DNA of 63,842 nucleotides, counting the filler, from Sphacelaria rigidula (Eukaryota): NCBI GenBank assembly GCA_964200075.2. It is 6 parts of 6 records of this genome, joined end to end, with 100 filler letters (N's around TTAATTAATTAA, not from the genome) between each part and the next. Parts side by side here need not be neighbours in the genome. Positions count along the whole stretch, not along the records: positions 31,975 to 42,530 come from CAXNAA020006280.1; 5 more parts are not named here. The stretch is one strand, 5' to 3'. The notes beneath the pieces were generated by a model. The model did not search any database. It saw only the letters and a program-made list of their open reading frames with translations, and was not told the origin of the DNA. Below, one piece after another: positions 1 through 63,842 of the stretch. Position numbers and translations under genes: made by a program. Numbering within the stretch: position 1 is the stretch's first letter; each line of letters starts with the position of its first letter.

Positions 1-96
1 GTGGGGAAAGCACTGTTTTGGGCTTGAGCCTCATCTCGAAGTTAAACCTCAATTCGCACAATTTGTTGTTGATTTGTGTTCCGTACTGTACTGATT

Positions 97-181
97 ACAC
101 TTTCTCTCGGGTAACAAGAGCCATTTCAATGATCTAAAGTGGACACTTTCCCTCTGGTAACAAGAGCCATTTCAATGATCT
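97..181. repeat. Tandem duplication, 46-bp period, 2 copies
   Basis: ACACTTTCYCTCKGGTAACAAGAGCCATTTCAATGATCT occurs at 97-135 and 143-181. Confidence 0.9.
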
Positions 182-354
182 GGACGTAGTTTCGAAAACC
201 GAACTGATTTGTTTTCATACAGTAGCTGTTCCGAATTTGGGTACATAATAACATGTTGATACCGCGTGTGTGACCTCTCGGCATAAGCTCTGCAGACGGA
301 AGTAAGTAGAGTAGAGCAACGAAAGCTCCAGATTGCAGCTGACACACCCCTCTC

Positions 355-450
355 CACCACGCTAGCAACAGTTAGGTCACCACCATAGGTATCTTCTTTC
401 ACTCCGCATGTCAAAAAAATCTCCACAAGTTTTTGATCTCTCTCTCTCTC
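355..450 (+). repeat. Dispersed retroposon-like 3' tail ending in (CT)n
   Basis: CAGTTAGGTCAC...TTCACTCCGCATG...TTTGATCTCTCTCTCT is shared with 2678-2772. Confidence 0.65.
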
Positions 451-574
451 ACACACACCCCAACTGGCCTGTGGCAGGCTCTTGTGGTCGGGATGGTCAG
501 ATACGTCATGTCGGGTGAAACCAACTGTGAATAACATTCCCCAAGTTCAAAGTGGGTCATCTGTTATTTTTGCC

Positions 575-945
575 GCAGCGTACCGTCCTTGCTGGCATGT
601 GTATGACAGAGAACAGTAGTAGCGGTGACGGGAACATTGCCCTGTTTTTCAGCGCACAGAGGCGCGTCCTGCCCAAAAAGAAGAGCAGAGAAAAATCTAT
701 CTTCGCTTTGGTGACCTTCAGAGACAAAGAGATGAAATATCGCCGCAGCTTGATGTTCTTTGGGGATACCTACCGGCACATGAGAAATTCGGCACGTGCT
801 GGTAACATGCATGATGCCAGTGTCTCGAGCGATTGGTAATCGCCCAGCGAGCACACACAAAAGACACGGGCGAGGAGCTTCCTCTCTGTCGTTGCTTCTC
901 TCTCTGGTGATATCGTCGTCGACACGCGTGTACACCGCGGTCGTT
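575..945 (-). repeat. Dispersed repeat, homologous in reverse complement to 17370-17780
   Basis: Shared blocks include GTGTACACGCGTGTCGAYGACGAT, GAAGCTCCTCGC, CAGGACG.GCCTCT and GAAAAACAGGGC.AT.TTCC.GTCACCGCTA. Confidence 0.75.
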
Positions 946-1616
946 CGGTGCATTTAATCACAATTGATGATTCACAGTTGCAGAGTTTGGAGGGGAAAGA
1001 TGGTTTCGCTCTGTGTTCCTGTTTCGCGTCATCCCTGCGAAAAAGATATGCCACTTAGATCTCATTTTTGAGATCGACCCCCATTTTTCAGGACCCGCTG
1101 TTAAGAAGTCAACAGCCTCTGTACACGTATCTCCAGGTGGACTTTACCCCCCAATTGCTGGCTATTTGTACTCTGCGCACGCCTGTTCGCCGGTTTCCGT
1201 CTCGGGATACTTCACTCTCTAGAGTCGAGAGTGGGTCAACAGCACCTACCTCCAGCCTATAAAACACGTAGTACACAACGTGTCTATTGTAACTTCCAGA
1301 CCTGCTATGGGAAAATGTGCACTGCACTGTAGTGAGATGCATGAACAGCATTTTTCAAAATTCACCTGTTTTTCCGGTGCTAGCTCGTGTACGAACGGAT
1401 GCATGCTGTCTGCAGCGTTCTGTTGTAGCGACGGTGTGTGTGGGGGTTACCACGCCGTGAACGCACAGGGCTGTGTAAAAGGGTGCACGTCGGGATATGC
1501 TTATAGTGCCGCGTTGGCGCGGCAGGTATGGCGCATACGATACAGCCGAGTACCACAGCTCCAATACGTTCAGTCGATGATATCTTCGAGACGCCAGCCG
1601 GCGTGTCGAAGTTTCC

Positions 1617-1812
1617 AAGGGTAGGTCGAGTAGAGTATACTCAATCGCGGGGTATTTTGAAAGTCGTACTTAAAGTACACAAATTGGGGGTAGGGTTTTA
1701 GGGATCGCTTTCCACTTATATTTCGGGTACGACTCACAACACTCTACCCTGATTTGCGTACCTCAAGTACGTCTTTCAAAATACCCCGCAATACGCTACT
1801 CGACCTGCCCTT
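1617..1812. mobile_element. MITE-like foldback with ~75-bp inverted arms
   Basis: The left arm AAGGGTAGGTCGAGTAG...GCGGGGTATTTTGAAAG.CGTACTT is the reverse complement of the right arm AAGTACGTCTTTCAAAATACCCCGC...CTACTCGACCTGCCCTT. No clean TSD. Confidence 0.75.
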
Positions 1813-2677
1813 GAAATTTTCGTGCGGACAGAAAAAAAAACCCCACGCGATCGGTTGTCCAGCTGCCTCAAGCCGAACAGAAAGCCTGAGCGTTGCGCTA
1901 CACAGTATGCAGACAATACGCGAAACATTGCGGTGGAAACCCGGGTTGAATTCTCGGATTGGACACCATGTGTTGGTCGGGCCACGAGGTGATACGGGAA
2001 TCACTCTCAAGGAACAAGCAAAGTCGGGGGTTGCGAAGTGTACTCAGCCGACGGAAGCAATTATTGCAATCGAGTGGAGAAACACTTTAGCTCGTGATTT
2101 CTAGACCTTTGAGTCCAAACCAGCACTGCATCATCATGCAAAACACAAACTCACTTTCACCTGCAGAGGAAAGCTCTTGACTTGCTTGCAAGCGAGATGC
2201 CTCCAAGTGGTAGGCTGATAGCTTTGGTATTAGGCGCTGCTACTGAGTATCTAAAAACCAGTTGCTAGGTATAGCTGGAAGTTGTGTCGGGCCAGGGGCC
2301 GGGGCGGAGCACGCCAAATTGGAACACAAGACCAACATGCGAACGGAATAAAACCTACTGCACATTCCACGCGTACTTCGAAACGCCAACTACATATACA
2401 GCCGATATCCGCCGAAACACAACCACTCTTCTCGAAAGCTATTCTTTGCAAGAGCTTTGCCGCTGGTGCTTGACGGCGTGGGTCACAAGTGCAGCGGTAA
2501 GTGGCTGATCATAAAACACCCTTGTTCCTGGTGAAACAATAACCCTATCTCGAATCAGCTTAGGAAGTCCTTATATGACACTCTTCTTTAGCATTGCAAC
2601 ACAAGCAAACACAAAGCAGCATCCGGCCAGTAATAATCAGAAAAGCTCAGATGATAGGGTGGCAGCCCCCATGGAGG

Positions 2678-2772
2678 TCACGCCAGCAATAGTTAGGTCA
2701 CTGCCAGAGGTGTCCTTTTTCACTCCGCATGCCAAGAGGTCCTCTACGAGTGTTTGATCTCTCTCTCTCTTT
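2678..2772 (+). repeat. Second copy of the (CT)n-ending retroposon-like tail
   Basis: Homologous to 355-450. Confidence 0.65.
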
Positions 2773-2785
2773 TTCCTTCACACTT

Positions 2786-3067
2786 TGAACCCCTCCCCTT
2801 CCTCGGAATGAGTCCGTGGCCTCGAGGGATCAACCCATCTCTCCCCCGGTACGTGCCTTTCATTTTGGTCTCGTGGATTGGGTCAGCACTCCCGAACCGC
2901 GTCAACTCACGTCACACAAACCCATTCGTCTACTTTGTTTACTCACGTTCTCACGCTTTCCACTGTGGAAATCATACATTACGAAGAAAAAACCCAACGC
3001 ATCGGAAATCGAACCCCCGTTCTCTCCATCCTAATGGCGAGAGTCGGACCATTACACCACCGGGGCG
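2786..3067 (-). mobile_element. tRNA-derived SINE
   Basis: The minus strand reads CGCCCCGGTGGTGTAATGG (A box, 3049-3059) ... GGTTCGATTTCC (B box, 3004-3015). The body is repeated at 3248-3560 and partly, inverted, near 40360-40410. Confidence 0.7.
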
Positions 3068-3247
3068 CGGCTCCATGGATATATATATATATATATATAT
3101 GATTTCAGCCACTTTACATGGTCTTAATAGCCTCGTGAGCGCACACCACCACCATCGTGAGGGAGAGCTTTCATTTTCCCTCGGTTTCCAAGTGCCGTGC
3201 GTGGAGACGTGCAGTTTGCGTGACTTTTTTTCCTCTTGCTTTCGCCT

Positions 3248-3560
3248 CTAACCCCTTCCCTTCCTCGGAACGACATGAGTTCGTGGTCCGAGAGGATCAA
3301 CCCATCTCTCCCCTGGTACAATCACGCCTTACATTGTCGGTATCGCAGGTTGGATCATGACTAACGCTCCCGCATCGCATGAACTCTCGTCAAACAAGCT
3401 CACTCAACTACTTCGTCGTTTACTCACTTACTCACGTTTCCAACGACTAAACCAAATACTTCCACAGAAGAAGCCAAACTAGGCGCATCTGACGAGAACC
3501 AAACTCACATCCCTCCCCCCCCTAATGGAGTCAGTTGTACCATTAGAACATCGGGTCGCG
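3248..3560 (-). mobile_element. Diverged second copy of the same SINE
   Basis: Shares CCCTTCCTCGGAA and GATCAACCCATCTCTCCC with 2786-3067. The Pol III head at ~3480-3560 is degenerate. Confidence 0.6.
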
Positions 3561-5169
3561 GCAGCATAGACAAATGAATCGTAGCGGACGGACAATCGGA
3601 CTAACAGGTGCAACCGGTTAAAAGGGAAGGTACTCGGAAGAACCTCGTAGGCCGCTACGAGCAGCTGCCGGTGCAAAGCGACAAGCAAGCAAAGTAAACA
3701 ATATTATCGTAAGATTGATAGTTCAGCGTTGATTGACAATGAGTCTTACTATTCGCTCTAAACGTGGCTATTTTTTCATTTCGGGTCTTTTTTTTGTACC
3801 CGTGACTCTGTGGGCTTACAGCTACACGTCAATACTCTACTCATGGATATCAAAGGCTTCAGAGGCAAGCTGCTACAGAAAGCGTGTCGGGTCTCGTGGA
3901 GTAGCATTTCGGAACTGATACCATTTCATTCATTCATTGACCGCTTCTCACTCTCGATCGTATCCTAGACTCTCAATCTCACGAAGATATTGTTAGTACT
4001 GTACTGTTGTGTGAGAGAGTGGGAGAGAGATAGAGGGGAAAGCACGCTAGGGTCGGAGAGCGTATTTATTTTCCAAAGAGGAGCAATGCTACGGTAGGGT
4101 TGCACTTTTTGCGCGACATGTTGTCTGGTTCAGGGGTTCCTAAAGATTCTAAATGCACAAGAATAGGGGTTAGGGCACTCCCGTTTGCAACTTCATTCCG
4201 GATATCCCCAGCACATTGGCATAGTAGTCCTGGCGTACTCTCATATATTTCATAAGTCGTGTATTGGATGAGAGAAAGGGTTACTAAAAATTTTAACCTC
4301 AGCAAATATTTGTGCAACCCTGCCGTAGCATCCCTCAGCGGGGGACAATGAACAAACCAAAGCAGAGCAGCAGCATCAGGGCTTCCTGCGTGTGGTCGTC
4401 CACGGTAGCATTATACTATTGCACTAGCCTGACCCGACGCAGCTTGAGCCCTTGGGCGTCATAACTCTTTTCAGAATATTTTCCGACCTGATCTTTGACG
4501 CCGGTAACCCCGAGGCAATAGCCGAGTATCTCCTCTTTTGTATACCTGTATCGTATATTCCAGGATCACCGACATATGACCCATGCATAGCTGTTTCATA
4601 CGTGAGCTTCTCTTGTTCTTCTTTTGTCTTTGCAAGCCTTCATCGCACCGTCAGTGTTTAATGCAGAGGGATGTGTTTCAATCCTGCGTTGTGTACCTTT
4701 CGTCGTACCGGTATTTGCAAATTTGTCCAACTTATGGGGCCTTCGTTTCATTTGCGGCATGAATGGATGCGTTTCCGTCAAACCTGTTGGCGATGAATTC
4801 CTCATTTTCTGCGTAGCGTAGGGCGGAGAAAAAATTGAATATTTTCATTTCCTTCGTGTGGAGCATCAATACCTACCGAACTTCCGAGTGAGGGCGGTCG
4901 GAGCTCCTCTGGATCTCTGGTGCGTACGTACCATCTGTGGAAATTCGACGACGCCAAAACTCCACATCACCGAAACATAGCGGTTTGGGGGACAACTCGA
5001 TCCCATAGTAACCGTTTTGAAATCCGTTTTTTCCCTCACATTTCCGAGCTGGTGATGGTTACGCAATGTGAAGCATGTGAAGATCAGGTATAAATTGGAT
5101 TGGGAATTCACATTTTGAAATTCAGAACAAAATCTAGGCCGCTGATTGATCGAGGTACGAGTATCAAGT

Positions 5170-5976
5170 TGTCTTTTCTTCGATCGAAAAAGTGCGGGCG
5201 ATTTTTTTCTGCCGATCTGCAAGGTCCACCGCATTTATGTTCCTAGAAGGCTTCAACTCAAAATTACAACTAGCGGTGCGCGGAGAAAAACTATTCGAGA
5301 CAAAAATAATCCTTTTCGATCGAAAAAATTCGGTTGACAGGCACGAAGCGGCACTTGACTCCTATCTTACAGACCACCACGCCAGATAACACCTGTTCAC
5401 AGGACGATGCAAATTCCATCCAACTCATCCTCAGCCATCACCGCAACCCTGCAGCATAGAGCATGAGTTAAGCACAGGGATAGATACACTGCAGTAGTTG
5501 GGTATGCTTTGTTTATCTTTGGTTGGTGAAAACTTGCGCATCTTCATTCATGATAGGGACCAGCTACGAAACTGCGTGGTACGGTGGGCAACCGAGTTGC
5601 GTGCACGCTCATGGACAGTACAGGCAGTAAAAAGCTGCACGTTGCTGAAGTCCTCTTCGCGTCGCATTGTAAGCAGAGAGGACTATTAGTCCTGGAATGT
5701 CTGCACTGCACGTTGCCCGCTTCTCTTTCACGTCCTCTTGTACGGAACACGCACACACGCGTTCAAGACACTGCCTGCACGCAGTGCAGACAGTACAGAT
5801 TGTCTGTACTGTACATGAGTGGCCATGTACCATTTCACGAATTTCACTGTTTTTTTAGATCGAAAGCTAGAAAACCTATTTGGACTCAACTACACACCAA
5901 AACGAGAAAATTTCGCTCAAATCGATTCCGCCGCCTCATTTTTTCGATCGGAAAAAAAGGTGCTAAGACACGTCCT
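5170..5976. mobile_element. PIF/Harbinger-type MITE copy with eroded left end
   Basis: Collinear with 52275-53093 (CGATCGAAAAAGTGCG...GGCACTTGACTCCT.TCTTACAGACCACCACG...GGGCAACCGAGTTGCGTGCACGCTCATGGACAG). Ends AAGACACGTCC followed by TTA. Confidence 0.75.
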
Positions 5977-8576
5977 TAGCGCCACCAGTATGGTCTTAGA
6001 CAGAATCCAGCTATTAATATGCCATCCTCTCCATGGTGGTCAGTTTGATAGCGTGTATGACCGTTCTGACCAATCACGGCTTCAAAATGGTCACTTTATT
6101 ACCCTACAGGTAGACCACATACAGATGGACTACTGTTCTGTCGGGACGTACTTATCATTTTGACCTTGACAATTCAACCATAGGTGACATGGGGACAAGT
6201 AATGTTTTTTACTGTGCTCGTGGTCTTTGCCACCTGCCTGACCCCTTGTGTTGCCAGGGTAGGGAGGGCGATGGCACGCTGACTGTTTCTTGCCGTTGTA
6301 TCCAACGGAGACCTACAGCACACATTCATAACGGCTCTGCACGTCATAGACTGCATACCCAACACCGATCAAGGGTTCTCCGGGACTGCTTTCTGTATGA
6401 TGCCCAACATCCGTACGCTCATGAAAACAGCGTTTTGTATGGTAAGAAAACTTGAAGAGTTTAGAGGCTGCTGAGAAAATCGGGAATCCAGCTAGAAGTA
6501 AAACTGGGCGCACGAAATATCGGGAAAATGCGCCAAAATCCTTTTGTGAAGCATAGCAAATCTTTCGGAGAAGGGCAAATCGGACAAGCCCCGTATTCCG
6601 CCAAATATCCGCGATGAAAAGCTCGAAAAAGGCATTGTTCCCAGAGTCTGTGTCCTGGCTATAAGAAGCGGCGGTTAACCCTTAGGCCGCCGGAGGTGCT
6701 GTAAGAACAACTTCAATTTTCGCAATATTCCAGTGGAATATATTATCCGACCATGATAGGTGTGTGGCATCTGGGGTCCAACCTTTTTCTTGCTTTTTTT
6801 AGCTCGCACTAGGCGACCTTACATTGGATCCGCTACTGTGCGTTCTCAAAGAGTGGATGGGGCGTCGTGCGACTGGCGTGGTAAGGCCGTCGGTGGCAAA
6901 CTGGCGCCGACCGCTGCTGTTGTGCTGTACTGCCTGTCTGTGCTCTTCTTCGTTTTACTGCATTGCACCATGAACGGGACATGTCGGTAGTCAAAACATC
7001 ACGAGATCCTCAGGAAACGGTAGTGAATACGTACTGCAGTGTCGTATACTTCTGCCTGTCCGAGGTACACTGCACTACTCTGGACCCGGTCATCAGTCAC
7101 CTCTATCTCGGTTTTCTCGAACACTTTCAGCGGCCACGCCACAAAAAAACATACTCCGTACTCGTACAGAGATCTCCAAGAGATGATTTGATACATGGCA
7201 CGGGACATCACTCCTGAAGTTCATTTTTTCCCTTTTTATCGAGAAGATCGAGGCTGAAAACTACCGTAGCTTACGATGTATACTAGCCCGGGTGGTATTC
7301 AGGGGGTGGTATACAACGTAACGGTCATGTACGCCGTCGTCTACAATAGTAGTAGCAGGTGGGGGTGCTATACTTCGTCATCTACACCAGGGAACATAAC
7401 TGGATTTGTGCTGTGTACAGTGCAATTACCCGAGGGGATGGTGATGCAATCAACAGAGAATACCCCTTATGTCCCATTTTTCATGGACTGGCTGCACTGC
7501 TCTGTGATGTCTGGCTACTGCAGCTATTCTGTAGATACTGGAGCTCACTTGATTATTCGAGATCTCCATCGCACACAGGTGCATGCACACTTGAAAACTA
7601 CAAGTATGATAAAAGCTGATACTATTGTACTGTAGTTGCAGTCGCCTCGTCTCAACGAACAAAACATAACTTTGATCCACACGAAGACCCCTGGCAGTAT
7701 ACTACAGGAAACTTGTGCAACACTAAAGCCTCGCTGATTGCAAATGGAAAACATGGCTAGCCGCGGAGATAATCTTACCAACAGAAACACAAACTTGAAA
7801 GTCCATGCGCACCTGCTGATTGTTCCCGGAACGAACCCGGAACAACCACAACGATGCGGGCAAAATGCTCGGGCTGCCCAAGCGGCGGCGTTCCTGTGAT
7901 GGATCCTCAGAGTCACAGTGAGCTGTGGATAGTCGACCCGCGCTGCTATCCTTCTTCGCGGATAACTGTTGAAAGAAAAATCACGGAGAGAGACAATGAC
8001 GCTGGTACTGGGGCAATAGGTTGGAGTTGCCAAGCTCGGCCCTACTGTGTGTCTGTTTGTGGCTCAGCCTCGAAAGAAACGACTGACGAAACGTTCGACT
8101 TTGGTCATATTCCATTCCAAGGGAAACCCTCATCATTGCGCGGGTGTACACGTTCTTCTGACGTCATTGATGTGATGTTTTTTTCGAAAATATATTATAT
8201 GCTCAAAAGGGAATACTCTACAGGTTTTCGATACCCCGATACTACATTTCCTTTCTTTCCGTCTGCCGTACTACATACCACCGCGGGTCTGACACTAACC
8301 GAGAAATATATGATTTGAAAAAATAAGCACGTTTTTCAATTTTCACGACATGGCCAGACCAACGCGACGAGGTGTACACTACTGCTCGTATCCGTGCAAT
8401 GCCAAGAGCAAGCCTGCGTTAAAGGCTGGTGTTGCGGTTTCAGTTGCCTTTATATTTCTCAGGGGAGGGGGGGCAGAGACTCGGGGGAAGTGCTACCGCA
8501 CAGCAGTCAAATTGACAGCGCAACGATACAGCAGCAGCAGTAGCATCGAATCATCGAAATCACCCAAATCAGACAC

Positions 8577-8879
8577 ATGAATCCTTATGCGAGGACTTTC
8601 GAAGGACCTACACGTGCACCTACATCAACATCAACAACAGCACCAACAACAGAATCAAGCAGTACTGCAGATGGGCAACAAGGTATTGCTGTTGAGGTAG
8701 AACGTGACCACCATCAAGGGGCTTGGAACGAAGATGAACACGAAGAAAGAGGAGACAGTGGGGAGGGAGAACACAACAACGCGTTTTACGGTGACGGTGG
8801 GTATGTGGTCTACGGAGATCATCCGCAGCCTGGAGGGTATCACGACGGCTATGATCCGGCCTACGGTCACCAACATCAG
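8577..8879 (+). CDS. Probable first coding exon of an unknown gene with an N-terminal PAM2-like motif; rest of gene not resolved
   Basis: ATG at 8577 opens 101 codons of protein-like low-complexity sequence (T/S-rich, acidic, then G/Y/H-rich) ending at a CAG|GTTTGC donor. MNPYARTFEGP resembles the PAM2 core LNxxAxEFxP. Confidence 0.5.
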
Positions 8880-9309
8880 GTTTGCTCATTCAGTGTACGT
8901 GGAGTCCTCATGAATCGGTTGTGTGAATGTCAAAGTACAGTCAGGGTAGTCTTACCGTGTAACGGTCATGTTGAACGCAACCGTTTCTGTGAGTGCACTG
9001 AACTGCGCTGTACCTGTTGCCTGTTGTACTGCACGGTAACGTTTTTGCGGCCAAACCTCCACCTCTTGGTGGGAGGGGGAGGTTGTGCGGTTCTTGCGGT
9101 GTACACGTGGACGTGCGTGGACGGCGAAATAGTTCAGGGAATCCCACAGGGGGTGGCTAAGGTAGCCCGGAGAAACGTCACGAATACTTCCCGAAGAGAG
9201 GGGCCACGCGATCTCCAATGCTTACTTCTGCGGGTATGTAGCATATGGGTCCGGTCTGAGGCGTCGGGGGTTACGCCGCGTGCGTCGTGAGCCCCCCCCC
9301 CTCCTCCCC

Positions 9310-9742
9310 TAGTGTTGGATATCGAGCCATTTAGCACTTCGATACGATATCGACTTTTTCAGCGTTCGATATCGATAATTTTCGATAATTTTCGATAACT
9401 TTCGATAATTTTCGGCGAAGCCTAACCTCGGCAAGCGCAGCGAGTCCGCTCGCTGTGCGAGCACCAAATGCCCCCCACCCACCCACCCCCGCGGCTCGTG
9501 AGGCGGCCCCTCTGGAGGCGCCGCCGGAGGCGAGAAAATTGGGATACATTACTTTATTTTAGATTCCCATCGAAATTGGCCTAATCAAGGTCTCCTAGCC
9601 TAGGAAAAAACTTGTCCAGATCCGACAAAACCCGAGAGTCACACCGCACGTTTTATCGTTTTATCGAAATGTTTTCGATACGATGACGATGACGATACTT
9701 CGATACGATATATCGAAACTTTCGGTACGATATCGAACACTA
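9310..9742. mobile_element. hAT-like MITE
   Basis: TIRs TAGTGTTGGATATCG / CGATATCGAACACTA, with many subterminal TCGATA/CGATA motifs. The 8-bp flanks match only 5/8 (TCCTCCCC vs CCCTCAAC). Confidence 0.7.
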
Positions 9743-10559
9743 CCCTCAACCCTTCGACCACGAAGATATTTGGGATCTGTACTTTAGGACCAAGCGTGTA
9801 CTAGAGGTGCATGGAGACGCCTGGACTCGAATGGACTGCTCCGCGATGAAAGAATTAACCCTGAACCTTTTTGGCGTAAATCCATATTTCGGAGTAAATA
9901 TACCCGACTGTCCTCCCACCCCGGCAACCCCGAGTACGCTGCTACAGTACAGTTAGTACTGTTTCAGGCGGACGTCAGGGGGAAAGTCTTGGGGAGGTGG
10001 GCCGATCCCACCCTCAGCTAACTCCCATAGCCTCCCGAATGTTGGATAAGAACTACATACATTTTTGTATAAACATAACTCATACTGTAGTGAAGTAATT
10101 GACGCTCCGACAGTGTACTGGAGTGATGAACATGAACACGACTGAGCACGCGTTGAAGGCGCCAATCGAGCTACTGTAGTGGCATTGCTAGCAACATCTC
10201 CAATAACAAGAAATACGGTACCGAATATTCCACACATTGGACAGCCCATGAGAGCTATCTAAAATAACTGATCGAAGAGGACTCTTAGATCCGTTGTCCA
10301 AGAACACACAATACAAGTGACCGCGGGGTCCCGAGAAGCCAAAGCGCTACCTTTGCGCTACTCCGCGTACTCGGCGTCCAGCGCTGCAGGTAGCAAACAT
10401 AAAATAAAGAGGGCTGAATGAGCTTACTCATGATTGAGATCACTATGCTAGCAGGAAAAACTGTTTCGGTAGCTTATTATTTTTGGTAATGTGTCTTGTC
10501 AGGAATAGCAGGAAACGGTATTGGAAAGGCGAGCCCACGTCTGTGACCACGGGTTCGCG

Positions 10560-10659
10560 NNNNNNNNNNNNNNNNNNNNNNNNNNNNNNNNNNNNNNNNN
10601 NNNTTAATTAATTAANNNNNNNNNNNNNNNNNNNNNNNNNNNNNNNNNNNNNNNNNNNN
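10560..10659. other. Artificial contig linker
   Basis: N44-TTAATTAATTAA-N44; the 12-mer puts a stop in all six frames. Confidence 0.98.
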
Positions 10660-10865
10660 GTGTGCGCTCCGTTTCCGGTACTCGTCAGTCATCTCCACTT
10701 TGGGCCGCTGCTGTTGGGGGCATCCGCCTCTTTCCCTTGTTCTTGGGTTTGATGGTGGTATTCTCACCTCGAATCGTCCGCTGCAATAGAGCAACACCCC
10801 CCCCCCACATCGGGAGACTACAAGTTGTCTGCTGTCTGCTGTGCGGCATTTATTTGTACACTGCG

Positions 10866-10960
10866 TGTGCGTGTGTTGTCGTCCCATCTATTGTGGACGC
10901 CGGTCTAGACCTCTTGGTGTATGTGGGCGCACCAGCCGGGGTCACACACACAGAAGGTCC
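10866..10960 (-). mobile_element. 3' fragment of the SINE family at 34512-34865
   Basis: The reverse complement matches TGACCCCGGCTG.TGCGCCCAC...TAGACCGGCGTCCA.AATAGATG.GACGACAACAC. Confidence 0.65.
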
Positions 10961-11863
10961 GTGTTCAGGTTTTGAAAATATAAAACACTGCAGAACTGTC
11001 TCGTCTGCTATTGAGTATAGTATTCTGCAGCTCATATACCACTGCAGAGTTATCTGGTGCTGAGTGTACCACCCTGTACTCAAGATAATGGGGTCATGTT
11101 TTCAGCAGTTTTTTAGAAGTCTTCCGAAAAAAACGAGAGTGTTTTCTGTCACAGAAATCTATAGCCGAAACTGAAATAGCCTGAGACAACAACCAATTTG
11201 AAAATTGGAATAGAAGTAGCCAACGGGTCACCGTTAGCGTCACACACACTGTAACATCACGCGTTACACGACACGTTCACGTTACGTTTATCACGCAAAA
11301 TTTATTCAACATTGACATCACGTTCATCACGTTAAACAGAAATGGCGTTACGTTTCGTTACATGTAACGTAATATTGAACCGTTTCAATGTCACGTGTAA
11401 CGTCTAATATGACGATACGTTGACACGTTTAATGTTCAAATGTAACGCTTCATTCTGTGCATGTCGCGGCTCATTTACCAGTATTTCGACGGCAAAGCGA
11501 AATAAGTGATTGCAACTTATCGCCTTGGTTGCGGAAGGACGGAAGAATTCCTCGCCTCTACTGCATACGGTAAGGCTCGGAAAACTGTCCGTTTTCCTCT
11601 GCCGTCTGCGCGGGAGTAAAGTACAAAGGCGCACGCGTGAAGGATAGTGCTCGATTACTTCTAAAATTAGGCGTACAGCATGCTGTGAGTCTGCGTCAAG
11701 GCTTGTCGTGCATGTGAGAAAAAGATCTCCCAGCATGACCATGTCAATCCTGCACCACGACCGGGCGCCTTCAACCTTTCATGAAGGCAGAAGCCCGAGT
11801 TCCGGGTGCCGCGAGGCGCTCCGTTAGCAGGCCGATGAAAGTTCTCCAAAAATCAACGCTCTC

Positions 11864-13123
11864 CTAACCACACATGCCCAGCATAAGCCAGCCAATGGCA
11901 ACGCCTTCCAAGACGCTCAACAGTGGCACCTCAAGTACATCCCGGAACGTACACTCGCGGCTGTCAGCGCAGTGCAGTGCGCCATCGTTACACTTCAGCC
12001 GCACGCTGGCCGATCCGACAAGGATGTCCTCGGCGCCGTCTGTACCTTCCGCCGCCGCCGACCCAAGAAATTCCTGCCCATCGGTATCCACGGATGACCC
12101 CCGAGTGGTTGCCTGGGATGATTGGCCTTGCAGCGAGTGGTGACAGCGGTTGTCGTCACTTCTACTGTACGCGAAGATTCGCAACGAAGGCGCCACCAGC
12201 CCGCGTACTGCTGGCCTCGCGAGATGGAGAACCACGGTCTCTCCGAACGTCCAACAAGTGTCGCCTCCTTCACGACCACCATTCCCATCGGTTTCTCCTC
12301 GTTGCCGTCGGTGCCACATCGTCGGTCGTACGATTTTCGGGTAATGCGCGACCGTTTGGTGCCTCATCTGGCCGACCTGCAGTACAAAGTACAGAGCGCT
12401 GCCGAAGCGCCCCTTTCGACGTCTGGCGAAGCACTGTTCGCGCCCTGGCAGAGCATAGAGGGTGTCTAATCTTAGGATCACTTGGCGAGAAGGACTACAT
12501 GTTCGGCCCCTCGCGCATGATTGGCAACGCTTCAGACGGCCTGCGGAATGTGTTGGCTTCCCCTCAAATATCTTGCCTGTCGATATTCCGTTGATTTCCA
12601 TCATTTCGGCTGCCGTCTGCCTTCCGGTACTCCGCAGATTTGCGCGATGCGACGGGCCGTGTCGACCTCGTGTTGTCCCCTTCTCGAGAAATCGCTGGAG
12701 AGACGAGGTGCATCCCGTGCGGACATCATCTTCTACAGATGCCCTTTCACGACGGCCACTTTCTCCCATAAAAGCTGTTGCACATGGTGACTTCCGTCCA
12801 CTGGACGTGCGAGTCAGCCCAGGTTCAACAGGCGTGATCACCAGTGGTTCTCGAGCGGTTTCCTCCTCGTCGTCGCTCCCGCTCTCGTGACGTTCAGGCG
12901 CAACGACTGCGTTCTCAACCTCTGAACCTTCAGATAATGTCATCATTAATCGCGGTTGATTCGTTCCTACATCGCCGGCGAAGCGATCACTCCCGTCGCG
13001 GAAATGCACCGTCGTCTCCATTTTCACGGCTGACTCGAACGCAACGCTGCTCTTGGGACGGGACTCCTCTCGATGCACACCCTCTTTCCCCTCGCAGATG
13101 AAACACAAAAATTGAGCACGCAT
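11864..13123 (-). CDS. C-terminal part of a large unknown protein with a C2-like domain
   Basis: 419-aa ORF whose strand pattern VILRLDTLYALP...LYFVLQVGQMRHQT...WTFGETVVLHL...LRIFAYS...DILVGSASVRL...IGWLMLGM fits a C2 beta-sandwich. Same frame as 13352-15571. Confidence 0.6.
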   Translation of the reverse strand: MRAQFLCFICEGKEGVHREESRPKSSVAFESAVKMETTVHFRDGSDRFAGDVGTNQPRLMMTLSEGSEVENAVVAPERHESGSDDEEETAREPLVITPVEPGLTRTSSGRKSPCATAFMGESGRRERASVEDDVRTGCTSSLQRFLEKGTTRGRHGPSHRANLRSTGRQTAAEMMEINGISTGKIFEGKPTHSAGRLKRCQSCARGRTCSPSRQVILRLDTLYALPGREQCFARRRKGRFGSALYFVLQVGQMRHQTVAHYPKIVRPTMWHRRQRGETDGNGGREGGDTCWTFGETVVLHLARPAVRGLVAPSLRIFAYSRSDDNRCHHSLQGQSSQATTRGSSVDTDGQEFLGSAAAEGTDGAEDILVGSASVRLKCNDGALHCADSRECTFRDVLEVPLLSVLEGVAIGWLMLGMCG

Positions 13124-13351
13124 CGTCGTGATACGGAGAGCCGAGAAATAGAAGGGATGACTGACCGGCGAGGTATATGAACAGTTTCAACACATGATGT
13201 TTCTACCTTCAGCGCCTTCGAAGGCGGAAACCCTGTGGCTTCACCACATTCGCGCTGAATCGCCGGCGGTTTCCTGGTCACAAGCTCATTACTGGTGTGT
13301 TGTTTGGTCGACAACACCTTGTTTGACTCCACGTCACCTACGGTAATTACA

Positions 13352-15571
13352 CTACCACTGAAGACGGGACCAGGAGCAAAACGAAATATCCTCACCTACA
13401 CTTTTCTTGTCGGCAAACGGTTGGGCTTCCTCGCACCAGGAGCCGCCATCGATGGCGCCACAGTTCTTAACAAAACTGCCTTCACGGCGGCGGCGCCCAT
13501 CAAGCATCGTGGCGAATTTCTGCTTTCGCCTTAGGCGGCGCTTCGCGCTAAGCTCTCTTTTGTCGGCAGTCGCTTGAGCTCGCTTTACTCCCTGTTGAAG
13601 CCGTGCTTTTCTCAGTCGTTGAAGGGCCCGCTTTCGAGCCTGCTCGCACAGATGCTGGTTTTCTCTCACGACTAACATCGCTGACACGTCGGGCGCCCGT
13701 GGTTTCGATGACACACGCCGAATATTCCCGACCATTACATCGATAGCAGTTTGTCCGTCGACATCACAGGGTCGTGCTGCTGAGGTGGTGCCGGGGGAGG
13801 TGACACGGCCTATTGAAGAGTTGTAGGTGGTACCTTTGACCGTGCCATCACCCGGGGAAGAGACTTGATTTTCCTCTTTCAATAATAACCCCGTAGGGAC
13901 TGACAGACAGCGGTGGTGCGTTCGATTGGCGTCATCTTCCTCGTCTCCAGCGGTAGGCATCGATGCGAACGCACTCCTTCGCACCCCCCCTTTGACGCTG
14001 GGAGAAGATAAGGGGGAACTGTGGGGACACTTTTGTTTACGTTGGTCATCTCTGCCTTTGCTAGTTATAGAGACATGTATTCCGTCCATCACGGCTGCAT
14101 CGACTTCACAACACGACCAAGCGTCCGTGCAGGTCAGGGACACGCCAGGAAACGACGGTTTTCTCGCAAACATACACCCCTCAGCCCACTGCTTCCTTTC
14201 TCGTCCTTTGCTGACATCAGCTGGTGTTTCCTTGATACCAGGTTTCTGCCACGGAACTGTTCTCACTCCTATCTTCTCGAACCTACCATCACCGCTCTCC
14301 ACCACATTCGTAATGTCTTGGTGACCTACATCATTACCCAGTGGGCATGGCGCAGGCGACGTCGGTGGAGGTGAAGGTGGAGGTGGAGGCGATTGCCTCA
14401 TCAACACCTGGGAGTGTACACTCTTAGTGCCGATCGTCGTCATTTGACATTTGTCATCCAACGTCGGCTTGCATTCAGCCAATTCCATCGCCTTATCTAG
14501 CTCGTCGCCTGTGTTGGGTGTGCCTCCATTGAGGAATGACTGATTTGTCCAGCATACACCGGTCATGCGAGACCCCTTTCCCACAATTCCTCCACTCACA
14601 TCTAGATCATTCGAACGGACGCTATTCGTCGGACTCGATAACGCGCGGTCTATCCGCCCCACGCGGAGCACGTCACGACCATTTGGTTCCTTTCTTCTCC
14701 CGGGCAAATCCAGCACACCATCTGCGCGGGATTCTTTGACCGTAACATGCTGTATGCCCCCGGTAACCTTGTCGCAGTGGTCGTAACCTTCCTCAGGACG
14801 AGACATAGTCAACATCATTCCGCCCGAATCTCCGGCTTCCTCTCTGGCAATCCTTGGCGCATTCGTCGGTGGCGAAATTGATGAATGTCGCGGAGATAGG
14901 GTCTGCTTTACTTTTCGGGGCCATCTTGCTAGGCGACCGACGGCCACCGCCCAGTCTACTTCTCTTCCCATGGTGTCGGAGCTGAATGATAATCTACATG
15001 CATCTATCACGGCATCCTTAGCAGCAGCAATCATCAAGAGGCAATCATCCACGACGGCGGCGGCGCCTATCGCCTCAGCCAACGCAAGAAGGGGCAAAGC
15101 GTCAGCAGCATCTATTTCGAGCGCCACTGCAGGATGCAGCTTGCGTCGATTCACCTTACAGACGGAACAGCACGAGTGCATTGACCTTGTCTTCGAGGCG
15201 AAGTGGATGTCGTGGCATCCCCTCAGGCAAGTGCAGCGCACAGGTGGGTGAACACTTCCCACCCCGCCGCTGTCTAACGCCCTGTTGTAGTCACAAAGCC
15301 CGTAGCACTTGTCTCGTGTTATCGTGTGACACATATGATCTGCAGCAGGTCTGGCCGTCTCCAAAACTTGTCTGGCCCGAGAGACTATCGCGGCATCCTC
15401 TACCAAGGAAGAGCATACCTGTCTTGCTAATAACCGGCGTGTATCAATTGAAGCGCGAATAACAGATGGGCAATCGATTTTGTGGGAAAGATGAGAGGCC
15501 ATGACATCAGGTTCAAGGAGCAGCTGAAGAAGCTCATCACCACTGGCGTTTGACCGGCCAGTGCACCTCAC
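13352..15571 (-). CDS. N-terminal part of the same unknown protein: BTB/BACK-like helices, disordered region, basic coiled coil
   Basis: 739-aa ORF. IDAADALPLLALAEAIGAAAVVDDCLLMIA resembles the BTB-BACK junction; EQARKRALQRLRKARLQQ looks like a coiled coil. The true start is uncertain. Confidence 0.6.
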   Translation of the reverse strand: MRCTGRSNASGDELLQLLLEPDVMASHLSHKIDCPSVIRASIDTRRLLARQVCSSLVEDAAIVSRARQVLETARPAADHMCHTITRDKCYGLCDYNRALDSGGVGSVHPPVRCTCLRGCHDIHFASKTRSMHSCCSVCKVNRRKLHPAVALEIDAADALPLLALAEAIGAAAVVDDCLLMIAAAKDAVIDACRLSFSSDTMGREVDWAVAVGRLARWPRKVKQTLSPRHSSISPPTNAPRIAREEAGDSGGMMLTMSRPEEGYDHCDKVTGGIQHVTVKESRADGVLDLPGRRKEPNGRDVLRVGRIDRALSSPTNSVRSNDLDVSGGIVGKGSRMTGVCWTNQSFLNGGTPNTGDELDKAMELAECKPTLDDKCQMTTIGTKSVHSQVLMRQSPPPPPSPPPTSPAPCPLGNDVGHQDITNVVESGDGRFEKIGVRTVPWQKPGIKETPADVSKGRERKQWAEGCMFARKPSFPGVSLTCTDAWSCCEVDAAVMDGIHVSITSKGRDDQRKQKCPHSSPLSSPSVKGGVRRSAFASMPTAGDEEDDANRTHHRCLSVPTGLLLKEENQVSSPGDGTVKGTTYNSSIGRVTSPGTTSAARPCDVDGQTAIDVMVGNIRRVSSKPRAPDVSAMLVVRENQHLCEQARKRALQRLRKARLQQGVKRAQATADKRELSAKRRLRRKQKFATMLDGRRRREGSFVKNCGAIDGGSWCEEAQPFADKKSVGEDISFCSWSRLQW

Positions 15572-15777
15572 GGACGTTTATACCAATTATCGACAACGAG
15601 GAGAGCCAACATACTAATGGCACTGTATTTTACATACGCCTGTTCAGCAGAGAGACGTGAGGCAGCGTGGCTCACGGTTATATAGCCCTGTCAACGATCA
15701 GCACGTGTTTTGACGGCATCGTGTAAGTTACAAGCGCAAGAAACCGTACGCTGCGTACGCAAACGAAGCACGAACAG

Positions 15778-15900
15778 CTACGAGCTAGGCCAGCCTGGAA
15801 GCGGATTTGTAGGTTGCAGGCGAATTCCCTCCTGAATTTTGAGAGTTTCAATTTCGAATTCGGTACGGAGAACCGCTAGGGCACAATGAAAAACATGATT
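15778..15900 (+). repeat. Dispersed repeat family CTACGAGCTRGGCCAGCCT
   Basis: Also present at ~23377, 41229 and 42462. Confidence 0.65.
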
Positions 15901-16679
15901 TTGGGACCATGAGTCATTCCTTCGTAAGTTGAGACCAAAAAACAAGCTTCAATTTGAAAAACAAAACATCCCTAACGAAAAAAAACTCACAGTCTCAAAA
16001 TTATGCTTTCATCAGCAATCCTCCACACCACCTTTTGAATCGCAACTTTCAAAGCTGAGGCGAAAAATCGATATTTTACTGGCTGGGTCAGGCTACGAAC
16101 GGAACTGCATGTTGCAGGCCATGTAGCAACTCAGTTTCAAGACTTGATGCTTCGAAATTTTGTGTGGAAAATCGCAAGGCACAATGATGAAAACCCGAGG
16201 GGTACGCGTATCAACTTTTCTTCTTCATAAGTTATATGTCAAACGTAACTTTTGATTTTGCCCTTGCGATGCTCAATTTCAAATTCAAACCACAACTCTC
16301 AAACGTGAGTCTCGACATGCGGATTTCGTGCATTTCGTGCCCTTTCCTCGTAGTATAGACTAGTACGGAATAATATGCGCACCAAATCTTTAAATGCACC
16401 ACAAACTAGGTGAAGGTGAGGGTATCGATCGTTCCCCCCTTGCTCCAAGGAGCATTGGCATCGAAAATGATTGTCATGGGCTGAATATATCGTGCGGAGT
16501 TTCGTATAGTCTTTGGTATGGAGACATCTCCTGACGTCACGTAATTTATTCGACATAGCTTCAAGCAACGAGGAAAAATTGACGGCGCTTTTGAGAAGAT
16601 GGGTATCTGCCCCTTGATTGGATGAAAACAGAGTCTCATGAAAAATCGGATTGATCGCTGAAATGAGGCTCGAACCCGC

Positions 16680-17275
16680 TGGGGAAGTTTCAAACTCTTG
16701 CCCGAATAGTTTCACCAACGTAAGCAACGTTGGATATTCCCCTAGTTTGCCTTGTCGCGAATTGTTGCTCCGTCACTAAAGCCAGATGTATCTCCTGTCG
16801 TACATTCGAAACAGCTCTCACAAGGTGGGGAAAGCCGCTTTAATCAGATTGCCTCATCTTTGAAGAAGGTAATGCCGGGGCGTTTTTGGAGCCTCAAGAA
16901 AATTCGCGAAGGACAGGGAGTTTTCCACCCACGAAATCTCTGATTTTTACATCTAGCAGAGGACACTTTCTGAGATAGCCCCCCCCCCCGAAACCAGCTA
17001 AAAGTGTCACGAGAAAAATGGCCATATAGCGCCTGGTGTTCGGGTTCAGGCTGCGTGAAGCGCCTCATATTGGCGACATTGGATAGAACAAACCCAAGCG
17101 TGGAAATTCTCAGCTTCTCGTTGTGCTCGGCTTTTCCTATGTCGGTTTACGTGAAGATTTTGCCTCCCAAAACCATGCACTTTTGAGGGGGGGCTATCGT
17201 AGAAAGTGTCAGAGGGTCCTGGAAAATGGGATTGAAAATTGAAATAGGGATGAAACCCCCTCGCGAACACTCACA
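16680..17275. repeat. Repeat copy inverted relative to 18680-19110, interrupted by a MITE
   Basis: TTGCCTTGTCGCG.ATTGTTGCTCC, CGTACATTCGAAAC and GAAACCCCCTCGCGAACAC are reverse complements of blocks in 18680-19110. Confidence 0.75.
16962..17210. mobile_element. ~250-bp MITE with GACACTTTCT TIRs and 4-bp TSD (AGAG)
   Basis: GACACTTTCTGAGATAGCCCC ... GGGGCTATCGTAGAAAGTGTC, flanked by AGAG at 16958-16961 and 17211-17214. Confidence 0.85.
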
Positions 17276-17369
17276 TTTAATGCCAAAATAGTTTTACAAT
17301 CGCGAGCTTTGTCGAGTACTTCGTTCCTCTTCAAAGCTAAGCAGATGTGGAAGGTGCAACCAACTCATG

Positions 17370-17780
17370 CGGTGTACACGCGTGTCGATGACGATGCAAC
17401 GGGGAAGCAATGGCGGAGAAGAAGCTCCTCGCTCGTTGTCTTCGTATGTCTCTTCGTTCATCTATTCCCAATCGCTGGGAAGTTTGGCATCATGTTATCA
17501 CCACATACTCAATTTGCAGGCCCTTCCGTCGGGAAAACAACAATAGGCGGTTTGTTGTACAGCCCCCCCAAAAAAAAAGATCGGGGTGCCCAGGGTTGCT
17601 GCATCTTGACTGATGTATTCGTGTCTCGTCTGTGGCGCTGACCAACGACGATATCGGTTCATTTCTGCCTCCCTCCTTGGACAGGACGTGCCTCTACGCG
17701 CCACAGGACACGTCGTCGAAAAACAGGGCGATATTCCTGTCACCGCTATTCGCTTGTTGTCACATAAACACGCGCGAGCG
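17370..17780 (+). repeat. Dispersed repeat homologous to 575-945
   Basis: Reverse-complement similarity to 575-945. Confidence 0.7.
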
Positions 17781-18679
17781 ATAACCGTTCCGTCAAGATT
17801 CAATCGCGCGCGAGTGTGTGTGTGGGGGGGGTTGCGGTACACTCCTTGGCCAGGGAAAAGTAGCGAGTCCGTGTTTTACGTACTCTGCGGCACCGTACCG
17901 TACCGTACCGTACACTACGCTTCACTGCACTTGCACTTGTTCACCAGACTGCGGTGCACTAAACACTGTAGTGCTGTAGTGCCGTGCAGTGTAGAGTACA
18001 GACAGTGCACCTTACAACAGTACATTGTGGTGTGGTGAAGTACAGCGATATCGTACAGACGGTCAGTTGCACGGCACAGTAGTACAGTACGCAGCACTTT
18101 TGAAGAGCGAACCCGCACTGTTATCATTTTCCAACGTCCCATCCATAAGGTGGTGCAAGACGCCATGACATGTAACGGAATGGCAATGCAGCCAGGTGTA
18201 GCAGTTCTTGTGCGCTGTAGACTACAAATCGTTCACATTGTCTTCTTCCAGCTGAAGGAGTGAGGAACTGCACCCAAAGCAGCGTCGTGTACCCGCCGAG
18301 CATTTAAATTACACGATACACAACAAATGCGGCGTCAGGGAAGTCCTCTGATCGCGATGTCAAGCGCTGCTACTTCATGAATGGTCTACTGTGATAAGCA
18401 TAACAGTTGCGATGGATATCCCCCTTTCTTTGTTAGGGTATATTGATTGTGTACTGGCTGTGGTCGTGGTGGTAGAGGTGGGGGTGGTTCTTTCCCGTTC
18501 CGCTATGAAGTTTGAAGAGGCACATCGCTTTTCAGAGTGAAGAGATCCAAACGGGACTACAGTATAACTCTCAAAAATTCAGTCTGAAAAAGTTCAAAGT
18601 TGAACGTGCACCGTTACCGGCTATTCCTCCTTCCACTCTGACTCTAAGATGCGAATAAATATTTTCCGAAATTCTCTAT

Positions 18680-19110
18680 TAGTGTGGGTGTTCGCGAGGG
18701 GGTTTCAGACCCATTTCAAAATTTAACCTCATCTTCCAGGATCCTCTGTTATCTGTGAAAAGTTTCCAGCAAAGGTACGGTATTTCTTTTCCGAAACACG
18801 AATGGCGGCACTTTACTGTTCATGAATGGTGCTCCCTCGTTACCATTTTCAGAGACGTTCGAAAAAAACTGGACCCATTTTTCATGACACCCTACGGGAC
18901 CCAACGGCAGGTGCTCCTCTCACCTGGTGGGGGTCGTTTCGAATGTACGAAAGGAGATGCATATGACTTTAGAGACGGGAGCAACAATGCGCGACAAGGC
19001 AAGCCACGGGAAGTTCAACGGGAAAAAAAAAAAAGTTGCTTGAGTTGGTGAAAGTATTTGGGCAAGAATTTGAAACTTCGCAAGGGGGTTTGAGCCCCAT
19101 TTCAATGTTC
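18680..19110. repeat. Inverted partner of 16680-17275, carrying the empty MITE site
   Basis: The reverse complement reads ...AACAGAGGATCCTGGAAGATG..., a single AGAG where the other copy holds the MITE. Confidence 0.75.
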
Positions 19111-19512
19111 AACCCCACTTTTCATGATACCCTGTTTTAATCACCCACTCCCACAAATAGGGGTAACTCAAAGTGAATGGAAATATTTTTGAAAAATCGA
19201 GGACCCACCCAAAATTAGGGGGGGGGGGGACTGGTGCATGGGACATGTCCTGTATCACTGTGCTGCAGCATAAGCACACTCATGCTCTGTCTTGTGTGCT
19301 GTAGCTGTCGCTGCGCTGTGGTGTCTTCAGGCCTCTGTGAAGACGGTTTGATCTTCGCTGGGAATGCCTGAGTGCTTTATTATCATTGCGTTCGTCTCTA
19401 CTTTTCAATTCTCCGTTGGGACAGCCTGAGTTGCTTCATTGCCATCGCGTTCGTCTCCATGAAAAATAATGCTGTCGGCACGCAGTGCTCTGCACACACT
19501 GTTGAAATCTTC

Positions 19513-20349
19513 CACACCCTGGACAATACAATATGTAATATATATTGCCCGCTCAATATATCGAGGCGTCGGGTGGTCAACATATATTGGGCGAACAATA
19601 TGATGACACGAGAGAAGGTCAATATATATTGTGCCATCAATATATCAAGACTCGCGACATGCAATACATATCGACCGAAAAATATATCACGACACGCGCC
19701 ACCTCAATATCTATTGGCCGAGTAATATGTTGGTTCGAGAAGGCACCAATATATATTTATCGGGCAATATATTTGCTGCCACCCGAGGTCAATATATATT
19801 GACGATTCAATATACTCGACACCCGAAGCGCCAATATATATTGGGTGGACAATACACGAGGGAACCGACGGTCACAATACATGATGTAGCAAAATATATT
19901 GATCTTCAACATATAGATTGGAAAGTGTATTGGAACTAGTATTGTGGGCAGTTCTTTGTTCGCGGGCGCCATTCAAAGACGTAGTTTATATCTAATATAT
20001 ATATATATATATATATTGACCGGCCAATGCATTGCCACCCACGCAGACCCAATACATATTGACCGGTCAATATGTTCTCATCAATGCGACCCTAATATAA
20101 ATGGTAGTGCAATATGTTGTCGCCCACGCTGCCCCAATATATATTGATGAGACAATGTGTTCAACCCGATAGTACCAATATATATTGGGCAGGCAATTTG
20201 TATGCAGTCCCATGACATCAATACATATTGGGCGCGCAATACATGTGCAGTCTAAGGGTACCAATATATATTACCCCGACAATATATCGCAAAATTCCAA
20301 TATGATCAACTAATATATATTGGAAACATTTTGTATTGTCCAGGGTGTG
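19513..20349. mobile_element. Non-autonomous TIR element (837 bp, 8-bp TSD) filled with a 42-43-bp periodic array
   Basis: Perfect TIR CACACCCTGGACAATACAA / TTGTATTGTCCAGGGTGTG. TSD AAATCTTC at 19505-19512 and 20350-20357. Confidence 0.9.
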
Positions 20350-20429
20350 AAATCTTCATGGTGTGTCGGCTGTTTCGTCTCGAGTCAAACGAACAAGCGC
20401 TTCCCCAACTCATCATTTCCATGCCGTAG

Positions 20430-21217
20430 TTGATTCAGCGAGGACGACATAATCCTCGAGGACATGGTTTACCTCGACGAGGAGACGGTGAGGGAGACGG
20501 AGCACCTCTAGAACGCGCACGGCGGGCGGTATGGCGAATGCTTCACGCCGATGACGCGGCCGTCGTATCGAGGTCACCTAACGGCCTGGCGAGAATGATG
20601 AGTGTTTTAGTGCAAGTGTTTGGGGCCTTCGGACTGACGGTCTCGGAAAAGAAGACAGAGACGCTTCTGATGCGTCTACCCGCAAAACCACCACAGAAGG
20701 GGGGGCCACCAGCACCACCCCCACCCCCACTGGTCATCGAAGCAGCGGGCTAGACATACGCACAAACCACGCAGTTCCGATACTATGGCGGGCTCGTCAC
20801 CGAAGATGGCGAGCTCACACAAAAGATCAACAACCGGAGCCGAGCCGCGTGGGCATGCATCAGAATATTTTCCCGAGAACTCTTCGACCGACCGAAAGCA
20901 CCGTGGGAACTCAAGGTCCGCCTACTGAAGGCAGAGGCGACGGAGGCCCTACTGTACAGATGCATGATGTGCGCCCCACGCCGCGAACACTACCGGTTAC
21001 TGAGGACGGTACACCACCGGCTACTGTTGCGGGTTATCGGGTACCACCGAGTGCGTGGCACATACCGGCAGTTATCGTACGCCCAGGCCCTCGAGAAGAC
21101 CGGCTGCCAAAGTGTTGAGGCAATCGTTCGGCAACGGCGACTGCTGTTCGCAGGAGACCTAGCTAGACAACAGGGCGGACGACTACCGAAGCGATTGGGA
21201 TTCGGAACACTAGCGGG
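20430..21217 (+). pseudogene. RTE-clade LINE reverse transcriptase fragment, cut by contig end
   Basis: WRMLHADDAAVVSRS (YADD-like), FGLTVSEKKTE, QFRYYGG and RQRRLLFAG. In-frame TAG at 20751-20753. Confidence 0.85.
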
Positions 21218-21317
21218 NNNNNNNNNNNNNNNNNNNNNNNNNNNNNNNNNNNNNNNNNNNNTTAATTAATTAANNNNNNNNNNNNNNNNNNNNNNNNNNN
21301 NNNNNNNNNNNNNNNNN
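21218..21317. other. Artificial contig linker
   Basis: N44-TTAATTAATTAA-N44. Confidence 0.98.
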
Positions 21318-22307
21318 CAAGTACTTGGGGGGATTTTACGGCGTGCATAATCAGGGGATGAACGAGATCTCCGGTCTGTTCGTGCTTTTGGTCGGTGACA
21401 CTTTTTTGGCTCATTTTGGGGGGTCAGGCGCGCCCATAACTGTAGGTAAAGAACATGTATATATATATATACATTTTCCTGCGCTGTCTGTACTATACTT
21501 TCCCCCTCTCCTTTCACGCCCTACTTACTGTGCTGCAGAAGCTGTGCGCATATGCTGTAAGGACGCGCGTGTAATACTGTACTGGAGTTCCGGACGGTAT
21601 ATAACACCCCCATATATCAAAATAAGCTGCAGGCATCTACATTGTATTTATAGCCAGCTATCTGCAGTACATGGCGCCGCACGTATAAGCACGGTATAGC
21701 GCACTGTCCCGCATGGTATTGTACAGTCCAGTCCAGTTTATTGTTGTGAATATATATCCCCATCAAAGTACGCAGTATCAACCGCGCGATGAGATGTTCC
21801 GCTGTTTTCGTGTATTGTAGACACGGGACTACTGGTTTTTCATCTGGTATATGCATTCATATCCGAGGTATATTGCGTTCTGTCAATATATCACCTCAGT
21901 TGCAACTAAAGCTTGAGCGCAGTATGTGAGACTTGAACAGCAGAAGCTGCTCGCAATAAACAACTTCTTTCTTTCCCCAATTTCAGGTATATTGGCGGGC
22001 CAGATGGGGATTTATGATTTCGAACAGCTTCCGGCGTGCTAATTCCATCTGCTATACAGTGTATATGGGATTATCTGTACAGCTTCTGCTCTTCGAAATG
22101 AATCCTTTTTACCCTATTCCAAGTTAAGAATTAGAATATATTTCGAACAGCAGAGGCTGTCCAAATTTCAGATTTCCATTGCACTTGTGCCTTTAAAAAC
22201 AATCCGGGGGATTTCAGTGTTGCCACGGACCTTCGAGGGCCCCAAAATTGAAAATCCCCAAAATTAACAAGCACAAATAATTCACGGTAGTCGTAACGAC
22301 TATCATG

Positions 22308-22392
22308 TATAGCTTAGTGTATGACTACATGCCCCCATCAAGATTTAGTTGTGGGTTCGATTCCCCGTCCGACCTTGCCCACTCCTTTTTTC
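22308..22392 (+). mobile_element. tRNA-derived SINE head
   Basis: A-box-like TAGCTTAGTG at 22310 and B box GGTTCGATTCC at 22354-22364. No complete cloverleaf. Confidence 0.5.
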
Positions 22393-23438
22393 CCGCTAGT
22401 ACCTTGCCCGCAGCTGCATGTGAAGGGTAGTGTTTGTGCGTAAAGACACCGCACAGCATTGTCAGCAGCGATGAACCCTTCACGGGGCGAAGGAACCCTG
22501 TGATGCACAGTATTCATGACCACTGTGGAGAAACCCTGTGAAGCGTCCTGTGCTACGCTGGAAAACACTGTACAGTGGAATTCCCGCCAGAAGCACTGCG
22601 CAGGGTACGTGAACCCTGTAGACCCCCTCCACCGGGTGCTATCTGTCCACGTGTGAAACGAGTAATGACTCGTCCGACCCGTGGAGCTTTTCATCGAGGA
22701 TGCTAACCCAGAGAATTCGAAAGTCCGTATCCACAGCAAATCTCCGACATATTATTGCATTCGTGCAGATCGCCATTTGGGCATTTGCGGAGAGATTTAC
22801 TTTTATGACGTGTAACCTAGTAAACGGCTGTTACAGGGGTAGTTTTTGCAGGAGCCTCGAAACTCCCATATCTGTACAGCCGCATCTGGGACCCCAAGGT
22901 ATCAGGGATCTTCCCAACGAACTGCTGGCTATTCCTGGGGATCACTCAGACTTTGGCTTCGTGTCCGGGCCAACTTGTTCGCGCTCGTCGAGCTTTGCCA
23001 ATGGATCCACTGCTCTACTGCATATAGGATTAACGGTCTGATGAAGAGGAGGGTGCACATCTGCTCAAAAGTCCGGGCTCATGTTTTCTCATTGATTAAC
23101 CCCATGCCTAGTGATTCCTATAACGTGCGGAGATAGCGGCCATATAAAAGTCTATACGGAACCCCGAATGATATATACAGCGGATGATGACGACTTTTGG
23201 TGCAGACACTCCCTGGAGCACGTGGAAACGATCGATATCCCCACCTTCGCGTAAGCCATTATCTATGTCGAGATATGGCGCATATGAGGTTCCATACTGA
23301 AATTAAAGTATTGCGAGCAGAGGCACCAAATGCACTTCGCGTCTCAGTTTTTGAGAGTTGTGCTTTGTAATTTTGTACAAGCTGGGCCGGCCTAGACGCG
23401 GATTAAGGCTTTCAAAGCAATATCTCATAGACACAGAC

Positions 23439-23883
23439 TGTTGGAATATTCAATGTCAGTCATTGGTAACGACTATTATCTATCGCAATTTATAGTAAAC
23501 AAGTAAGAAATCATTTGAGTGTTCCAGAAATAGTCTGCGGTATATTCTGCGGTACATTATGGTTCCAGAACAAGTTGTCGGGGCATTAATCGGAGTAATC
23601 GGTTGTAATATCCCGCGAGAGTTCTAGACGTGTGCAAGTTCTGGAAGTTCATTAGCTGATCGGTAGGCTCGCACACTGCTCGCCCACCTGATCACTCCTC
23701 TAGTACTTCTCTTCTCATACTCTTCTCTTCCATGAGGTGGAGTCTTTGGCCATATAAGCGCCAAGTTCAACATCTCCATTCTCAAGTCAAGTGACGTAAC
23801 CGTCACTCTCTGCACCTCTGCATAAACTGCAGAAGACATTTGCCACATCGGCATACCATGAAGAGTGAAGCCATATTCCTCCA
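23439..23883 (+). repeat. Copia 5' LTR (445 bp)
   Basis: TGTTGGAATA...TATTCCTCCA, a direct repeat of 29904-30353. Confidence 0.92.
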
Positions 23884-23894
23884 GGTTATGAGCC
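23884..23894 (+). promoter_or_regulatory. Primer-binding site complementary to the tRNA-Met anticodon arm (half-tRNA priming)
   Basis: GGTTATGAGCC lies directly after the LTR-terminal CA, as in Ty5 and Drosophila copia-type PBSs. Confidence 0.8.
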
Positions 23895-24569
23895 TCGAGC
23901 TTCATCAATAAGCAGAGCAAGGAGTCACAGCGTCGTCAGCGATCAACACGTTCTCAAGAGGATCGGCACCGCTCTTCCAAGTAGGAGCCGGGCATCGCAC
24001 CAACGGGAACTTCAAGTCCTTCCCCATCAATCAAATTCAAGTTCTGTGGAGGTCCATCAAGATCAGGCGCGTCGGCATCATCCACGTCGCCAAGGCATCA
24101 CTGCAGCAGTTCAACGAAGTCAGCTCAAGACTACCTCTCCACGCTCATCTCGCTAGTGAGCATCTTCGGGTATCAACAAGATCGACAATCGACCGCATCG
24201 CATCGGCAAGTTCCGAGCTATTCCTCCGCATTTTCGTTGCGTGAGAGTGTTTTCGAGAAAAGAGAGATACGTCGTCATCAGCAACGACACTCAGCTACGT
24301 CGTCTTCAGCTACGACATCATCAGTTCGGCAGGATCTCCTAGCAACACTAGCCAAGAGGCAAGGACTTCGGATCCATCAAGCCTATCAACTGGCATTCGC
24401 AGTCAACACCCGTAGGTAACTCACACCTGGGTGAATCATCATCTTCTGTTGAGGGACTGTCAGTTTCTCTTGGAATTTTTCAACGTCGTCGTACGACTGC
24501 TGTACGAGTACACGTCATCTACACGGACGGCAACAGCAACAACAACAACAGCAACAGGATCACCGCGGC

Positions 24570-27500
24570 ATGGGGGAGCCATTAACAAATGCTGCTGCGG
24601 CGGACGCAGTGGACAAGCTCGTCAAGGCTGTTGGCGGAAAGTTCAACGGGATGGACTTCGATGTCTGGTCCCGCACAGCACAGTCCGTGATCAGCATGCG
24701 ACATTCGGGCATTGCAGACATCCTAGGTGGCAGACCATGTCCACCGACCATTTACAAGAATACCAAGGGCAAAGCTGGCAAGCAGAAGAAACAAGCAACC
24801 TCAAGCATCGAAGATGAAGAAGAGGATTAAGACAAGGATGCAGCAGAAGACTCAGCACTGCATCCCGAGCAACAGCAGCAGCTCGCACCAGATGAGCCGA
24901 CTTCAACAAGCGGCGAGACTCCTACTTCTGAATGTGGGAGATGGATGACAACGTCCAGAACGTCGAGGACATCCGGGAGTGGCACATGGTCAACAAGATC
25001 CTGTTCGACTTCCTGCTCTTGAGTACGGCAGGACCGGCAGCAAGCTTCTCCTAAAGTACAAGCCTAGACCAGGCATTTTGCCGAACGGCATCGCCGCTTG
25101 GAATGGTCTGGTGGGAAAATACAAGAAGCCTTCACGCCAGCGGCGTCGAATTATGACCAAAAGGCTGTCTAACATGAGAATGCAGCAAGGTCAAGACCCG
25201 GACGTCTTCTGCAACGAGCTATTTGCGTTGCGAGATGAACTGGCAGAGATGGGTCGAGTGATTACGGGCGACGAGGTACTGGACATCATCCTGGATGGGC
25301 TGACGGACGAGTACGCCCAGATTCAACTGCTTGCGGAATCGCAAGACACTTTCAATCTTGAAGACGCCATGTTCACCATGAGGAACATGTTCGCAAACCG
25401 TGTCGCAGAAAACGGGCTTTCGCGTGCAGCGAAGGGTCGCACCTCGGCGATGACCGCCACAACGGCAAAATACTGCAACTACTGCAAAAAGCCTGGTCAT
25501 GACATCAATAACTATGTTAAGCGAAACAACAAGAAGAGCACAAGAAACAACGGAGGGGGAAGAAGTAACTGGTGGTGCTCCTTGCACAAAACCAGTCTTC
25601 ACGACAATTCGACCTGCAAGGCGCAATAACACTAGGGCAACGATCCTGACGATCAGCGGCAGCAAGGACAATCCCGCTTCAGCGACAGCGGACAAGGACG
25701 CTTCAGCGACAGCGGACAAGGACGCTCAACAGCAACAGTAGACAAGGAGGCGTGAACAACAACAGCGGACAAGGTGGTAACAACAACAACAACACCAACG
25801 CGGCAGCACACACAGTAGCAGCGACACCGGGGTCTACAACTGTGGTGGGACACTACAACACAGCCGGATAATCTACTCCAACTTCCGCGACTGCCGCCAC
25901 TCAACAGGCTTCAGATCCATCGCCTTCAGACCCTTCATCTTCTGCCGGAATGGGTTACTCCTTCGTCGTCACCAGCAGCCTGAACACCGCCGCTGCTCCT
26001 TCGCGCTTCACCATGACTGTCGGCACCGGCGCCAGCAACCATTTCGTCGACCCTGACTTGCTTCCAAATCTTCAGCACCGGATGATCGAGCACCAGAAGT
26101 ACGACCCGCCGATTGTCATCAACGTCGCCGGCAAGGGAAAAATCCACGGCACCGGCAGAGGAAAAATGAAGGTCGTCACACGGGACCAAACCGGGGCCGA
26201 GCACAAGGTCCTGCTGCCCTTCACCATAGCACCAGGGCTGGGTCGTCCCCTGTTCTCGGGAGGAACAGCAGTGCAAAGAGGGGTGTCATTGGTTTTTGAT
26301 GATTTCTCTTTCATTAGAATGGGAAACTTCAAGCTGCTTCTTCGACAAGACAGCTCCTGCACTACCATGTACTACTTGGATCCGGCTATTGAACCGGACA
26401 GCATCTGCACTCAACACGGTTTTATAACCATCTCCGGCGCCAATCTGCCACCTGAAAGAGCGAATATAGCATTCAGTACCTCTTTGATCCAGGACACGGA
26501 AAAGGAAACAGCATGTGCCACCTCAACGGCTACATCGATGGCCAACACGTGGCATCAGCGACTCGGACATTCCAATGCCCAAGTGCTACTACAAGTCGGG
26601 CGGATAAAAGAGAGCGGGGTCGCGTTTTCGACTCCTTTTCAGCGTGCGGGACGTGCAAGACAAACAAAAGCACACGGTGGAATCATCCCAAGACCAGGAG
26701 CACAGGCGCCACGCAACGACTTCAACTCGTCAGCACGGACCTTCCAGGGCCCGTCACTCCAACTGCGATCGGTGGCTACCAGTACATGGCCAAGTTTACC
26801 GATCATTACTCCAGGCTCAAGGCCGTCTACTTCCTCGAAAGGAAAAGTGACGCCCTTTCTTCTCTGGTACAGTTCGTTCAAGACCTCGCCATTCCACTCG
26901 GTCTACGGGTACAACGTCTACATTCGGACAACGGCGGGGAATATGTCAGCACTGCGTTCCGCGACTACTGCAAAACTACGGGGATCATGTAGCAGTTCAG
27001 CTCCCCGCACACGCCGCAACGAAGCGGCATATCGGAGCGCGACGGGCGGACCATCATGGACATGACCCGCTGCCTCCTGAACGAAGCAGGTCTGCCTAAG
27101 GACCTATTGGGGGAGGTTGCGGCAACTGCGGTATTCCTAATAAACCGCCTACCGCACAAGGCTCTACAAGGGGACACGCCCTACCATCGGGTGTTCGGAA
27201 AGCAGGCAAAACTTTCCTTTCTTCGGATCATCGGCTCCAGGGCCTTCGTCCACGTCGAAGGTCATGCCACCAAGCTGCAGCCAAAAGCGTGGGAAGGTGT
27301 TTTATTTGGCTACAACGACGACAGCCCAACCTTTTGTATCTACGATCGGGCTACGGGACGCATTACAACCTCCCGGAATGTCACCTTTATTGAGCCGGTT
27401 CCGGAACCCCTGAGCTGTACCAATCTTCCGGATAGTAAAGAAGAAGAATCATCGGTCGACACGGCAGATCTGGAGCAAATCCACGACGGAATTACATTGC

Positions 27501-29320
27501 TGGATTTCAACAAGGACAACGACGAAGGTCACGATATCAACAACCGACAGGAACAGCGCTTCAAGGAACCACTGGGTTTTACACGACGACTGCGTTCATC
27601 CGGATCCGTTGATCCTTTCCAAACAGAGATGAATAATCCATCACAGGCTCGGGTGCTACGACAACTCAACTTCGCGCAGGAGGATTCATCTCAAGCGATG
27701 CCGGACTCAGTGATCTCGTACATCGGAGCAGTGGGCATCGATCAAGTTCTTCCTCCTGCAGCAATCTAAGTGCCCAACACCTACAAGCAGGCCATGGACT
27801 CACCCCACGCAGCGGAATGGGAAAATACCATGGAGAAAGAAATGAACAGCCTGGCCGACCACGAGGTGGCGGATCTCGTCCCGTTCGACTCCGTACCCGC
27901 CAGTTGCTCCATCATCGGCACGCGCTGGGTTTATCGGATCAAAACGGATGGGCGATTCAAGGCAAGAGTCGTCGTTCAGGGCTGGGCGCAACAGCACGGC
28001 ATAGACTATTTCACCATACTTGCACCGGTGTGCAGGATTGGAAGCCAAGTACTTTTATTGGCGATAGTGGCTGCCTAGAACTGGCCGGTCATCGCCATGG
28101 ACGTGCAGACAGCGTCCCTAAACGGTACTCTCTCCGAAGTGGTGTACACTTTTCAGGCGCCAGGATTCGAAAAGTTCGACAGCACCACTAGCAAGCAGCT
28201 GGTTTGGCGTCTGCCCAAGAGCTTGTACGGGCTGCGTCAATCTGTGAGCGTTTGGAACTCAACAGCCGACAAGGATCTGCGCACGAAAGGGTTCACACCT
28301 ACAGCATCTGACCCCTGTGTCTACACCAAGGGCAGTGGAGGCACCTACGGCATGCTGACACTCTTCATCGACGACATTCTTCTCACAGGCCCTGCTACCG
28401 ACGTGCTGCATCAAGTGCATCAGTAACTTCAGCAATCATTCAAGATGACTGATCTTGGTCATGCGACTCAGATTCTCGTCATCGACATTTATCAAGACCT
28501 GGAGAACGGCACAATAAGCCTCAGCCAGGAGAAATACACCATATCTGTGCTCAAGCGTTATGGCATGGATACGTGCAATCCCTCGCACACTCCAAGGACA
28601 GAAGCTGAGCTCAACAACGCAATTGGTGAATCTGCACTTCTTTCCGCAAGTGAGAAAAAGGACTACCAGAGCCTGGTGGGAAGCCTCATCTTCCTGGCGA
28701 ATTGCGCAACATTTGACATCGCGCATGCCGTCATGCAGGTAGCACGGCACATGTCAAGTCCGACCACTGCGAGCGCAGCTAGCGCTAAAAGGATTCTTCG
28801 GTACCTCAAGCGCAACCCAGGTCTCGTCATTACCTACAGGCGCGCCAGCGACTTCAGCATTACCTGCTACAGCGACGCCTCCTACGCATCTGGACCATCA
28901 AGCAAATCCATCACCGGATCAATGGTTTTTCTGAGCGGAGGGCCCATTCACTTCGGCAGTCAAGTTCAGCGCATAACCGCGCAACCGACATCGGAGGCGG
29001 AGTTCATCGCAATGAACAGCACCGCCAAGCACAGGCTCTACTTCTCTTCTATGCTGGGGGAGCTAGGATGGTCACGGCAACGCACCTTCGCCCTGTATGC
29101 GGACAACCGGAGCTCCATGACCCTAGCTTCGAAGGCGAACTTCAGCCAGAGGTCGCGGCACATCGCCGTCCGCTTCGCCGCACTCCGCGAATAGATCCGT
29201 CAAGGCATCATCAAGCTAAACTTTATTCCAGCCAGCCACATGTTGGCCGACCTTTGCACCAAGTGCTGCATCCGCGAGGTACAAGACAGCCTCATGCGGC
29301 AAATCCTTCAGTTCAAGTGA
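24570..29320 (+). pseudogene. Copia gag-pol with several stops and frameshifts
   Basis: Gag from ATG 24570 with knuckle CNYCKKPGH. PR VGTGASNH (catalytic D lost). IN WHQRLGH, CGTC, STDLPGP, SDNGGEY. RT GTRWVYRIK, KSLYGLRQS, FIDD. RH YSDASYA, SEAEF, ADNRS, ADLCTK. Ends at TGA 29318-29320. Confidence 0.93.
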
Positions 29321-29894
29321 CGACGCCAAAACTCAAGGATCGGGATCCTCACCATCGCCATGGGATAGTCCGGGCGAAATCTTCTGTACATCTGGTCATC
29401 GACATGTTCTCCTGCAACGAGCTGTAGGGGGAGGAATAATTTCCGCCAAGAGCGACTCTACGCGTCGTCCGCAGCGAGAAATATCTTCTTCTGCCAGAAG
29501 CAGAGCAGCAGACAGCAGTACATCACTGCAACTCGTTTTTCTTGTGTTTCTTGCGCATATTCGTATAGCACCCACGGGCAAATCTTCAAGTATGATCGTA
29601 AAAGCAGTAGCTTATAGCGTATGCTCCGGAGTAGCAACCTCAGAAGATTTGTGCCTACTCTCTGCATTTTCTGAGTAGTTTGAATATCTAGGCTAAAATT
29701 GTTGACTTCTTGTAGACAGCATTCTTGCGTTCTTTTCATTTGCTGCATCTACCGTACATGCTACAGAAGGAAGCGTGAGAGATCTTTGTTCGATCTCTGT
29801 TGGTCGCAAGTGGGAGTAAAATATTTTGCGTAAGTGTTTTTTGCATCAAGATACTCCTCCTTTGGATTACTTTCCTTTGAGATGACTTTCCATT

Positions 29895-29903
29895 GAGGGG
29901 GAG
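29895..29903 (+). promoter_or_regulatory. Polypurine tract
   Basis: GAGGGGGAG lies immediately before the TG of the second LTR. Confidence 0.85.
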
Positions 29904-30353
29904 TGTTGGAATATTCAATGTCAGTCATCGGTAACGACTACTATCTATCGTAGGCTATCGTAAACAAGTAAGAAATCATTTGAGTGTTCCAGAAATAGTC
30001 TGCGGTATATTCTGCGGTACGTTATGTTTCCAGAACAAGTTGTCGGGGGATTAATCGGGAGTTATCGGTTGTAATATCCCGCGAATGTTCTAGACGTGTG
30101 GAAGTTCTGTAAGTTCATCAGCTGATCGGTAGGCTCGCACACTTGGTGCTCGCCCACCTGATCACTCCTCTACTACTTCTCTTCTCATACTCTTCTCTTC
30201 CATGAGTTAGAGTCTTCGGCCACGTAAGCGCCAAGTTCAACATCTCTATTCTCAAGTCAAGTGACTTAACCGTCACTCTCTGCACCTCTGCATAAACTGC
30301 AGGAGACAGTTGTCACATCGGCACACCCTCAAGAGTGAAGCCATATTCCTTCA
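29904..30353 (+). repeat. Copia shared (middle) LTR, 450 bp
   Basis: Preceded by the PPT and followed by a PBS (CGTTATGAGCC) and a second leader and gag. Confidence 0.92.
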
Positions 30354-31874
30354 CGTTATGAGCCTCGAGCTTCATCAATAAGCAGAGCAAGGAGTCACAG
30401 CGTCGTCAGCGATCAACACGTTCTCAAGAGGATCGGAACCGCTCGTCCAAGCAGAAGACGGATATCACACCAACGGGAACTCCAAGTCCTTTCCCATCAA
30501 TCAAATTCAAGTTCTGTGGAGGTCCATCAAAATCAGGCGCGTCGGCATCATCCACGTCGCCAAGACATCACTACAGCAGTTCAACGGAGTCAGCTCAAGA
30601 CTATCTCTCCACGCTCATCTCACTAGTGAGCATCTTCGGTCATCAACGAGATCGACAATCGACCGCATCGCATCGGCAAGTTCCGAGCTATTCCTCCGCA
30701 TTTTTGTTGCGTGAGAGTTTTTTCGAGAAATGAGAGATACGTCGTCATCAGCAACGACACTCAGCTACGTCGTCTTCAGCTACGGCATCATCAGTTCGGC
30801 AGGTTCTTCTAGCCAAGAGGCAAGGACTTCGGATCCATCAAGCCTATCAACTGGCATTCGCAGCCAACACCCGTAGGTAACTCACACCTGGGTGCATCAT
30901 CATCTTATGTTGAGAGACTGTCACTTTCTCTTGGAATGTTTCAACGTCATCGTACGACAGCTGTACGAGTACACGTCATTTACACGGACGGCAACAGCAA
31001 CAGCAACAACAACAGTAACAGGATCATCGCAGCATGGGGGAGCCATTGACAAATGCTGCTTCGGCGGACGCAGTGGACAAGCTCGTCAAGGCTGTTGGCG
31101 GAAAGTTCAACGGGACGGACTTCGATGTCTGGTCCCGCACAGCACAGTCCGTGATCAGCATGCGACATTCAGGCATTGCAGTCATCCTGGACGGCAGACC
31201 ATGTCTGCCGACCATTTACAAGAAGACCAAGGGCAAAGCTGGCAAGCGCAAGAAACAAGCATCCTCAAGCATCAAAGATGAAGAAGAGGATGAAGACAAG
31301 GATGCAGCAGAAGACTCAGCACTGCATCCCGAGCAACAGCAGCAGCTTGCACCAGATGAGCCGACTTCAACAAGCGGTGAGACTCCTACTTAAGTGTTGT
31401 GGGAGATGGATGACAGCATCCAGGACGTCGAGGACATCCGGGAGTGGCACACGGCCAACACGATCCTGTTCCACTTCCTGTTCTTGAGTACGGCAGGACC
31501 GGCAGCAAGCTTTCTCCTAAAGTACAAACCTAGACCAGGCATTTTGTCAAACGGCATCGCCGCTTGGAATGATCTGGTGGGAAAAATACAAGAACCCTTC
31601 ACGCCAGCGGCGTCGAGTTATGGCAAAAAGGCTGTCTAACATGAGAATGCAGCAAGGTCGAGACCCGGACGTCTTCTCCAACGAGCTATTTTCGTTGCGA
31701 GATGAGCTGGCGGAGATGGGTCGAGTGATCACGGACGACGAGATACTGGACATCATCCTGGATGGGCTGACGGACGAGTACGCCCAGATTCAACTGCTTG
31801 CGGAATCGCAAGACACTTTCAATCTTGAAGACGCCATGTTCACCATGAGGAACATGTTCGCAAACCGTGTCGCA
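30354..31874 (+). mobile_element. Second tandem copia internal region (leader plus gag from ATG 31034), cut by contig end
   Basis: Closely matches 23884-25407 but carries different inactivating lesions (TAA at 31391-31393). Confidence 0.92.
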
Positions 31875-31974
31875 NNNNNNNNNNNNNNNNNNNNNNNNNN
31901 NNNNNNNNNNNNNNNNNNTTAATTAATTAANNNNNNNNNNNNNNNNNNNNNNNNNNNNNNNNNNNNNNNNNNNN
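31875..31974. other. Artificial contig linker
   Basis: N44-TTAATTAATTAA-N44. Confidence 0.98.
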
Positions 31975-32135
31975 CACCGAAGAAGGAAGGTGGGGTATTA
32001 AAAAAAAAGAAAAAAGAAAAAACTCCCGTGTTGACCTTCCTCCTATGTGGCCCCGGCTGATGCGACCACATATACCGAAAGGTGTAGACTTGTGCCCAGA
32101 ACAGATGGGATGACAACAGACACAAAACACTGTAC
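31975..32135 (+). mobile_element. 3' part of the SINE family at 34512-34865
   Basis: CCCCGGCTGATGCG...ACCGAAA.GTGTAGAC...AGATG.GA.GACAACA. Confidence 0.7.
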
Positions 32136-34511
32136 AGGGTGTGGAATTTTCTCGTGCAGTATTCGTCCTTGGGGCTTTAAAGTCGTAGGGTCGATAGATA
32201 TTGGGAAGAGAAGCAGCTCGTGCGCAGAACACAGTCCTCAATTGATGTTTCCGGGATGATAGGGAGTAAATTCCTTGTTCATCAGGGGGTGTTATCGACC
32301 GTCACTGGTCCAAAAAGCTCATTTAAGGTACAAATTCGAAGAATCAATTATCTTTATTTTTTTGTAAAAACGGTTGTAATGGCTTCAATCGAGCAGAAGT
32401 ATTCAGGGGTCAGAACCTGGGGCAGGATACTCTGAGGACTCCCGATTCCTGGTCACTCTGTAAATTGTTCAATAATAAGCACAGTTGGGCTTTTTTCCGA
32501 ATGCAGAGGGACTATTAGATGCCTGCCGATCACCAAAGTTGAGGACCAAATGTTTCACGGTTAGGACGAATCAGACTTCATACGAGTCGACTCCTCATGA
32601 TGCGAAAGCAGTTATGCTGCAAAGAATGTTGGCCCCGCTGAGTCGAGGGTGGATAACACATATGCAGCGCAGCCATCATGCGCGCACTACAGCTGTGAGA
32701 AAATTACGCGTGGTTCAGGGCCCATCGGAAGTCAACATTCAACCTGTACAGCATGTTGGTCCCGCAATAGCCCGAAGGTGGGAAGAATATACGGGCGCTC
32801 ACCTCGAACGACTTGGTCAAGCAGATGGTACATAACGTTACCGACTCATGATGGTAAGAAGTGCGTGGCATGTACAATCGATGCATTCAAATTTGCAGTG
32901 CAGGGTTGACTATGCGCCCATTATTTACCCCGATATTCATGGAAGGTAGTAAGCGGATACCTTTGGGTTATACTGCACGACACACGACCTGAGAAACTGT
33001 ACACAAGACAAATTATGTCCGAATAGTATGAGTCATTTGTTGAAATGATGAATATGAGATCAATGACGAGTTTAGTCATCCTAACCGTGAAATGTTTTCT
33101 GGGATGCGTGGTGGCACGTGGAAACACACTGTAGTATTCCCGATTACGAAAAATCTACGAGAGGGTGTTATTTCAGATGTAAACTACTGTAATCATGTAA
33201 GCGTGGAAAGGGGGTTGAATGAATCACGACTTGGTCAGCCGTCACGTGTGCGCATCCCCAGATGCAACAAATAAAAACAAAAGCAAAAAAATAAAAGGAT
33301 GCGTTCACCAAAGCATTAATGTACCAAGGAATACAGACAACAACACCAACTGGAACCGAATATAGCAAACACCATTCGCCACGACATCGACGTTGACTGG
33401 CTCACCACCCCACACCGAAAGCGGCATCAGACTCTTGTACTATCACACAATACCACGTCCTGTAATTTTATATGGTCTCTAAACTGAGCCGGACGCCCTA
33501 GACGCAGTTTACTCAAAAGCGGACGAAGGCTATCGCGCTTAAAACATATTTTCCTGGGATTGAGGGTAGAGCGTTGATTGAGAGTGGATTTTGTCACTCG
33601 CTTCAACTCGATCAATTCGTCATTCTCGGTGTGCTTTTGCTTGCCTGCAACACTGGCGTGTGCTTACAGGTACACGTCGATATCCTACTCAGGGATATCA
33701 TAGGCTTCCGTGGCAAGCTACTCCAGGAACCGTGTCGCGCCTCGTGGAGGGGCACTTGGGCATTGAAACGATTCATTTATGAGTTTACCGCTTCTCACTC
33801 TCGATCGTACCCTCTCCTCTCCATCACGTCGCCAGCTATTTCCCCTTGCACGTTGGCAGTTTACTTCACGCATTTGTTCTCCTTTTCACTCGATACTTCA
33901 TTACTCTTTGCTGAGATCTGTGGTCAGAAACGAGGACAAAACACGCGCACACACTATTTTTTAACAACCGCTTCCGAATACGCTCCTTCTGAGTCAAAAA
34001 CATCCGTCTGAAAAACGTGTATCCGATGATATATTCAGATGTTGCTCGAGCCGTTTCTATGGGACCTTCCAGAGCGAGAAAACGTCTCCGAACGGGGATG
34101 GTCCCCAATAGATGCTTCTCGCCCCCATTTCGTTGAGGAAAACGCCTGTTATCGGAGAAATAAAATTTTACGACCCAGGGGATCACAAAAACGCCCACAT
34201 CAAGCATGGTGCGGCCAGCTGTGCGGACGGTACACACATGAAGATACGGCGGCTCACGTCGAGAACAGACAGCACAGTGTATGATGCAGCAACGGTACAT
34301 TGCAGCCCGTGCGGCTGTGTAACTGCACATCCAGTACCCACAGGTGTTACCCATAATTGTTCATTATGTGCATGCGGCACAATGACAGCAGCATACCGCA
34401 GGGTACGTGCAGTGCTGCCGTGCAGATGGGGCAGTGCAGTACATAGCTATGAACAACGGACAGTAGAGTGGCTGCTGTTACGCACACCAAGTTATCATTT
34501 TGAAGTATCAC

Positions 34512-34865
34512 GATGGTGGCTCAGTTGGTCACTTCGAAAACTTTTGACGGTTGGGTCGTGGGTTCGAATCTCGGAGCGATCTTGGATTTTTTCTCACACC
34601 ATGCCCAACGGTGGAGAGCGACTATGTCGTGGGTACACCAAATTCGACCCAACGGTCGACGAGGGAAAGGGACTGCTGAACCTCTGTCGGGATAAAAGAT
34701 GAAGGAGAGCACCGCAGAATGGAGGTGGAGTGCTGAAAACAAACAAACAAAAAACTCTAATGTTGACGTTCCTCCTGTGTGACCCCGGCTGATGCGCCCA
34801 CGTGTACCGAAATGTGTAGACCGGCGTCCAGAATAGATGAGACGACAACACAACAACAACACACG
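34512..34865 (+). mobile_element. tRNA-derived SINE, near full length
   Basis: A box TGGCTCAGTTGG (34517-34528), B box GGTTCGAATC (34561-34570) and a (CAA)n tail. The 3' part is repeated twice elsewhere in the window. Confidence 0.75.
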
Positions 34866-36423
34866 GTACGCCTCAAGTTGTTTTCGGAGGTATACAAAAC
34901 GGTTTTGAAAACTGCTGTTCCTGGAATACTGTCACTGGCCAACCTTTTTGCTTGGCCGTCGCACTAAAGGGAGCGGCCTCAATAACAAACGCCTTGAAGA
35001 AAACATATATGATTATCGAAATCGAGCCATTAGCACATTTGGCCACACAAACTACAATTGCCGCGGAGTTTCTTTGGCGACTTCATCGTGGGGCACCGTG
35101 TTTTGACAATATCTGCACTGTATGGTATGTGTCGTTCACGGCACAGTATTGCGTGGTGCGCAAAATAGTTTTGACGATACGGCACGATACGGCGTGTCAC
35201 GACAACGGAGGTTCGTGATACGATTTAAATCACTAACGGGGCGTACGAATTTCGGTTTCCGCGGTATGGTGATCGTGTGACTATAGATTTGCATATTTGT
35301 GCGCAGACCACAAAAACGTTTATTATGCTGCGAACATATTCCGGGCAAAGAAAGCTCCGCTTGATTTGTATTATCTTGCGTGAACTTTCACTTCAAGGCT
35401 CACTTCAGCCATCGGCCATGTACGTTTGGCACCTTTGTTCATGTGTCGCGAAATCTATTATGACGGTTTGTGCCGTTAGTGTCCTTACGTCGGTGTTTGC
35501 GTGTTTCTACAGATGTTTCTGGAGGTCCGTCTTCACGCGCACATTTGTTCTCAACGTGTTGTTGACGTTCATTCCCCCTTTCTCAACGTTACAGCTTCCG
35601 TGTGCGTCAAAGCATTATGGTGTGATGTCGGTTCGTACTCGCGAATTGATCTGATGATCGCTTCGTTCTCGATGTCTTACGACACGCCTTGTTCTTCAGC
35701 ACACCCGTTTCGTCTCACTCTATAGGAGTCTCAACAACGGCCAAATACTGTTGAATTCTTGTTTTTCTTGTAACGGATTACATCTACCACGGCGTTGTTT
35801 TGCACTGGCAACTCTGCACACTTGTCTTCGAGACACGTTTCATTGCCCTGAGCGTCACTCCAGCTGTACCCCAGATTTGGGGGGCACCGATAGCGTGCAT
35901 TTTCCGGATGCGTGGTACCTACGAAACTCCGCTTCTTAACAATTACGGTAGCTATGGCATTGTCATCAATAGCGACGATACCACGGGCAGGTCGTTCGTG
36001 CCTTGCGTATGCACACGAAAAACCTGTCCCTCCCAGAGCAGCGTGAGTGCCAATTACACCAAGCCCTGTGCTTTTAGACTGCATCACGCGGAAATTGGAC
36101 GCACGGACCACGGCTCTTCGAGTCCCTGGACATCCACACCTCCGAACGTTCACTGTATGGCCCGTGGAGAACCCCTGTCTAGTCTTACGCCAGTGGCTTG
36201 TGCCGCAGGATACCGGTTGGTGAGAGTGTGTGCAAGAGTGCTTGTTGCTATGTCGAGGTGACGCATTGGAGTATTTCCAAGCCCAACGATCCGCGAGCTC
36301 CTTTGCGTTCATCCCACCCGGTGAATGCGTTGCCAAAGTTGGGCTTGGAGCATAAACGGAGCAACACAATTTTCTGAGAGGGATGCATTTCCACGACTCC
36401 TTGTTCGAATGTCTGTCTTGATT

Positions 36424-36495
36424 CAGCAGGTGGTGACGGGGACGATTGATGTAGGCACAGCAGGTGGTGACAGGGACGATTGATGTAGGCACAGC
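36424..36495. repeat. 34-bp tandem duplication
   Basis: CAGCAGGTGGTGACRGGGACGATTGATGTAGGCA, two copies. Confidence 0.9.
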
Positions 36496-37296
36496 TGGCT
36501 ATCATCATGCCCCCTGGCTAGTGCCGTATAGCGTGTGCATTCGCATGCACAATCGCCCTATCAGTGGCCGCCGCCGCCATACCTACCTAGCGTAGAGCAT
36601 CCTTTGGGTACCCACACAGAATAAGGTGGTATCTCACAACAGCGAATGGCAGTGCACTGGAAACGTCATGGATCGACAGGTGCTACCCACCTCAACATTA
36701 CCATCCGCCTGGCGTAGGCTTTCGGTATCAATCGTTTATTTGTTAAGGAACATCACGCACCTGAACGGATGGTTCATCCACCCTGTGACCCCAACTTGAG
36801 GTGCATAAAACAGAATGATCGCATGCCCGTCGTGTGTTACGCAATTCGGATGGATAGAGACACCATGCTAGCGACCTCGACCCTGTAGATTTCTCTGCAT
36901 CTTTGTACTACGGCACCCCTTGGTTCGCTTAAGCCGTGCCGCCACACTGCGGAAATGCGTATAGAGACTATGATTCTCGTTGAAAGCCCCCCCCCCCCCC
37001 TCCCCCTGTAATGACCCTGCTGCAGCAGCTCTCTCTCTGTCGCCTGCTAACTCCACGGCTGATATGTCAGTTCACCCTGGCCCACTTGCCCGTATGCGAC
37101 CGAGATAGAATGATGAGGTTCACCTATCTTTCACATGGGCACGGCCTAAGGTTACCTTCGCTGGTTGGTTGATGCAGGGTGCTGCTGGACTGGTCAAGTG
37201 GTCTTCGTGAAGGGGTTTGTAACAGTGCGGATCGCAGCAGCAGAAGCACCAGCGGGACCGCGGCTTTGTACCTTCTCTCGTGCAGTCGTGAAGGAG

Positions 37297-39816
37297 ATGC
37301 CTAGCTCGTGCACCCACACTAGTTGCACCACGAGAGCATCATATGGCATGGCGGGTAGCAGGAAGGCAGAGTTCTGCGCTGCCCACGCCAAAGCGGGCAT
37401 GGTCGATGTGAGGAAGAAGCGGTGCGGCGACGAGGGCTGCTCGAAATACCCATCGTTCGGTGCAGCCGGTAGCAGGAAAGCAGAGTTCTGCGCCGCACAC
37501 GCCCGAGTGAGCATGGTCGACATGAAAAAGAAGCCGTGCAGCGAGGAGGGCTGCTCCACATACCCATCTTTCGGTGCTGCCGGTAGCAGCAAGGCAGAGT
37601 TCTGCGCCGCACACGCCCGAGTGGGCATGGTCAACGTGGTGAGCAAGCGGTGCAGCGAGGAGGGCTGCTCTGCAAGAGCATCGTTCGGTGCAGCCGATTA
37701 CAGGAAGGCGGAGTTCTGCGCCGCACACGCCCCAGCGAGCATGGTCGACGTGGCGAGCAAGCGGTGCAGCGAGGAGGGCTGCTTCACAAGACCATCGTTC
37801 GGTGCATCCAGCAGCGGGAAGGCGGAGTTCTGCGCCGCACACGCCCGAGCGGGCATGGTCAACGTGGCGAGCAAGCGGTGCGGCAAGCAGGGCTGCTCTA
37901 CAAGAGCATCGTTCGGCGCAGCAGACAGCAGAAAGGCGGAGTTCTGCGCCGCACACTGCCGAGCGGGCATGGTCGATGTGACGAGCAAGCGGTGCGGCAA
38001 GGCGGGCTGCTCCACAAGACCATCGTTCGGTGTAGCCAGTAGCAGGAAGGCGGAGTTCTGCGCCCCTCACGCCCGAGCGGGCATGGTCAATGTGAAAAAC
38101 AAGCAGTGCGGGAGGGAGGGCTGCTCCACAGTACCGTCGTTCGGTGCAGCTAGTAGCAGGAAGGCGGAGTTCTGCGCCGCACACGCCCGAGCGGGCATGG
38201 TTGATGTGACGAACAAGCGGTGCGGCAAGCAGGGCTGCTCTACAAGACCGTCGTTCGGCGCAGCTAGTAGCAGGAAGGCGGAGTTCTGCGCCGCACACGC
38301 CCGAGCAGGCATGGTCGATGTGAGGAGCAAGCGGTGCGGCGAGGAGGGCTGCTCTGCAAGAGCATCGTTCGGTGCAGCCGGTAGCACAAAGATGGAGTTC
38401 TGCGCCGCACACGCCCCAGCGGGCATGGTCGATGTGAAAAACAAGCAGTGCTGGAGGGAGGGCTGCTCCACCATACTATCGTTAGGTGCAGCCGGTAGCG
38501 GGAAGGTGGAGTTTTGTGCCGCACAAGCCCGAGCGGGCATGGTCAATGTGAGAAACGAGCGGTGCAGCGAGGAGGGCTTCTCCACAATACTATCATCCGG
38601 TGCAGCCGGTAGCAGAAAGACAGAGTTCAACGCCGCACACGCCCGAGCGGGCATGGTCGATGTGGTAAGCAAGCGGTGCGGCAACCAGGGCTGCTCTACA
38701 AGAGTATCGTTCGGCGCAGTCGGTAGCAGGGATGCGGAGGTCTGCGCTAGACACGCTCGAGCAGGTGTGCTTCACCTGAGAAACGAGCAATGCGGCAAGG
38801 ATGGCGACCCGAACCAATCATTTGTCGGTGAAAGAGCTGACAGCAAGGTTACGTTGTGCGCCGCACACGCTCAAGCGAGCACGGTCGACATGTCACGAAG
38901 ACGGTGTGGGAAAAAGGGCTGCTCCGTCATATCGTTATTCGGTGCAGCCTGTCGCAAGAAAGCGGAGTTCTGCCCCACACACGCCCGTCCAGGCGTGGTC
39001 GATGTGGTACGACGACGGTGCAATAGAGAGGGCTGCTTCGCACGGCGATCACCCGGTGCAGTCGGTTGCAGGGATGCGGGGTTATGCGCCGCACACGCCA
39101 GCTTAGGGATGGCCTTCATCAACGGCGTTAAATGCGCCTCGCTGCATCATTCTAACCTGGTTCGGGAGGACGGAAATATCTATCATCATGCTCCATGTGG
39201 CTTGGTCAGAGGGTCTGATCCCGCAGGACATATCCGAGAAAAAACCCCAGCGAGTGACGGCTTGGTTGTGGGAGAGACTGGTGTTGGTATCGATAATTGG
39301 GGTGAAACATGTGGCTATCCACCGAATGGCGGCCCCAACACGAATGATGGTGGTCGTGACTCTGAGTCTCGTCCCAGCTCGCGTGCCATCCGTGTTACTC
39401 GATGGGGTGCAAATTCCACGACCACTTCGCCTTCCCCCTCGAGACAGCCCCCCGGCGCGATGGCAGCAGATGGGGTCACTCTAGGTGGGTCAAAGATGTG
39501 CATGAAACTCAAAATGGAAATGACTGTTGCGCCTACGCAAGATTTCGAGGGGATTCGAACTAGCAAACGAGTTACTGCGCGATTCAGCAGTTGCGACAGC
39601 ATGAGCGGCTCCGGCAGAACTACCAGAAACAGTAGCATCACCCATAGAAGGAACACGAAGCGGCTTCGCCGGACGACCCAGGTGGTGTCGGTACCTGACG
39701 TGGCAGCCGGGGATGATCTGTCTGAAAACGATAGAACCAACGTGAAGTTGGAACTGAACGTGTCCGCCCGGTCTCGTCACGCGTCCGCGGCCCCACTCCG
39801 CCAGCGAAAGAGGTAG
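37297..39816 (+). CDS. EsV-1-7 cysteine-rich repeat protein (16 repeats of 38 aa)
   Basis: Repeat consensus CxxxGCSxxxSFGxxxSRKAEFCAAHARAGMVDVxxKR (C-x4-C-x16-C-x2-H). First ATG at 37297 follows a pyrimidine tract and CAG acceptor at ~37285. C-terminus is PLRQRKR. Confidence 0.9.
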   Translation: MPSSCTHTSCTTRASYGMAGSRKAEFCAAHAKAGMVDVRKKRCGDEGCSKYPSFGAAGSRKAEFCAAHARVSMVDMKKKPCSEEGCSTYPSFGAAGSSKAEFCAAHARVGMVNVVSKRCSEEGCSARASFGAADYRKAEFCAAHAPASMVDVASKRCSEEGCFTRPSFGASSSGKAEFCAAHARAGMVNVASKRCGKQGCSTRASFGAADSRKAEFCAAHCRAGMVDVTSKRCGKAGCSTRPSFGVASSRKAEFCAPHARAGMVNVKNKQCGREGCSTVPSFGAASSRKAEFCAAHARAGMVDVTNKRCGKQGCSTRPSFGAASSRKAEFCAAHARAGMVDVRSKRCGEEGCSARASFGAAGSTKMEFCAAHAPAGMVDVKNKQCWREGCSTILSLGAAGSGKVEFCAAQARAGMVNVRNERCSEEGFSTILSSGAAGSRKTEFNAAHARAGMVDVVSKRCGNQGCSTRVSFGAVGSRDAEVCARHARAGVLHLRNEQCGKDGDPNQSFVGERADSKVTLCAAHAQASTVDMSRRRCGKKGCSVISLFGAACRKKAEFCPTHARPGVVDVVRRRCNREGCFARRSPGAVGCRDAGLCAAHASLGMAFINGVKCASLHHSNLVREDGNIYHHAPCGLVRGSDPAGHIREKTPASDGLVVGETGVGIDNWGETCGYPPNGGPNTNDGGRDSESRPSSRAIRVTRWGANSTTTSPSPSRQPPGAMAADGVTLGGSKMCMKLKMEMTVAPTQDFEGIRTSKRVTARFSSCDSMSGSGRTTRNSSITHRRNTKRLRRTTQVVSVPDVAAGDDLSENDRTNVKLELNVSARSRHASAAPLRQRKR
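37309..39132 (+). repeat. Coding tandem array, 16 x 114 bp
   Basis: Exact 114-nt period with no indels; the next Cys codon falls at 39133. Confidence 0.95.
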
Positions 39817-42085
39817 ATTGAATGGAGGGCCCGTGCTCGCCTTTTTCCTCACTGATGTTCGACAAAGCGTTGTTCCATCGTATCTATGGTGCGCAAGTCG
39901 TGATTTCGCTTGAATCTTTGCCGTGCATATCAGTCTATTTGTTTTCAAGTCAAATCGTGCAGCTATGTCCGGTCGGTGGCTGGGGAGGCGGAGGTCGCTG
40001 AGTCGTTCTTTTCGATATATGTGTGGTGGCGGATCGTCTTCCGCAATGGTTTTCGAAGCGTGATAAATTTGAAATCTGCATCTTCTCCTGGTCATGTCAC
40101 TACGTTTTGCTCGTTACCGCGCAGAAAGGTGCAGTTGTAGCCATGTGCCGTACCGCCGCATCCCAGTGATCCAACTGGTTCATGCAGAATCGATCAGGGC
40201 GGAATGTTTCGGCTTAGAATCCCGATGGATACGTTTCCTCATATGTATGTGAAGTCCGTCTTCGGAAACGTGAGGGCATGAGTATCTGGGATTATTTGAC
40301 GACAGCCAGCAAGGTATGGGAGGGGCTGATCTTCTTGGTGATACCAAAATGTTGGGCATGCGCCAGGGGAAACATGGGTTGATCCCTCGTGACTACGAAC
40401 TCGTCCCGAGGTACGGGGTGGATTGAGAGTGGGATGAAGAGAAGCGCAGCCCATGCGCTACTTGTGTAACCGTTGTTTTCCTCTCGATATACAGGATCAG
40501 GACTTGTACCTAGCGGCAAGAAAGCGCAGCTGGAACGTACACCCCCATTAGGTAGCACGAGGCTTCGAACTGCTCGGGAATATGGACATGAGATGGTCAC
40601 GTGCAGCGTAGTAGTACGGCACATTGCATCATACTGAACGATAACGCGCAGCTCTATTTACGGTTAAGGACGTGCGACATCCGTGCCCGCCCGTGAGCCT
40701 TGCGCCTGTGGGAATATCAAGGTTGTGAGTGTCGTGAAGTTGAACATCACCCACACTAGAACCGAGTTTCAACTGCAATATGAGTCCTGAAACAGGACAG
40801 TTCGAGAAAATCCCAACAAGTAGACACGGAGTTTTTGGCAGTCGACACTGAGATCAATTACTTTGAGAAGGGTTGGGACAAGCCGAACCCAAAAGCGTTT
40901 GCCACACACAATTGTTCTCGTCACTGATACCACGTTGTTCGCGTTTAGTCCACTGCTGGCAAATTGAGTCAGAAATTGTGCATTATTCCTTCCACAAGAG
41001 CGATTTTTGCTACAGGCAGACGATCGGTGTATACCTCCGCTGCCTCCGACCATTTGGGCGCGAGATGGCGCAAAACAACCCTGGATGTGCCCCCTGCGGA
41101 TTACGCGAGAATCGAGTGCTTCGGCATGAAACACCCCGGTTACTGTCATAAGCAAGGAGTTGTGGACAAATATTGTTTCGGAGCTCGCCATCGGGTGTTG
41201 TATCCGTGAAACCAGAGGGGTTTTAAAGCTACGAGCTGGGCCAGCCTAGAAGTGGATTCGTAGTTTGCATGCACTTTCGCAGCTCAACATTTTGACTTGG
41301 ACCCTAGATTTTGGTATGGACGTTGCATAAGGTGTCATGAAATAACGTATGCGTGAAATCCAAGACTCTTTTCCCGCCATTGTCAGACGGCAACCTACAG
41401 TGACCTAAAAAAACTCCTTGTTGCCTTTAGGCAGCTTCTCATACCAAACAAGAATAGAACCAGTGAAGAGCGTCTTTTAAAAAAAACATATTCCGTCGTT
41501 TCACGTCTCAACTAAGTGAAGTTTGACGCATTGGAATGACCTGCGCTACTAGTTGAGGCGGGTCGCGGGCATGTTCGCGTTCTCTGGTGTCACCAGTTTT
41601 TATTCCGCCCAACAAGCGTTCTTGTCCAGAGACGATCAAGTTAAGAGAAAAATATTCTATATTTTTAGGTTTGACCATTCTGGACCGTTCTTGGACCAAA
41701 AAGCTTGTTTGGCCAAAACCCAAACTGCGGCGACAGGAGAACGCCAAGATGTCCTGGAACCGCACCAACGAGTAGAAGAAAAGTGATTCTAGGGTCAAAC
41801 TCCGTCTAGCTCTCTTTTAGGGGGTAAAACCATTTAACAGCCCCCCCAAAAGGCACCTTTTCAGCTTTTTATTTACTTTACTATGAGAGGCGGCCTCACC
41901 TCATGAACTGAAAACTTCTTTGGGTTCACGCATCTGTGCTTTGATGACGTCCGATACATTGTCCTTGTTCAACTTCGTGGTACAACCCTGAATATTAATA
42001 TGCTAATAGACCATTCAAAAGCCGGACCGGCCGAAATTCGGAACATAATTTTGCAGGTGACTCACCGACCCGGGTTGTTTAGGAA

Positions 42086-42376
42086 GTGAACAGTTTGCCG
42101 CTTGAACCAGTAAGCGCTCATTGTTTTAGTGGGTAGACTGTTCGCTTCCTGAACACAAGATATACTGTTCGAATCCCGGCATGATGTGTTGTGGAAGGAA
42201 GGAGTTGGACATGTGTACAGAGCGAGGCTTGCGAGTGGCAAGAGGCCCCGGAGATCACTGCTGTGTCATGCCTGGGCGGACCACACAGCATATCTTATGT
42301 TCAGGAAGAGAACAGTAAACCCATTGAACCACTGAACCAGCGAGCGCTCACTGGTTTAACGGGCAAACGGTTCGCC
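42086..42376. mobile_element. MITE-like foldback with ~85-bp inverted arms
   Basis: GAACAGTTTGCC...CTGTTCGCTTCCTGAACACAAGATATACTG versus CAGCATATCTTATGTTCAGGAAGAGAACAG...GGCAAACGGTTC. Confidence 0.7.
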
Positions 42377-42530
42377 AATGGGTAAAGTGTTAGCTTCGTG
42401 AACAGATGTTTGGTACTCATGTAATGAAATGTTGTGTAGGACCTCGCAAGGGCATCATGAACTACGAGCTGGGCCAGCCTAAAAACGGATTTAAGCTCTA
42501 AAAGCAATATCTCATCGACACAGACGAGTT

Positions 42531-42630
42531 NNNNNNNNNNNNNNNNNNNNNNNNNNNNNNNNNNNNNNNNNNNNTTAATTAATTAANNNNNNNNNNNNNN
42601 NNNNNNNNNNNNNNNNNNNNNNNNNNNNNN
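42531..42630. other. Artificial contig linker
   Basis: N44-TTAATTAATTAA-N44. Confidence 0.98.
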
Positions 42631-42730
42631 CAGCTTCTCGTTGTGCTCGGCTTTTCCCAGTTCGCTTCACGTGAAGATTTTGCCTCCCAAAACCATGCAC
42701 TTTTTGGGGGGGGCTATCGTAGAAAGTGTC
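42631..42730. mobile_element. Right half of the GACACTTTCT-TIR MITE at contig start
   Basis: Matches 17111-17210 and ends GGGGCTATCGTAGAAAGTGTC. Confidence 0.85.
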
Positions 42731-42751
42731 CTAAGCGAACAAATGCAACAG

Positions 42752-43906
42752 CTACGACAAGTCATCCACCCCGAGCAGTCTGCCAAGGGAAGCGAAAGAT
42801 CCTTCCTCTCCCTCCTCCTGCCCCTCCCCTCCCCCACTGCTACTACCGCAACGGCCACCTACCCTCCCCGTACAGGGAATATGGGTTGTGCACAGATCGC
42901 CTCCACCCGCCGACGATGGCGCACCCTTCAGCACGAAACTACTGCCGCCGCTGCCGACGCCGCCGCTGCCGTCGCCGCCGCCACCCCCGTTTATCCGCAT
43001 CTGCTGCTCCGCGAGTCGTCCGTGTTGTGAACGGCGGTCCGGCGTCGCGTTGTTACGATGCAGGTGCTGATGCTGAATCTGGTGGCGATGCAGATCATGA
43101 GGTGAATTGTTACCGCCATCACGATCATGCCGACTGGTCTGCTGCTCTGAGGAGGAGGGCATAACGTCGTTCCATCCGTCGATAGAGGTCGCTCCGATCG
43201 AAAGTATCGACTCCTGGCTATTTTCGCGCGGCGTGCTTCCAGCGACCATTAATCCCATTTGGCTCCAGCTGGGGAAAATTCCCCGCGGCGGCGCCGACGG
43301 CGAAGTACCCGGCTCCTGCCGCTCCTGTTGCCCGCGGTGCGGTATCGGCGGTGAGGCTGCCCCAACCACCACCTCGTTAAGCGCGTCGATGTCGCCTTCG
43401 CAAAGGAGATCACCTTCGTATGATACCCTGCGCGAAGCCCGCGCGGATTGCAAGGGCGATAATTGCCACCGCTCGCCCTGAACCCGATCCACGAATTGGC
43501 GGGAACTCGGACCCAAGACAGCCTCTTCGCCTGGCCTAGGCAAAGAATCCACGTTGCATTCTCCGATGGGGCTCACCTCTACGTGACTGCAGCTCCGAGT
43601 AGAGGCCCAAAATTCAGAGCCGCCGCCGCCACCGCCTCGCACCTCCTCTTGTTCCGGCGCGACGGACACCACGTCGGTTCCGTCAGACGGCACGGTCAAC
43701 CCAGCGCGCGTTTCGGCATCCCAGGTAGAGGAATCCAACATGCGTGGGGCTACCCACGCTTGGTACGGCGACTTTGGGGTCGGGGTACGGTTCAGGACGC
43801 GTTCATGCTGGTTCTCCCGGCGCTGCTGCTTTTCCTGAGGCCGCGAAATTCCTTGCACTCCGTTGACATTATTGTTATCGTCAGCGTTGGAGTTCAGACG
43901 ATGGGA

Positions 43907-43937
<31 letters not shown>

Positions 43938-44492
43938 TGCTGTCGGCGATATTGAAGCGGTGGCCGCTGCTTCTGTTGCTGCTGCTGACGCTTTTGCGAG
44001 AGGATCCGCACCTGTACCGCCTTGGAGGATGTGCCCGCCTGCCGTGTTGCCAGTGCGTCCTCCTGTTTCACGGCGCTGTCGAGGACGAGATGAACGTCAG
44101 GGTTGCCATGGCTGCTGCTGCTGCTGCTACTGCCGCTGCTGCTGCTGCTATCCTCATTATCGTTGGAATTATCCACGTCGGTGGAATTTTCGCTGCCATG
44201 ACCGCGCCGACTGTCGTTGACGGTGCCCGCCGTCCTTGCACCGGCGTTGGCGGCGTCGCTCCCCTTCGTGAGAGCTGCTGAACAGGCACCAGCCGCCCGG
44301 ATAGCCAGGTGGCAGTGCTGGGCACACGCGCTCATGTCACAGATCATGGCACCATCAAGAAACTCGTCGTACGTCGGCACGTACTTGTCCAGCGTCGACA
44401 TCAACTCTGCGCGGCATGTCTCGTACTCCTCCCGACACTCGTGACACCCAAACGCTGTCAGCGCTGAATGTATGCCGTGCCCCCCGCCATGT
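42752..44492 (-). CDS. Last exon (D) of a multi-exon gene: conserved helical/Cys segment, then a poly-S/poly-Q low-complexity tail
   Basis: Pyrimidine tract and AG acceptor (TCAAG|A) in phase 2. Length 1741 nt to TAG at 42752-42754. Confidence 0.75.
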
Positions 44493-45239
44493 CTTGAGTT
44501 AAGCAAGCAGGAGAGGGGAAGCGAAGGGGGGGGGGGGGGAAGTAGCAGGGGTAAACGATCAAGAGTGATGGAGCGGACAGGGTAGGCACCGGCACTTGAA
44601 GGGCGTAAAAGCAAGCCTCTCTTGGTGAATATCATTTTCTGGGATCATGACTACTGACATGCTGCTTTCGACGCTCCCGCCACCAAGCAGGAAAGGAAAA
44701 GATATAATAGCAACATCGCAAACACCATTCCCGACAAACATGCTGACAGCAGCGGAGCACTTCGAACATCAACCAACGACGACCCACCGACAACACCATC
44801 AGTCGCAGCCACGGCCCCCCCTCCCCCACGGGGTTGGCGTCGGTTGGCAACGATGCTGTAAAACACGCCACTCACTACGTAGGCTACCAGGTTACCGGGT
44901 TTTTTGCGCGCTTGCGTTTTTTTTGCGGTAACCATGATGGTGGTCCAGGTAGATCCTGTTGTACGGGGAAGGAGAACCTCGATTCCGCGCAAAGGGGATG
45001 ATCATTTTGCGTAGTGTTTATATGGTGAGACACCCATGAGGTAGTGTGGAACCCTTGAGTGTCTCTGGAAGTGGCGATACCAGAAAATGAAGGTCATGGG
45101 AGGCTGTCATCCATATGCAATATAATCAGTACGCTTCGGGCCGAAGAATCTTAACAGGATGCAGCTCACCCCTCATACGACTCGCCGAACACATCACGGC
45201 TTGGTGATTGATTGTGAGCCTGGTCCGGCGAAAACCGGC

Positions 45240-45935
45240 GTGCTCCGTCCCAGCTTTGTAAGGATGCGAGGTCAATGGTCGTATGACTACGGCATGCAAG
45301 ATTATGAGTACACGCCCCCCCGCCTCCCTCCCCCGATAGAAATAAGGGAAAAAAAAACGCTAAGGCGGAAAGTAAACGAGGAAGAGCACCCAAGTATATA
45401 CGGCGGATTGAGAGAGGGGATAAGGATGAAAACATATCTGCATGGCCCAACGGACTCCGCGAAAAAAATGAACCTGTGATGTCGGGTGGGGGACCTGGAT
45501 CTGCCAGAAAGAAGGAGATATGCCAGTAGTCGAGTGAAGGAGGAAGAAGATGCACAGAATTGCCTCTGTGGCAAAGGAATAGAGAGCAGAAGTCATATAG
45601 GGGCAGGATGTGAACTATACAAGGAGGAACGGAACGTGCTAGAGGTAAAAATGCGGGACGTGAACGAAGGTGGGATGAAATCGTTTCATGCATTAGACAG
45701 TAGGGAGAAAACGATGGCTATACTATTATAGGACATCGATGGTAACCACACACAGCGAAACATGACGGGGATATGAGATGTAAAATGTTTCTGTGTAATG
45801 TATGGAAGAAGCGTACTGAGCGCCAAAGTGTTGGGGGTGTCTCTATTAGGAGTAGGAACGGTGCTTCGTCTCGAAAGGGATGCGTGGTCGATGGTCAAAT
45901 GATCAAGGCAAGCAACGAATGAGTACCCCCCCCCC
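45240..45935 (+). mobile_element. Non-LTR retrotransposon 3' fragments (one diverged tail plus a longer copy) in an intron
   Basis: KTYLHGP...GDLDLPERR...CLCGKGIESRSHIGAGC is a C-terminal CCHC-type finger with stops. The tail GGATGCG.GGTC.ATGGTC...ATGAGTAC-C(n) occurs at ~45260-45320, 45878-45935 and 63770-63842. Confidence 0.75.
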
Positions 45936-45975
45936 CCTCCGTGCCGAGTACGCCTACACGTTCAAGAGTCGGCAC

Positions 45976-46213
45976 CTGGTCAAGCCTGGCGTCTTCGCAA
46001 GGTTGGCAGCAATCATCCTGGCAATCGGCAGTGTATCCGTCCTGCCTAGCTTGAATTTCATGAAGAGAGCAGCGGATCCCAGAGTGACTAAACACAGCGA
46101 CCCCCCCCCGCCGTGGGTCAGCCTGGTCATTTCCGCGATGATGAAATCGTGTATGTGTTCTAACCCCACACCGGTGTGGTTGAGGCCGTTAGCCCGGATT
46201 GTCAGCAGAAGTA
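45976..46213 (-). CDS. Exon C of the same gene
   Basis: CAG acceptor (phase 1) and AG|GTGCCG donor (phase 2); 238 nt reading LLLTIRANG...LAKTPGLTR. The acceptor choice is less certain. Confidence 0.65.
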
Positions 46214-46909
46214 CTGCTCGCGCACATATCCATGTTTTGTTTTGAAAACGCAAAAAATTAAAAAAACAGCGAATAAGTAAACAGAAAGCACGGGGAAGAA
46301 GAATAGAGGTGATAAGACAGTCGACTGAGAACGTGAAGTTAAGTAGTAACAAGTGGTACGCAGTTTTCTGGTTGACAAAAAAAACATTAGGCATTACATC
46401 TGAGCAGACGATATGCCTTGGGTGACATATGATGAGCAACGAACATATACTGCGAGAAGCAAACGAGCGTGATTTCAACGCAAACGTTCGACATGTCTCA
46501 CAGGACAGCACGTCTCTGAATTCCGGCACAACCTAAACGGGACGGAAGGGATACACGCTAGGCAGATGACACTTACCACGTAACAAAAAATCTCTGAAAA
46601 AATAACTAGGTCAAATCACTGCCCTTGTTGGCAAAACAGCAGCAGCAGCAGCAGCACCACCACCATCAAGAGTAGCAGCAACAGCAACAGCAACAATGTA
46701 CGCTACGCTAAGAATTCTAGGACAGGCATATATACACCGAGATACAAAACAGTATACACCTACACAACAATAAAAACAATAACAATAACAACACGTGACC
46801 GTTTCTCTTCTTTTTTGTCGCAGTCATGTTGACAGCCACACGACAACAAACCATACGAGACAGGATACGAATGCCGCCTCTGGTCAACCCGTACGGGGTC
46901 CAATCTCAC

Positions 46910-47252
46910 CGTCAGTAGTCACATACGACGCAAGCGCGGGTGGGGGCGGCAAGAAGCGAGCGACCCGACCACCTTCATCGCTACCGCTGCCGTCATCCCC
47001 GCCGCTGCCGCCGGACGTACCCCCAGCATCCACGAGCTCCGCGAGAGCCTTGTCGGAAGGCGTTTGAGCGTCGAGGTCGCCCGCCGAGAAAACCGTTCTC
47101 TTTCTTACGGCATTCACGGGGTTGACAGAGTACGCCTCCTCAAAAGTAAACGTTTGTAGACCATCCAGGAGACTGTAGTGCGTGAAGACTGCCTCAATGA
47201 GCGGGTCCTTTTCGGGGAGAGAGTCGTACACCGCCCGGGCCTTCTCCATTGC
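46910..47252 (-). CDS. Exon B of the same gene
   Basis: T-tract-ACTACAG acceptor (phase 0) and G|GTGAGA donor (phase 1); 343 nt reading AMEKARAVYDSL...SYVTTD. Confidence 0.75.
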
Positions 47253-47583
47253 CTGTAGTTTTTTTTGTTCGTTTTTTTTTCAGCAAGAGAAAAAGTCAAC
47301 CAATGAATTATCATATCCGTTTGGTCGAATCAATCAGTCAATCAGTCAATCAATCGATTGATCACGCATTCACCAATTGGATTATTCCTCTCGTGAAAGG
47401 GAAAAAGCATCCTTCCGACGAAGGTGCATAGACTCGAAGGTGGCGGTGCGCACAATGACGTCGGAAAATGACGACGAAATCGAATGCATGAATATATATA
47501 TTTACAAATAGGCTTCATTATTTCTTTTTCGAGTGAATTGCGTGCGTGTATTCGTTCTGTGCGTACATTTATTTGGTGCCCAC

Positions 47584-47911
47584 CTTCTTGTACGCAGGCC
47601 CCCGAATCGAGTTGTTCTTCAAAATTGTGCACATTGCAAACAGAACGAGCGCGGCCACCGAGAACCGATCCGCCAGACCCCGAAATTTATCCAGAGACAG
47701 TTCCGCGGCTTCCATGTGGCGCGCCACATTCGCCACGGGGCAACCCAGCATTAGACCCCCGATCACCATGGCCGAAAACACGGCGCACGATAGCGCGTGG
47801 CCTCTCATGGACTCCGGTCCTGTGAGGGTCTCCAGCGAGCTGGCGTTCACAACACCTGTAACTATGCGCATGAGGCCGTCTCGTATGGAGACCTCGTCGC
47901 TGACCGCATAC
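47584..47911 (-). CDS. Exon A (internal) of the same gene, possibly a Zn2Cys6-type transcription-factor-like family; 5' exons not found
   Basis: C-tract-GACAG acceptor and AAG|GTGGGC donor; 328 nt including AVFSAMVIGGLMLGCPVANVARHMEAAELSL. Phases of A-B-C-D join without a break. Confidence 0.7.
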
Positions 47912-47974
47912 CTGTCGGGGGTGGGTGGGGGATGAAGCATTAAGAACCAACAATCCGCTTGATTGCAGTTATTA

Positions 47975-48433
47975 GTGTGCGAAGACGACAGCCGTCTCAG
48001 ACTTGGTAGATCTAGATGATATGCCATAAGGTGGCGATGGTGACCCCGCGGAAGAGATGCGGTTGGAGAAGTTGCGGCGCGCGATGCAGGAACTCGTATG
48101 TACGGATGCTACCAATATAGTCTCGAGTTCCCAATTCCGGCTTGCTAGGATGATGGCCGAGGTAGTGCTGATTAGGCAGGGATTCGGACTGACGGTATCG
48201 GAGAGCAAGACAGGGTCCATTTGCTTACGAGCAGTACCCAGCTCCGCAGAGACCGCACTGCAGCTTAATGCGGTAGGTCAACGGTATAAGCAGGCGACCA
48301 AGCTTGTCTACCTCGGTGGCGCTGTCAGCGCGGATGCTAATATCTCCATCAAAGCCACACACCGCACCAGCGCCGCGTGGGCAGACCTTCCACATTGTAG
48401 TTGTCAACTCTGCGATCGGCCCAACGCCCAGCT
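47975..48433 (+). pseudogene. Degenerate RTE-clade LINE RT fragment
   Basis: LARMMAEVV...FGLTVSESKT...GQRYKQATKLVYLGG is homologous to 20430-21217. Confidence 0.75.
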
Positions 48434-48434
48434 A

Positions 48435-48471
48435 CTCTAGCCCTAACCCTCACCCTATCCCTAAACCCCAA
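48435..48471 (+). repeat. Degenerate interstitial (CCCTAA)n tract
   Basis: CTCTAG CCCTAA CCCTCA CCCTAT CCCTAA ACCCCAA. Confidence 0.55.
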
Positions 48472-49926
48472 CGAAGGCATACCGAGAACCCTCGGCCATG
48501 GGAGGTATAAAGTGTTCCCTAGGCAAAGTGAGCGTTGCAAGACCTCAAATCGGCGCCGATTCAGACGAAGACGGGTACTGCGCACGCTAGGAGCGCAGTC
48601 CCCATCAAATATCCGGATTTCGGTGTCTAAACCAACACCAGGTCGGAAAGTTCCATGCCTACCAGGTGGTGACCACAACTGGAGGTTTTTCTCACCCGCT
48701 CCTCCCTTGAGGTTTGCTTCCTCGGGTTGTGTTTGCGGCGCATGGTGCCACTGTCGAGGGTTTTCCCCTGGGAATCGGATATTTCCTCACAGAGGTTTTA
48801 CCGAGCGCTGGGTTATCCGGCGGTAGTGCCGAAAGTGTGATGCTATCTCTCCGATCATCTTTTCTGACCACCCACCCGATGCTTTCGACCGAGGAAGTGG
48901 TGTGAAAGAGAGTGTTGGATGGCAGGGTCCAGCCGGCGTGTGCTCTGTGGTGGAGCCGGCGTTCCCTGCGATGGTTTGTCCGCTCACTTTTGTTTGAACG
49001 GAGACGGAGGGGATCGTGAGCACGCGATCGTCAGGGAATTCATCCCGATTCGTTTTAGCCGCAGGCGCGTTTCCGTCGCTTGGTACGCGTAGTGGAACGG
49101 AGCAAGCCATTGGCAGACGGAACCATTGTACCCCCAGTGTTTTATGCCGGCAGACGCCGTGATAGTACAGTGGGGTTCAGTTGTAGTGTGTGCCGGTACG
49201 TATTTCCCTGTTGTGTATACCACAAGGTGGGTGAACGTTGCTACGTCGATCAATAGCTGAGGCTGGCGCGACTCGCTCAGCTCAATCTCCAGATGGGAGC
49301 CAACAGTCGGATAAGAGAGGAGTCACACTGTTTCGGGTGATTCGGGGGGTTTCCTCTAACCCCCCGCTCCCCCCAAGCTGGGTTCGGGGCGGAAGGGCGT
49401 AATGCGGCAAAATTCGGAAGTGACTGCAAAAACGCCGTTGTATAAGATATGCTAAGGCATTCAACGACATTTGTTCCGAAATCGGAAGGTGTTTGCCAGG
49501 AGCTACCACTCGACCTCGTGACCTCCAGGGTGGGTAATCTGGGTCTTATCTGTATCTTTCAATCGACAATGCTACCGATTCAACGTGTTGTTCACGTTGG
49601 AGGCGAGAAGATTTGACGGCACAGACTCACTGTACAGAGCGTGTATGTGCAGGTGGTGTAATGCACGTGTCTACGGCGGTTATGATAAAGCCACGCGATC
49701 GTGGGAAGTGCAACAGAATTGCGAACATCGTCAGTGCTGTACTTCTACACTGCTGCTGCACTGATGCCGTGCCATACCATTTTTTTTCTTCGATCGCCAA
49801 AAGTGAGGCAGAAGAGAAAATCATACATCTGATACGCCCGTGTCATTTATGTTCGCAGATGATGACTTCAAATCTTATTGATCATTATTCGCGCGCAACA
49901 GGCAAGGTGAAGAACAGATAAGCTCA

Positions 49927-50096
49927 GGCCCTGTCTTATCGAGACAAAAAAAAAAGCGAGAAACGAAACAAGCCCCCAAAAATAGCGCGTTGGTTGGTCG
50001 CCGGGCGGGTCTATGGTTGCGGCAACACACCAACAAGCTGCTCTTGGACCCTTGTTTCATTTCTCGCTACTTTCTTGGGCCTCGATAAGGCACGCG
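49927..50096. mobile_element. Short hairpin MITE with Harbinger-like termini
   Basis: GGCCCTGTCTTATCGAG...GCGAGAAACGAAACAAG is inverted with CTTGTTTCATTTCTCGC...CTCGATAAG. Confidence 0.65.
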
Positions 50097-50099
50097 CTA

Positions 50100-50832
50100 G
50101 ACCCTGTCTTACCGAGGCAAAAAAACGAATCGAGAAATGGAACACGCATCCAAAACCACCATGCTGATTGGTCGCCGGGCGGGTCTATCGTTTCGGGGAC
50201 TAATCGACATCCTCCTTTTGGACGCTTGCATCACTTCTCGCCTTTATTTTACTCGAAAAGACAGGGTCTTCGCCGTTCCGATCGAAAACATGCGGAGAAA
50301 AGCCACGAAGGGACTCTTGACTCCTATCTTGCAGAACATCATGCCAGGCATCAACCGTTTACAGAACCATGCAAACCCCACACAACTCATTCTAAACTTC
50401 AGCAGTTGGTTATGCTTCGTTTATTTTTTGTTGGCAAAAACTTGACCATCTTCTTTCATGGCAGGGATCAGCGACCAAACTGCGTGGTGGGGTGAGAAGC
50501 CGACTTACTTCCGTACACGCTCATCAACAGTGCAGGCGGTACAAAGCTGCACGTTGTCCAAGTCCTCGTCACGTCGCATTGTAAGCACAGAGAATAGACA
50601 GTTCTACACTGTCTGTGCTGCACGTTGCTCACTTCTCTTTCACGTTCTAGTGTACGAAACGCGCGCACACACACACTCAGACACACTGCGTGTAAATAAT
50701 GCAGACAATACAGGGTGTCTGCACTGGACACAAGCGACCAAGTACCGCTTCACGATTTTCGTTCCGTTTTTTTTATAGAAAGCTTGGAAATTCGCTTGAG
50801 CCCAGCTCGAGAAAATGTGCTAAGACCGGGTC
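50100..50832. mobile_element. PIF/Harbinger-type MITE
   Basis: TIRs GACCCTGTCTTA / TAAGACCGGGTC with CTA/TTA flanks. The interior is homologous to 52275-53093. Confidence 0.75.
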
Positions 50833-51974
50833 TTAGACCAGCGTCTACGGCAGTGACGAATCTCGATTGGTACACAGATCGAGGGACCTGACATCGGGAA
50901 ACGCATATTATGAACCTCGATGTAGGCCAAACCGGGGAAGCGAAAGTCAGGATGTCACGACTTGAGAAAGATTGTTCCCGATTTCACGCAAAAGTTTTTC
51001 AAAGTTGAGGTCCCCCCGATTCTGAGAAAGGTGACGGACGTACACTGACGTACCGTGATAGGGCAACAGGCGTTTGGTGTTTTTTTGCAACCGCAGCAGC
51101 AGACAGTCTCGTGACAGCGCAGGGCGTGCCTGCCCGCGCCAGCTGCTGCAGCAGGTTCGCACGGAGCTTGACAAGTGGAGAGTGAGTGTTGACGCCGTAC
51201 CCTACGGAGATGGCAATACTTTATGCTGCACTGGCTGCGCTATGCTGGCGTATGTATCACCATAACGAACGGTTTTGTACTGTCCTACTCTTTCGTCGCT
51301 GTGCTTGCAGGGTGATGTGTGATACTGCGCTACTGAACTCTTCTCGCACGCTGTTCACTCTTCTCGCAATACCGACTGTGCCACCATGTATTGCCACAAA
51401 GCATTATCGTGTGCTGTGATGATGGAGTGTCCTCCATGGTATTACCCCAGGGTACCACGGTACGACGCCGTACTCGAAGGATTATTTACCACTTGCCTTC
51501 TCTTCGGCTTCACGAGTTCGCGAAAACCACAGTCACGCAGAAAATGGCTGTCCGTGTACAGACCTATTTCACAAATCTGTGATATCATAAGACCGGTCCC
51601 CACGGATCTGACTTTCGCAAATATTAGTCCCCTCCATGTTGCACAAATTTGCGTCTCGACAGAATCGAGATTCCTTGATTCCTCCTCATTGCTATAGTGG
51701 CCTACCTCTATATGACCCGGCCCGCATACTAATAACTCCGGGCTAGTCAACCCGTACCGTCTTCGCGGGCCTTTCGCCCTGGGAATATCATCCCCCCACC
51801 CAGTTACTCTGTATTCCTTTCAGCCTAGCCTTGCAAGCCCGTTCTGTTCAAGCCGCGTCTCGACACACACTCCGTACCCCTTCCACCGGGTGAAGAGCTG
51901 CAACCTACACACACCCGCGTCTGGGTTAGATGAGCCACACCCGCTGTCTGCAGGCCTTTGTCTTATACCCTCAA

Positions 51975-52160
51975 AGTTGGTTTTACCGCATCTTCTTTCG
52001 ATCGAAAAATTGCGGTGGAAAACGAGGATTCTGGTCTGATAGGTCGTCGTTTCAACTATCGTAAACATGACTTACGATACTTGGAATCACGACCCATCAG
52101 ATCGGACTCCTTTTCCACCGCACATTTTCGAGAGAAAAATAATGTGCCAAGACATGGGCC
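51975..52160. mobile_element. Hairpin MITE with a related right terminus
   Basis: TGCGGTGGAAAA...TCTGATAGGTCGT...TATCGTAA is inverted with TTACGATA...ACGACCCATCAGA...TTTTCCACCGCA. Ends GTGCCAAGACATGGGCC followed by TAA. Confidence 0.65.
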
Positions 52161-52274
52161 TAACTCCCTTGTGCCGGCATGATTTCTAGGATAATTCGTC
52201 TTTTTGGCCGAATTAGGGTACGAGAAGAATATCAGCATAATAACCAGGGCTGAGCTGGCATAATCCTCCGTTTA

Positions 52275-53093
52275 GGGCCTGTCTTACCAATTTTTTTTCG
52301 ATCGAAAAAGTGCGATCGATATTTTTTAGCTGATCCCATACGTCCACCGCATTCATGTTCGAAGGCTTCAACTCGAAATTATAATTAGCGGCGCGCGGCG
52401 AAGAATGCAACGAGGGAAGAAACAATCGTTTTCGATCGAAAACATGCGGTCGAAAGGCGCGAAGAGGCACTTGACTCCTCTCTTACAGACCACCACGTCA
52501 TATAACACCCGTTCAGAGGACCATGCAAACTCCATCCAACTCATTCTCAGCTACCACCGCAACCTTTCTGCATAGAGCACGAGTTGAGCACAGGGATAGA
52601 TACACGAAAGTAGTTGGGTGTGCTTTCTTTATTTTTTGTTGGCGAAAACTTGCGCATCGTCTCTTATGGTAGGCATCAGGGACGGAACTGCGTACCGTAC
52701 GATGGGCAACCGAGTTGCGTGCACGCTCATGGACAGCGCAGGCAGTACAAAGCTGCACGTTGATGAAGTTATTTTCAAGTCGCATTCTAAGCAGAGAGAA
52801 CTGATAGCCTTGGGCTGTCTGCACTGCACGTTGTCCGCTTCCCCTTTATCTTCTCCCGCACGAAGCACGCACACACGCACTCAAGACACCCTACTGGCAA
52901 GCAGTGCAAACAGTATAGACTACCTGTACTGAACACGAGTGACCATGTACCGTTTCACAAATTTCTCTGTCTTTTTTCGATCGAAAGCTTGAAAATTCAT
53001 CCGGACCCAACTGCATCAGAACGAATTTTTTCGCTCGGATCGATTCCACCGCCTCATTTTTTCGATCGCAAAGAAATGTGCCAAGACAGGCCC
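52275..53093. mobile_element. PIF/Harbinger-type (Tourist-like) MITE, 819 bp
   Basis: TIRs GGGCCTGTCTT / AAGACAGGCCC. TTA TSD at 52272-52274 and 53094-53096. Confidence 0.88.
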
Positions 53094-53186
53094 TTAGATC
53101 CGGATGGATTTTCAAGCTTTCGCTCGAAAAAAGACAGAGAAATTCGTGAAACGGTACATGGTGTGTACTGTTTGCACTGCTTGCCA

Positions 53187-53286
53187 NNNNNNNNNNNNNN
53201 NNNNNNNNNNNNNNNNNNNNNNNNNNNNNNTTAATTAATTAANNNNNNNNNNNNNNNNNNNNNNNNNNNNNNNNNNNNNNNNNNNN
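53187..53286. other. Artificial contig linker
   Basis: N44-TTAATTAATTAA-N44. Confidence 0.98.
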
Positions 53287-54708
53287 GCACTCCTTTACTT
53301 CATCTCTAGTAAACTCTCTGTGCCGTTCTGTCGAGCCACTATCCTCCCGTTTCGACGCGTGGTTGGGGGGTGGGACACCGAGTGTGTCAAGGCCGGTCCA
53401 GTGTCGACGGCTGCGTCCGATGAGGTGTGTGCTACGACGGGTGCCACCGGCGTCGTAAAGGACTGAGGCACAGAGCATGTCTGCGAGGGGTGGTCACGGA
53501 TGGGATGATGAGGGAGGGTCGGAAGGGAACGAGAATCCGAGCTATGATCGGAATCGGAGCTGGGAGGGGGCGATGAGAACTGCACGGGTTGTTTATCAAA
53601 ACCGATGGATCGAGCAGCACTAGGGGGTGGTTTCCGTGAGGCTGGAGAAAAGTCAGCCTCGGATCCGGAAAAAGTAGAATATCCCTTAGTTTGGCTCCGC
53701 GTACGGCGGGGCGGCGTAGCTCCCGTTTTGGGGGAAGAAGCGGTGGTGATACGTTGCGACACGTGTGAAGCGTATACAGCGTCTACAGAGCGATACGTTC
53801 AGAGAACCCAGAGCAAGAAGCGAAAGTCAATACGTGATTTTTTTTGTATTTTGTTTATCTTATTTTGATTTTATTTTTTTGAATCACGAATGTGCGATAG
53901 GGTGTGTGATAGCCACAATACAGGGACAGGGGACCAGTAAAAGGCAATCACTGAATGTCTGATTGAAACGCAACTTGAAACCGGAAAGTGGTATAAAAAT
54001 CGGAAAGGCAGCCTGTAATAGTGCAGCCAAGGTGGGTGCGGGAGAACTACAAATGGTCCAGCGGAACACCCCGCAAAAGGCGGCGGAGGCAGTACACAAA
54101 GTTGAACTGCCAGGGTCAAAACTGTACGTGATTGACCACGATCGCCGAGTTTCAACGCCGTAGTTACTGAAACAGCGGCAAGAAACAATAACGATTCGTC
54201 AATTAGGAAGGGCAGCTGTGCACCGCCCAAAAAAAGAGAAAAAACAACGTGTGGGGAGAAGTAGCAGGGAAATCAAATGATTCCTACAAAAGTGCGCAGT
54301 ACGGCAAAAAGCACAGGGGGAAAACGGGAAGTGTGTGCAGTAGTTTGGAAACACCCAGATTTAATCACACCGCAGGAGGTACAACAACAGTGCCGCGTTG
54401 TGCGAACAAGAAGCGAGCGGGGCAGTTTGCAGAAATAGAATCCGATATCATAATGCGGAAGTAACGCCGTGGATGTCACGGAAACTTCGTGCAGATGTCG
54501 CCCGCGGTTTTGTGTTGTGCTGCAGTAAAGCGGGCAGATAGTATGGGAGGAAGTGGAGCAAATGTGGGGATATCTGCCGAAAACAAATGTGTGCCGAAAA
54601 AGAAAGGATACCTGGTGAAGAGAATGGGGCAGGTAGATTGCTGGTAAAATGAAAATACAAAGAAGTATAGGTTCACAGTCGCGTGGCCAATATAGCAAAA
54701 GGTGCGCG

Positions 54709-54958
54709 AACACTTTCTATGATAGCCCCCCCTCCAAAACCAGCTCAAAAATGTAACGAAAAAAACGGTCATACAGCGCCTGATGTTTGGGTTCAGTCTA
54801 CACGAAGCCCCTCGTATGGGCGACATCGGCTAGAACGAACCCAAGGGTGGGAATTCCCAGCTTCTCGTTGTGCTCGACTTTTCCCACTTCGATTTACGTG
54901 AAGATTTTGCCTCCCGAAACCATGCACTTTGGGGGGGGGGACTATCGTAGAAAGTGTC
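54709..54958. mobile_element. ~250-bp MITE with 4-bp TSD (CGCG)
   Basis: Same family as 16962-17210. CGCG flanks at 54705-54708 and 54959-54962. Confidence 0.85.
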
Positions 54959-56609
54959 CGCGGCCGAAGAAAAGATCGCATGCGAACGCAGTACAAGCAG
55001 CGCGTTGAAAAGCGCGTGTAAAACGTGATTCAGGTGAAAGCGTGCTGCAGAACTCGCTGCACGGAACGAACAGCAGAAAACTCTCCGTTGAGGCAACTGT
55101 GGGCGCACGTGTACGGTACCGTATGCTACTGCAAAAATCAACCAAGCGAATGAAAAGAAAAATGACTCACGTAAATAAAAGTGCATAACAAGCTACAGGA
55201 AGGTGGGGAAACAGCAACTAGAGGGCAGTACAGGCAGTAGATAAGCAAACAAAGCGTCTACTCTGGAAAGGGAAAACAAGCTAAAAAGCAAGCAGGTACT
55301 CTGAGTCGAAAGCCAAATGTTATAGTGTTAAGTGGAATGCACTCTCTTGTGCAAGCCGGTCACGTCAGATGCCTGTAAGATCTCCTCTGGCACTGATAGG
55401 GGTCAGGTTATGTCCGAAATCAGCTCACACTACAATAGCTTCACGCAATAAGCTATGCCCACTTGATACAGAAGACTCTTGTTCACTCGTATTCTTTATC
55501 GCTCCGTCCAATGCTCTCTCATGTTGCTCACCAGCTATAGTAATGCTTAGCGGTCAGCTCCAGATCGCAAGTGATCGAAGTAGGTCAGGAAAAGTACTGC
55601 CTGGATCTTTCATCAGTCTCACATCCATCCTTGTTCAGGCTTGATCAGACCCGCAACTATAAAATCCGAGATTTGATCATAAACGCCTCCTAGCTTCATG
55701 ACACTCGCCCATCCAGATGAACCTCTATTACAATTGCGATGAGAAATGTCGAAAAGCAACGAAAATCGAGGTTTTCTCCACGTCAAGTCATGAGCGACAA
55801 GGAAGGCGAACTCAATGCTATAAAAGCGCTTGGCCATAGGGACTGAATAAAAACAGGTACACCCATACGACGAGGGCAACATCCACTCCGTTGCCCGATC
55901 CTCCCACACCTCAAGCAAGGTAAGCGAAATTTGATACCAAAAGGCGCAAGTGCGCTTGAAGACGCAGGAGCACACAATGCTGCTGCGGGATAGCGAACCA
56001 AACAGACGAACACAAAATGCTTCGACGTGCTAGCCAAAATAAAGAGGAAAAAGGGAAAACACACCAGGGGCACAACGTCTACGTGGGTGGTACCAAAGTC
56101 AACCGCCGAAGGGCAATCAAAGGCGGCGAGCGCATGGTGTCTGAGGAAGCAAGGGAATAAGCAACTCCAAGACTGCACGTGGTCCAGCGCCGGTCATACA
56201 AATCAATAGCCAAAATACGAAAAGCTTCAGTAGCCGAGGATGAAGGTGCTCCAAGCAAGGTCCATTCGTGATCAGACGTTGTGCTCTGAGAAAGCTCCGG
56301 TTGCAGGCTGTTGAAGGAGTTGGTGGACGGCACTGGTGTGTCCTGAGCGGTAGAAGAAGGAACAAAATATCTGAAAGACAGCGACAGAGGAAGAGAAGAA
56401 AAGAACAAGGGGAAATGTCGGGGAGGGGGAGGCAAGAGGTCTGTGTGAGCTCAAGGCGATGCGTTGACATCGTGTGTGCGATCGATGTTATGTTGAATTC
56501 GCGGCGGAGGCCTTTGGACTTGAAGCGCTGAAGACACCAATATCCTTTCGGTGCGGATTGTCTTGTGGTGGAAAGCGCTGGCCGGAGTTTGAGGTGTACA
56601 GGTCTGGGG

Positions 56610-59110
56610 TCATCGATGAAGCGCACGACGCATACCCGTCTCTGGGCAATGAAGGTCAAGGGCGTAGATGGGCGTTGAGAAACGCCGGATAGGGTACACT
56701 CCGGGTTCATCGAGTTCAGTGAGTCGCCAAGCGGGGCTGAAATCGAGAGCCGTCGGAGGGAGGGGCAAGCGGGAAAGAAGGTCAGCATTCCCCTCTGTTT
56801 TGCCAGGGCGGTGTTTGACAGTATACTGATAAGCTGTCAGGAACTCCAACCAGCGTTGCATACGCGGGTTATGTTCGCCAACTTTGGCGAGTTGTTCAAG
56901 TGCCCCGTGACCCGTGTCGATTTGGAAAGACACATGGAACAAATATTGTCGAAGGCGCTTTGTGGCCCACGTGATGACTCCGCCTTCCAGCTCCAGTGGA
57001 CTCCAGTTGGCCTCGTTTGGAAGGGTGGCGCGACTGATATGAAGGATGGGTCGAATAGAGCCATCGAGTTGAGGCTGATTCAGGACCGCGCCGAACCCGT
57101 CGGTGCTCGCGTCTGTATGTAGTTGAAAGAGGCGAGAACCGTCTTGTACGGCATCCCAGTAGGGGAAACAAAGGACCGGTTTTTCGGTGAGCGTTTTCAG
57201 CAAGTCGCGCACGATAGCTTCCCTATCTCGGGTGAAGACAAACGCGGCGTCTTTTTCAAGTCCGTAATGGGGCGAATCCGTTTGGACAGGTTAGGCAAAA
57301 TGTTGCGATAGTAGGACAGTCCACCTAATAATGAGCGGAGTTGAGTAATGTTTGTGGGCATCGGCAATTCAGTCATTGCCCTGACTTTGTTGGTTTCGGG
57401 GTGTAGACCCGCCGGTGAAGTTGAGTGTCGCAGAAAATCCAGTTCAGTCGCGCCAAGGCGAGCTTTGGATGGAGACAGTTTCAAATCATGTTTCCGCAGT
57501 CAAGAAATAAACTCTCGTAAGGTGTGCACATGCGCAAGAGGGGAGGCATCGAATGCGAGAGCGTCGTCGAAGTACGTGATGACGTGTTCGGGATTCTCTG
57601 TAACGCGTTGCATTAAGCATTGAAAACAACCTGGTGCAGTGGCGGCACCTTGTGGCATACGGAGTAATTCGTAGAGCCCAGAAGATGGACAGAACGCTGT
57701 CATTGGGACTGTGTCAGGGTGGATGGCATTCTGGAAAAATCCAGAAGCGAGGTCAACGGTACTGAATATTTTGCCTTCGCCCAGGAAGTCAAAAACTTCA
57801 TCTATGCGAGGAATGGGAAGTTTTCCCACTACAGTAACGCGATTTAGCCGTTGATAATTCACGGTGATGCGTATGTTACCATCCTTTTGGGGGACTACCA
57901 CGAGCGGTGAAGCCCGCGGAGAAGAGGAGTGTTGGATTAATCCGGCACCTAAGTACGCATCTAAAATAGCGTCAACTGTTTTGGTAAGGATGGGGTTCGT
58001 CCGATACGGTCGAGAAGGGATTGGCGAAACGCCAGGTTGAAGGGTTATATTAAAGGGCAGCGTTTTGCAATGCCCCAGATCCGTTTTGGATCGAGAAAAT
58101 CTGTCTTGGTACTCCAATGAAACATCGCTCAAATATCTAATTACAGCAGGTTCCCAACCGGGTCCATGTACGTCAAAGTTAATGTCACGTAAATGGGATG
58201 GAAGGTGATCCCACATGTGCAAGAAACTTGTCCGAGATTCTGGTGAGAGGCGTTGCAGCACTTTAGCAGGAGGGTCGGACGTTGACGGCGCAGGGTCCAC
58301 GGTGTGGATACGTGATGGAGACGAAGAGGTTACGTCGAAGTAAAGCTTATCAACGCAATTGACAGAACCGTCTGTCGGAGGCGCCGAGTTGGGCGCCGAG
58401 GGTTCAGTGGCACATGTCTCAAGTAGAATGTACATGAGGGGAGCAGCAGCAATACCTAAAACATCTCCGGGTTCCAAATTGGCATGACCCGTGAGGGGCA
58501 AAAGTTGTTTTCTTTCGGAGACAAAGCGTTCTGTGCCGACAGGCGCACCAACCGGGGGAAGCATTTCAGCGAGGTAATGTCCCTAAGGGCAGGCGTGCTA
58601 TTTCGGCAAACGAGGGCAACTTCTAGCAGTTGAGGATCGTCGGAGAGGGTAACACCAGCAGTACCATCGTATCGGAGGTGGTAAGTAGCTCCGGTAGCTT
58701 GTTCAGTTTCTTTATAGGCCAAGGCGCCGTGAAGAGTACCTTATTGTTCAAGGTTGAGTTCTCCACGAGGTGCAAACTGTGGCGATAGTGATAGTAGTGT
58801 GCGGTAGGCGCGTTGATCAAACCGCATGTAACTATCTCGGCCCATGAGTGAGGCGTGAGCCATGGTGCTGTCGGGGAAAACATATGCCCCGACTACAAGG
58901 CTGGCAGAACGAGTTGTGTTGTGAAAGAACTGCACACTGAGACGAACTAATATTCGTGGTGTCAAAGGTCCGGTGGAGTCACCAAAACCACCCCACACTC
59001 GAGGTTTGGTGGTGATTTCGCAAGCTGCTGAAGCAGCGCCAATCTGTTTCATATGTTTCCACATTTATTCACGAATAAATGTTTGTGGGCTGCCGCTATC
59101 TAACAAAGAG
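56610..59110 (-). pseudogene. Gypsy pol (PR-RT-RNase H) with stops and frameshifts
   Basis: RT SPLVVVPQKDG, VNYQRLN, PIPRIDE, DLASGFFQ, MPQG, YFDD (57563-57574). RH LHTDASTDGFGAVL, LELEG, NADLLSR. Confidence 0.9.
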
Positions 59111-60248
59111 ACACATTTGGCAGTTGTGGTTGCGTATGGTCCACAATGGAGCGATACGGGAGTAGTGAAAGTGGCAGGATCAACAGACACTTTACCGCCG
59201 ACAAGATCCGGACCATATTCAGCCGAGGTACACTGATCGGAATCAGTAGTGCTGACGGCGAAAACGGACGGCGGGTGATCCGTCGGGGGTTCAACTTGCT
59301 CACCAAAACGTATGGTGGATGATGTGTGATCCCCAGAATGAGCACAGCTTGTCTGGTCATTAGCAATTTCATATATGACCGTGTTGGGAAGACAGGGATC
59401 AACGTCTAAAGTAGATCCATGTTGTTCAGTGTAATCCGCAAAGGAGGTAGAAATATCCGAAATATCTGATTTGGATTCATCTGGGATCCTTGCTAAATTA
59501 ATCGAGCTCAAAGTCGTCGCATTTTGGAGAGAGTGAGTTCGAGATTTTCCACTCGAGGGAGGTTTACGTGGTGATACGCACGCTTTAGTGGTGGCATGTT
59601 CATGTGGCTTCCTCTCTCGCCATGACAATGGGCGGGGAACCTCCAAAGGAGTTGGGAAAAGCCCAACTGCGTCCAGTTGAGTGGAAGGGCTCAGCATGGG
59701 GGCATGCTCGGGCGAAGCTTGTGGACTGTCCGCTGGCAAGCTTGCCTGAGGAGTTATAGCCGAAGGTATAGTATGATGGTTCATGTGGAAACCAGTCACG
59801 GGTAGCTTCGCATATGTTGCAATTGACGCGAAGAATGAACTCGTTTGACCTGGGTGGGTGTTACATGGTCCGAAGCGGTCAAATTCTGACCAGCGACACT
59901 TGAACTAGTCGAGTGAATTACACTACTGCCTGTGCGTGCGGTCGCTGAAGGAAGCCTTTGCCTCAGAGACGAGCGGTTGGCGTTCCCACACCTTAGACTT
60001 ACGCTCATTTCCGGAGGACCAAGTCCAGAGCCGAGGGTAGGGCTCACTTGTGAGTCAACGCAACTGTTACGCTGTGTGCAAAGAGGTGAAGACTGGGGTC
60101 GATATGAGCGGCCGTCATTAGTACTCGTGCATAGTGCCGGGGAGGTTGAGCGAAAAAGTTTTGTCGCTCGTTCCGCGGTTGGTGTTGAACTAGTCTTCGT
60201 GTGTGCTGTCGGCGGCGCCGAAGACGTAAAAACGCCGGCGTCGGTATG

Positions 60249-63200
60249 TCATGGATCGGTACGATCAGTCATAAAGGAGCCAGGGTTTCTGGCGTTGGGG
60301 TTTGAGTGATTATGATTCGGCCCCGTGCGCTGGTATCTATCGGCGGAATTCCGGTGACGGTGAGATAAACTCTCTCTTCGCCGGGAGCTAGAGTTGTCGT
60401 ACTTGTTGGGGCGACTGTCGCGATTTGAGCGAGTGTTGTCGCGGTCGTTGAAAGGGCGGCGAGAATGACGGTTGGGTGTGCGATATTCACACATGCGTTT
60501 CTGCCATCGGCGCCATGCTGGCTCATTGTCCTGCAGCTCAGAGTGCATGAGGTCAAAAGAGTTGATACAAGGGCGAGTACAATCGCGCATACTGTGCCCT
60601 TGGGTGTTACAACTGATGCAACTATTTGCGTGGCAGTTTAAGGCCTCGTGTCTGGCAGCAGACGAGAGGAGGGGGTTCCACAGATCTGGTTCATCTGTAG
60701 TAAACGCAGAGGTAGATACAGTGTGTAAACATCATCTCAAGTCTCGACGGAGTACGGCCATCCGTCAAAACTGGCGCTGAACGGATCTCTCTTGTTTGTA
60801 ACGCTCATGACGGAGCCGGGCACGGAGGCAGGCATCCACGAGGAACGAAGCGAAGTGTGAGGCCGGCTACGGGACCCTGAAGGGGTCGAAGAAGGCGCAG
60901 AAGCAGACTGAGGACGAACTGAAGCATATTTGTTGCCGCCAATGGCTGGCGTCAAATTATTTTCTTGATGAACAAACGCACTCCTCATCGCTTCCACAGA
61001 GGGATAAGGCACTTCGCGATGGGCTAAAGCACCTGGAAACAGTGATGGATGGCATTAGAGTCGGGTACTGCTCGGACACACTATTCCTTACATATGATTG
61101 ACACACTGCGTCCGATGGACCAGTCTGGCGGCCTACTTCCATAGTACTGGAAACTAGAAGCTTGAATTCTCGGAGGTAGTCCGCGAAAGGGACATTTGTT
61201 GCGACACCGAAAGAACTATGTCGTTGTATAGCACTCCCTTGAGTGCTGCGATCGAAGTAGCCGGTCAAGCGGTGCTCGAGATCACGGAGTAAATCCGGGC
61301 CTGACTTCCCCGAGGCACGGTCCGCATCCATAGCGGCCATGAAACCATCAAGGACTTGTGTCAAAGCTGCGGCAGTGTCGGGCGAGCGACGGTTGATGGC
61401 ACGGTGCAGAGCTTTGTGAAGAGGAGTCTGCCAACCATCAACCCAGTTAGAGTTTTCGAAACGTTGAGCGCCCGTAGAGTCTACTAGCTGAAGGATGTTT
61501 CGGAGGGTGTGACGTATAGATGTGATGAGAGCAGAAGTGAATTGTCCCGAGACTTCGTTGTCTGCTGCAGGCATGGATTTTACATGCCAAAGTTTTTTCA
61601 CGTCCATTTGGATGTTTTCTCTCTGGATGGCGGTGGTGCGGGCGGATTCCGCTCGAGCGGCGGTTACTGCTGCACTAGCTGCGGCCTGCGCTCGGTCGGC
61701 GGCAGCGGCAGCAAGAGTGCGAGCCGAAGTGGAAGATAACGGTTTATCCGAGTTGTCGTCCGAAAGGCCTAAAATCTGACGCGGAACATCTGCTAGACGC
61801 GGTGTAGCGCGACGTAGGTCGGTAGAAGCCGACGCGGGCGAGTTCATGGCGGATCGAATCATGGGCTTGGTGGAAGAAGAGCTCGACGAGCCGTTACTCT
61901 GGTGTGTCTTGTTCAAACCGGTGGTGAGACGGGTTACACGGTGTGATTGGGTTCTCCCAGAGGAGGAGCTTGAACCTCCATGGTGGTGGCGAGAATCACC
62001 GCGGCGAAGATGCTCATGGTCGGCAACATCATGTCTGTGGCGTCGGCGGCGAGGAGTCACCGAGATCCAGTCGTCATCAACTTGGGCTGTGACGGATTCG
62101 GAGGCGGCGCGCAATGCGTCGAAGAGCTCGACAATGGACAGTTCGTAAGAGGTGGTGGTTTGTTCGATGTGGCGGACTAATTGGCCAATGGTAATCGAAA
62201 AGAGATCATCGGAAGGGCAGACCCTGTCGTGTTCCAGGTAGGAAGCGACCGCGTTTTGGAGTGGTCGAACGAGCGCTAGCCAAGCGTCGCGAGAGCTTTG
62301 CAAACGATTCGAGGGGGTGTATTTTCCCGCAAGAGTCTGCACAGAAGGCGTGAACCAAGGGATGTCATCGCAGTGGAGGGAGAAGCGGCGCGGTTCAGCA
62401 CTGGTGTTGGGGCGGGCGGTCGAAGTAGGGGGGGGTGGGGATGGCGTGCGGTGGGAGCGAGGAGCGGCTACGGCGTGAGAGGCACGTGACCGCTCCTTCT
62501 CTAGTTCGCGGAGAGGAGCGTGATACCCTTCGGTGGAAAGTATAGACGCCGCTGCATCTGTGATGCGTTGCCGATTGATGAAATCATTCATGGCCGGTGC
62601 GTGGTCAGCATAGTCACGGATGAGTTGCTCTTGGGCAGTGCGATCATCGTCCATGAAAATACGCGGGAGCAGCCCCAAGGGGTAGTGCTCCGGACCCAAC
62701 TGTGGGCGGTCCTGCTGCGACGAAGGTGCAGGGTTGCACGGCGCGACAGTAGATGCAGGGAGGGTTGAAGCGGATGCGAGTGCACAAGGAGCGCGGAAGC
62801 CAGTATGGGTACCACTATCGGCGTCAGTGTCGGCGACGGTGGCAGTCGCGGTGGTGGCGGCAGCGGGAGCTGGTGCCGGGACAGCAGAAACGGCGGCGTT
62901 GGGGGCTGCGGTGGGGGGCGGAGATATGGGGTTGTCCACAAGTGCTTGTACTGTGAGCTGTAAATCGTCAACTTGTCGCCGTAAGGAACGGATGACTGCA
63001 GCGTCAGAGCGGGAAAACCTATCGCGTGTGAGGCGAGCACGGTGACTGCGATGGCGTGAATCGTAAGGCGGTTGGTCGCTGGAATGCGCGATCGACGATT
63101 CCTCTGGTGAAGGAAGATCTGAAAAGATATCCCCCATGGTGTCAGCGTGCGTGCACGGTAACGTTATTACGTGGGGAGCGCCGACGTGAAGCCCTTGAGG

Positions 63201-63769
63201 CAGTGGAAATACGGGATGAACGAGAGGTATGTCTCGAATTGTCGTCACGGGCGTTCATCAGTCGAGTGGGGGTGGTCATGTTGTTTCGCGGGGAAGACGG
63301 CCGTGGCGGTGTGGGTGAAAGCTGAGGTCCAGTGCGCGTGGGCGCGGTGTGTCAGGGCTGGGCACTGGGGGCTGCTTGCGTGTCGGCGAAAGCCGAAGGA
63401 GAGCAGAGCAAGGTATTGCATAGAACTTGCAGTGCTGTGGCTATACTAAGATCTGGCACAGGGGTTGGTTCCAGATTTATGTCAGAAGCGGCCGCTAGGG
63501 CCGAAGACGGGTGTCCTGAGTTGTACAAAGCAGAGGTCAAATTATTTGTCAACAAGTCATGATCAGCCGGGGCAGGGAAAGTAGTCGCGGATGTTGACAA
63601 AGTGTGTACCGGCGAGGAGGCGCGGGTAGTAGTGCCAGCAGTTGGGGGTCCGATCGTGGGTGCCACCTGCACGACGAAACGGTCTCGGACTGAAGCTTGT
63701 ACGACGAGATCCGGGCCGGCAGTAGAGGCAAGGTGTGGAGTTGGGGCCACGGGTAACACCAGCGTGGTT
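60249..63769 (-). pseudogene. Gypsy gag-like region, interrupted
   Basis: 763-aa ORF with a helical FADYLREFKLLVS segment, followed after a frameshift by a CCHC knuckle. The P/T-rich upstream extension has a stop at 63352. Confidence 0.7.
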
Positions 63770-63842
63770 GGGGGGGGCGTACTCATTTGTTGCTTGCCTT
63801 AGTCATTTGACCATTGACCACGCATCCCTTTCGAGATGGAGC
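63770..63842 (-). mobile_element. 3' tail of the non-LTR element seen at 45240-45935
   Basis: The reverse complement TCTCGAAAGGGATGCGTGGTCAATGGTCAAATGA...AGGCAAGCAAC.AATGAGTACGCCCCCCCC matches 45869-45935. Confidence 0.85.

Follow-up and report, generated by a model that had tools for sequence, protein, structure and literature searches.

A 16-unit EsV-1-7 repeat array in Sphacelaria rigidula combines a conserved Cys3His scaffold with a few fast-changing loop positions

The window analyzed here is a 63,842-nt stretch of Sphacelaria rigidula DNA, and the gene of interest encodes a 4-residue N-terminal lead, an array of 16 tandem units and a 227-residue tail (Table 1). On the plus strand, this reading frame is not overlapped by any further ORF that reaches 150 aa. 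The tail (residues 613-839) matches no Pfam family, and no relatives of it were found among proteins of 461-1469 aa. The surroundings are those of a retrotransposon-rich locus, with retroelement domains in 4 of the 10 ORFs neighboring the array gene; these remains are of the Copia and LINE types, and an integrated phaeovirus context was ruled out on the same ground. The sequence of the stretch is present in nine runs from three studies, none of which is on record as RNA. Contigs of three runs, whose RNA status is a guess, begin near 37176, close to the possible 3' splice site, and carry upstream letters that differ from the window and match nothing within it; run X1, in contrast, includes the DNA upstream of this point.

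Table 1 Features of the EsV-1-7 array gene, with positions counted along the window
Feature	Position	Strand	Remarks
ORF, 839 codons, 839-aa protein	37297..39816	+	Starts at the first in-frame ATG, ends with TGA
Possible 3' splice site (tgatgcag)	37170..37177	+	Lies some 120 nt before the ATG; weak hint
EsV-1-7 array, 16 units x 38 aa	37309..39132	+	Consecutive 114-nt units, zero indels
Units 11 and 12, lost ligands	38449..38676	+	Unit 11: H26Q; unit 12: C6F, C23N
Unit 14, most divergent	38791..38904	+	46-67% nt identity to other units; C6 changed to D
C-terminal tail, 227 aa	39133..39816	+	Basic, pI 10.0

The array divides exactly into the 16 indel-free units that the initial annotation had described. 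Tandem Repeats Finder reported a period of 114 for 37354-38762, with 12.4 copies, 83% matches, 0% indels and a score of 1727, and a six-frame scan of the whole 63.8-kb window with an HMM of the unit gave 16 matches, all of them in the array. A higher-order repeat was ruled out: periods of 228 and 342 scored no better than 114, and the identity matrix of the units has no offset pattern. Every unit is built on the ligand pattern C1-x4-C6-x16-C23-x2-H26 (Cys3His). This scaffold had been called near constant, which is right for 60 of the 64 Cys/His positions and for the 13 units that keep all four ligands, but not for units 11, 12 and 14 (Table 1). From the invariant Cys and His residues and a suggestion in the literature we infer that the Cys3His set binds zinc and that each unit is probably a small zinc module. 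The array is basic, as had been noted, with a pI of 9.47 and 96 K+R residues vs 49 D+E. Its units arose by tandem duplication and later recombined with one another: nucleotide identity among them is 46-90% (about 79% for units 1-13), the PHI test for recombination gave p values of 0.0005-0.05, and some units are mosaics, such as unit 10, which has ARA and P28 in common with unit 4 and KNKQ in common with unit 7.

The assignment of the array to the EsV-1-7 repeat family was confirmed by Pfam PF19114, which matched the whole protein with 600.9 bits (E 1.7e-185, 15 stretches; curated cut-off 25 bits) and all 16 units in single-unit scans (best E 5.7e-19). Thus, the protein almost certainly belongs to this family, of which it is an ordinary member apart from the unusual length of its array. 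The closest relatives in a protein search come from brown algae and are unnamed S. rigidula proteins with 45-59% local identity. A metagenome scan gave four related loci and a scan of viral contigs gave one, all with 38-48% identity. The search among proteins of 461-1469 aa listed 120 homologues, and the 113 other proteins that matched the unit HMM among them have at most 11 units, compared with 16 here, on a model that was built from the window array itself and is therefore biased towards it. The commonest unit spacing in the family is also 38 aa (250 of 457 intervals). The EsV-1-7 family is described, in those parts of the literature that were accessible, as among the largest expansions in brown algae and as including the developmental regulator IMM, which is said to have five repeats. 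The accessible texts give no molecular function for the family, and in the accessible passages on EsV-1-7, PF19114 or IPR043822 there is no mention of a structure, a ligand, a fusion to a nuclease or an analysis of selection site by site.

Matches to other families and folds were weak. Pfam PF03110 (SBP) matched unit 4 with profile positions 1-36 of 75 (E 2.6e-4, 21.6 bits), and Zf_WRKY19 (PF24906) reached 25.7-26.5 bits in two homologues, all of these values falling short of the 27 bits set as curated cut-off for both families; only 1 of the 16 units gave an SBP match at E<=1. The Cys3His spacing of the array is, we presume, that of the first zinc site of the plant SBP domain. A sequence search of the PDB gave nothing meaningful with the unit profile (best E 0.47 over an 11-residue stretch) and no matches with a profile of the 120 proteins, and the named ESM Atlas clusters without PF19114 held no usable match. 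An AlphaFold2 model of units 6-9 (pLDDT 88.3, pTM 0.49) predicts that each unit folds into a knuckle and a hairpin of two strands, with a brief helical turn at C23-H26. Because the pTM is only 0.49, the arrangement of the units is not predicted and no regular superhelical packing is seen. With this four-unit model, Foldseek gave no match at E<=0.001 (best E 1.7) and the wide VIA fold search gave no fold match, its best Z of 2.4 being to RING domains; neither listed an SBP structure.

The initial annotation quoted the residue strings at positions 8-10 and 35-36 correctly, and their reading as a small re-used alphabet was not upheld. Among the 16 units there are 11 different triplets at positions 8-10, 12 pairs at positions 35-36 and 12 triplets at positions 2-4, and the combination of states across these blocks is unique to every unit. 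Nor is variation confined to about two residues of a near-identical unit, as a TALE-like arrangement would have it: at least 10 positions of the unit exceed 1.5 bits of entropy. Positions 16 and 18, which had not been named, reach 1.88 and 1.67 bits, equal to several that had. Positions 9, 35 and 36 also show the greatest variability inside 37 further arrays of the family. Some 20 positions vary in other arrays, where variation affects most of the non-scaffold positions. The family consensus has P at position 10 in 261 of 365 units and G at position 16 in 306 of 365; variation at these two positions in the window array could therefore be relaxation. Codon 9 shows up to three nucleotide differences (TAC vs AGA) beside conserved neighbors. 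Among 13 pairs of units taken from close homologues, position 9 differs in 1 pair and position 35 in none, compared with 59 differences in 494 comparisons over all positions; with only 13 pairs, this hints that the residues at positions 9 and 35 may be unit-specific yet conserved.

Selection has preserved the Cys3His scaffold together with most of the remaining positions, and the rate of change at four to six loop positions equals or exceeds the neutral one. The whole-unit dN/dS was 0.59-0.67, which is high for a constrained gene; it was about 0.4-0.5 for the scaffold codons, 0.48-0.53 at the family-conserved non-ligand positions and 0.16-0.27 at the ligands, and S11, G13 and A24 had a pN of 0 vs a pS of 0.28-0.46. 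For units 1-13, model M1a was better than M0 (lnL -828.65 vs -842.60), and M2a was better than M1a in three unit sets (LRT 20.7, 15.4 and 15.8), with a fast class of omega 3.4-5 that takes up 13-17% of the sites. Positions 9, 10, 16 and 35 fell into this class with a posterior of at least 0.9 in all three sets, and positions 3 and 28 did so sometimes. Positions 9 and 10 lie just after the Cys knuckle, position 16 at the hairpin tip and position 35 in the linker. The initial annotation was thus correct in that variation is concentrated, the differences in scaffold codons being mostly or wholly synonymous, and its list of hypervariable sites was right in part: positions 9, 10 and 35, and position 3 in one set, are in the class with dN/dS>1, whereas positions 2, 4, 8 and 36 are not, and positions 16 and 28 were missing from the list.

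The dN/dS>1 signal at the loop positions is nevertheless fragile. None of 81 neutral simulations reached the LRT of 13.9 obtained with the matched pipeline, but neutral simulations with four recombining segments exceeded 11 in 5 of 52 cases and rose to 12.73, so the chi-square p values are too optimistic. The unit tree is also poorly supported (bootstraps 1-51). For positions 9, 35 and 36, preselected from the other arrays, the tree-free dN/dS was 1.9 +/- 0.7 (1.9-2.8 vs whole-unit dS, 1.1-1.7 with local dS), and such estimates at preselected sites depart from 1 by no more than about 1.3-2.5 standard errors; the class of the top eight preselected positions was about neutral (1.2-1.5 +/- 0.3). 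The expectation of per-site rates above neutral is favored by the likelihood ratios (13.9-20.7) and weakened by recombination and by the tree-free estimate.

The variable sites might instead be the least constrained surface loops of an amplified array that serves as a protein-protein or structural scaffold and carries no code, with duplication, unequal crossing-over and gene conversion shuffling a few old variants so that a re-used alphabet appears. We regard this as rather unlikely, although much agrees with it: the mosaic units and the recombination detected among them, the near-neutral values of the eight preselected positions and of the local estimate for positions 9, 35 and 36, the closeness of the recombining neutral simulations to the observed LRT, the variation of most non-scaffold positions in other arrays, and weak structural matches that are to RING domains, which bind proteins. 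It does not readily account for the failure of all 81 neutral replicates to reach the observed LRT, for an omega of 3.4-5 in the fast class, for the multiple changes in codon 9 beside conserved neighbors, or for the rarity of differences at positions 9 and 35 between close homologues.

The relatives provide a further argument against neutral loops, as they point to DNA. A C-terminal RPD...E.DE motif is joined to an EsV-1-7 array in 66 of the 120 listed homologues. In the model of one of these proteins, P0094 (pLDDT 89.0), residues of about 310-450 best matched the homing endonuclease I-Bth0305I (3r3p_A; Z 8.2, rmsd 3.3, 95 aligned), and the same domain matched Vsr (1cw0_A) with a Z of 7.5. Because a nuclease-like domain is fused in so many homologues, DNA targeting by the EsV-1-7 repeat is plausible. 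The motif in its longer form, RPD...E.DE..H, is absent from the window protein (P0001), including its tail.

The explanation that we prefer, and hold to be about evenly balanced between right and wrong, is that of an EsV-1-7 member with a tandem-grown 16-unit zinc array, a conserved scaffold and fast loop contacts, which would be a putative nucleic acid binder. That the array binds nucleic acid at all we propose tentatively, judging from sequence features, with somewhat less than even confidence. The basic array would act in the nucleus as a binder of nucleic acid, DNA being the likeliest kind, with a contact surface made up of the fast positions around the knuckle. In its mode of action it may be closer to a polydactyl zinc-finger protein of the C2H2 type than to a TALE; DNA is suggested because relatives place the same kind of array before a homing endonuclease-like domain. 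Several results speak against this explanation: the array model matches no solved fold and the unit arrangement is not predicted, the dN/dS>1 signal is fragile, with a weak unit tree and preselected sites close to 1, ligands are lost in 3 of 16 units while the whole-unit dN/dS is about 0.6, and the window protein has neither a nuclease domain nor relatives of its tail. The fast change of a few loop positions fits a nucleic acid-reading array and does not show a TALE-like code, and the code idea is unproven.

A wider reading, which we consider doubtful, is that EsV-1-7 arrays are an unrecognized class of modular DNA-reading zinc repeats, viral with a nuclease and algal without one. Giant viruses would then aim homing-type nucleases with EsV-1-7 arrays, and the brown-algal arrays might be expanded, fast-evolving DNA binders acting as regulators or as anti-virus or anti-transposon factors. 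Specificity would be set by residues on either side of the Cys knuckle, at positions 9 and 10 and, in the linker before it, at positions 35 and 36, as well as by the hairpin tip at position 16, and the young 16-unit array could be a snapshot of specificity diversification.

Two other explanations have less in their favor. The gene may be a decaying copy, i.e., a recently amplified, unconstrained paralogue on the way to a pseudogene, whose variable sites merely reflect lost constraint. The four ligand losses in three units, the variation of the family-conserved P10 and G16, the whole-unit dN/dS, the tail without relatives and the retroelement domains nearby would be in line with this, but we find it improbable: the frame is open over 839 codons, 227 of them non-repeat, the ligand dN/dS is low and many scaffold codons have synonymous and zero nonsynonymous differences, and relaxation alone gives an omega of up to 1, not 3-5. 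A strict TALE- or PPR-like code, in which a unit would recognize a single base, or a set small number of them, through two or three small-alphabet residues, agrees with the fixed indel-free period, the family-wide within-array hot spots and the nuclease fusions of relatives, but the many states per block, the unique combination in every unit, at least eight to ten variable positions instead of two, the still larger number in other arrays and the lack of predicted superhelical packing make it highly improbable, and a fixed one-unit-one-base code is likewise very unlikely.

For now, this window adds one more family member and a fragile signal of diversifying selection. The young array is useful in that synonymous differences are unsaturated, and it offers a rare opportunity to measure selection position by position within the repeat. 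Residues 9, 10, 16, 35 and 36 are concrete candidates for binding-related mutation or swap. If the repeat did read DNA, this would account for the expansion in algae as well as for the fusions to nucleases in viruses, and a new modular DNA-binding scaffold would be at hand.

Compared with known systems, the array is closest to the EsV-1-7 family itself (PF19114/IPR043822; EsV-1 gene 7 and Ectocarpus IMMEDIATE UPRIGHT), with which it shares the Cys3His spacing and the tandem period of about 38 aa; its units, at the identity given above for units 1-13, are far more alike than is usual within other EsV-1-7 arrays, and its tail is unique among the proteins searched. The array-nuclease fusions (Vsr/I-Bth0305I-like, EDxHD), which are metagenomic and giant-virus proteins, have the same repeat in about 6-10 tandem units, and positions 9 and 36 are hot spots inside their arrays, as here. 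Unlike them, the window protein has no nuclease motif or domain, and its gene is embedded in retrotransposon-rich, eukaryote-like DNA rather than in a viral contig; the closest loci from viruses or metagenomes are only 38-48% identical. C2H2 polydactyl arrays of the KRAB-ZNF and PRDM9 type are tandem zinc modules with few fast positions that evolve by unit duplication and recombination. The window array resembles them in its small tandem modules with a conserved basic linker (K37, R38), its constant scaffold with a handful of fast positions per unit and its growth by duplication and recombination; it differs in its ligand spacing, C-x4-C-x16-C-x2-H, and in a predicted hairpin with a one-turn helix in place of a recognition helix. 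With TALE repeats it shares fixed-length, indel-free tandem units and variation at recurrent positions, but TALE repeats are nearly 100% identical helical hairpins, whereas the window units appear to be zinc modules, are 79% identical at the DNA level, and have many variable positions with many states.

The gene that carries the array adds to the known EsV-1-7 family a new member of unusual length. In its single open frame, four residues precede 16 head-to-tail units, and Pfam PF19114 (EsV-1-7 cysteine-rich motif) matched the whole protein with an E value of 1.7e-185 and each of the 16 units singly, which confirms the indel-free array of 38-residue units described in the initial annotation; Tandem Repeats Finder gave a period of 114, 0% indels, and a score of 1727. 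No units beyond these 16 were found by a six-frame unit-HMM scan of the whole 63.8-kb window. The array is basic, as had been claimed (pI 9.47; 96 K+R vs 49 D+E). The ligand pattern per unit is C1-x4-C6-x16-C23-x2-H26, and the near-constant zinc-ligand scaffold proposed earlier holds at 60 of 64 ligand positions but is damaged in units 11 (H26Q), 12 (C6F, C23N), and 14 (C6D). For the 227-residue tail, neither a Pfam family nor, in a search among proteins of 461-1469 aa, any relative was found. An antisense open frame also crosses the array, as is usual where repeats are GC-rich and in frame, and it shows no sign of being a gene. Contig depth summed over the units in four sequencing runs (X1, X4, X6, X8) was 10-100x the flanking depth, and numerous loose contig ends run into other EsV-1-7-like sequence, indicating that the source organism has many similar arrays.

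Features of the window
Feature	Position	Strand	Remarks
ORF, 839 codons	37297-39816	+	ORF scan
16 EsV-1-7 units, 38 residues each	37309-39132	+	zero insertions/deletions
Antisense open frame, 357 aa	37339-38412	-	
High contig depth, loose contig ends	37370-38740		
Direct repeats, ~1.98 kb each	23436-25407 and 29901-31874		93% identical; bracket Copia-like ORFs
ORFs with gag-pre-integrase, retroviral SH3-like, RVT_2 matches	25950-29194	+	between direct repeats
ORF, 354 aa	57500-58564	-	RVT_1 reverse transcriptase, E 4e-11
Dispersed repeat, 816 bp	5174-5979 and 52292-53097		two copies, 82% identical
Four long ORFs, 419-726 aa	13352-15502, 42752-44635, 60957-63137, 11864-13123	-	
N-run pairs	10560-10659, 21218-21317, 31875-31974, 42531-42630, 53187-53286		spacing ~10.66 kb

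The concentration of variation at fixed positions is real. Per-site entropy was highest at positions 35, 10, 3, 36, 4, 16, 9, 2, 18, and 8; the initial annotation had singled out eight of these (2-4, 8-10, and 35-36). Recency alone does not account for the constancy elsewhere in the unit. Synonymous sites do differ between units (pS 0.29 in units 1-13, mean nucleotide identity 0.79), yet many codons have synonymous differences and zero nonsynonymous ones (S11, G13, and A24: pN 0 vs pS 0.28-0.46), among them codons of positions at which the family as a whole varies freely. The small re-used alphabet read into the variable blocks is absent: over the 16 units, positions 8-10 take 11 different triplet states, positions 35-36 take 12 pairs, positions 2-4 take 12 triplets, and no two units share a combination. 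Where several units have a state in common, mosaic ancestry accompanies it, as in unit 10, whose head is common to unit 4 and tail to unit 7, a pattern that favors recombination over convergent re-use.

Selection was assessed with our own codon-model likelihood (M0, M1a, M2a) on an IQ-TREE unit tree. The dN/dS ratio was 0.59-0.67 for the whole unit, 0.48-0.53 at family-conserved non-ligand positions, 0.16-0.27 at the ligands, and 1.2-1.8 at the eight positions, which had been chosen after the variation was seen. M2a was favored over M1a with an LRT of 20.7 (16 units), 15.4 (units 1-13), and 15.8 (units 2-12), with 13-17% of sites in a fast class of omega 3.4-5. Positions 9, 10, 16, and 35 had a fast-class posterior of at least 0.9 in all three unit sets, position 28 had 0.84, 0.90, and 0.49, and position 3 reached 0.94 in one set. 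Thus, 9, 10, and 35 of the eight proposed positions (and 3 in one set) belong to the fast class, whereas 2, 4, 8, and 36 fell outside it in the three sets. Because the unit tree was poorly supported (bootstraps 1-51) and the PHI test detected recombination among units (p 0.0005-0.05), the fitted neutral M1a was simulated with 1, 2, 4, or 8 independently re-assorted segments (8, 10, 52, and 11 replicates), using one simplified pipeline for replicates and real data. None of the 81 neutral replicates reached the LRT of 13.9 given by the real units 1-13, but with four segments an LRT above 11 occurred in 5 of 52 replicates (maximum 12.73), so the chi-square p values are over-optimistic and the true p is roughly 0.01-0.03. 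In a tree-free check with positions picked beforehand from other EsV-1-7 arrays, dN/dS at 9, 35, and 36 was 1.9-2.8 (SE 0.5-0.7) with dS taken from the whole unit and 1.1-1.7 with local dS, and that of the top-8 class was 1.2-1.5 +/- 0.3. Our reading, from this one array, is that the rate at these positions is no lower than neutral and probably a little higher.

Across the family, 570 units were taken from 114 proteins, with the four ligands in register in 378. The conserved positions are C1, G5, C6, K/T8, P10, F/Y12, G/N13, and G16 in the first half and F/Y22, C23, H26, A/K27, G30, M31, V32, D/N33, and V34 in the second. Within-array variability was highest at 36, 9, 35, and 28 in 29 other arrays without a nuclease and at 9, 11, 36, and 24 in eight nuclease-fused arrays, which makes 9, 35, and 36 hot spots throughout the family; the window's array is peculiar in varying at 10 and 16, which are family-conserved residues. 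Between close homologues (13 unit pairs from five protein pairs), position 9 differed in 1 of 13 and position 35 in 0 of 13, against 59 of 494 over all positions, a small hint which suggests that both may be unit-specific yet maintained.

An AlphaFold2 model of units 6-9, from a 55-sequence alignment, had a mean pLDDT of 88.3 and a pTM of 0.49. In each unit the model predicts a one-turn helix (24-26) preceded by short strands (12-13 and 22) and followed by another strand (32-33). Of the variable positions, 2-4 would belong to the knuckle and 8-10 to the residues directly past it, 16-18 to the hairpin tip, 28 to the stretch behind the His, and 35-36 to the linker. Positions 35-36, 2-4, and 8-10 form one stretch in sequence around the invariant K37-R38-C1...G5-C6. 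The array model matched no solved fold in Foldseek (best E 1.7) or in a wide VIA search (best Z 2.4, RING domains). Sub-threshold Pfam matches were to the plant SBP domain (21.6 bits vs a cut-off of 27; E<=1 in only 1 of 16 units) and the WRKY19 finger, a plant model (Zf_WRKY19) that fell just under its cut-off (25.7-26.5 bits vs 27) in homologues including P0004 and P0064, which hints that EsV-1-7 may be distantly linked to a land-plant zinc finger.

Retroelement domains (gag-pre-integrase, retroviral SH3-like, RVT_2, RVT_1) occur in 4 of the 10 other long ORFs scanned. The two direct repeats and the ORFs they flank resemble an LTR retrotransposon of the Ty1/copia type whose frames are broken, and the RVT_1 ORF is probably the remnant of a non-LTR element. 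Four further ORFs matched no Pfam family and are dissimilar to each other; they may be genes that lack annotation or, in GC-rich DNA, frames open by chance. The 44-base N runs, in five pairs (440 N in total), are masked stretches, not biology. The closest proteins among the matches listed were unnamed Sphacelaria rigidula products (45-59% local identity), followed by Ectocarpus, Scytosiphon, Pylaiella, green-algal, and many metagenomic proteins. These surroundings and closest proteins indicate eukaryote-like, brown-alga-type nuclear DNA, and a viral insert is not obvious at the array locus. For the family, the available text of a 2026 preprint argues a viral origin and describes stage-specific expression and Ectocarpus members without any other Pfam domain (10.64898/2026.04.27.720984). 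Gene numbers in the published text available are 95-101 in Ectocarpus, 234 in Saccharina latissima, and 335 in Ascophyllum nodosum. Two reviews, in the parts available, term the function unknown (PMC7457493; PMC12993054), and the available literature under the family's names yielded no structure, ligand, or per-site selection analysis.

A C-terminal 'RPD ... E.DE' motif was present in 66 of the 120 homologues listed, and R, P, D, E, D, E, and H were invariant among 56 aligned of these 66. For the model of one homologue, P0094 (pLDDT 89.0), Foldseek gave weak matches, nearly all to PD-(D/E)xK nucleases (best E 2.1e-3), and VIA-align placed I-Bth0305I on top (3r3p_A: Z 8.2, rmsd 3.3, 95 aligned), followed by 3hrl and Vsr at Z 7.5. 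The TALE-like code of the initial annotation is not supported, as there is no small re-used alphabet; that fixed variable positions form a recognition surface is a plausible idea, for which there is some support. No nuclease motif was found in the window's protein, its tail included, and it differs in this from its array-nuclease relatives, in which an EsV-1-7 array preceding a homing-type nuclease is most simply a putative DNA-targeting module.
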